Made by a program: the position numbers and the translations under genes
In this document: piece by piece, positions 1-64,000 of the stretch
Layout of the letters: each line of letters opens with the position of its first letter
How positions within the stretch are numbered: position 1 is the first letter of the stretch
Source of the DNA: Lingula anatina
Taxonomy: Eukaryota; Animalia; Brachiopoda
Direction of reading: 5' to 3'
Length of the DNA stretch: 64,000 nt
NCBI GenBank assembly: GCA_051362555.1
Contig: CM120645.1
Coordinates: 2,232,001-2,296,000 of the forward strand
Notes under the pieces: model-generated
What the model was told of the DNA's origin: nothing
The model's database searches: none
The model's input: the letters and a program-made list of their open reading frames with translations, nothing else

Positions 1-2502
1 ATTCTTACCAGCACGCAACCGTAATAATAAAATATATTAAAGCGCATGTGGAAGGAGTAAAAAATATCAAATAACTCTCAATGTTTACCTAATCATTATT
101 CAGGTTCGAGACGTGGAAAATACAATGTCATATTTTTAAACAGTGATATTTGTGGACAACGTGCGAGCTACATTGTATAGTGGGGTAATATAGCAAACAT
201 TTAAACCCCCTCCCCCCCCCCCCCAAACTCCCCACCCGGCGCCTAACTTACAATGTACTCTCTGACTACTGCAGGGTCCGCCAGCTGTTTGTTACAAAAT
301 TATTTTTCTCCTATTTTAGAGGCCCCCGACACCAGAGCGTACCTTGAATTAACTTAAATATTTTATTCTGACACAAAATTCATGCTGACTTACCCTAAAT
401 AGCCTCAAAGACGGTATAATCACCTTGGAAATCCCTACAGGTTAATAAAAAACCTGCATTGTACAATGCGTAGCTGTTTGTCGTACTGAAATTTCGTCTC
501 AAAGGAATCAATGTGCTCTGTAGGGCCTATATATCCAGTATTCTATATATTATAGGCTATACTGTATGAGGAGGAATTCGGTATTAAATGGCGGTATCAA
601 ATGCATTTGGCGTTATGTAAGCAGGCGATATAAGTGGTTTGACCATCAGTTCGGCAGGTCTCACATAGTTTGCGTAACAGCTTTTCACTCCCATTAACCA
701 ATTGCATCCCATTGACCAATGTAAACACCGTAATTCAGGTGGAGGGGAGGAGTTGATTACGTCATAAGATCCGCTGTTGATATCAACTGAGCTTTGTTCT
801 AACACATAACATACCTTTTGCACATACGTCTTTTGATTCTAAATATTTCGGCATTTTACAACCCAGGAACAATCAGACGATCCTTGAATACCACGTGACG
901 CGGTCTGCCGCCGTCCGCAGGCGTTTTGCCTGGGCGCTTTTAGTTTCATGTTAATTTCACAGGTCCTAATGCCTATTATAAACAAAGCAACTGAGAGTAC
1001 ATACAAATTTGTTCAAATATAAAACGCCCTCTGTAACATAGCCTATTCGGTGCACCGACAGCATTTTTAATGTTTCATTTTAGCGCTAAAATGCGGCCTT
1101 TCACTACAAGGACGCCAAGAGAAAACCCCCTACCACTTTCTCGCTAGACCGCAACGAAAATCATCAAAAACGCCATCTTTTATAATCGACCGGGTACGGA
1201 GTAATCGATGTTCTATTTTCGTTCGTTTGAATCGGAAAAAGTCAATTACTGGTCACTGACGAACTTAATTTTCCCTACAGGAATCGAGTTGACTTGTCAG
1301 TGATTCCACACTGCTGTCATGGCCAGATATGTAGATATTAGATATAATATGAAATGTTCATATTGTTTCAGTCCTAAAATTGTTATCAATTTTTACTACC
1401 TTCACATAAATCGCATTTTGATTGACTTTTTTTTATTAACATATTGAATACATTGGAAAAATAAAAGCTGTACAGTGTGTCATAAAAGGTTATTATATAC
1501 ATTTATAAAAAGGTCTGAAATAGATCTGAAAATACAAAATTTTTTGGTTCATATTCAAACCCATGTGCACTTTTTTTAAATATGAAAGTACCTCGGCATG
1601 TTACAAATGTGCTATACATTTTATGATATGGCATTCGCCTAACATAAAAGCAAAAAATCTAATTCACATTTTGCCTTATCATAACCGGAAATAACTTCGT
1701 GGGCTAATGAATCCCATTCCTGACGGAAAATATAATTATCGTCACGACTTAGGCGGTCACAGTGGGGAAGATGACTGAAAATATTAAGCTTAATTTTCAA
1801 TGACAAATTTGCGTTTTAAAGTTAGATCCGTGTGTTTAAACAAAGCTAATGTCAATTCCACGTCGTGAATTCACGCTTTACCCTTCTCATACAGGCAAAT
1901 TCTACAACATATTCCTACCCCGTAGCGTCCTTTACAATTCCATGGCATGATTTATCAATTACCCATATTTTTGGTAGTTACAAAACAGAAGCTTTTTGGT
2001 AAATAAATAAACATTATAGTACATATTGCTAGAGAGTTAAAATACTATATATTATATACTAATATAGGTATTTTTAGAAAATAGATCAGCTTTAGAAAAT
2101 AATATTTATATCCTTTTTTCAAATTATTTTTTTTTTATTTCCAACCCTAGTTCTGCTAATATAAACAAAGCTAGGCCTGTGTATCCTGTCAGACACACTT
2201 AAGTGATAACATTGGCATGGTTTGTATTTGATACACTATATGTATGTTCTAGCTGACCCACTGAGGTCATCCATTACATCTTGTCTTCGTCCTCTGCCAC
2301 ACCCCCTCAAGGCGTCTCTTCTAAGGGCCTATTCTAAGGCTCGCGCCGTGACTTCTTCATTTGACAAATTTCATCATCTTTGGTTACAAGACGTTGCTTC
2401 CTTTCTTGAAGTTCAATCTCTGGATCACTATCACTTTCACTTGCACTCTCAGTGTCACCTTTTCCTGATACATGTAATTATTCTAACATGTCCTCCTTTT
2501 CA

Positions 2503-5500
2503 TCACCAATCTGGTCTATCCAAATCACTTCCGTCCACTCCGTCCACTCCATATTTCGAATCTTTTCTGTCTTCAAATATTTCACTGCTCTGTATTTTTT
2601 TAAATAATTAAATAATTAAATACAATAATTAATTTGAGTGGAACTTACAGATAAATATACCACGTACAATACGGGTAAATGGCAGAAATCTAGTGGGGTC
2701 GCTAATTTGTTTCTGGTGAGAGCACCATTAACGATAACAAAGCTGTAAACATATCTCCTGTAGGCTTATATAAATTTGACAAACCCATGAAATTTCATGG
2801 AAAAATAATACAGTAAAAAACAAACGTTAACAAATCTGTGTAAACGACCCCATCCCGTATGAATAGGGTTAAACCATAAACTTTTACAAATTAGGCTATC
2901 ACTATTCCAAAACAGACAGCGAATAAGTGGCTCAGAATTTGATGATATAGTGCAAAAAGGACATCAAAGATTTCACTGTTATCCGCTTAGTCCATGCTGG
3001 ATAAATTACGACGAACAAAATTCATTTCTTGGCAGTCGAATCAGAAATACTAAGATGACACTGTCATACATTTTTAGGTCTTCGGGGCGTAGTTCTTATA
3101 CGTGTCCATTTTGTTCCTGAAACCAACCGAAAAAGAACATGATATGTTTTACTACCCGCTATATATCTTAAGTTATGTACATTTTTTCTTAATATAATGT
3201 TATTATAAGACATTAAGGGCATAATGCTTGCAATACTAAAAACCTAATTTCACGAAGTTTTATTACAAATGAATACTAGTGCCTCGGGTAACTTACCCGT
3301 ATTGAGAGCAATAGCTACAAACACTCACACATCAAGATGTAATGTAATGAAATTTGTTGTGCCTTTTAAGTTATTTACCTCCACGTTTTTATCTTCTTCT
3401 CCATCTTCGTCTTCGCTGGCGTCGGGAGGTACATCCCCCGGGGAATGCGACGTGGTTACTGCGTCCTCTTGCAACTGTAAGAATAAATGTATATCTTATA
3501 TTCATTTACTGATTAATTTAACAGATCCCCCCCCCCCTTTGTTGACCGACCTTGGGAAATGATATAAATTCTAGATTTAAATTGTGAGTTTGAGCAGGCC
3601 TTTTCCTACTATGAGGCAAAAAGCCGGTTGCTCTCTGCATACAGGAATGCAAGGTACATGTATTTTTTACACGCGTACAAAATATCTTCTTTCAACAGAG
3701 CCAAAGTTATACATGTATGTTTCTTCATATAAGTAACGTTCGTGTTGGTCCTAATGAAACAGTTACTTAGAGAGTGAAATAAATTAAGTGTTCTGGTGCA
3801 GCTAATCATCATTTTATAGAGTAGCCGAGGCTACTATATGCTCCTGTTGACATGAATAAAAAAGTAGGATAACAATAATTACCCCGTCCTTAAAAGATCA
3901 AGAGAGAGAGGGGGAGAGAGAGAGAGAGAGAGATGAAAACCACGTTACCTTTTCGCGTAAGGTTCGTTCTTTGTCCAAAGCGACCAGCACGGCATCGTGC
4001 ACCATGAAGTAGATGAGGTCTTCTTGGTCGTCTTCAGTTGGCATGCATTTCTCCAGCATTTCTCCCAGCTGAGCTATTATTAAGTAAGATATACCGAGTA
4101 AGTAACATTAAGATTTCTAATCATAAATTCAAGGAGAGAGAGAGAGAGAGAGAGACTAGTAAGAATGCAATGTATTTATTTCCTTTTTCCGCCTTAATCG
4201 TCATATTTCATCCGAATTTCAGAATTGCGTGAATCAAATGCAAGTTTGGAAAATCAGGTCAGGCAGGAAATATATATATGTCGGTCATTTAGAAATACAG
4301 GGGTAACCTACACCCAAAAACCCAGGAACAATGGTTTACTTTGCATGTGTATGTTAACAAAAAATATGGCAATGTTAATTTATTAAAGAAACACGGTTAT
4401 GTCACCAAACAAGTCACATAAAAAGATCCATAGGCAAAGTTCCGCATGCGTGCGTTAGACAGTTACTATCAATAGAATGTGCTGATAATATAACTAAGTA
4501 AACTTAATCGTGTTCTTCTGAGTCTGACAAATTTAAATCTTTATGAATGCACTTGTAATATGTATAATGACGGACAATTTTAAAAATTCTGATATTAAAA
4601 AAAATAGGGTATTGAGAGTCATTACCTCTACAGTGAGCAAGGACTACTCGAACGCCGACTGCTTTGTATTCTGCTATTACCTAAAACACAGGAATAAAAA
4701 TATTTTAAAACAAATTTGTGACGATCGAAGCACAAAAAATGTCCAACAGTACGATCTCAAAAACGCGTATTAAACACTTTCGCCTTTTTTTTTTAATTGA
4801 TAAAAACTTATTACACTAAAAATATTTTCTTCACTTTGACGACTATACCGACCCAATATAAATCAGTTATTAAATAAAACAGTGTTGCTATATATTGTAT
4901 AATAAGAAATTCCAAAGTCCAGCTATGGCTATGTTTCAGACCAATACTCAATGTATTTTAGATAACAGAGAAAGATTTTTTTTAATAAAACTTGAACTGT
5001 ATAAGACTAATTTTTTTCTCTAAAACGCACAGGATTTTTGTTCTCTTGTAAAGCCGCCCCAGAAACCGGGGGTAATTTTGCCTCACCTGTTTCAGCACCT
5101 TCACCCCTACGGCGTCAATAAAGGTCATGGCGGAGCAGTCCACTATGATGTGGTGGATGTCAGGTTGTGGAAGTTCGTCCTCCAGAGACAACAGATGCTT
5201 GTCTGCTTGTTTGGACTCGTCCACTAGCGCTATGGACGGATGGTCGCCTGCTTCTTTTTCCGGCTGCTGAATAAAATACAATGTTCTTTGTTATTTCATA
5301 ACGCCACGCTGCAGGAATGTAATCATTATTGTATTATTTGACTTTATTTAATTTTTTTAGATGTCTGTGTGTGTAAGCGTGCGCGCGTGAATCCCACATC
5401 TGACTTCATTTCTTATTTAATTACCTAATAAACTACGCGTAGAAAAAATTTTTACTGTGGACTTTACGTTTGCATTTTCCTTTTTCTTCTCTCTGTTTTC

Positions 5501-6465
5501 TTTCTTTTTCTTTTGCTTTGCAAGAGCTTCTTGTCTCTCGTTTATCGCCATCCTTTCGGCCTTGAGGAGACCAGGGTCACATCCGGTGGTTGAGTAGAGC
5601 TTGTTACGGAAATGTTCAGCGTTCGCGTAATACAGGGAGGATTCAAAGTGAAAAATCTTTATTCCAGGAACCTCCTCGACCTAGACAAATAGAATTTAAC
5701 AATATTGGTAAAATATTCATGACTTGAGAACACAGATGTTTCATTTGGAAACCCGCTGCCTACAAGACAAAGGTTTCCATTTTCTTAATAACCGGATTCA
5801 AAATTCTTTGAGAAAATATCTTATATATCCTGTACTTAAATTTGACAATAAATATGCCATAAGCTAAAGTAACAGAGGCCTTCTCTTTGGCGCTGATCGC
5901 TAGTGTAATAATTCTAACAAGCTACGAAAACCCCAGCAACCATTTAATGGAAATAGACTTGGATGAAGATAAATCCGGGACGTACCACTTTGTATACGTT
6001 TTTGTCTCTGTATATATCTGTGTGAGGCACTCTACCAAAGAGACAACTGTACGGCCTGAAGCAATAAATAAATAAATAAATAAATAAATAAGACTTTTAA
6101 AATGGAATATAACAATAAATAAAACCAATCAAACCTTAACATGCTGAAATCGAGCACATCGATTCCATTAATTGAGACAGTAATTTAGACTGAGTTATAC
6201 TTCTAAAGTCATTAAAAATAATAGTCTGAACTATCCTAAGATTTGCAAACAAAAAAATTCGTGCAACACTCCACCAATGTACATGTATAGCTGCAAATAT
6301 AATGAAAAATGATCCATCTTCTGAAAAAAAAACTAGCTCTGACCCCACTTACCATTGTGTCCTGAAGACAATAGTGATGAGAGAGAACCCCACCCCTACC
6401 AGAAGTCCCATGTCCACATTGAGGAACACTACGGAGACGAAGGTGACTATCCATATGGCCTTAAA

Positions 6466-6516
<51 letters not shown>

Positions 6517-9500
6517 GAAAACGCCCAATCTTTCTATGGATATGTCTGTATATGTATCTTATCTAAACTACGTCATTGTAAATAAGGCATAGTACTGTGC
6601 GTTTTTTGGGATGAATGTGTTAGGAGTGACAAATGCGTTAGGTGTGACACCGTGATTGCGATAGATGAGACTGCGGATTGTTCCCCAGATACTGGATAAA
6701 TTGAACCACTTTAAATTATTATCAATGTGAAAGTAAGATATTGCTATGCTTAATGTATTGAATTCGTGTATTGGGTGTGATATAAACGTGTATCAAGAAA
6801 GACCATGCACTTACAAAATCAAACTTTGAAATCCTCCACAGCCTCTTCAGGTCTTTAACCTGCAGGAACATGCCTTTCAGAGCCACGATGATGATGGAGG
6901 CAAGAACACACTGGAAATTAAAAATTATGCTGAATTTGATAACAGAAATATGAAATATATAATAATATAAAAAATGCTGTAGCTAACTACAGAGTTAAAT
7001 ATCCAAATATGTAACCTCAAAGCAGTAAAGAACATGATGATTGCAAGTTTAAGAAATTATATTACCACGCTGAAAAATATGAGTCGAGAATTCAGTTAGC
7101 AGTTGTAAGGTTTCTAGACAAAAGTCTAGTTTTTATTTTTCATCTTTCTTACCCTTGGAAGAGTTCGAAATAACGGCCCTGCGGCAAGTATAACTATCAG
7201 AATAAAGCCACTGGAAACGATACTTGCAACCTGCAAATTAACTTAATATATAATAATGTAAATGTATTTCATTTAAATCACTATTTTTCACCCCAAATTT
7301 GAAAGAATAGCTCGCACAATAGAGCCGCCATGAAATGCATTGCAAACCAAATATATACTGTGCTGGCCCAATCCAAAAATTCTAACCAGTTACGAAACCC
7401 CAGCTACCATATAATGGAAATAGACTTGGATGAAGATAATAAATATGGAAGCACTGCCAAAAGATGCAAATTACGTATTCTATTTTGCAAAACGATGTTT
7501 AGATGGCCCTTCGTTTACTTCCTTTTGGGGATCCTAAATTACTCTACCTCCGTTTTTCCTCCCGTTGTCTCTTGCACCAGGCTTCTAGACATGGACGCGC
7601 AGCAAGAAAACGTAGTGAAGACAGAGCCTATGATGTTACACATACCATAGGCAATAAGTTCCTGGAATATAATAGTACTATAAAACAAACCACTCCATAT
7701 GGAACCACCTACTAAAGATCATAAGCGTCTATCATCAGTATGGGTACAAAGCATACTCAAATGTGAGGTATCACTCCCAATTAAGCGATTAGTACATTAG
7801 ACCAATACACATTTATTATCTGTAGTGGGCGAAATAATAAACTCTTACATATTTCTAAATGTTTTTCTATTGTTTCCTTTTCCTGCGAAAGACATTTGAA
7901 TTTGCCACTTCTGAATAAGTTAAAAAGAACAAACTTTCAAAAGTGGAATGTGTAGCTGGATTTTTGTTAAAATAATTTTGACTCTTAAGGCCCAGCAGGT
8001 AAAGAATTTTTTTATAACGTTACCATAAAGTTACCATAACGTTTGTTATATAAACGCTACGGTAACGATATAATAACGTTCTGTGTTTAATGGGAAGGAC
8101 ATTCAATCCCTACCTGGTCAGGGCTTATGACGTATCCCTGCTGTTTGGCCAGTATCTTTGCCATGGAGACGGATATGGTGAAGGCCACAATGGCAACTCC
8201 GAACGCATCTACAATTAGAGTCCCGAAATGTTCGGCAGGTGGTAGGGTCGGCACAGGGATGCTGGAATTAGAATTAAAATTCGCCGTGTTAAAGTTGTGT
8301 AAAAAAAATATAAATCGTTTTTAAAAAGATTGAGGTATGGCAAATGTTGTGCAAATTACATTACATTATTTTACATCAGTAATCTAATTTATTACTGGAC
8401 TTACTAGTACAAAAGTCTGACAAGGGGTCGAGACGCAACTTCGTCGACTAAACCAGATTGTAAACTTAGAAATAGTTCTAAAAGCATTTTCCTTTATTGT
8501 TTTTTTTAGCTAGGAAATGACGTTGTCAAAAGACTCAGAAATTGTCCGTAAGTACTTACCCTGTTGGAATAGACCCGACCACCGTCAGATTAAACACCTC
8601 GTCCATTTTGGCAAAGTAGGATACCATAGTACCCAGAATGACCTAAAATGTAGAGGCTTCATTTCAAACAAACACAGTAAATGAGGATTTAGATGTTATA
8701 ATGGTGGATCCATTAGGGGTACATTGGCATACATGAAACACTTTGTAACTTTATTTTTTATCATATAAAGCCGTTATCTTATTATTATGAAGTGCACGTG
8801 CATTTTTGGGAACACAGCAGTAAGTGAGACATGGCTTGTCCAAAATGCCGGATTAAGATAACTTAAAGGCTTTCTCGTACATTAAATTTATTTATGAATC
8901 TCTCATTTTATTACATGGTCCTGTGGTTTTATGGGACTGACATCTATTAGACCTACACCCAAGGCACAAAGCTCACCATAAAACAGAGTCAAATGTCCTC
9001 TTTTCACGTTTTAAACGAATTAGCAATCATAATATACCAGTAATTAACAAGCTCGGATCATCTTTCACGGATAGCTGCTTTGCATGGAGGCAAGCACTTA
9101 CCACAATCAGCTCAATGGGCACCGGCATCTTCATCTTCGCCTTATACCTAGCGTTGATACACTCTTTTGTCAGCACCAACATTAGTATGCACACTACTGA
9201 CATGATTAGGGCGGCCAGATTGGTTTGGGGGAGGGTGAGGAAGAACTGGATGTAAAACTAAAATGAAATGATAGATCTTACCACTATAATGATAGATCTT
9301 ACCACTATAATGATAGATCTTACCACCATGATGATGTGAACTATCTGTAGCCTGAAAAGACACGTGCGATGAATTTGGGCTCTGGTGCTTGCTGTGCAGT
9401 TATACCGTAACGCTGGCAATTTAATAGTTTATTTTCAACCCAGTGTCTACGAGCGGATTCACAAAAAAAGTAAAACATCTGTTACTAAAAGTCGACTTAA

Positions 9501-12174
9501 CAAGCACTGTCTCAAGAATGTCTTGATAATAAAAACCATCACGACTTTTAATCAGTTATCAACACGAGTTCAAGACAATCACTTACCTTGACGAGTTTAA
9601 ACGGATTGGTAATTTTTGACGCCTTAATTCTGAGCCCAAAGACGTGTTTAATCTGTGAAGAAAACACGTGACAGGCGGCTCCCGTGGTAAATCCACTGAT
9701 GAGGGGGTCGGACAAGTAGTTGGTGATGAAACCAAGACGAAATGTGCCCTTCAACAACTGAAATGAACAAAGATAAAGTACGATTTGTTGACCCGTGGAA
9801 CTCCGCCTCGTTACACTACGAAGGGTTATCTTACAGCCCATGGATATAGCACAGTGACGTAATTATTCTTTATATTGTTTAATGTACAGCTGATTCCATT
9901 TGATTTTAGTATATATCCTTTGCGTTTGGTGCAAAATGATAACGTCAGAGAGAGCGAGAGAGAGAGAGAGGGGGGAGGGATGGGGGGGGGGTAAAATCTA
10001 CCTGCCAGAATCCGACCAACATGGTCAAAGCGGTCGCCACGCCTATCTTGAAGTCCACGCAGTCTTGGTTGGAGTTGGTATCGGCGTCACATATGATGGA
10101 AGGTACAGAAGTGGCATTGGCAACGCTTGAATCGTTGAAGACATCTGGGGACGCTGCAGGAGCGGTCCATGACACGGCTTGCCTGTCTACGACTGCCCCT
10201 ACCATGAGGCTGACCACCGCCATGGTACCTGGTTGAAGTACATGAAGTACCACGGTTAATAGTTAGTCAGATTATGTATTGCAAGGTGTCGTTTCCTCTA
10301 CATCACAGCTGTATTTTTTATGTATCTAATTGTTTACTTAGGTGTTAACCAAGTATCTACTCATCTACCGGGTATTTCATTTGTCTATCAATTAGTCTAT
10401 TTGTAAATCAATTCATTCATTCATTTATTCTAACTCAGTCATTCATTCCTTTCTCCGTTTATTCATATGCTTTCTCACTGACTCATTCAATAATTCATCC
10501 ATCTTTTCTTTTACCCATTTGTTGGCTTTCTTTCCAAGCAGAAATTTAATTTTTATATTAAATGACAACTTAGTACAACCACGATCCTGCAGAGATGCTC
10601 GTGGATGTGCTAATTTTTTCTCACCTAACACAATGTCACACTCACCTATAGAAATGTGCTTGGACGTCCCAAAGAAGAAGTAAACTAGCGGAGGGAAGAA
10701 CGACACGTACAGGCCGTGGATGGACGGGAGCCCTGCCAACAAAGCGTATGCCATACCTGGAAGTAATTAGGTTGAATTTAAAATACTATATTTTATCTTT
10801 AAATCTATCATAATTTTATTTATTTATCTATTTATTTATTTATTTATTTATTATCATTATTTTTTAATATTTTTATCATGTGGAATTGGTGGTTGTTACG
10901 TTGTTAAAGGCGTCCTATCTGGGGTTTTTGAACACACTGTTTGGACACATTCTCCGAGGGAGGTGTCCTGTGACTGAGGTTATTTTTATCCGCATATCTA
11001 CTAAAAGGTCAAGTAACATGTAAAGGATGAAATGCTTTGTTTTCTTCTTATTCAACTATTTTTGTTTATGTCTTTTGTTTGTTTGTTTGTTTGTTTGTTT
11101 GTTTATTAAAAATAAGTGTATAAAATGGTAAGGGCCTGTGACAACAGTGAGGTATTAAATACACAGCACTGTGCACCGCCAGCCTACGTACATGTATTCG
11201 CTTGACCTATAATTTCAAAACAGCCAGGGACTCATCCAGACACCTAACCTATGGGGGCTTCGTCGAAATAGCTGTATAAAACGCCACGCTGGGTCGATTG
11301 AACTCCTATGATCGACAGAAACGGTCTACTGGGATCGCACAAAGAACCCAGGCTTCGTGAAATAGTTAAAAAGAATGTCATTCCAGTACCTCTTTTAGGT
11401 CGGGTTGCACTATAACAGACGGGGTGGATTTCATTTTAGCAGACAGTCATAGGCCTTCTGAGCTTCGTGAGGTTGTCTGCCACACGTCACATTTCTGTAT
11501 GCTTATATAGTGCACAAGAGATATTGATTTACGCGATTTAGTCAAAACTTAAAATAGCAAGTTCAAAATAATTAAAGGATGAATTGTTACCACACTACTG
11601 GTAGTGCTGTGAAACGTGATACCTCAGTAAACAGTATGGTTTGATGGCCAACCCTGGAGGGAGGGGCCCTTTTCCTGAGGAGGGGGGGTGAGAGGGGGAG
11701 GAGGAGGAGGGGGGTTCGGTTGATTATTTAAACTACTTCATTCTTTTGTATGGTGACAAACTCTAAAGGTTTCTTCAAATCATGAAGGGGCAATGCATGG
11801 TTTTTTTGACAATTTTTGGCACTGTTTAAAATGTGACGATCATGCAGAACTGAGTATAGTATAAGAAATATATCCAGTAATGTAGTACACAGCTTTTTCA
11901 TTTGTTCTAATTGAAAAATATAATAAATGTAAATTTTAAAAGGGGTTGATTTCTTTTTATAACTTCATTTGATATAATAAAAAGGCATAAAACTTGACAC
12001 TTAAAAGGGAGATTGATCTTTAATTTAACTTTTTTACATTCAATGTCATTTAAATGTGATAAAATATGACACTTAAATGGAGATTGACATTTTTCTTCTT
12101 GTAAAATTTTGTTTTAATTCTAAAAGGCATTAAATACTATACTTAAAATACACTTAAAATTTTTCGTTATTTCT

Positions 12175-12211
<37 letters not shown>

Positions 12212-12643
12212 CAGTGACTTACCCTGTGGAAGGTGCATCACTCCCACCGTCAACCCAGACACCAGATCACCAACGAACCACTGGGGGAATTTATACTGCC
12301 TCATTATGGACACGAAGGGGAAGAGTCGGAGCAGAAACCCCTGGATACAGTCACGTGAGCATGCACAACGATTACGTAATTTACGCCGCACGTGGTGGGC
12401 ATGCTCTTTGGGAGTCTTAGACTTCCTCCGCTGGGAAAACCCATGGTGTTTGTCGAAGTGTTCTTGGGTAAAAACTCGGCGCTTAACAGTCACTGGTTCA
12501 TCTTCTCTCTCGAGTTGAACGCCATAGAGAGACGACGTTCTCTCTAGTTCTGAGGGTTGCTCTGTCGATCTCGCCCCTCTATTTCCGTTTTCCAAAGATG
12601 TATTCGCTAGAGGTTCGCGTTCATCTTTGCCGTTTTGGTCCAT
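2503..12643 (-). CDS. SLC26-family anion exchanger (prestin/SLC26A5-like), about 18 coding exons, with C-terminal STAS domain
   Basis: Exons with GT-AG ends: 12223-12643 (MDQNGK...[16 protein letters not shown]), 10646-10756 ([41 protein letters not shown]26 signature), 10002-10228, 9587-9757 ([28 protein letters not shown]), 9102-9257, then approximately 8560-8642, 8115-8262, 7549-7662, 7154-7231, 6816-6911, 6354-6459, 5985-6056, 5468-5680 ([16 protein letters not shown]), 5088-5264 ([23 protein letters not shown]), 4626-4680, 3949-4073, 3380-3475 and 2503-2589. The last exon and the specific orthologue are uncertain. Confidence 0.93.
7991..8094. mobile_element. Degenerate short MITE remnant in an SLC26 intron
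   Basis: CCCAGC...AACGTT at the left end and AACGTTCTGTGTTTAATGGG at the right end form imperfect inverted ends; ATAACGTT-like subrepeats lie between them. Confidence 0.4.
9266..9328. repeat. 21-bp tandem repeat, about 3 copies
   Basis: AATGATAGATCTTACCACTAT repeated in the intron just upstream of the acceptor of exon 9102-9257. Confidence 0.85.
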
Positions 12644-13739
12644 TTTTGAATGCAGTACCTGTGGCACCAGTACCCACCGCACCTACAACATGAAAGTTAC
12701 AGTGAACACGAGGTCGTGTTTGGGTTGATGCATAAATGGTTTTTAGGCTTAAATTGCCCCAGATGGGTGGTTTGGGTAAACCCCACTCTCTAGGATAGCA
12801 AGACCTCTGGATCCTGCTTCACCAAACAGTTTTGTTTGTTTTTTTGTTTTTTTTTTTTTTTTTTTTTTTGTTTTTTTTTACCTTGGCTAGGATCATAACA
12901 CTCTTAATTAGCCAACTAAATATAAACAGTCAACTTTGAGATGACGGCCTATTGACCAACAATGGTAATAAATATTATTATGGAACTGGCATAGAATAAG
13001 ATGTTATATTCGTCCCCATTGTTACGTGACGTTGCGGCCAACCATTCTTCGTGGACACTTAACGTGGACGGATAGTTGGGCTATCACATCATTAAATTGT
13101 GATTTCAATAAAATATAAAGTAATTTTCCATTTGCTTAACATATATCCTTGGAATAATCACACCATATTAAATAATTTAATAAAATAAATATCAGATTTG
13201 ACTTCCAGACAATATGGTGTTTAGCTGACCTGAAAAAAGTGATATCAACCTCAGTTGACCTCAGAAGAGTGGTATCGACCGAGGCTGGAAAACACTATAT
13301 TGATCGAAAGCCAAATTCGATAATTGTAGGCCTATAATAAAAACCTTTATACTCAGATGAACTCTAGTCGCCGCCTTAATCAGAAGCAACATTATGCATG
13401 TCAAGGCAAAACAAGTCAATGAATGAAAAAATTATAGAATGAAATATCCAATAGCTGTATAACTGTATGTTTAACACGTTTTTCGTAATAATACCTAATT
13501 AACTTTACATATAGCTGGAGAAGGGTCTAAGTTCGACTTGACTCTTGAAGCCACGAGCCGTGTAAGCCTATTACTCAAGGGTTAAATATATATTTTTGTA
13601 CATCTAAATAGTAAGTTAGGTATATACGTGCGTTAAACTATTAACCCACAAACATAACATTCTAAGAGTATTATTATGCCCACTGCACACCATAAAAATG
13701 TTTCTACATGGTTACATTTGTAACATAATTTTACCTTAA

Positions 13740-14079
13740 AGGGATAATAACTCTTCGTTTCGGCCAAAAAATGAATTTTCCTGGAGTAAACAACAATTTT
13801 CCCATACTTACCAATGGTTAATGAATCCATTTTTACATTCAAAGTTAGTCCCTGGTTTTTTTCTAAAAAGTTTGCTTTTTTGTTAAAATCTCTTAAGAGA
13901 TTTTAACAGAGTATATAGCCATCAATGGAGGTCACGTGGTCTAAAGACAAGCTCAGATATCAGAAAAAATAGCTATAACTGCCGTTTTTGTGGTAAAACA
14001 GAATATATTATATTTCTATGAGTTATTCACAATGTTTTCATTGTGAAATATAGATCTCATACGAAGAGTTATTATCCCT
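13740..14079. mobile_element. Non-autonomous Kolobok-type DNA transposon (MITE), 340 bp
   Basis: Perfect 19-bp TIRs AGGGATAATAACTCTTCGT / ACGAAGAGTTATTATCCCT, flanked by TTAA on both sides (13736-13739 and 14080-14083). A TTAA target with AGG termini fits Kolobok rather than piggyBac (CCC). Confidence 0.8.
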
Positions 14080-14344
14080 TTAATATCTTCGTATTTTTGA
14101 CCTTCATGGTAATATTAAAGGATATCATATGATATCATGCTACCCAAGGCGAAAAGGACTATATAATAAACATGATACTTATAATTTATCTAATTCTGAT
14201 GCTTAGATATCCAAAGCAGATACGTAGTCCCATTCGAGTTTATACGTCATGATATCCAAAGCGGATACGTGACATATTCGTTAATGTCGATATAGTCGTA
14301 GCATGATATCCATAACTGATATCATACCATGTTCGAGCTGTTGT

Positions 14345-14640
14345 ACTACATCATGATATCCATAGTGGATAGTTGATGTCATTCATACGAGCTGTTATAC
14401 ATGTACTACATCATGATATCCATAGTGGATAGTTGATGTCCTTCATACGAGCTGTTATACCTGTGCTACATCATGATATCCATAGTGGATAGTTGATGTC
14501 CTTCATACGAGCTGTTATACCTGTACTACATCATGATATCCATAGTGGATAGTTGATGTCTTTCATACGAGCTGTTATACCTGTACTACATCATGATATC
14601 CATAGTGGATAGTTGATGTCTGCATTCATGCGAGCTGCTA
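14345..14640. repeat. 60-bp minisatellite, about 5 copies, with decayed related units upstream (about 14200-14340)
   Basis: TACTACATCATGATATCCATAGTGGATAGTTGATGTCnTTCATACGAGCTGTTATACnTG recurs in exact register on consecutive 60-nt lines. Confidence 0.95.
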
Positions 14641-15387
14641 CTATACTACATGTACATCATTGCAATTAGTGCCATGCATCTTACATGGCATCCATATCAA
14701 ATACATTGTTATTGCAATGACTGCACTTGTTTGCCAATTTGTACGCGATAAGGCTTTTCAACTACCATAATAGAAACACAGGTGTGCCCGCTAAAAGACT
14801 TGCTCAAATAAACGAACCAAGGTGGTATAAAGCGGTACAAAGCCGTATACTCCTGTTAAAAAATCCAACTTTGTACTTAAACCCGGTTTTTGACCGGTGT
14901 CAGCGGGTATACCTGTGGCTCTCTCGATTAAAAAGAACTCGGGTGAAAGCAAATTTGAAATAGGGAAATACAAACACTTTGCTAACCTACCACACAGATT
15001 AATGGGAATATAAACAGCGACGAGCTTGAAGTAACAAGCAAGTGATTATCTTAACACACTTATTATACATACGGCTTATGCTCCCAGGTAAAACTCACGC
15101 TTCGGGCACTTTAAAGTTAACGTCCGTCCAGGGATGAATTTTCCTATTTGATCTCAGGGATCAGAATGTCGCTCTTACAAAACTTGTCAAAGCCTAGGTG
15201 ACATCCGATGCGACCATATATAAAAGGCCAGTAAAAATAATACGCGAAAGAATCAGACCTTGATAGGCGGTGCTCCCACATCGCTCTTAAATTCACCGTG
15301 GGGGTCAATGGGCACCAAATATGTTCCTTTAATATTTTTGTAAATGTGCAACCTCAATATCGGGTTTATATTTAGCCCTGGCCATTA

Positions 15388-18300
15388 TAGTCTGGTGGGA
15401 AGGAGGGGTTCACGTGCAACCCCGTGAAAAACAGTGGATACCTATATTTTCTTAACCCTTGATGTCTAAATTTTTGATTTCTAGATGTTCCCAGAGTGAA
15501 AAAATGTCCCATGGGGTTTTAATTTAATGATATGTAACACCCTGTCGCTCAAATAACCGCATTTGAAATAATGGGGGTAGGGGAAGAAAATTATCTATAG
15601 TTTGCAATTTAAATAAGATATAAGAATGGTTTATATATCATTATGTAGGTAAAGGGTTGCTCTAAAAATACAAGTAATAAAAGTTATGTAATACTGAACC
15701 ATGTCTAAGTAAAATGGTGTCAAAGGTCAAATGAGGTCAAATTTGAGAAATTTTCAGAAAAATAAAGCAATAAAGTTTATCTGTATAGAGAATGTGAGCC
15801 AACAACATACTTTTAAGGGTATATTTTATAAATCCCATCTATATTACAAATGTTTAATGGTCATTTGTGACTTAGTTTTACAGTTTGTGAGAATTATGAT
15901 GGATATGATTAACGTATGGGAGTATCAGTTAAATTTCAGATCAGTGGGGGTAGGGGAAGAAAATCACTCATAACTTAAAATTTAAGTAAGATATAACAAT
16001 GATTTATACATCATTGCAAAGCTAAAGGCTAGTTCTAAAATCATAAGTAATAAAAATTATGTAATGCTAAACCATAATGGAGTAAATGGGGTCAAAGGTC
16101 AAATGAGGTCAAATTTGAGAAATTTTCAGGAAAATAAGCCAATATAGTTTACTTATTTAGAGGATTAGAGCCCACAGTACATTTTAGAGTATTTTTTGTA
16201 AGTTCCATCAATTAAGCAAATGCAAAATGATCTATTGGTATTTAATTTTACAGTTTGTGGAAATTTTAATGGATTAGGATTGGATTGATTAACATATGGG
16301 TACTGACACTATCATTTCAATTTCAGAACAATGGGAGTAGGGGAAGAAAATCACCCATAACCTAAAATTTAAGTTATATACAACAATGATTTGTATATCA
16401 TTGCATATCTAAAGCATTGTTCTAAACATTAAAGTAATAAAAGTTATGTAATACTGAACCATCTCAAAGTAAAAGGGGGTCAAATAAGGTCAAATGAGGT
16501 CAAATTTGAGAAATTTTTAGAAAAATAAAGCAATAAAGTTTATCTGTATAGAGAATGTGAGCTAACAATATACTTTCTAGTGTATGTTTGGTAAATCTAT
16601 CTATATGACAATGCTTAATGGTTATTTGCATCTTAATTTAGTTTGTGAGAATTATGATGGATATGATTAGCGTATGGGAATATAAGTTAAACTTCAGATC
16701 AGTGGGGGTATGGAAAGAAAATCAATCATAACTTAAAATTTAAGTAAGATATAACAATGATTCAAATATCATTGCATAGCTAAGGAGTTCTTCTAAACAC
16801 ATAAGTAATTAAAATTATGTAATACTTAACAATTATGGAGTAAATGGGGTCAAAGTTCAAATAAGGTCAAATTTGAGGAATTTTCAGTAAAATAAAGCAA
16901 TAAAGTTTATTTATTTAGAGGGTTAGAGTCCACAGTATGATTTTGGAGTATGTAGTGCAAATCTCATCTTTATAGCAAATGTTTTATAATCTTTTGAGAC
17001 TTAATTGTACATTTTCTGAGATTTATCAATATGGTGGGATGTGTAGTTCAATTGCCAAAAATGGGGGTAGGGGAAAGAAATTCATTAATAGTATAGGATT
17101 TAATTAAGATATGACATTGATTATACATCACTGTGTTGATAAAAGAGAGCTCTAAACATCTAAGCAATAAAAGTTGTGCAACATTGAATCATGGCCGAAT
17201 TAAAAGAGATCAAATGTTAAATAAGGTCAAAATTGAGACATCATCAGGAAAGTTGAATAGAGGTCAAATTTGAGTCATTTTCTGGAAAAAAAACAATAAA
17301 GCTAATTATTTTACATAGAACTTGAACTTAGATTATGTTTCTTTAGGGTAAGTTGTCCGTTTCAATTATTTCATGAGAATTAAGTTTGTTAATTTTAAAA
17401 TGCAATTCTTACAGCAGAGGGGTTCAGCATAATTGCCAAAAATTGGGGGTAGGGAAAAATCTGTTCATAGTAGGGGATTTTAAGTAAGATGTGGCTATGA
17501 TTTATGTATCATTCTGAAGCTGAAGGGTTGTTCAAAATACATCAGAAATAAATGTTATTTAAAATTGAGACATGGTGAGGCTTAATGGGGTGCAAGATCA
17601 AATTAGGTAAATTTGTAGGCATTTCTAGGAATGTAAACCAATACAATTTATATTATTTATACTTGACTTGAACCTAAAATATGTTTTTTAGACACATGTC
17701 CATCCCTATTACAAGGACTTGATGGAATATTTGGATTTTTTTACAATAAGTGAGTACTGCAGATGGGATCAGTTCAATTGCATAAAAAATGGAGACAGGG
17801 AAAGGACACCCATCATAGTAGGGAATTTGATTAAGATTTACCTTAGATATATCACTGTGCAGCCAAAATGTTGCTCATAACATATAAATAACACATTTTA
17901 TGTAAAAGTTAATCATATGTCTTCATAAAATGGGATCAAATGTTAAATGAGGTCAACTATGAGGCATTTGTAAGAAAACAAATAAAAAATATAGCAGTTA
18001 AATTTTACAGAGAGGAATATGATTTGTAGACTAAGATATATCTGGGATAGCATTAGCTATTTTTTTTTTTTTTTTCGCTTAGCCAAATCACCACATTTTT
18101 GTCAATTTGTTACCAAAATGGATATAATTTGGCTAAAACATGTCAAATCAAGCCCTTTTTCTTTAGCCAATTTAAGTCAGTTTTAGCAGTTGGCTAAAAT
18201 GGTGAGTGCTAGCACTACCCCAGTATATATATATATTGGTTAAGTTCATATGTTTTACAATGATTTGATGGGGGTATGTGAGTTTATTTTACAGTAGGTG

Positions 18301-20983
18301 AGATATAAAACCTACTATACAAGCACTGCAGATGGGTTTAATTCAATTGTCGGGAAAAAAAACGGGGGGAGAGGAGAAAAATCCATATCATTTGATATTT
18401 ATTCTTAAAACAAAATATACAGTATACTCCTACATTACTTAAATGCTTAGAGGGACCATTCAGCAACACAATGATATATAAACTATAGTTATATCTTACT
18501 TAATTCCCTTACTATTAATGATTTCCTTCTCCTAGCTGCCCCCATTTGTGGGCAATTGAACTAAGATCCCCCTACAGTACATATACTAATAAGTTGTATC
18601 ATTCATAAATATCAGAAACTCTAAAATAAAGTATTTAAACACCATGAAATTTTTGTACCAAAAATTTAATTTATCAAAGATATCCAAAAATCCAAATTTG
18701 AACTCATGTTCTCTGAATAAAGAAACTTGACTGCTTCATATATGAGACCTCATTTGACAGTTTTCCCCTTTTTACACAGACATCATTCAATTTTACATAA
18801 AATTTGCAATTTAAATGTTTAGAACAACCCTTCAGGTATATTATGATATACAAATCACAGTTATACCTTACTTAGAATACCTCCTATGAGTGATGTCCTT
18901 TCCCTGTCCCCACTTTATGGCAATTTAACTGAACACTTCTAAAGTACTGGTATCAGACATAGATCTAAATGCTGTAAAATGAATTCCCGAAACCCTGTTA
19001 AATAACTAAGATTTAAACTGTATTTACCAATCATACTCTAAGAAAACATTTTCTACGTTCAATATTTCTGCTTAAAGAAAAATTCTATTGGGTGATTTCT
19101 TTTTTTTTTTTTTTTTGAAAATGACTCAGTTTTGACCTTATTGGACCGTTGACCACCTTTAACTCAGCCACGTTTCAATGTTACTTAACTTTTATTATTT
19201 ATTGGATGTTTAGAGCTCTCCTTCAGCAACATAATGATATATAAATCAATGTCATATCTTAATCAAATCCTATACTAAGAATGATTTCCTTCCCCTACCC
19301 CCATTTTTGGCAATTGAACTTAACACCCCCCCCCAACCTTTATTGTATCATTCATTTTGATAAATCTTCCAAAATGTAAAATTAAGTCTCAATAGACCAT
19401 AAAACATTTGCTATATAAATAGGATTTGTACAATTTACTCCAAATATATACTGTGGGCTCTTATCCTCTAAAGGAACAAACTTTATTGGCATGTTTTCCT
19501 GAAATTTTCTTAAATTTGACCTCGTTTGACCTTTGACCCCATTTTACTCCATAATGGTGTAGTATTACATAATTTTATTAATTATGTGTTTAGAGGAACT
19601 TCTTAGCTATGCAATGATATTTGAATCATTGTTATATTTTACTTAAATTTCAAGTTATGATTGATTTTCTTCCCCTACCCCCACTGATCTGAAATTTAAC
19701 GGATACTCCCATATGCTAATCATATCCATCATAATTATCAAAAACTTAAAAATTAAGTTACAAATGACCATTAAGCATTGTCATATAGATAGAATTTACC
19801 AAACATACACTAAAATGTATATTTTTAGCTCACATCTTCTATATAAAAATAATACTTCATTTTTCTGAAATTTCTCAAATTTGACCTTATTTGAACTTTG
19901 ACCCCATTTTACTCCATAATTGTTCAGTATTACATAATTTTTATTACTTTTATGTTTAGAGCAATCATTTGGCTATGCAATGATATACAAATCATTGTTA
20001 TATTTTACTTAAATTTTAGGTTATGGGTGATTTTCTTCCCCTACCCCCATTGATCTGAAATTGAACTGATAGTATCTGTACCCATATGTTAATCATATCT
20101 ATCATAATTTCCACAAACTGTAAAATGAAGTCTCAATAGATCATAAAACATTTTCTATATAAATGGGATTTGCACAACTTACTCCAAATATATACTGTGG
20201 GCTCTAATCCTCTAAATAAGTAAACTATATTGGCTTATTTTCCTGAAATTTCTCAAATTTGACCTCATTTGACCTTTGACCCCATTTACTCCATTATGGT
20301 TTAGCATTACATAATTTTTATTACTTATGATTTTAGAACTAGCCTTTAGCTATGCAATGATATATAAATCATTGTTATATCTTACTTAAATGTCAAGTTA
20401 TGAATGATTTTCTTCCCCTACCCCCACTGATCTGAAATTTAACTGATACTCCCATACGTTAATCATATCCATCATAATTCTCACAAACTGTAAAACTAAG
20501 TCACAAATGACCATTAAACATTTGTAATATAGATGAGATTTATAAAATATACCCTTAAAAGTATGTTGTTGGCTCACATTCTCTATACAGATAAACTTTA
20601 TTGCTTTATTTTTCTGAAAATTTCTCAAATTTGACCTCATTTGACCTTTGACACCATTTTACTTAGACATGGTTCAGTATTACATAACTTTTATTACTTG
20701 TATTTTTAGAGCAACCCTTTACCTACATAATGATATATAAACCATTCTTATATCTTATTTAAATTGCACACTATAGATAATTTTCTTCCCCTACCCCCAT
20801 TATTTCAAATGCGGTTATTTGAGCGACAGGGTGTTACATATCATTAAATTAAAACCCCATGGGACATTTTTTCACTCTGGGAACATCTAGAAATCAAAAA
20901 TTTAGACATCAAGGGTTAAGAAAATATAGGTATCCACTGTTTTTCACGGGGTTGCACGTGAACCCCTCCTTCCCACCAGACTA
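15388..20983. mobile_element. Foldback-type non-autonomous DNA transposon, 5.6 kb, with long modular inverted arms (Academ-like termini)
   Basis: Starts TAGTCTGGTGGGAAGGAGGGG and ends with its exact reverse complement. TTA direct repeat at 15385-15387 and 20984-20986. Near-identical arms run about 15388-16179 and 20193-20983. About seven 360-390-bp units per arm; no transposase ORF. Confidence 0.9.
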
Positions 20984-21783
20984 TTATGTGCGTCGCATGG
21001 GTGTGTTTACTGTGTTACTTTCTCCTTCATTGTTATGGATGTAGAGTGTACCGGTATCTAGGTAAGCGTCACGTGCGCCTAATTAATCCATTTAAACAAT
21101 TAATGTTAAAATAATGAATGAGGTTTTAGTGATTGCAAATGTGGAATGTTTTAGAACTAAGTGACAGGTGGTCACTCGTTTCATGGTTTAATCAAAAATC
21201 ACAAGTTTTCTCTGCATATTGCTGAGTTATAAACATGCTTATACCCCCATCCCTCAACATGTTAGGTAGAAGCCCTCAAACTTACCTCAGATATAACTAC
21301 GTCCTCCTGAAGTATGTGCCAACGCCTTGTGTTTTACGCGTATGGTTTTATTCCTCCTTTTTGTCTTTAACTTGGGCCAGGGATCTGCGGCAATTAAATT
21401 ATATCGGTCTAAATTGTTTGTTGAGAATGATTAAATTGGACTCATGTGTATGTGCAGTATACACGAGCATGTATGTGCTCGTGCAAGTGCGTGCATACTA
21501 CGCGTTGTAGAAAGGGGGGAGCATGTTTACAACTTAAGTAATAAGTCCCGACAGAAATACTGGGACACTTGATTACCATATTAAAGACAAACGCTAAAAT
21601 AACGCCCTTGACATTTACCTTATGGATATTACAACGTTGCTACGCCAGATATTTTTTTCTTATTCTCTTTTATCGACACGCATCCTGGCCCATCACGTTT
21701 AACCAGAGTCAGGTGAAAAATATTCACATCAAGGTGACTCACTTAAATAAACAAGGATTACAATATCTGTAAACATTTCTTAC

Positions 21784-21868
21784 CTGTCTTGACAGAAATG
21801 GTCTTCAATTAGGACCAATGGTCACTGAGGGACAAGGGCAGAATCGGGTCGCGTTCGTGTGGAGCACC
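21784..21868 (-). other. Candidate non-coding internal exon, possibly 5' UTR of the SLC26 gene
   Basis: Minus-strand acceptor ATCTTTTCAG and donor CAG|GTAAGA enclose a GC-richer 85-bp block; another donor-like site lies near 22814. Confidence 0.35.
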
Positions 21869-22332
21869 CTGAAAAGATCTGCTCTGCCGTGTGCTTCTGA
21901 ACTACTGTAACCTTGAAGACATCAATTGCCTTGACGCCTGGAGGGGGGTGGCCTCGTTCCAAACACGTTTTACCCTTAGTTTTGTGAACACCATGCGTTG
22001 CTTGTTTCGCTGTGCTTGTGTGTGTGCTTGCAAATTTATGCAAATGAGCATGCGTGTGTGCGTGTGTTCAATATTGTGCAGGGTTGTGCGCAAAAAGAAA
22101 CTTTTAAACATGTATGCTTAACTTCACTCCCTAATACAAAGGATTTGTCGTTGGAGTAAACAAGACATTAAATAAGAAATTATGTCTTTTTCATGGAAAG
22201 CGCAACCTCCTTCCAGGTTAAATCGATAGCACAATCGCGCGCGTACTTCATTAAAATGCCAACTGAATTTTTTAAGGGTTGTTAAAACTTAAAATAAGTT
22301 CCTTGCCCGTTACAGGTTATTTAACACGCTAC

Positions 22333-22735
22333 TTATTACCCCCAACAACAGAGAAGATTACGTTTTCGTTACCATTTGCATGTGGAGACCCTTAAGCAAA
22401 AAGTAATGAATGGATTTTGATGAAATTTACAGGATGGGTTAATGGCACAAGGAAGAAATGATAAAACTTCGATGATAATGATCCATTCCTGAATTAATAA
22501 GTTAAAAATAAATTTTTCAGTTTAGGTCATAAATGGGCCAGGATTGGCTCAGACATGGACAAGGAAAGAATTAATTAATTTTTCATGATATGTCACAACG
22601 AAGAAATAACAAGATTTTGGTGCTGAATTAATAAATTGATCAAGTAATGGTTAATTATTATATAATTATTTCCTTGGCGTAACGGGGACGCATTTGCCTT
22701 GACGTAGTTTGCGCTCTCTCAGCGCTTTTCTAGTT
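22333..22735 (+). mobile_element. Non-autonomous Helentron/Helitron-like element (HINE/DINE type), degenerate
   Basis: Begins TTATTACCCCC, contains the typical internal TGGATTTTGATGAAATTT, and ends GTTTGCGCTCTCTCAGCGCTTTTCTAGTT (short hairpin plus CTAG in a TT site). Confidence 0.65.
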
Positions 22736-23810
22736 ATACAACGCTTGATGAGATACCATGAATGGTAATTTTTTCAAGCACAGAATACACTTAATCTGCA
22801 GTTATAAACCTTACGTTGGAGGCCTTCTCCGTGAATGACCAAGACGAGAGCAGATTTAGATCTAGACAGCACGTCCCCCTTTTACTGACGCGTTCGACAG
22901 ATGGATTTCCACACAACACGTTCATTTACAAAATATCTTCTAGTTTCATTTTCCTAAAACTCGTTGAACCGCTTTCCCTAATAGTAATAAATGCCACGCT
23001 TAACGTGTTTTAGCTTCATTTCCTTCTTCATCAAGACACTTCCCTAGGACAACAACCAATAATAATAATAATAGCGTAACACATCAGAAAACTTAATTCT
23101 TGCCCTCCTTTTATAAGATTTGCAAAGAAGATATGAAACGCAATATTTCTTTTATCGAAACAGGCATTGCCTTAGGGTGAGTTTTTCTTTCCAATTTAAG
23201 CATGAAAAGAATTCATGTACTATATATGATATTGCGGGTAGCATTAAAGAGTTGTCCGTAATTTAGACTGCAAATAAAAGATTTAACTTTGAAAGAAACG
23301 GTGCATTACAAAAAAAGTATCCAATTTATCTCTCCTTTATTTGTACCAATTGAAGGAGTTTTCAATGGCTAAGTCAAATGATTAAAGTACTGTTTTCTGC
23401 GGAGATGCCTACTGTGGTCTTTTACATTCCTTTTAACTAGATTCTGTGTAAATATTTGCACAAAGAAACGAAAATGTATGCAATGTTATACCGTGCTGAA
23501 CAGATTAAAAACAGAGAAAAATTAGCTTAGGCTTGAGTACAACCACCCCAACCCCAAACGTTGACATTTATTTTTCAGAAACTGCCAAAAAAAAAGGCAT
23601 TTTAGAAAATTGTGTATAAACACCCCGAGTATCTGAGATGACTGACAGCCCATTTCCCTTCCACCTGCGTGCCTCTGCCGTTCAGGAAGTAATTCAGGAA
23701 GCAATAGAGGTGAACCCATAATAGAGCGGGGCAAGCTTTTGGTAGCCTTTGAAATTTAAGGCATTGTCCTCAGATCACAAAGGTCAAATTATTTGTAAAA
23801 TATTTCAATT

Positions 23811-23841
<31 letters not shown>

Positions 23842-24452
23842 TCTATTTTTTTATTATTTTCAAATTTCAAACACTTATTTCTAAGATGGCGATTTTATTT
23901 GCTTTGGCTTCAAAATAATCATTACAAATATGCCAGGTAAAAATTATGTATATTTTCTTCATAACTGAGATTTTATAGTGACGACCTTTTAATAACAAAT
24001 TGTAGAATGATTTTTTATAAATTATAACAAGGCTAAAATGATCGTTTTTACATCATCTTGGATACAGTTCACAATGTTTCCTGTTGTTACACAGTAATCA
24101 CAACTTGCTTATGGCAGAGCAAGAAACAATAGAACACTTTGCCTTTTTCTTCTTAATTTAAATAAGATTTGCACTTGGCCATCCAACCAATAGTTAAATA
24201 CATGATGCCACAAAAAGAAATCTGTTAAATAACAATTAATAATGTCTCTCACAAAAAAAAAGAGAATGTTTATTATGGGCATACCACATGACATAAAACC
24301 ACTTGAGATAAAGAAGTTCAGTTGGAGGTTCACGGAGATCTCGTGAAATCGCGTCGGAATCTTTACATGAAACAAACGCCAGTAAAAAATGTCGACCTAA
24401 ATTTTTGGTCTTATTTTCGTTCGCAAGTTGCGGCAAGCAGTATCTGTCTCCA

Positions 24453-30125
<5,673 letters not shown>

Positions 30126-31970
30126 TTTTCTTGAAAATATGTGGAGGAAAGCTCGTCTGTCGCGATTCCACCGGCATGAACAGGAAGTCTAACTGCGCAT
30201 GTATAAAATTAAGCACAAGGGACAGTTAATTATTCTAGGAATTTCAACAGTAAAATGTGTTAAACCCATATAATCCACTTCATTATTTTATAATCATCCA
30301 ATCAGTCTTTTATAAATATAATTACACTATGTATTTCAGCATGACTTAAGCTGAATATGGAAGTTATCGGAGAGAAAAATAATGATATAATTTATGCTCC
30401 CTAAAATGACCCCATTGCATCAGCCGGCCTCAGCTGTGCATTGTGAGTAATCATGTTCATTTATAGGAAAAGTGTGCATTGCATCAAAAAATGTAATTTG
30501 GAACCTTTCGTAAGATTAAATAAACACAAAAATACACCATTAATAATATGAGTGTGATTTTCCTTTTATAAATTTTGCAGGGTACTTAGTACTGTGGAAA
30601 TATTAGATGACAGCTGGTCCTACATGCTTAGTAGGACCCACCAAACTTTGCTGAGGAGGGGTACTTCAGTAAGATAAGTTGGTGGAAACCATTAAAAAGA
30701 AAAAAATTAATGCAGATAATTATTACTCCACCTTTATCATAGCACAGAGCAAAAAAGTATCAAAGAGTTCTGAGTTACTGGACCAAAATAAGTTAAAATA
30801 AAAACAACAGTTCAATGATTGATAATATATATATTTATTACAAGAACAATATCACAGAATACAATGTATATGACAAGGAGATATATCAAAGACTCTAAAA
30901 AGAGGGGAAAAACAAGTAACACAGCATATAACCAAAGTACGTGTATGTATTTAAATTTTGCTGAGCACCTTCCCACTTAATTCTTATTGACTTTGTTTCG
31001 TAGTCTAAGATGCAGATTATTCATGTGACTACACCCAAAATATATTCACTGTTGTAATTTCACTGATATGCTGAAGTGCATTTGCATAACTTACAAAGTG
31101 AACAATATTATATCTTGATCATGAAGTTACATTTTCTACCTTATATGCATAGTCACATGAACCACCAACTCCTGAGAAAATTCCAATGTGGCAGGTAAAC
31201 TAGGATACCAAGTATGCCTGAGAAAGGTTTGCTTTATCAAAACTCAATAATTCAAAGACGAATACTAAAATACCTTCTTTCAAATAAAAAAATCACCTTT
31301 CTAGGTAAAAATTGCATACAAGACTTCTATTCATGAAATGTTTTTCTCATAAGTATAAATCAGTCTTCTCACGACCAAAATGGACACCGTAAATTATCGA
31401 GCTGAGCCTGCTGTAGGTGGCTAACCTGGCTTTAAGGCTCCACTGTCATACAACGGTTCCAAACTTGGTAGGAGAAAAGAGTGAAATAACAAATGAGACA
31501 TAACTTTAACATCATCAGCTTTTAGTTTCTGGCACGAGGTAAACTGTCTAAGGAGTGCTAGAGTGTTGGTATGCAGCCAAAAAAGAGGAATGGCTTGTGT
31601 TCTTATAAAGACCTCCTATTTCTTTTATGACAGAGCAACAGCTAGGGTTTTAATACATATGGGGAGGAAGTTATCAGACATGGTAAATAATATCACAATT
31701 GAAGGTGAAAAGACTACATGTACTTCAGCAATGACATAGGCTTTGAAAATTCTATACACTTTGATGTTTATATCTCAAACAGCAGCATAGTCTTCATGTT
31801 TTATCACATAAATCAATAAACAAATTTTACAACTATTTCATAAATTAGCCTTAAATAAATAAATAAATATCACAAAAATATAAATCAATAAAATGTGCTG
31901 TTTTCCAGTCAGTCTATTTCCTCCTTCCCTCTGTCCATCCTCTAAGCTGTATCCCCTGTCATCTTTATCG

Positions 31971-32824
31971 TCACCCACTCCTGGTGTTACACTGAGTTTG
32001 GTTGTAAGTGTATGGCTCAGGTGCTATCGGCTGCTTGGGGGAGTCGTAATACCCATTTGCTGTTGGTCCATAAGACCCTGGAAGTAATTACATACTTTTA
32101 AAATACATGTACACGTAATAACAATGCTAATACTGCACTTGTAAAAGACAGTATTAGCAGCACTACAATACAGTCCAACAACACAGGGAAACAGATTATT
32201 CAATTTTTTTTTTTTTTTTTTTTTTACATAGAAATTAATTTCATGGCATATGAGAATAGGGAAGGCTTATTTCATTAAAGGACCCTTGTTTCTAACAAGA
32301 TCTTTTTTATAAGGTTTTCTAACTAATTTTCATGCCAATACCATTTATTTGACCCCTCCCTGAACCCCAATATAACTATCTCCTTCTCTCTCTCTCTGTC
32401 TTTTCATTTTTGTGTCACCGGTCATTGTGATTAGGCCGAAAGATTGTAACTTTCACTTCAAAAAGTATGATCCATAACTTTAAATCAACTTGATGAATCA
32501 AAGCCATTCTCTATTGCTCTGTGATATTGATACTGTGGCCATGTACTTCTTGTGTATAACAGGTGCCAAACTTCTATTTTAAAACTGACATAGCACAGAT
32601 TTACCTAGAGTCAAAGTGGGCCGATACTTATATATAAAAGATAAATTAAATATTCAGTCAAAATGACAATTGTTAAACTGGCCTCTCACCTCCAGAACTT
32701 TTGTCCTCGGCATATTTACTGATGACGCACTGTCTCTGCCCGATGCCTTTCACTTCCTCTGCCTCCTCTCTCTCCTGCTTTGACTTGCAGCTGTGGCGGA
32801 TTTTGTCTGCCACATAGCTGCAAG
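31971..32824 (-). CDS. Last two exons of a small unknown protein; 5' structure unresolved, probably starting near 33730
   Basis: Exon 32690-32824 (135 bp, phase 1-1) and terminal exon 31971-32077 have strong splice sites and join in frame: CSYVADKIRHSCKSKQEREEAEEVKGIGQRQCVISKYAEDKSSGGSYGPTANGYYDSPKQPIAPEPYTYNQTQCNTRSG*. Confidence 0.5.
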
Positions 32825-33961
32825 CTGGAAATACAGGTGAAAGTTTTTGTTATATGTTACCAGTGTGAGTTTGGAACAATTCAATAATAAACATAGATTT
32901 TCTTAATGCAATTTCCTGAAAATTTCAGTAATTTTTCCTGCATCACCATGGCATACCCTATCAAAAAATGTTGAGCAGAGCTACTACCTATGAACCAGTT
33001 ATCGGGGCCTTAATTCTAATTTTCATTATCACGCTTGAAATCTTCAGAAGAAATTAAATTTCTAAAATACCCTGTAGCCTGTAGACTTTTCAATCAAGGA
33101 AGTAAATATGGGACTAAGCAATTGGTTTAGCCATAGGTTTGACCGTTTATACGTCTGTGCTGCGAATAAGTCATATTTCAGTTATTCCTATCTTGAATCT
33201 TTTGGAAGATTTTGGTTTTGTCATTTTGCTGACTCATTACGATGGCTACATCATGAGAGTTTGCTATTTAGAATAACTATTTAGAATTACTCGACTCGAA
33301 TGCAATTCTACCACTTAAAACCAGTTGTGGTGGCGAAATGGAACGCTTAATCGCTCCATTCTTAATCCAACTTTCACCAAAATTCCTACTTACCATTTAT
33401 TATTAATCATACCATCTTTAAACAGTGGACAAGGCCTTGTTAAACAGTATTTTGAAGCAGAATCCACCTTCCTCCTCCCTACGTTTACGCTTTATATTAT
33501 GTAAACACTTTCTCAACCGATAGATGTCACCAATTTCAAGATATGACAAAATATAAAACTTTTAGCTGATTAACAGATCAAGAGTTGACTTTTAAATTTA
33601 ATGGAAAACTAAAACGTTACAAAAATTTTATATAAGATAAGAAATAAAATGAAACACACACTGTGACATACAAAAAAAAACTATTTTAAATCACACGGTG
33701 CAAAATGTAACGTTATCGACTTGCGCCATCTTTCGGCTACCTCCAAAACAAACGCTCTTAGAATATACGTTTCAGCCTGATCATGACGAGACATTGCATG
33801 TATGGAATCCACATTTTCTAAAACTTACATGACCATTTAAGAGACGGATGTACCCAAGTATAGCTAAGATCGTCATTTTTTATGTCTAATTATTGATTAA
33901 ATGTGTATCTAACGTTTAACAGAATAAATTTTTTACATTTTGAACAAAAAAAATGTTTATT

Positions 33962-34137
33962 CGGGGCCGTAGCGATAGTCCGAAGGTTCAATAGTCCGAA
34001 GGTTCATTGGTCCGAATGTTCACTATAGGACCTTCGGACCAATGAACCCTTGATTAAAAAATCGATGAAAATGTTACCACTTTTCGGACCAATGAACCTT
34101 CGGACCAATGAACCTTCGGACTATCGAGACGCCCCCG
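33962..34137. mobile_element. Short MITE with 16-bp subterminal tandem repeats
   Basis: CGGGG...CCCCG ends; GTCCGAAGGTTCA units on the left face inverted TGAACCTTCGGAC units on the right; flanking direct repeat (G)TTTATT(C). Confidence 0.8.
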
Positions 34138-35184
34138 TTTATTCTGAGGATTCTGATGCTGCACACATCGGTACCGGTGGCCTGGTCTATGCCCCGCCTT
34201 CGTTGTTAAGGGCCGTTGGCATGGGTAAACTCGGTGGGCGGACCTTAGCAGCATCAGCACAATTAGAGAAACAATAGAAGGGGATGCGCCATGCCCCCTT
34301 TGTCATAAACAGCGATCGGCAAAGCAGTGCCTATTGTTCCGCTTAAGATGTCTTGATAATCTATTCCGACACATTGGATTTGCTCGAAATACGCGTTCTC
34401 CTTGAATTGCTTGTTGTTACACGCGCTCTTTCGATTTACTTGTTAACTTTTTGAGATACGCAAAAAAAAGGGGAAAAATCCGTTGCTTGCTACCCGTGAC
34501 AGCAACCGTCATACTATCGATTCATTTTCGACAACAGCTCGATGCAGCCGTTATATTTTTAAAAATCTACATGGACGTTACTAGGCATACGCACGGATGC
34601 ACTGTGCGTACAATTTTTTCGCCAACCATGATATTATTTTATATAAATTTAGAGTATTTTTCACGGAATATGAAAGAAAATCCTCTGCTTATTAAAGTCA
34701 CCTGTATGTACAAATCCTCTGTATCAATTGTTTAGGCACAATTGTTCTGACACCCCCCCCCCCCTCCTCTGCATCTATGCAGGGTCAGTGTGATTTTCCA
34801 TGTGAAATGGGCCAGTATGGCTCGGGAAAGTGCATGTGTTATTAATTTGTTAGAAATATTTGAATGATCAAAACAAAGTTCTGGGTCTTAATTGTTATGT
34901 CAATCTTAATATATAGAGGTGTTTTATTAATTATTTTTTAAAATGATTTTATAAAAGTACGCACCTTTGTGATGCTGGAACTAGCTAAAAAAAGTTATGA
35001 ATTAAAATTGAAGTGATGACATGATCTAAACAACATTTAAAGTGATAAGGAAAAACTTGGCAAGCAAGGGGGATGTAAGCCTACCTTCCACGGCTCATGT
35101 TAGATAACTGTTTATTTAAAACGTCTTCTTTTTAAATATGTATCCCATTCACCCACCTAAATATTAATTGTCTAAGGGCACCAT

Positions 35185-35920
35185 ATAATAATAAATAATA
35201 ATAATAAGATTCTTATATGGCGCCTTACATTCTATCTCAAGGCGCCTTACAATAATGGCTAATATACTAAAATCATTAAAATGACTACAATATTTTAATC
35301 ATAAACTCTCATTGGAAACCATTTAAAATTTATACTACTAAAAATCAATCTTATTAAAAACATATATATATTTAAATAAAATCTAAGAGATATAGACAGA
35401 ATTAAAAATGTGGGTCTTTAAAAGAGATTTAAAATTGTCAAAGTCTTCTGTTTTTCTAATAAAATTTGGTAGACCATTCCACACTTTTGGGGCGTAGATT
35501 ATAAAAGCACGATCTCCATAACATTTTAGGCACCCCTTCTCTAAAACAGAATGTTCTAAAATAAAATCATTCTCAGTATTAAAACGTGTGGACCGCCGTG
35601 GTAAGTTAAAACAGATAAGATCAGATAAATATAATGGTCCTTGTGAATGAATCGCCTTAAAAATAATACAGAGTACTTTAAAATCAATCCTCTGCTTCAC
35701 AGGCAGCCAGCGTAATTCTTTCAGAATGGGAGTGATATGGTGTGTACTATTGTACTTAATTTGACAAACCAGTCTTGCAGCTGAGTTTTGAATAACTTCT
35801 AACTTTTTAATCTGATAGTCACAAATACCAAAGAGGAGACTATTGCAGTAATCTAATCTTGATGATATAAATGCATGTACTAATTTTTCAGTGGTTTTGT
35901 TATCTAACACTTTCCTTATT
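35185..35920 (-). mobile_element. 5'-truncated L2/CR1-group LINE (end of ORF2, 3' UTR and (TTA)n tail)
   Basis: ORF 35383-35910 has LVHAFISSRLDYCNSLL, QNSAARLV, HITPILKELRWLPV, GDRAF...APKVWN and FKSLLKTH. The 3' end reads TGTAAGGCGCCTTGAG...GGCGCCATATAAG followed by TTA repeats. Confidence 0.92.
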
Positions 35921-36178
35921 GTAACATATGTAACATCTCAAAACAACTATATATGTAGACTGTAAAAGTCGTTTTTATTAATATCTTACATTTTTTAGAA
36001 AGTGAAATAGTGAAATTTTAATCACTGTTTTATTACCAATTCCTTCACAATATTATTGGTTTATAGTTTTCACCTGTAGACCTATTCGAAATGTAAATGC
36101 TACACAATGCAACCTCCCGAACAAACGAAACTTCCGGTAGGCATTAAGTCCCCAAGCCCCAAAATTGCCGAACAACTT

Positions 36179-37588
36179 TTAGCACAGCCGAAACGCAGTT
36201 TTAAGCTGGTCATCTGTGAGGATGTCGCCGTATATTTGGAGACATGACATGCGACCCTGGAAATTTCTATGTACTTTATGTCTTATCTTGGACCGAGCAA
36301 GGTAAAGGTCGTAGTTTGTATCAAAATAACCTCCTCCGCGCTTCTGAGTAGAAATGACCGTGTTAAGGGAGGCGTTCAGTCTTCCAGCACGCACCGTATA
36401 CAGCTCTGACGCCCGATGATACTGCACAACGATTTTCAACCACCTGTTCAGGGATGTGTAAAAGATTACAACTTCGTGCATTTGCTTATCAATTATTTCC
36501 ATTTGCTTTTGATGAATCCAATAAAAAACACCAAGTTTGTTGCTTTTAGGATCATCTATAAACCCCAAGGGCATTTCCCAATCGGGCAACCGTGTCGGCA
36601 TCAACCAAAACATCAAGGTTACAGAACCGTTTCTATTAAACAAGGAAGTGTTTCTTTTTGGAATATGTCCGAAAGAACTGTCGTCGACCCCACTAAACAA
36701 TATGGCGCCCCCCTCCTTCCCGTCTGGCCCCGGTGCGAAGCTGGTGTTATATGTCACGCCGTCGTTGCCGTTCCCACTAAGGTCCCTAAGTTCATTCTTC
36801 GAATCCATGGCCCAGAAACCAAGGGGATTGGGAAGGCCTGAATAAATGGATATAAAACTATAATTACATATGCAAAAATTATTAAAATGAAGGAGTACTA
36901 ACAACAAGCCTCAAAGCTTTAACACTGAATTTTATAAAAGACGCTTGACATATTATCCTTACTACACAAGTTACAATGAAAGATCTAATTGACATAGAGG
37001 AAGTGCATGTTATACAATGTATATCAGGAGTTATGTACAAAAAATCTCAAGTAGTCTAAGACGAATTTCTTTTAAATGTGGTACGTATGTCTATAGCTAA
37101 TCACTTCATGGTCATTTTCTTGCCTTGTGGTTTTCCATCTTACCTGAAAATGTCATTGGAGTCGGCTTAACAGTTGTCGTTGCTGTAGACGGAGGTACTG
37201 TGCTTGACCTCTCTGTTGTCGTCTTCCTGGTCGACATGGGAACCGATATAGTTGTTGATTTTTGTTGGGCTGAGGCTGCAACTTTACACTGTACATACTG
37301 CGCGGACAGATCGCGGTAGACGGCAGCAGTAAACTTCAGTTCCATATCCAAAGCAGTCTCCGTATTCCGCCGCCGGCCGAACTCAGGAGGGTAGTTAAGT
37401 CCGGTGAACTTTTGAACCAGGCCCGAACATTCTGCTAAGAGGTGTTGTTTCAAAGACGACAGTTTGTGATTCAGTACGTACAATTCCAATTGTTTGGAAA
37501 GGACGTTTCCAGTTGGCATAGCTGCACTTGTCAGGCAGAACTCGAAACATAGGAGAACTGCGATCTGGACCGATGTTAGCGTTCCCAT
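36179..37588 (-). CDS. Secreted protein of about 367 aa: signal peptide, helical Cys/GRRR module, Thr/Ser linker, LamG/ConA-like domain
   Basis: Exon 37144-37588 (MGTLTSVQIAVLLCFEFCLTSA..., donor G|GTAAG) joins exon 36179-36837 in phase 1. LamG-like motifs: PLGFWAMD, DLSGNGNDG, GPDGKEGGAILF, VTLMFWL and FQGRMSCLQIYGDILT. Confidence 0.8.
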
Positions 37589-37641
37589 GGTCTTTCCGCT
37601 TGTGTTGGAATGGTGACGCGAAAATGTACTTAAAGCGTCTA

Positions 37642-37649
37642 TGACGTCA
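37642..37649. promoter_or_regulatory. Perfect CRE palindrome about 55 bp upstream of the LamG gene ATG
   Basis: TGACGTCA, next to a weak TATA-like TTTAAG on the minus strand. Confidence 0.4.
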
Positions 37650-39327
37650 TTCGGCATTGCTTGATGGTTCTGGTCACACAAGAGGCAATTTGGTTTATTT
37701 TCACGTTAGCTCTACTATGGTTAAACACGTACATAACACACTGTATCTTTACACGTAGGGTCTGGTATCTACTACTAAATGCCACATTTCCAAGGCCTTG
37801 TGAAAATCTAAGATATTTCACGAAGTTGATTGGTCCAAGTTGGCCTTTCTTTGAGTGTTTACTTCTCTACCTTAATTCTGATGGACAGCAGTGCAAAATT
37901 CTGACCTAACCTTCTTTTAAGTTCACAGGTCTAATGGCGCTTTGCTGATAAGTTTCAGTTAAAGTCACGTTGCTCACTCCCAGTGATGACTTTCGCGACC
38001 TCATAAGGTGATTAACGCACGAAATGTGCATCTGTGCACCTCTCAATGATTAACTACCAGACAACATTAATACAACATGTGTATTAAAGGTACACAATGT
38101 CTATAAGACATTAAATTTATTCTTCTTAGCAAGATATTTAATTCAACGTGTTTCGTTTAATCACCTAGGTACATCTTATCCGAAACCACTGACAATACTA
38201 CGATTTATATTAGCAATTTAAAATTTACGTTCCCAGTCTGGTAATGAAAATAGAGAGTTCTGAGGTTCACTCACAATGGTGAAAATAGACATTCAAACCT
38301 CAAAATCTGCTTTATAGATTGCCATTTTCTGAATTGTTTTGGAAAAGAGGTACCACGCCCACTCACCCCCACATACCCCCAGTTTCTGCCACTGACGTAG
38401 TATTAAGGTACCCGCATGAGATTTTCTGGCGAGAATTTAAACAAATGCTAAATCGAATGCCTTCAAGTCTACAGGGTACCGTGATCGCATTTTATGACCT
38501 CATAAGTCGGTTAGAGCGCCCACGACTTGTGTGTGTGCATCTGTATAATTCTCATTGGTGATATACTACATGTGCTGGCAGACCCCTTAATGCCATAATT
38601 AATTGCAGTTTAACATTGAATTAAAAATATCCTTTCGTCATGTTTCCTAACGAAGAAGAAGGAATGTGAATGTTAATCATGAATTTAAAAACGCAAATGA
38701 AGAACTCGCAAACAGTACCTGGCGTTCTCTTTGCCTTTAGGTGACGGCTATTATCAATTCCATGAGTTTTATTCATCAAGTTGTGTTTGCATTTTTTTAT
38801 GCAATTATGTTAATTTCAGATTATTGGGAGAGAATAAATTCTTTTATCTTTGGTCGATATAAAGTAATATAGGTACAGTAGTACGCATATACCTTGCACT
38901 ACAGCGCGGTATCTTAACATAAACGAGATCCGAAGATTTAAACGTGGCATGTTTTAAGTTACATATTAAATGCCTATACTTATGAATTATGTGTTTTTTT
39001 TCTTTAATAATTACTTTCTGCTCATTCTGTTTCAAATCATTCGTTATGTAGCAAAATTCTTAAAGAATAAGAAAAATTAGTGAAGAACCAAGATTTAAAT
39101 AAAAAGCGTTTACCGGTGTTGAAAAAAATCCCCAGTCCTTAATTAAAAAGAGTGTAGGCCTAAAAACATAAAGTTAAGAGATGAAATGGATTTTCTTTAT
39201 GATAAGGTATTATCGTTAAACGTAATTTAAGAACAACAGAATCTAAATAAATGCAAAAAAGGATGATTCGACCTCAGTTGGAGAATTATGACTGACTTAT
39301 AGATAAAAAACAATCTGTAAAGTTCCA

Positions 39328-41876
39328 TCACAGTCTTAATTTCATTAAGGCCGAACTCAGCATACACGTTAACCCGCAGTTTACACCCGGTGCTGCTGTG
39401 CCTTCGTATCTTATACAGCGGTGCACGTCCGACCGACATATACTGTCTCGTGAATAGTGGGCGGTGAATTGGGCTTTGGCGCAGTTTTCATACCACCAGC
39501 CACCTCCGTTACTCAAGGCACAGCTGGATCCAGTGTTAGCGGCATTGTCTCGATCGAAAGTCGAAAATGCCAACCCCTGGGTGATATTAGCAAAACTGTC
39601 TTGCGTGACGTTACCTGAATAGCCATCTAGGTACAGACCGTAATTTGCCTCTTCTTCCGCGACGCGAAAGAGGCTGTATTGGATATAGATGGCGCTACTG
39701 GGAAGAGCGACCATGTCAACTTTTAAAGTTGCGTTGCTGTTTTGAGAATTGGTGATTTGGCTGAGAAGCTCCAGTCCAAGCCAATAGTCTCCCGCTGTAG
39801 AGTTTCCGAATCCGGTCTTATAATCCGCCCAAGTTCTGTTAAAATTGAGATCTTCGCTGGTCCGTTTTAGAAAGATTAACCAGCCGTCTTCGCACTGCGC
39901 GCTCTTTGTGAAGTTGTCGCATGCTATTTCCATGGTACCTGGATAAAAATGACATGAATGAAATTTCAAAACAGTTTCTTTGCGACTTTGTAGCAAAATA
40001 AAAGTTTCGCCGAAAAGTTTGGAAATATATTATATTTTTTAATATGAAATTTCCAAACTTTTCGGCGAAAGTTTTAAAAAATTCATGAATTACGATATCC
40101 AAATATCCAAACAATTTTTGAATAAAAAGAAAACTAACATGCTGTGTATAGTGTGTATGTTTGTGTGTATGTGTGTGTGCGTACTTTTGTGTGTATGTAT
40201 AAGTGTGAGGGGGGGTGGGGGGTAGAGAATGGGAACCTTACATACCCGAAAAATTAGCCGGACACAAAGTAGTGTTCAAACACCCATAAACCGGTGAGAC
40301 AGTAGAGGTAGCCACAGTAGTTAATTGCTCTGTGTTTCCAGTCGTGGTGGCATCCATTGACTGTGTCGTAGGCACAGTAGAAACTGTAGTCTCCATCGTC
40401 GTTGGTGCTTCTGTAGTGTCGACAGATCCAGCTGTTGTTGTCGTCTCTAATGCAATTATTGCTGTTGTAGTCAATAATGTGTCCACCACTGTTGACGATG
40501 TTGTCATTGTTGTTTCTGACGTAACTGTGGCTGTTGTTGACAAAGTGTCCACTGCTGTTGCTGTTGTTGTTATTGTTGTTGTTGCTGCACCAGTTACGGA
40601 CCCAGTGACCGTGGCTGAAGTTGTAGTGGACACAATGACCGGTAAACTGGGCACCCCGGACGCAATGGTGGACCTGTCTACCGCACTGCCATTTGACTGT
40701 AAGGGAACTGGGTAGATGTGACATTGTATTAGTATAAAATACATTCAGTTGGACATCTATATCGCATTCTATATATTAAGTTTTTATTTAAGCATTTTAT
40801 CTATTTAACAGAGTAATTATATATTATTATTTCATATTTTATTATGAACGACGACTATTAATAAAGAATCTGAGAGAGATCAAAATAGATAAAAGTTGAA
40901 ATCATAATTATAGATAAAAAGTAGCGTCTTAACTATAGTTTTGCCTAATAAATTAAAGAACTTTAAAAAAGATAAGTTACAATTCAAAAATTATTCAACG
41001 TAAGTGTACAAACTATAAATGTTTGCAGTACAAAAGGGGTGCATGTTTTAACAACGGACAGATTTCAATTTTAATTCATTGCTTTTGGACCTTCAAGTAG
41101 TCGAGATCTTCACTGATCAATGTCTTTTAATAATATTGCGATGAACAAGCTGTCCCATTTCTGATATTTTAGTTGAATATCCCACGAATAACAAAACTTC
41201 TTAACATTCCTGTATTTTAGAAAAACGAACAAACGTATCGTCAAAAAAGTTCCATTTTTCTTTCCAAATTATTCGATTTTGATAGGGACACTAAAACGTA
41301 AGAAGAAAACAACGCGAAAGAACGTGCTGCTTTAGGGTATCGACCGGAATATTGTAAAATTAATAACTTAAGTGCTAAAATTTTGTTTCCGGCTAAAGTA
41401 AAAACTCAAAAATGAAAGACATTGCGAGGATTAAGGTAGTGTTTCGAACATTAAACACAAAAAGTAAATACAAGTGGGCGTCTTTCATAAGTAGTGATAG
41501 AGAAAATGACTATATATTTGCATATGGTGGGCCGTTCATCAATGTTGGATATCCTCACATCACGCACAGATAGACCTAATGGCGCCAAAAGTCTTTATTA
41601 GTAATCCAAAAAGTATCATATTTATTCAAGACGTTGTACAAGTACTATCGGCAAATAACGAAAACGAGATCTAGAGATGTTGTTTTTTAAAAATGGTAAT
41701 AGATCCAAGCAGAACTTGCTCGTTATAAAGATCGATTCAGATTATTAGATGCGGTCGTTCCGAACCTTGGGTGGACTTGAAATCGTATTTGACGCTACAC
41801 CAATGTCAAGGAGTGTCACATAAATAAACAACGTAAAAGCCGGCGATATGAGCTTGTTGGCATTTTCCCGTCGCAT
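39328..41876 (-). CDS. Fibrinogen-related (FReD) protein with Thr-rich mucin stalk, predicted secreted, about 390 aa
   Basis: FReD exon 39328-39938 (GWLIFLKR, FNRTWADYKTGFG, YWLGLE, FSTFDRDN, CA...GGGWWYENC) and mucin exon 40246-40696 (phase 0-1). Putative signal exon 41766-41876, MRRENANKLISPAFTLFIYVTLLDIGVASNTISSPPK (phase 0 donor AAG|GTTCGG), is less certain. Confidence 0.8.
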
Positions 41877-42052
41877 ATCTGGCAAAGTTAATCGGCTGGA
41901 AAAAATTGACCGAGTCGCTGAATAAGCAAAGCGCGACTTATGACCTTTTTTCTGGCAAATTTGTAAAGAATTTGTCGGTGTCTTCTTACAGGCGAGCTAC
42001 GGTAATTGATATAGACGTCAATCTTGTTTTGTTGAAGGTGCAGCATTGGCAC

Positions 42053-42060
42053 CTTTTATA
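42053..42060 (-). promoter_or_regulatory. TATA box candidate for the secreted FReD transcript
   Basis: TATAAAAG on the minus strand, followed by a donor (about 41989) and acceptor (about 41897) that define a short 5' UTR intron before ATG 41876. Confidence 0.5.
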
Positions 42061-42943
42061 CCCGAGTCACAAATTTGAAAGAAACTATAACACAACACTA
42101 GGTTACGGCATGGTCGCGAAGTTCACCCGACTACGTATTACGTAATTATCTTAAGTTTGCATGGCTCACTAGCAGGTTCGTAGAATTTGAAATTAGAAGG
42201 GGAAATATTAGATCGGCGGCCATCGTTGTAAACGAATCTCAAGACCATGAAAAACATTTTAATTAAATATTTTTATGATTGTATGCTGCAAAGGTGAAAT
42301 TTTTATTCAGGGGCACTTGCATAAACAATCCGAATGCTAAACTAAGATTTTTTTCTTAAGCTTTTTTTTTCTTTTTATAATTAGTTTTTTCGTTAGCTAT
42401 GTATTTAGCATTTTAAACCTTAATTTTCTTTCATATATATCAGCGATAATTCTTGTAATGAAACCTTGCTGTCGCAGTTACTTTTTATTTGTTATCTCCT
42501 TTTACTGAAATAATATAGTCAGCCCAAACTGCTCACTTTGAAAAAAAAAACATATCTTAGGCCACGAAATTGTGATGAACTTGTAAACCTGAGTCCAGTT
42601 TCTCTCATTTGATAATAAAGTATTCAAATTCTGAACCCCAGTTGAGTATTTATAAGCGAATAACTAGTCTGGAAGCTATCGTGGACTCGTAGGGTAACTT
42701 TTTATTCTTGTTTCTGCAACTGTATAATATAAATTTTGAAAACAAAATAGGTCACTTTCGCTCCAGTGATAACGTCAACAAAACCTGGGGCTATTATAAC
42801 CCTTATTTACTTCCTTTAATTTTGAGCACTTATTTTCAAGATTTTCAGTTTCTCAAATGGAGAAAACAATACAATTTGCACGGATAAAAAATAGGGCATT
42901 ACTCTGTGTCGAAACGTTTTTTTTTAAAGAAATTGTAGTTGTA

Positions 42944-43055
42944 GGGATAACAACTGTTCATTTTGACCAAAAATGAAATTTTCTAGGGTAAGCAGCAATT
43001 TTCCCATAATTACCACTGGTTAATGAATCCATTTCTACATGCAAAATTACTCCCT

Positions 43056-43060
<5 letters not shown>
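42944..43060 (+). repeat. Diverged, truncated copy of the left end of the Kolobok-type MITE at 13740
   Basis: Aligns by eye with 13740-13862 (AGGGATAA...CAATTTTCCCATA.TTACCA.TGGTTAATGAATCCATTT). Confidence 0.7.
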
Positions 43061-43096
<36 letters not shown>

Positions 43097-43753
43097 TAAT
43101 AATCTTTTAAGTTATTATTAACTAATGATAACTATATATACTATTTCTACCACAGCCTGTGGATTGAAATCCTTGGAATGTAATGGTTTTCTGGAACATT
43201 AAGATCATCAAGAAAAAAGTGTCCGGTGCATTTATTTATCCTCCTCAACCCTCAAGATCACAAATCCCTTAAGGCAATATCGCAATATATTCCGTTAACA
43301 GCACAACAAATTAGCACCCATCGCATTAATTATCTTTAAGCTAATCATTACATATAGAATGATCTTGCTTAATATTGTCAAGTGAGATAACAGTTACTGA
43401 TACTTTGATGGATATTTTATCCTTTATTTTATTATTTATTTATATTTTTGATGTAAGCATAATAGAGTAGTGTTAGAAGAACCTTAGACAGCGAACAATA
43501 TTTAAATGTGTTACACTTAAAAGCTGAATAAATTATTATTATTTTTTTAATGGTCAGTTTAGGGCATTTTTCAGGAATGACCATATGGGACCTAAACATG
43601 CGTCATTTTTCAAACTTTGTGAAGTGCCGCTATATCCATTTTAAAAGAGAAGTGAGGGTGGCTGAAACACTATCCAACCCCCACCCCCATCCCTACCCCA
43701 CCACACCCCTGGGGCCGCCTATGACGTTGTTAACACTTTTAAGACACACTCAC

Positions 43754-44033
43754 CGTTTGCAAACAGCACGAGGGGCACAATGATAGCGACCAGAACTCCG
43801 ACCATTAAGACCCCCACCAATACCGCAATGAACACGTGCAGAGGCCTCCATCTTATGCACGGCCCCCGCCTCACTTTTCCGGGAGATCCGCGTGGATGCA
43901 CACGGCTTCCCTTCATCTGAAGTTCGTATGCCTCGGCAACTTTCGCCCTCATCATCGGCAGCCTGTCATAAAATCCTCCCCGTCTGAGGTGATAAAGAGT
44001 GTCCGTGCTGGTGTTGCCGCTGGCGTCCGACAT
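43754..44033 (-). CDS. First coding exon with cytoplasmic tail and type II signal-anchor; downstream partner exon unresolved
   Basis: MSDASGN...RWRPLHVFIAVLVGVLMVGVLVAIIVPLVLFAN, ending at a consensus donor G|GTGAGT (phase 1); GC-rich, coding-like composition. Confidence 0.7.
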
Positions 44034-46466
44034 GACGACGAACCGTCATGTCGAATGTCAGTCGGTTTTTTTCTTGTGCGACGTGCGTTGTTGGATAACT
44101 AAGGCTGCGGCTGTTCTAGCACTGTTTTCACTCGCCAGGTGTTTTCGATGTTGAGGTGTGATGGAACGTGCAGGTGTCGACTTTATCTTGGGGTGCGCCG
44201 GTGTTAGATTTGTCTCCAAATTCTGTTCGACTGTGAATACGTTCTTTAGTCATATATCCTTCATTCGCCGGGATCGTCAGAGGGGTGTGCCGAGGTGATC
44301 TACTGTCAAACTAGTTTCAAAACCTGCGGCGTTTAAGTTAATACTGACTAAGCTTCCATGTAACCTATGTCAAAGTGAGAAGAAAAAAACAGTTCTCTGT
44401 AATGAGGCATAATTCGTAAGCTGTCAGAAGTTTTGTGAAGTTTGAGGACGCATTGTTATCTGCACGGTGGCACAACGATATTAACGATCTGCGTGAAAAA
44501 CTTCAAGCAGCGATTCTAGAAGCGTTAAATAGTGCTAGAGTTATTGTTGACATAGATTCAAAACGACAAAATGTTACGCATTCAGTTTTCACTTGAAGTC
44601 TTCGGCCTAATTGGAAGCCACTGCGCAACGGCGTCCTTAGCTGTTATGATGCCTCCTCAATGTCAGTGACACTGCAACGTCCTCGTGCGGGGATCTGTTT
44701 AAAGACCTCGGGCGTTCATTGGAAGTTTTTAACCTTGATGTTTAAATGAATCTTTTACGCCGTATCAGTGATGTAATCCTCGACTACTCTATCACAACAC
44801 AGGTTATTCAATGCCTCTTGCAATACTATCTTCCCAAGGTTTGACTTAAATAATACCTGTAAAAAAACTCAGTCATGAGCATTAAGTGAATGAAGGGCTG
44901 ATCGCTTCTCTCTGTCTCTCTGAAGTTTTCTAGACGACTTGACGACACTCTGTTTTCCAATCCACTGACTCGTTAAACTCGTTAAACTTAGCTTTTAGTT
45001 ATCAGTCAATTTTCTCTTAAATTTTGAGCGCCTCCATATTGAATGTAACAACTCACAGTGTTCCTATACAGTTCTTAGACGGCGCAATGTTATAACAACG
45101 AATTCAAGTAACTGATTCCAGTAATACTACTCTAAAATATGTGCCATCATTCACTTTAGAAGCCCCTCTTCATATGTCATTCTCTACGCTTGCGTGTAGG
45201 CCTATATATATGCCTTGAACGCCAGTGAACCGTTTTCACTTTGCGTTTCCTATGTCAACAAATACATGGCCTTTTCCCCCAAGTCAAACAACGTTTGTAA
45301 AACGTCAATGTTCGTGCCGAGCTCGGATGAGCTGAGCTCTCTCTAAATATACGTTTACTTACGTCAAAAATTCCAGCGTGATATTTTTATAGAAAATATA
45401 TTCATAAGAGTTTCAGTGATTCCTTCGCACGGCTTATGGCTCTGTTTTCTTGTTGAGTTCTTCTTTAAGCTACACAAGTTGACAGAACTCACTGGCGCGC
45501 AGCGACACAGTTTTTTTCACTCTCTCTCCTTGCTATTTTTGTTTTGCAGTGTATTATACAAAAAATAAATATGCCTACGTTTCATGTCTTTTTTTACACA
45601 CTGCGACAGGCCTAGGACGGCAAATTGTGGGGTACTTAAAGTGTCATTAGTATGATGAATTGTTTAAGTATAGTCCCTGAGAGCATAGGCGTGGTACTAG
45701 TCAAAGAGACATCGCAGCAAGGATTTTTTTTTACCATCACTCAGTTCAAACACATGCACTATGTAGTTGTGAAGTTTATAGAAAAAAGCCCCAAGCATTC
45801 TCGGTCCAGTGCGCTTGGGTGGTTTACCAGGGTTTACTCTTGTTGATTCTGTTAACAAAACTTTGGCTTAAGATGCCTTTTGAAGTTGACAATCTGACTG
45901 TGGTGACACGGCCACCGACCCGTCAAATGCGATGACGGGGTGTCGAGTTAGTTTCTCACTGGTCAAGCCAAGTCCTCTAGTTGATCCTTAATGTCCTGGC
46001 AAAGAAGTGACTTATTGCGACGTACAGTACTTCGATCAATTGCTATGACGAAAAAGCTGCGACAGTGCAGGATATTTACAGCAATTGCATTGTTTTGAAC
46101 TAGACTCTTTGTCGAATTAATCAAGCCGAGTTTAGATCTATGCTTGGTAAGCATAAACAATCCTACAAACGTGAATGGGTTCTCTGGGCGTCTCTATTTT
46201 ATTTGCACGGCTCCTATTTGCGCCGCTCCTCTTCAAACAAGAATCTATAAAGTATTAGACACAATTAAAAAAGCTGATAATGGTCATTCGTTGTTCAAGT
46301 CATTTCCAGATCGCCTTGACCCGCAGAGTAACAGATTTTAACATTATTGAAAAAGGTATATCCACGTGAATCCAGGAATCGGGTCGCATTCCACGTTTTT
46401 AAAATCGCCAAACTTGCACATTATCAATCGAACGGACGGTTGATTTGACGTCTTCGGTCTCAACCG

Positions 46467-46843
46467 TCAATCACGTTTCGACTGACCGATTGCGTTAAAC
46501 ATCTGCCAGGTCAACAAACACATTCTTGGTAAAAGAATTGCGTTTTATGGGTGACTCGCCAAAGAAGTGCGGTACACGTCTCCTTTTCCTTTCCTAACAG
46601 AAACATGGACTCGTCGTCACCTTGAAGCGCACTCCAGTGATCGTCGTCCGGGTCTACTCAAGACGATCGCTCAGTTAACTCGACACTTTGAGAGTCTGTC
46701 AATCACGTTTCGATTGACCGATTGCGTTTAGCATTAGCGAGGTCAACAAGCACATTCTTATTAAAGGATTGCGGCACGTAGACGACTCGCCACCCATTCC
46801 TCTGGTAAACAGCAACAGAGACATGTCGCCGCCTTGAAACACA
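46467..46843. repeat. Diverged direct duplication, about 150-165-bp copies spaced about 231 bp apart
   Basis: GTCAATCACGTTTCGA.TGACCGATTGCGTT...GGTCAACAA.CACATTCTT...GACTCGCC occurs at about 46467 and about 46698. Confidence 0.8.
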
Positions 46844-48266
46844 TTATTCCCTCACGCCTTTAACTGTGCGCTAGAAACGGACGACTTCTCACCGGAATGG
46901 AAAACAAGAGACGTTAACTTGTGCCCGCATTCAATCGGTGACAAAGGGTTTTTTTTTCTACCTGCAGCTGAATAATCGAGGAGTTGATATTCGCTGTATT
47001 CCGCCTAACTCACTGAATATTATATGTGTCACCAACTGCAGTGGTGTTTAAACTTGCAACAGTGGTCCCTCCTCTTGGAAAACGAAAGTACCTTTCTACC
47101 TCTTCCATTTCAATCGTCATCAATTCTTTGATCAAAAGCGTCCCTGGAAGGTGTGCCTACATTCGTCGTCAGCAGTAGCACAGGGATAAACACGACGACA
47201 CTAGTAGAGTTACTGGTACTTAGTAATTGGGGCCATATTTCACCCTTTCAAAAGATTTTTTATCCGCGTTATCATCTGCACTTTGAGGCATCTCCAAATC
47301 ACTGATACTTAGTGCTAATATTAAATGGGAAGGTTTTGTCTCTTTTTTATTCTTTATTTTCTTATCTGATGTGTTGAAATAATTACCAATTAACTTTGAT
47401 CAAGGTCACTTGTTCATAGAATCGCGCAGTTGCGCAGCCCTTTTATACTGATCCGCATACTTTCGAATTCAAAAATTAAAATGAAGAGAAAAAACACACC
47501 TCCTATGTCGAGTGCCAATCCTGCGCAAGGGTTACATATCATTTACCTACTAGAGTGACAACATCTTCTCTAGAATGGCATGATTCAATAAAATACCTTT
47601 GACAGGCACAAAAAAGAGCGATTTTCTTTACGCGTACGTGAGCATGTCTGTCGCGTCTTAGGTCAATTGGTGCGTTAGGTTTTTTTACGGGTGTTTTGCA
47701 TACCTGGAATTATCGTGTCATTGGTTTATTTTCATTTCTCTCACGTTGCCCACCCGCACCCCCCGTATATTTTAACAGGAGGATATATGATGTTAGCACA
47801 CCCCTCGTCCGTCTTTGAATAACAACGATATCGGAAGATTTATTTCATGATTCATTTTAAAAATCCATTATAGTTACTTGAATGGATCATACATCTGTTA
47901 CATATAGCACTGTTTTAACATGTACAGTGATTTACATTTTTGATTTAGAAATCAACCTGCATTTTAGAACGTACATACTTTAACTTCCCTTTTCCTTCAT
48001 TTTTCAATAATGATGTATTGTCACCAGATGGAATAAAGAAAACCGTGATATTTCGTGCATTCGACCGTTATTGAAACATGTTCATGTATATAGATAACAA
48101 TGGCGGCGTAAAAGCCGTGATTCGCGATGCGAGAACAACGGGAAATTTTCATCAGCTGCGTCGAATTGCAGCTGGTTGTGCTGTACGTTGCAGCAGTTGG
48201 GTAAAATGCGCTAGATGAGTTTCGCTGTAATCTCCCCTGGACCCCCCTCCCCCCTCTCCCCCTCTC

Positions 48267-48300
<34 letters not shown>

Positions 48301-51300
48301 GTGACTAGCCTTAGACAAATGTGTTTTTTGTCTGGATTCTTCACCTTTAACTTTACTAATAATCAAAGCTGGACCAGGGGGGCTGGGGGGGGGGGGGTCG
48401 AGACCTGCTAGAGAACGAGGGTGGCATCACTATTTATCCATAAAGTAACGACATGTACTCACTGGTCACTCAACCATTGACAGTTAACGTATTAAGGCAA
48501 AATCAACGTAAAATAACTCCCATTGACAACAAGCGAGTAATCGATATTCCAAACTTACCCGTGTTATCGTAACTGGGTGGTAAACAAACATTATAAAAAT
48601 ATTTTGTAGCGGAGCCAACTCTTCCTGTTTACGTCTGCCACCAGATTTTTAATCATTTTCAATGTATTTCTTCTTATTGATAAAATGAAATATTAAAGAC
48701 CAAGACTGTTTGTTTTTATTGAGTGCAAATCAACAAGTAGGCCTATAATTTGCCTTTATGGCCGATCTTCGAGATTTTTATTTCTTCGTTTTGATCAAAA
48801 CCCCGTCCTGTAAAAACAACATAATTACGACTTACAGAAAGGGGTAGTTTACTGGTGCATTCAACTATATACATTTTACATGATTTTACAACATATAAAA
48901 GTTCAATGTTCACGAAGTCGGTAATAAGATACGAGAGAAAGGGTACACGGGTGCCAATTGCGAACACCACACGCATAATGATTGATGCAATTTTTTAATC
49001 AATATTTTAAAACAGAGGGAAGTCCCCTCCACCCCACCCCACCCAGCCCCTGGCCTTCACCACTTCCCCTCTTTTAACTCTCAATCGTCCACTGGAGTGT
49101 CCAAAATGTATGCCAGCGCACCCAGGGCATGGGGTACTTGGTGACCCCAGCTGTCAGCTGGAGTAATTAACCAGAACAAGCAATTAGACACCCCGGACAG
49201 ACGATACCAGATTCTTGTGGGGATCCTATAAAACTGGGAATGGCCATTAGCGCGATAGTGCAACAGACAGCTGGCGGACGTGATCGAGAACCTTGAGGTG
49301 GCAAGACGCTGGCGGCGTGGGTAGATGCGTAAACGTGTTGATGTTGTTGTCTCTATGGCAATCTGCCATTGGTTAAGTTTTCTTGAGGTCAAGCTGCCCC
49401 TAAGCAACATGATTTCTTTTCGAGTGGGAATCCATTTGGTGTAATATTACTGTGACAAATGAGTATCTTTACCTAACGCTATTGACTACCGTTTATATTT
49501 TGCGTATTTGTCCCAGTCTTGATTGCAAGTAATAATCGTTAAGCAGCGTGCGGCACTGTCTGTTATTTCCCAATGTTGATAAACAGTATTTAACGGAAAA
49601 CAAGGTGCTTGACGTATTTACTGTAGGAATAGGGACTTTCTTGGTGCAAACCTCCAGCTAAGGCTTCCTTTTCATTCTACCCTCTCTCTCTCTCTCTCTC
49701 TCTCTCTGCCTGAAGTTTGTCAAATGCTCCCCATAGCATTTAATGAGAATCTGTAATTCTTTTATGCTTTTTATCACACGCACAAACACACCCACAATTC
49801 TTGTAAGAAGTTTTTTTCCTTTGGCAGATTTAAGAAGTTCTTAACATTATTACAGATCAACAAGATTCGGCTCAGTTTTCTATTTTTCTTGGCAGACTTG
49901 AGAATCAAAGTGACATATAAACTGCAAGAACCAATAACATGTACTCCCCCACCCGATTAAGTCCCTCGATTTATGAATATAAATTTCTGCTGGCATTTTG
50001 CAGAATTCTTTAGGATATATATCCAGGGTACAGTTACAGAGGTCCATTATTTTGGATAATGTTCAGCTCCTAAGACGAAACTTATGTTTAAATTGCCATG
50101 AAAATATAACGATGATATTTTATCTAACCGCTTTGATTCATTTCATTGTTTATAATGTTAGCGGTAGATGAGTTTTCAGGCAAAGGGTATACAACTGCAT
50201 TACGTGATTTTGGATAATTGATATGTTAGCCTTCTTCGAGGTTAAAGTTTCAGTTGGCACCTGAAATTCTAGAGTAGCGACGAGAGTTCATTAAATGAGT
50301 GGTTTTGTTACCGGTTTTGTTGAGATCTGTAATGCAGCAGGCTGCCAGAGTACACGATTTTGCCTAAAAGCCATTCTCCTCCACGTACCCTGATAACTTG
50401 AAATAAAGATTTTAATTAATTTTTATCAAAATAAAAATAATGGAAGACTTTTTCTTCGACCTAGTTTGTTTATCTGGTAATTATTTCACTGTTTCATATT
50501 TATATCTTTCTTTGGTGAAAAGGCATTTTCAAAAAGGCATTCTTATTGTAGTAAAATTTACGTGGAGCACGTGTTATATCCAGAACCTATGACAAGTTCT
50601 GATGGTAAGTCAGTAGTTAGGAAGGTAATCCAATATGTCATCGTATACATTTGCCGAAAAAGAAAGACGGGAAAAAAACTGAAGTGAGAGGAAGTCGGCA
50701 GTGATGTTTCCGTCCAGAAACAGATGTTTGCAGTTAGTTGTTCAAGGGCAATGTTCAACGACATGTGCTGAGATGTTATCACTGCCGGCTGGCGTTAGTC
50801 TTGCGCAACGTGTTCTAGTGCATCAGACTTTTTACGTTCTTGGTCCCTTTTCCGATTCCCGATTTCAGTTATAGGCAGATTATAAAAAAAACAAAACACA
50901 AGCGGTTCAACTTTCAAAAATCCAGTATTCGTTTTATTTGTACTGGTGGCATGCACAGAATATATAATGTGTACTCAAATTGTTGCGACAATTTAATAGT
51001 AGTTTTAAGAGATAAAAATGTATCTTGAGTCGCACCCACACGCTTGCAACTACATCAAAGTGATCTGGATAACCCCAGCAATATGTCAGCAATTAAAGTT
51101 GACATTTAAGTATTTTAGATTATACAACAAAACTAAACAATTTAGATTGAAAACTTTCGAGACGTTTTAACTTGCTATAAACAAAGATATACAGGACGAA
51201 GTTTAATCCCTGCAAAAATGATACTAAAAATTTCTATGTTTCCATTTCCTCATTTCATTTTTAGTTCTCATTTTATCTTTTATTCTAACTTATTTCATGT

Positions 51301-51315
51301 TTTAGTCTTTATTTA

Positions 51316-51451
51316 TTTTGATGTCATTACTCGTGTATTTATAATATTTTTTGATGTCATTACTCGTGTATTTATAATATTTTTTGATGTCATTACTCGT
51401 GTATTTATAATATTTTTTGATGTCATTACTCGTGTATTTATAATATTTTTT
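51316..51451. repeat. 33-bp minisatellite, 4 copies
   Basis: TTTGATGTCATTACTCGTGTATTTATAATATTT repeated four times. Confidence 0.95.
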
Positions 51452-51919
51452 GTTCACAAATTATGTTTCATTTTACTTTTTCATAATTATTTTCAAGAGT
51501 TTATCGTTATCGTAACATCTCTCTACGTTGTTGAACTTGGTAAAATTATTTCATATCACTTAAAATGGAACGATGGTAGGATCTCCAGAGCAATAATGCA
51601 TGCCGCATTTCATTTCTTCCGCGTCTACAAATGTCACTTGTTAATTCCGAATAGCAAATTTTGCCAAAATAATACCTTTATCTTTTGGCTTATTTAACTC
51701 CTAAGGTCATATCTTTTATCTTCAAATAATTCCGGATTTCATAATGAAATATGTGATCGCGTGCGGAATTAAAGTTTCGATGCCGCTTTCCAAACTTCAG
51801 CCTTGGAGGCGTAACCGGAATGGGCCCCAGTTTCAATATGTAGGCCTACTTCGCTTACACTATCTACACTGAAACAGCTCAACAAACTCACAAACAAATC
51901 ACGTTTTTAAACAGAACAT

Positions 51920-51925
51920 TTTATT
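51920..51925 (-). terminator. Candidate poly(A) signal of the peptide precursor gene
   Basis: AATAAA on the minus strand with a downstream GT-rich tract (TTTGTTTGTGAGTTTGTTG). Confidence 0.45.
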
Positions 51926-52786
51926 TCGAATACTGTACGTATTCAATTACAAAAAAAAATCATCACAGTTCACTTCCTATTAGGAGACTTGTCTCTTGGA
52001 GGAGGTCTCTCTCGTAGGCAATATCACAGTCAAAATTTGTTGTTTTTAACAACAAAAAAAAAGTATATAATAAACACGTCACAACCACGTTAAATAAGAA
52101 TTGTCTTAAAGACGAATAAGTTAAGAGAGTATGAATAAAATATTAATAAATACCACACATGTTGGACGAAGACGTGAAATTTTCACAATAAATTACGTCA
52201 ATTACAATAACTTAAATAAAAAACCGTTGCAATAAATTAAATGGATACACTTATGAATATTATACATTACAGCACTGTATATGAGTAATCTCCTGTCACA
52301 AACGCTAGCCTTAACTCCAATGGACCGTAAGGACAACTGACAAAAAATAAATGAATTGCGGAAACATAAAACTTGGCTCACGGAAGCCCATGTTTCCATG
52401 CACGGAGAGAGACATAAATTGGGTATGATTTAACAGAGCTTCCGTGCATGTCCACATTTTTGAGAGGCCCGGCCGAGACTCGTCGTACTGCCAAAAGATA
52501 TTCCGCAGATTTAGTCGGATAAGAGATTCCTATTCGATTGTTGGTTTGAAAACAACACCGTATTTTTTAATAAATACGGAATATTAGAATTGTTTGATAT
52601 CCCTACACATCGTCAGTTCCCTGATTTTATGAATTCGTTTTTGGAAGGAATTACTCATGCGTTATATTAAGATTTCTAAAACTGTTTCTACATGTACCTC
52701 TAACTCTACTACTTCGACTAATACTTTTCTTCTACTTAATCTGCCTCCTATTCTATTTCTTAAAAATAATACTAATAACTTATCAT

Positions 52787-54316
52787 TTAAAATGGCACAC
52801 GCTCCCATCCAATCGGATGAAAAAGTCCGTCTTGTTCGTCCTCGGAATTTTCCGTCGCCCGTCGTTGTCGTGAGTTTCCATGCGTCTTCTCTTCGTGTGG
52901 TACGAATCCCCAGTTCTCCCATCCCTCGGCGTGGAACAAACCGTCCTTCTCGGGCTTGGCGGCCCGCCTCACGCGGATAACGTCGGGGTCGATGGCGGCC
53001 AGACGACTCATTATGGCCGATTTCTTTTTAGATTTTAGTCCTTCATCTCCCAGATTCATTCTGGACATTCTGAACCTTTTGCTTGGGATTAAAATCACGT
53101 GAGGATCTATGGGGCGAAGACGGGAGAAATATTTAGAAAGAGCACCAGTGCTTCTTTTAAATATTTGAATCACTTCGGGGTCAATATTTGAATCATCGTC
53201 TGGGATGTCTCTTTTTCGTAGGACCTGTATTACAGCGGGGTCTATACTGCTGTCCTTGGTAAACTTTGGGGATTCAGTGCTCCTTGTAAACACTTGAATT
53301 ACACCAGGGTCAATGCGAGAAGCGCTGTTGGGACGCGTTTTTCTTTTAACAACCGATACAACGTGAGGATCGGTCACTTCTACAGCGTCACCGTCCACTT
53401 CTCTCTTCTCGCGGTTGGCCCGACCGTCGTCGCTGCTAACGCGGTCTCGATTGTAATCGTTGGGTAATAAGTCCTCAGGGAAGAAGTAAAGACCATCCCA
53501 CGCCGCTCTCTTCATGCGGTATTCCCTGACAATGACACCGCTCTCCTGGTCATCACCTGAGAATAAAAGAAAATGACAAATTTAACCACTTTCAAGTATT
53601 TATTTTTAGCATTAAGAGCCGGCTACCAGAAATACAGTCGCGTGTAAGTCTCACTTTAAGTTCAAACAGACGCAGGAGTGACGGCCAAGATGAATAAAAT
53701 GAAGATTTATTACCGTTGGTGATCTTTTTGTTACATATAGCAAAGATGACTGTTTGGTATATAAATAGAACCTAGCCTTGGATAAGTTGTCTTCTGCTTG
53801 ATTGTGTACTTTTTTTTCACTCTTTTCAATTAATTTGTATGGAAATTTAATATTTGAGATCTCAACGAAAACTTTTGCTTTTTTTAATTTCATAAATGTC
53901 GAATATAGCGGACTTCGTTCGTTAAAAAAAGTTCTAAGATTCAACCACTTGGCTTTTATACATAGCTTTTTAACACATTTCATTTGAACTGTTCATAATA
54001 AATTTTAAGTTTCTTTCATGTGCTGCTATATTTTGTAATCCTTACAAAGCCCCTGCAATTTGTACTATGACTGAGCTCAATGTTTGTCGTTAGGATAAAT
54101 ACTAAACTATTTACGCTTACAGTTGATATGTTAAGGGTAACAAACGAGAAAAAATTGAATTGAAGACTTCAGTAACACACTAGTCGTTGCAGAATCGAGT
54201 GAAAGTAACTTACCTAAAACTTCTCCCAGCGTTAACGTTGGAGCTGCTGTGCAGAGATGAAAACACAGTACAACCAGCACGCTAAGAATGATCCAAGTAT
54301 CTCCAAAAATCACCAT
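52787..54316 (-). CDS. Secreted multi-copy peptide (neuropeptide-like) precursor, about 290 aa, two coding exons
   Basis: Exon 54214-54316 (signal peptide MVIFGDTWIILSVLVVLCFHLCTA, donor G|GTAAGT) splices in phase 1 to exon 52787-53556. Many KR/RR/RKR sites flank six [I/T]DPxV[I/V] repeats and three DGL[Y/F] repeats. Confidence 0.85.
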
Positions 54317-55232
54317 ATCTGTAAGGAGACAAATTTACAACTCAGTAAAACAATGAACATAATACACGTACACCAGCCAAGGCGTCAATTCTCTTGCTGC
54401 AAGCGAAGCAGAAATGAGCGCGTTTGGCGGAAAAAACACGTTTTATACCGCGAAGTTATTTCACCAAGCGAAGAAAAAAAATACAGATATTTTCCACTTC
54501 TCTCCCTGTGTGTTTAAACGAGACCGCATGCTCACCGTTAAGCCCATCCCAGAACGCTAGGAAAATTTGATTGACAGATCCCAAGGTTAAATTCTAGCTG
54601 GTCATTTTGGAAAAAAATCAAATCATGTATAGTGACCGATTATTGACTCCGTGATTTGCTCGTTATGGGCCATTACGTGCATTCCTAAAATATTTTATGC
54701 GAAGTTTTAATCGCAATTCGGAAATTAAGATAAGTGTAATTGTCCATTTCCTCCACTATGTGTTGTGCTAATGGAGCAGTATGAGGCCTGATGTTTTAGT
54801 TCGACTAGAAAATTGTGTTAACTGGAGACATTAGCCCCAGGGTCAGTGTCTTCAGCAACCACTGTAAAACACTAGAAACGTGCGAATGCGACATTTATGT
54901 AATCTACGATACAAACGCGCGGTGCTACAACACGTGGCAGTTTGCCCGCTGCTGGAGAGAAGCGGCAAGTTATCTTAAGTCTCAGGGAAAAAAAAGGTCT
55001 CACCTTGCCTTATGTTTCTTGATTTTTTTCTATCGGGTAATATCTTTCCAAGTTGTTCTCTCAAATTCAGTGCTTTCTTGTTGCTGTCTCGCTCTTGAAT
55101 ATCTTCAAACTAGAAGTCACCTCCAGGAATTAAAACGTGTTCCAAATAGATACCGGCTTAAAGTCGTACCTAAGGTAATACCCTTGTAGGTTCTTAAGAT
55201 TTAATCTGGCGACTTGAAGAAAGAGGGGAGAA

Positions 55233-55239
55233 TTTTATA
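55233..55239 (-). promoter_or_regulatory. TATA box candidate for the peptide precursor gene
   Basis: CTATAAAA on the minus strand, upstream of a non-coding exon ending at donor AAG|GTGAGA (55004); acceptor 2 nt before the ATG; CRE-like TGACGT at about 55340. Confidence 0.5.
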
Positions 55240-57237
55240 GAGCAGCGCCTTGAGTCATGGCGGCTAAATATAGCAACGCTCAGTAGGACACGCGAGGTAA
55301 GGCGAGACGCAGTACAACGCGGATGGGGAATCCCTTATTTGACGTAGGCGTGGCCTCCGCCACAGGAGCGTCCGGTACTGTTAATCTGAGTCGCTTCAAT
55401 CAAATTATCGTCGATCACAGGTTGATTTTTACAGGAAGCCAGTTTTGTGGAGTTCGCCACTTTAACAATAAACGCTCAAGTGTCTGAAACATCAGTCTCT
55501 TAAGTATGAGGAAGTATTAGTCTGCGGTGACCTACGTGGGGAGTGGGGAAAACGGGTTATGCATGGTTACATACAAAGTCTTGGGGTATACCACTAAGAT
55601 TATAGAGAACATTATATTTAATTATCTAATAAAAACCAATTTGTCAGCTGAACCGAAATCTTAATCGGAAGAGGACCGGGGACAATCAACGTAATATATC
55701 TCAAAGGGTCCAATTTTATGCCGCCTAAACGTCTAACCGAATATTAGGTTTGCCACGAAAACGCAAAACATACGCTGGCTGTTCCAAATTTTATGAGCAT
55801 TGCCTGAGACGGGTTGACATGGCACACGTGTGAAGAAGTGTTTAAGAAAAAACGACGGGTATTATTAATTGAGGAGTGTGGCACATTTATTAAAACTGTT
55901 CGACTTCATCACCGGCAATAATAAATCATCGCTTTCTGGAAGTCTCGAATTTTGTGATTTTTGGCATTGTGGTTATTGCTTATGATTTCATCACTTCGCC
56001 ATGATTGAAAGAAACCACGGAACTTTTTTATGTGCGTTATGACGACAATCCGCGTAAAACATTTCATTTTCTCTGACGGTTGTGCAATGCACCTTTTCTG
56101 GTTTTAGAAATATATGATTAAGTCGAGATGCAAATTTAAGGCCAAATTCACACCATGCTCAGAAAGTTCGATTTCGAATCGATCCTAGTTATTGTACAGC
56201 GCGTACGTCTCTTGTGGTCTAACCGACGTGTACATTGGATATTGTACAGACTCTAAGGGATTCACATTAAGCGTTTTGCGCTTCGTGGGAGTCGCAACAT
56301 CTAGATCACAATAAATACACTGTACTTTAGCTAAGTGAGCTGAAACGAGGCCAACCTAATGTAGATCGATTCGGGTGGAACTATCATAATCTAGTGTGAA
56401 CGTCATGGTATTATGTCTCATGTAGGACGTATCAGACGTTGACTGGATCATATGGTTCATACACACATTCAGGAAATATTGTTTTCCTAACAGACGCATT
56501 ATAACCCACTAGCCGTAAGATAATGTCCTTTACGTGACAAATTCATTTCAAAAACTGGACACGCGCGTGTTTAATTTTATCCCAGGTTATTACAATAAAG
56601 CTAACAGGCGGGCTCTGCCTCGCCCAGCGCTTCCTCTGCCAGAATTGAGTTTAAGACCTAAAACCTGTCAAAGAACAAGTTAAACCCGAGACTTGTAAGC
56701 CTTCTTGTCACGCGCTTTTTTTTTTTTTTTTTTTTTTTTTCACTGTTTATTCTGTGTTTCCTTGAGGTACTTGACTTGAGTTTCCTGTGCATGTCAAATT
56801 GTTAATTTCTAAGATCGACCCTAATAAAGGTCTTTTTTTTCTAAAATCACTTTTTTCTACTTAATGATGTGCAAAAGACATAGCCAGAACTTTCAAAATA
56901 CAAATTAGTACATCGTCGATTTGAACTGCAGTTTTACTTTCGATTTCAAATTAATTTTCATTTTTGTTTGCGTACATCAAACAAGAAAAAACAACCAAAC
57001 TGTATTGGCGACGGGAAATGAGTCCTTCATCTACTCAGCTCAAAAAGGTACATTTGTAAAGGAATACACACTACTTTTCTAAAAATATAATGGCCAGAAG
57101 GTAAATTTCGGCAATATAACCCGAGTGCGTTGCAAGTGAATACACAAGGCATTAGTGTGTCCGCAATAAGGTCTCATGTACCTTATCACGCTCATTGATT
57201 GTGCCAGTGCTTTTATGAATGTGAGTGTCCGTGCGTG

Positions 57238-57269
<32 letters not shown>

Positions 57270-60200
57270 GATGTGTGTAGGGTATGAGAGAGAGAGAGAG
57301 AGAGAGAGAGACGAACGTCTCAAAATTCAGTTCCACGTAATCTTTTTTCAGCAGGATCGTTTTCATCCCAAATTAAAAGTACAAAGAAAAACCCAGACAG
57401 ACTTTGGGCATGTACGCTTCCTCTAATTTTCTGTCTGTTGTTATTTGCTTTGGTTAAACCAACGAATCCGCATCCTAAAACAAGCATACAGACATTCATT
57501 TCCTTTATCATCATCATTCTGATTTTTATTCGTACATGTAATATCACAATGTCTATATCCTGAAGACTGTTGCGTCATTGCTGACAGCTTCAAGATGGAA
57601 GCCACGGATACGTGTAACATTCACTTGACGTATACAGGGTATAGGTTTCGAGTCACAGTTTACTTGTATATTTTGGAAATTCTTCAATAAAAAGGGGGTA
57701 AATGTCCATAGTAATTTTGAGCTGGTGTTTCTCTGGTTTCTTAAATCTGTGAAAGACGTGGAAGCGTTCTCATGTTGGTGGCTTTTCATGTTATCCATGT
57801 AACATCATTTTTACAACCCCACCCCTTGTGTCAGTAAGTTTTTTGTTACGTGAGATAAAAAAAGAGAAACTGCTCAGAGTTAAGCCACGGTGCTGCGTGT
57901 AAAAGAGTTGCACTTTTACAAACTGCCACTTTGCGTTCAGTTAAAAATGTTATGTACAAATTCTTTCACACATTTCACACATCTAGATCTCCATTAAAAA
58001 GAAGAATGCTTTTTAATATTATTCTGCAAGCGCAATTAACCCAAACGCAAACCCATTGAGGATTACTAATTTTAACTACCTGCCATCCATGTTACGGTCC
58101 TTCTCCAAGTTGTCATTCTGGAAAACATAGTTCTGGCACTTAATCAAAGCTAATTTTTTCCCTATAATCAAATCCGAATTATTTCAATTAATAGTATGTT
58201 TTATGCAGAAAGTAATACAAATGGAAACCTCGAATATTATGCACCGCACATATTGCTTCGCAGCAAAGGAATACTCGGCACGTATTGAGGGAATATGGCA
58301 ACCAAGATAGATGGGGTGATTTTGCTTTGTTTTTCCTTTTTGGCTTTCAATCAATGATGTAATAATTAATAATGTAGTTAATAATGAAACAGGAACTACG
58401 GAAAGTTTTCCCAAAACAATTTTTTCCATAGTTGAGGGCACATTCCCAGGAGGCTTTTATACCATTAACGTAAAATGTCTATTCAATTTTCTCTAATCAA
58501 AATTGAATATTTTGTGCATATCAGTTATCGATGTAGTATACCTTTTGATGTGAGATTAAATTATATATGCATTAAATGTGAAAAGGTGAAAGTCTCTGCC
58601 ATACGTTTGGAAAAAGACGCCCTACGCGTGGCACAGTGTATGTGCGAGTTAATCCGATGGAAACCTCGAACATCATACGCTATGTGCGGGGTGCTAGGTA
58701 AATGTAGTAGAAAAATAACAGTACCACATTGTCTCACAAAAAATAAAAACGGGTAGTTGTCTGTGGAGGTTTGCAGTTATTATAGTAAAAACTGGTGACG
58801 GGTCAGTCAGTTACTGTCGAAGTTGAATAGAAAAACACACCTGGCAAGTTAAAATGTGACCTTTGTCCTCTTTTACAGCGATTTTTTTCCATTCCATGAG
58901 CGGTGTTAAACGATTTTGCTACAAAGGTAAAAAAATAAGACCGAAAATGATTTGTGAAACCAGCTTTTAACTCAACTCAGACACCGTACTCATCCAACTG
59001 ACCGAAGTTGCAATAAATAAAGTTCATTTTTGTTACCATCATTATCATGTATGCTGCATCCTTTGTACGAAAATCCAATAATCTACCCTGTTCAAAATTT
59101 CCATTTTTGCCTTTATTGATTTTTTAAATTTAATTAATTAATTAATTAATTAATTAATTAATTAATTAATTTTACTTATTGCCACGATTTTTCAAGTATC
59201 CTTTTCAAAGGATAAAAAAATAGGTACGCATTTACCAGGTAATTTCCACGATCTGTATTTGAGCAATTTATGATGACGCATCTTGGGTTGACTTTGAATT
59301 TAAAAAAATGCAATGTCTCACAGGAACGTTAAGGAAATTGATCTTTTTTTCTTTATTTCTTAAGTTATAAAAGAAAAAAAAATCTGTTTCCAATTATTAA
59401 ATGAATAAAAATGAATAATAAGAACAGCGTGAGGATTTAAGGATACAGATAGTATAAAAAGTCAAATTTAAAAGCAACAAAGACATTGAGGGAGTAGGTC
59501 TAGATACATTACTCATAAAAATCACAGTAATCGCGCGCACAGTTTTGTGCTGCAGATTTTGTGGTTAGAGCCCGTTTAGGAGTGAAAATATTTTTCTTAA
59601 GGGCGTATGTTGGGGTTGCATACCATATCGTCCCACCCCGATCTGCTAATATATTGGTTATTCACTCAAAAAAAACGTGATCCTTGCATTGGCGGAACAC
59701 AAAAACTAACCATTTCAGAGAAAAGTTTTTTTCTTCTTATTGTCAGGGACAGATAAATGTGTATATTTCGCATAGTTTCGCTCTTTTGAACGCATATGAA
59801 ACGAGGTAACAAGCAGGCCGAGCGTTTCACCGTCCACCACGTCCAGCGAGAGCGTAACCACCCTACAGCATTTATTTCATTTTTAACACGTCCGCCTGTC
59901 TGAGTCATCTTCCGGTATATGAGCTCTCCTTTATTTGGAGTACGAAAGGATATCCGCTACAATAACAGCATGGAAGCTGAGGTAAGAATTTTGTTTTGTT
60001 AAGAAAATCTGATTTATTGATCTCCGGCGCAGTCGATCAGACCTGTTATGCCTTCTTATTCTCAGCATTGTAATTGTCTGTGATTTTAATGTAGCTGAAT
60101 GGCGTTGGTCCTTCTGAGAGGTGACATATGACCCCTCTTTGTTGTGTGTTGTGACGGCTGTGAAGATGGTTTTGATCACGATATGTGATTCAGTGCTGAA

Positions 60201-60273
60201 GGGTCAGTTTCGATTTTGCGGCGGGATCGCGAAATATAAGAATTATCTGTGTTTTGTTCGACATTGTTAAATA

Positions 60274-60346
<73 letters not shown>

Positions 60347-61193
60347 TCACATACACAACATTTTGCCAACAATTAATTCTTCCCATTGCAAATATTTGTT
60401 TTGCATAAGCGCCTACCTACAATGATAGGGAATCCAATATGTCAACATGTGGAAGCAGATACAGAGAATTAAACGTATAACGTACATAATAATGTGTAAA
60501 CAGTGAATGAGATTATGGATAATGATATGATACCTTTGTCAGTACAACAATTAAGTTTGTTTATATGAATCTGGCGATAGAAAGTGAAACCATAATACAT
60601 GCAAGCAATATTGTGTTTGGACATACTACTGGCATACACATATATTGAAAAAATAGTCTAAAATATACAAGCTAGGTTAGTTTTATTGCTATATATCAGA
60701 CTTTCAGATACAAGAAATTTTGAGTTGAAATAACATAATCACATATCTACATATATACGTAGCTCATGTTGTGTGGGGGTGTGTGCTTATAGCTGATTTT
60801 GAAATATAAGTTTTAAGCTCTCTGCCAAATTCTGAACATGTTGTGTTTGCAACATACTGTTTTGGGAGAAAGTTGTTTATTGGCAATGTCAGGTGGCGGG
60901 GGGGGGGGGGGGGGGGGGGGGGGGCATTTAGGTGATTCTCCTATGTGATAGCCAAGCTGTTATGTTGTCCATCTCTCAAAGTTAATCAGAACAGTCTGTA
61001 TCATTCATTAAAAAATACTGTTCAGTGTGAAGAGGGCCACCACTGCCACCCTGCTACACCTAAATAGCTCAGTCTTGTTTATAAATATTAATTTATGGAA
61101 TTGCTTTTCTTGATGGTTTATATATATATATATATATATATTCAAGCTGAGAGTAATCTATGTTAAGCAAAACATTGGATTAATGGAAGGTGT

Positions 61194-61919
61194 CAGGGGC
61201 GGATCCAGAGATATTTTGTGACAGTCTTCCAAATTATCTTTGAGCGCATTCTCAACGAATTAAGCCAGGCTTTACAAAGCCGGTGACCTAAAAATGGCGG
61301 ACGTACATGAAAGAAAAACCGCCTAATCTTTTAATAGTCTCTCCGCCTCCCCACACGTCGTCCCTGCGGGGTACAGTAATTAAATCGCGTCTCCGTTCGC
61401 CATGTGGAAGCTACCTGAGAAATATTAAGTGCGCATGCTCATCAGTTAAACTCGTGGTGAAGAAAGCATGGCGGCTGAAGGCGATCGAAGGAAAAAAGCT
61501 CTTCTGTTCTATTATCTTTGAAAACAGAGACGAAATAGGAATAATTTGGCCCGTAGAGCAGCAATGAATCGACTATCTACGGAGATAATATCACCAGAGA
61601 TATTCACGGAAATATTAATGTTCGGAGCCGAGATTTAATTACTGTACCCCGCAGGGACGACGTGTGGGGAGGCGTGTGAGAGGCGGAGAGACTATTAAAA
61701 GATTAGGCGGTTTTTCTTTCATGTACGTCCGCCATTTTTAGGTCACCGGCTTTGTAAAGCCTGGCTTAATTCGTTGAGAATGCGCTCTTTGTTGATCCAT
61801 CCTCCATTTTGACCGTCTTCCGACAGAAAAAATTAGATAGGCCTACCCGTCACATGATGTTAACTTAAAAATCTGACCATCTTCCAGAAGACCCAGAAGA
61901 CGACCTAAATCCGCCCCTG
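61194..61919. mobile_element. Outer MITE with CAGGGGCGGAT TIRs and 5-bp target duplication
   Basis: CAGGGGCGGAT...ATCCGCCCCTG flanked by GGTGT at 61189-61193 and 61920-61924. Confidence 0.75.
61242..61787. mobile_element. Young MITE with about 145-bp near-perfect TIRs, nested in the previous element
   Basis: GAGCGCATTCTCAACGAATTAAGCC... (61242-61387) is mirrored at about 61631-61787 with one small insertion; TTT on both flanks. Confidence 0.9.
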
Positions 61920-64000
61920 GGTGTCACATGCTACTGAACAGCGTGACATGCCTTAGCTTACAATTGCTGAATATCTTACTTCCTGTGATGGTGCATATTG
62001 GAAAAAAGTAGCTTAAACCCAACTCTATTGATTGAGAAAGCTAAGGGTTAGGAAAACAATTTATATTGTAACTTAGTCCAAAGATTAATGCCTGAAGGAT
62101 CAGGCAAATCAAATCTCGCAGTCATTTCTTTATTCACATCATTGTTTTCTTATCAGTAATGTTTAAGCTAGCGTTAACCCATTGACATGTTAAATATTTA
62201 CAAGATTTGATCATATTGTGTACGTATTGAGAATTGTCCTACTGTGTGTGGGTTTGTGTACAGCTCTGTTCACTGTAGCCTTAAGTCATGTTTCTAGTCA
62301 AGGAATGGAGGTCTGATTTAGTACACACTAGTATTAAAGATGCATACAAAGTCAATTTTTTGTCACAAAAACCAACCAAATGCCAGCATATAGTTTCAAG
62401 TAGTATAACTAAGAGAATTACCAAAAGGCATTGTTTAATTTTACCCGAAAATGATGTTTGAACGGATTTTTCTGCTGGCATTCTAAGCTGTATGTCAATG
62501 GGGCAGGAAAGTAGGTCACGAACGTAGGTTAAATTTACAACCAAAAATTTAAAGAAAGGAGCAGTCTAAAGGTCTTTTATGGCTGATTGAGTGATCTATT
62601 CAGTTTATCCCTTGGCATGTCGAATAAAAATCTAGTAGAAGTGGTTTACATGTGTTACTGGGAATCCACGCTCCACCGATGCTCGGTTCGTATGTACCTT
62701 TAAGTCAGACCATCATCCCTTGACTGGAAATTCAACTGAAGCTCAGACAATGTGGATATTTCAAATCAAGGTCTCATGACTTGATTATTGTTTACTAGTA
62801 CATACTAAGTTCAGTTCCCTTTACACAGGGCTTGGAACTGTTTAGGGAACAAATTTGCCCAAACTCTAACCGTAACAAAAGAAAAGCTGATATACTAGTA
62901 TTAAATATTTTAACACATTTATGTATTCGATAATACAATAACTAACTGGTTTTAAACAAACCATTTTTCCTTGTGATTCATATTTCACCCAAACAGACTA
63001 CTTACTAATGATTTAGCTCATGGTCAAAGTCAACTATCATTTTGGTCTGAAAATTTAGACCAAATTTCGGACTAAAGTTCTTTTAGGTGAAACGGGCTAA
63101 AGTGGACTAGAAACATGGCATGTTTTAGTAATGCTGATGTGAAGTGAGCCTGGAATTTGTTGATCCTGGAGATTGATTTACATTACAGAGGCTAAGCTGA
63201 TTACAATAGATCTTTAGATCTAGACAGCTTTGATAGTTTAATACATAATGGTCTAGTAAGGATTATAAGATTCTTGAGACAGGTTAAAACCTTTGATTCA
63301 AGATAAATGATTTAATTTTTCAGTCATGCTTATCCAGATTATTTCAATTTTCACAGGAATCAAACTTAATTTTTCCCCCTTAGATATGTGGCATGGATTT
63401 TCTTTAAGACAACTAATAGGGTAAAGCATCTGAGCCAACAGGTTATCTAGAGCTAAGCTTCCAAAAATCAATGATAACAGAAGAGCTCTCTTTATTAAAA
63501 CTCCAATCTTTTATATTTTATAATTGGGAAATTTCATACACACTGTTGCATTAACTTCGTATGAAATCAAATTTGTTAAAAATGTGATTTGCTCAATTAA
63601 ATAAGTACAAAATGTGTAGGAATCAAAAGTCATTTTTGTTCCAGCTGGAAAGACCAATAGACATACAAGCAGCAGTTTGTGAGTTAATAGAATATTGTAA
63701 AAGCCCACATAATGCCTAATTATTGAAAGTGAACAATAAAATAGAATGCAGTAAACTTGTATAGACACAGACTAGTTGTAATGTGCCTAGACCTACTATA
63801 CATGTTTACTTCACCAGCTGATACTTCCATGAGTACAACATTATTTTCAGTTTTTACTTCAAGATGTATTGCCGTGTACAGATAAGTAACAGGCAAGTCC
63901 GGATGGTAATTCTCCAGTATTAAAAGGTTTTCCTGGTTCAAATGATGCATAAAGTTATCAGTTCCTCCCCTCAGCACAGGTGCTCTACACATAAACTGCA

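What the first reader, a model, noticed from the sequence alone, without database searches (positions are those of the whole stretch)
52787..54316. Unrecognised two-family peptide precursor (IDPxVI x6 plus DGL[F/Y] x3)
Seen: splicing two separately listed ORFs gives a signal peptide followed by an array delimited by basic residues. Family A: EVDGDAVEVTDPHVVSVV-KR, SASRIDPGVIQVFT-R, DSSIDPAVIQVL-RKR, DIPDDDSNIDPEVIQIF-KR, LRPIDPHVILIPS-KR and LAAIDPDVIRV-RR. Family B: AAWDGLYFFPED at the N-terminal end, and EKDGLFHAEGWENWGFVP and EQDGLFHPIGWERVPF at the C-terminal end. No Gly precedes the cleavage sites (so no amidation) and there is no Cys after the signal peptide. The motif is conserved in protein while the DNA is diverged, which suggests selection. 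TATA, CRE-like and poly(A) signals frame the gene. Established: this architecture is typical of prohormone-convertase substrates. Inference: an undescribed signalling-peptide system. The closest analogy I know is the non-amidated pedal peptide/orcokinin class, but it does not match the known consensus.
Basis: partly seen in the sequence, partly recalled or inferred. Interest (0 to 1): 0.85.

Follow-up and report, generated by a model that had tools for sequence, protein, structure and literature searches.

The report
Orphan peptide precursor in a brachiopod
This is a real, spliced and transcribed gene of the lamp shell Lingula whose protein has a predicted export signal and repeats of two short motifs; it is likely cut into two kinds of signalling peptide that we did not find in the brachiopod neuropeptide lists we searched, but no peptide, tissue or receptor has been shown.

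Summary
The window is Lingula anatina. The 290-aa spliced protein matches RefSeq 'uncharacterized' LOC106174741 and LOC106159463, one residue off each. RNA reads confirm the 54214/53556 joint and add a non-coding 5' exon. DPxV x6 and DGL[F/Y] x3 exceed all 20,000 shuffles, and 5 of 6 DPxV copies sit 7-10 residues before a dibasic site. Against a diverged population, pN/pS is about 0.19, and about 0.10 in the motif cores (40 of 61 differences visible). No true homologue was found among 1.84 billion representatives, in Pfam or in PDB. It was not found in the brachiopod and mollusc proneuropeptide supplements or the Lingula shell-proteome list searched. Lingula pedal peptides 1-3 are other genes. 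Corrections: family B peptides are not cleanly bounded, and no AATAAA lies in the read-covered 3' UTR. Best reading: a lineage-restricted, non-amidated neuropeptide or peptide-hormone precursor (0.6). Processing, neural expression and a receptor are untested. Lineage-specific precursors are common in spiralians, so interest is moderate.

The parts
55234..55345 (-). Candidate promoter: CRE-like ACGTCA (55345), AP-1-like TGACTCA (55257), TATAAA (55239-55234)
   Evidence: Motif positions; just upstream of the 5' limit of read cover. Function inferred; TATAAA occurs about 1.1 per kb per strand in the window.
55004..55210 (-). Exon 1, non-coding, no ATG (5' end approximate)
   Evidence: Joint 54318/55004 in 9 (X18) and 10 (X19) reads, depth in bins 54984-55251; no ATG in 55233-55004
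54319..55003 (-). Intron 1, 685 nt, GT..AG
54214..54318 (-). Exon 2: start codon at 54316, predicted signal peptide (residues 1-24, 54316-54245) and first pro-region residues
   Evidence: Hydropathy peak 3.4 at residues 9-19; the only confident helix, 3-23, in AF2; cleavage after C-T-A judged by the -3/-1 rule (SignalP not available)
53557..54213 (-). Intron 2, 657 nt, phase 1, GT..AG
52787..53556 (-). Exon 3 coding part (residues 35-290): nine dibasic clusters, four of them RxKR/RxRR
53450..53506 (-). Family B copy 1 (residues 52-70, DGLY; C-terminal border uncertain)
   Evidence: R71 is Q in the diverged population
53348..53401 (-). Family A copy 1 (87-104), KR...KRK
53285..53338 (-). Family A copy 2 (108-125), ends at a single R
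   Evidence: 80% DNA-alike to copy 4 over 40 nt
53219..53281 (-). Family A copy 3 (127-147), ends at RKR
53159..53209 (-). Family A copy 4 (151-167), RKR...KR; the cleanest predicted product, 17 aa, net charge -6
53081..53152 (-). Family A copy 5 (170-193)
52970..53020 (-). Family A copy 6 (214-230), ends at RR
52871..52963 (-). Family B copy 2 (DGLFH, within segment 233-265)
52790..52858 (-). Family B copy 3 (268-290), after RQRR, ends at the stop
52100..52786 (-). 3' UTR (end approximate), no canonical AATAAA
   Evidence: read depth to bin 52036-52169

Best explanation
This spliced, transcribed Lingula gene encodes a protein with a predicted signal peptide and nine repeats of two motifs, and is likely a prepropeptide that convertases cut into two families of non-amidated neuropeptides or peptide hormones. 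Shown: the exon structure, transcription, the two motif families, their position relative to basic sites, and purifying selection. Inferred: entry into the regulated secretory pathway; cuts by PC1/PC2-type convertases at KR, RR and RKR, by furin-type enzymes at the four RxKR/RxRR sites and at some single Arg; trimming of basic residues by carboxypeptidase E; release of six 10-21-residue phi-D-P-x-V-I peptides with free hydrophobic C-termini and up to three DGL[F/Y] peptides; action on one or two cell-surface receptors, most likely GPCRs. The repeats arose by internal duplication, and the family appears confined to Lingula in the databases searched.
For: Splicing and transcription. Motif counts far beyond shuffles. 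5 of 6 A copies have a dibasic site 7-10 residues after the Asp, against 15% of positions overall (window chosen after seeing the data). KR enrichment, 15 of 5,000 shuffles. 22 synonymous vs 15 non-synonymous codon changes, pN/pS 0.19 (binomial p 1e-6); cores 9 vs 3, and all three changes (Y58F, T96S, H187D) keep the motif; the one change at a basic site, K50R, keeps it dibasic. No Cys in the mature part, no N-glycosylation sequon, no Pfam domain. Passes the published multi-copy-precursor regex. The top three ESM Atlas neighbours are all neuropeptide precursors, at 0.82-0.88 (leads only, under 0.9). Not in the accession-based Lingula shell-proteome supplement. Read counts differ strongly between runs: X19 408 and X18 180 on the 4-kb stretch, X19 193 and X16 9 on the 781-nt stretch.
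Against: No mass-spectrometry, tissue or receptor data. Core-plus-basic residues are not significantly more conserved than spacers (4 of 101 vs 11 of 154 changed, Fisher p 0.22), and spacers are also constrained (pN/pS 0.28). Only 40 of 61 differences were visible. Family B copies 1 and 2 lack close C-terminal basic sites, and R71 is not conserved. The A peptides vary at their C-termini and have no common N-terminal cut. 243 of 5,000 shuffles also pass the regex. No homologue in any other species, so cross-species conservation of the peptides cannot be checked. Two surveys that screened Lingula did not list it.
Confidence: 0.6

Rival explanations
1. The protein is processed into peptides in the same way, but by a non-neural gland: a pheromone, gamete-activating, mucus or defence peptide precursor.
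For: Same layout; orphan status and strong run-to-run variation fit fast-evolving exocrine products. Multi-copy non-amidated egg-jelly and pheromone precursors are known in marine invertebrates (recalled, no call).
Against: Purifying rather than diversifying change between populations. The products are neutral or acidic (net +2 to -6), unlike typical cationic defence peptides.
Confidence: 0.15
2. It is a very diverged fourth pedal-peptide/orcokinin-type precursor and would act through that system's receptor.
For: Non-amidated, multi-copy, two peptide types in one precursor, as in Lingula pedal peptides 1 and 2. In copies A3 and A4 the register (hydrophobic-Asp, seven residues, two hydrophobic residues last, then RKR/KR) matches Lingula PP2 by eye. 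D-P also occurs in the echinoderm core (D/E)-P-(L/M) (PMC5069636).
Against: The pattern hydrophobic-D-x-hydrophobic-[GAS], which I drew from the supplement's pedal peptides, occurs 0 times. D-P is followed by H, G, A, E, H or D, never L/M. There is no N-terminal Phe. Lingula PP1, PP2 and PP3 are separate, typical genes. No sequence link.
Confidence: 0.12
3. The protein stays largely intact as a disordered secreted scaffold in which phi-D-P-x-V-I are repeated binding motifs (an Asp-Pro helix cap or a short beta strand), with a structural or adhesive role.
For: The conserved part is internal, not at the predicted peptide ends. Spacers are also constrained. The protein is R/K-rich, so dibasic clusters alone are weakly enriched (375 of 5,000).
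Against: Fixed spacing of motif to dibasic site (5 of 6) and KR enrichment. Not in the shell-proteome list. No Gly-, Ala- or Cys-rich structural composition.
Confidence: 0.08
4. It is a granin-, proSAAS- or 7B2-like helper whose hydrophobic-basic segments inhibit or chaperone convertases rather than signal.
For: A6 ends in a hydrophobic-R-V-basic-R run that resembles the proSAAS inhibitory hexapeptide (recalled; the term appears in 3 of 7 listed papers, listing only).
Against: Only one of six copies looks like it. The residues next to the basic sites are the variable ones. Lingula has a typical 7B2.
Confidence: 0.05

Closest known systems
RefSeq LOC106174741 (XP_013411870.1) and LOC106159463 (XP_013391207.1), Lingula anatina 'uncharacterized protein'
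   Same: Same 290-aa spliced protein; one residue differs from each.
   Different: No function is attached, and no paper in the library names these accessions.
Pedal peptide/orcokinin-type precursors (Lingula PP1, PP2, PP3 in PMC8557429 supplement; echinoderm SMP type, PMC5069636)
   Same: Signal peptide, multi-copy non-amidated peptides, basic-site borders, two peptide types per precursor, hydrophobic C-termini, hydrophobic-Asp core.
   Different: No D-x-hydrophobic-G/S/A core, no N-terminal Phe, no (D/E)-P-(L/M); long variable N-terminal extensions; Lingula's own PP genes are other loci.
Lineage-restricted spiralian proneuropeptides (AxxxDF, LKFL, ND, WWS, DMF, GxGH in PMC8557429; NGEW, YTL, QERAS, LEQ in PMC3890597)
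   Same: Same class: multi-copy precursor without a known relative outside a narrow lineage.
   Different: The motif differs from those whose sequences I saw (AxxxDF, GxGH, HIGA, LXRX). I did not read the LKFL, ND, WWS, DMF or Platynereis sequences. Several of those families have MS or cross-species support; this one has neither.

Membership tests
Multi-copy prepropeptide (neuropeptide/peptide-hormone precursor class) | N-terminal signal peptide | tested here: met
   Hydropathy, confident helix 3-23; SignalP itself not available
Multi-copy prepropeptide (neuropeptide/peptide-hormone precursor class) | Repeated similar peptides flanked by basic cleavage sites | tested here: met
   Family A: 5 of 6 copies followed by a dibasic site; passes the published regex. 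Family B only partly.
Multi-copy prepropeptide (neuropeptide/peptide-hormone precursor class) | No folded domain in the pro-region | tested here: inconclusive
   No Pfam match above cut-off and no credible PDB match; the single-sequence AF2 model has pLDDT under 50 for residues 32-290, which is expected with or without a fold
Multi-copy prepropeptide (neuropeptide/peptide-hormone precursor class) | Peptides more conserved than spacers across species | tested here: inconclusive
   Within Lingula pN/pS 0.10 vs 0.28, Fisher p 0.22; no other species available
Multi-copy prepropeptide (neuropeptide/peptide-hormone precursor class) | Mature peptides present in vivo; expression in neurons or endocrine cells; receptor activation | not testable with these tools
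   Run tissues are not given; no MS data
Pedal peptide/orcokinin | Non-amidated multi-copy peptides between KR/KK | tested here: met
Pedal peptide/orcokinin | Hydrophobic residue, typically Phe, near both termini (PMC5069636) | tested here: not met
   The last residue is hydrophobic in 4 of 6 A copies (A1, A3, A4, A6); none begins with Phe or has Phe before the Asp
Pedal peptide/orcokinin | Core hydrophobic-D-x-hydrophobic-small (my pattern from the sequences) or echinoderm (D/E)-P-(L/M) | tested here: not met
   0 matches to the first; D-P followed by H/G/A/E/H/D
Lingula shell matrix proteins | Listed in the shell proteome | tested here: not met
   The PMC13425148 supplement uses XP_/LOC ids and holds neither locus; the 2015 list (PMC4595640 supplement) was not searched

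The most novel reading that the evidence does not exclude
A two-ligand peptidergic system that arose anew in the lingulid lineage by internal duplication: one precursor co-releases Asp-Pro-capped IDPxVI peptides and DGLF peptides, neither amidated nor disulfide-bonded, to their own so-far orphan receptors. That would give a case for tracing how a new ligand-receptor pair is born in an otherwise conservative neuropeptide complement.
Probability: 0.4. Interest if true: 0.55.

Novelty: new member of a known kind. Interest (0 to 1): 0.36.

Why it matters
If processed and neural, it adds a family to the brachiopod neuropeptide complement that two surveys covering Lingula did not list. It supplies ready-to-synthesise ligands (A4 and B3 have the clearest borders) for testing orphan brachiopod GPCRs. 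It also suggests a blind spot: the protein passes the Thiel et al. regex, but their pipeline deleted unconnected sequences, so single-lineage families can drop out; whether that happened here is an inference. It does not change the view of peptidergic signalling, since lineage-specific precursors are common.

Tried and rejected
No genome held for the window, so paralogues, the second RefSeq locus and synteny could not be examined. Word-index searches: near lengths, only P0001 among 449 candidates; longer proteins, region 110-235, 0 of 401 at E<=10; shorter, 0 of 52. Full HMMER search: 2 hits, itself and P0003. P0003 was rejected as a tandem-repeat ORF (DUF4462) whose score sums nine 29%-identity stretches and which lacks both motifs. 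Pfam RPAP1_N was below cut-off. The PDB hit 8gaq, entry C5HR2_4r, had 0 stretches passing alone (that it is a designed repeat protein is recalled). The AF2 single-sequence model was uninformative beyond the signal helix, so no fold search was run. ESM Atlas hits were all under 0.9. No RNA holder was listed by the index; raw-read runs were laid instead, 6 of 9 listed. X12, X13 and X15 gave 0 reads, which is no test because no control stretch was laid. Literature: accession search 0 papers; motif full-text search unrelated papers. Supplement searches were negative for the family motifs; 'DGLF' occurred 8 times, the 2 shown were GPCRs, and 'DGLFH' was 0; two De Oliveira files are cut in the store. 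One search failed on wrong name guesses. Earlier scan findings: nothing by sequence or place; two unrelated notes. Complex prediction was not used, as there is no candidate partner.

Full report
Observation. Joining minus-strand 54316-54214 to 53556-52787 gives an open 290-residue frame: a hydrophobic N-terminus (peak hydropathy 3.4 at residues 9-19), nine dibasic clusters, six [I/T]DPxV[I/V] copies and three DGL[F/Y] copies. The motifs are far beyond chance: DP.V 6 against a maximum of 3 in 20,000 shuffles, DGL[FYW] 3 against a maximum of 1, and no gapped three-letter pattern reached six copies in 2,000 shuffles. Cys occurs only in the signal region, and the only Gly before a basic residue is in a spacer, so no amidated or disulfide-bonded product is predicted.

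Source and gene structure. The protein is Lingula anatina 'uncharacterized protein' LOC106174741. A second model, LOC106159463, is on record with a different contig length. The two differ at residues 37 and 109, and the window has one residue of each. They are probably alleles assembled apart, given the reported 1.6% heterozygosity (PMC4595640, passages); this is an inference, since no genome was available. RNA reads show the predicted joint (2 reads in X18, 7 in X19) and a second joint, 54318/55004 (9 and 10 reads), to a non-coding first exon; the 3' UTR is covered to about 52100. Both introns are GT..AG, and exon 1 has no ATG. The TATAAA at 54447 is therefore intronic. TATAAA 55239, an AP-1-like site at 55257 and a CRE-like half site at 55345 lie just upstream of exon 1. 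No AATAAA lies in the covered 3' UTR. Of six RNA runs laid (nine listed), X19 and X18 gave 408 and 180 reads on the 4-kb stretch, X16 gave 9 where X19 gave 193 on the 781-nt stretch, and X12, X13 and X15 gave none; the blanks are no test and tissues are not given.

Selection. Runs X19 (RNA) and X10 (DNA contigs) come from a population mostly 90-99% alike and share the differences listed. The 40 best-supported of 61 differences in the last coding exon change 37 codons: 22 synonymous and 15 non-synonymous, pN/pS 0.19 (p 1e-6 against site counts). In the nine-residue motif cores the count is 9 to 3 (pN/pS 0.10), and the three changes (Y58F, T96S, H187D) keep or improve the match to the motif; K50R keeps a dibasic site; no indels were listed. 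Against my reading: spacers are also constrained (0.28), the core-plus-basic versus spacer contrast is not significant (4 of 101 vs 11 of 154, p 0.22), and single Arg at 71 and 109 are not kept. Copies A2 and A4 are 80% alike over 40 nt of DNA, which points to internal duplication.

Processing logic. Five of six A motifs have a dibasic site 7-10 residues after the Asp, against 15% of all positions; the sixth ends at a single Arg. KR pairs are enriched (6 vs 1.8; 15 of 5,000 shuffles), while dibasic clusters overall are only weakly so (375 of 5,000). Four sites are RxKR/RxRR. A1, A4 and B3 have clean borders. By established convertase and carboxypeptidase E chemistry (general knowledge) this layout would release 10-21-residue A peptides with free hydrophobic C-termini and longer B peptides. 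That they are released, where, and onto what receptor is inferred.

Relatives. Three word-index searches and one full HMMER search of 1.84 billion representatives found no relative outside this cluster. The one other hit is a tandem-repeat ORF lacking both motifs. Pfam and PDB gave nothing credible. The top three ESM Atlas neighbours in both searches are arthropod neuropeptide precursors at 0.82-0.88, a lead on architecture only. Short-peptide orthologues often escape such searches, and other brachiopods may be thinly represented, so 'orphan' means within these collections.

What is known. Thiel et al. 2021 (PMC8557429; I read the abstract, sections 5, 6 and 21, supplement parts 1 and 61 of 387, and five supplement searches) list 44 precursor groups in brachiopods, with Lingula among six species. 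This protein's motifs are absent from their supplement, and Lingula pedal peptides 1-3 and AxxxDF are clearly other sequences. The protein passes their dibasic regex (so do 243 of 5,000 shuffles), and their method removed unconnected sequences, which may explain the gap. De Oliveira et al. 2019 (PMC6425005; passages and two supplement searches, two files cut) include Lingula entries but not these motifs. The 2026 shell-proteome supplement (PMC13425148; passages and two searches) uses RefSeq ids and lacks both loci. Full-text searches for the accessions and motifs found nothing relevant; subscription journals are largely outside the library. Pedal peptide/orcokinin features from PMC5069636 (passages; also PMC4772807 passages) are met for layout but not for the core motif or the N-terminal Phe, so I do not file it there; a distant derivation stays possible (0.12). 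Conzelmann et al. 2013 (PMC3890597; passages and section 12) and Thiel et al. show that species- or phylum-restricted precursors are common in spiralians.

Verdict. A real, expressed, selected secretory gene with a convertase-substrate layout and two motif families not found in the lists searched. Most likely a lineage-restricted, non-amidated neuropeptide or peptide-hormone precursor (0.6), with exocrine peptide precursor (0.15), diverged pedal-peptide type (0.12), uncleaved scaffold (0.08) and convertase helper (0.05) as rivals. New member of a known kind; interest 0.36.

Noticed in passing
window 4985-12682 (-): Multi-exon SLC26 anion transporter gene: Sulfate_transp and STAS matches above cut-off.
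   Followed up: partly
window 24975-27206 (-): Class II aminoacyl-tRNA synthetase exons (Pfam tRNA-synt_2b); seryl-tRNA synthetase by eye. Useful as a synteny anchor.
   Followed up: partly
window 36182-37705 and 39331-40744 (-): A Laminin_G_3-like exon (just under cut-off) with an upstream signal-peptide/Thr-rich exon, and a fibrinogen C-terminal domain exon with a Thr-rich mucin-like exon.
   Followed up: partly
window 35386-35937 (-): 184-aa open frame that looks by eye like the C-terminal part of a LINE-type retroelement protein; no matching Pfam family.
   Followed up: no
window 43722-49446 (-): Several GC-richer short frames, one with a single transmembrane-like stretch; possibly one unassigned multi-exon membrane-protein gene; no Pfam match.
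   Followed up: partly
window 52709-52719: In run X18, 6 reads show 25 extra letters with an 11-base step back in the 3' UTR, like a small insertion with a target-site duplication.
   Followed up: no
window 54284-54287: In X18, 6-7 of 17 reads show a one-base insertion and a one-base deletion three bases apart in the signal-peptide exon; frame-restoring, probably adjacent substitutions in one allele.
   Followed up: no
window 52390-52457: Imperfect 17-nt inverted repeat (82%) in the 3' UTR; one of 23 such pairs in 4.5 kb, may be chance.
   Followed up: no
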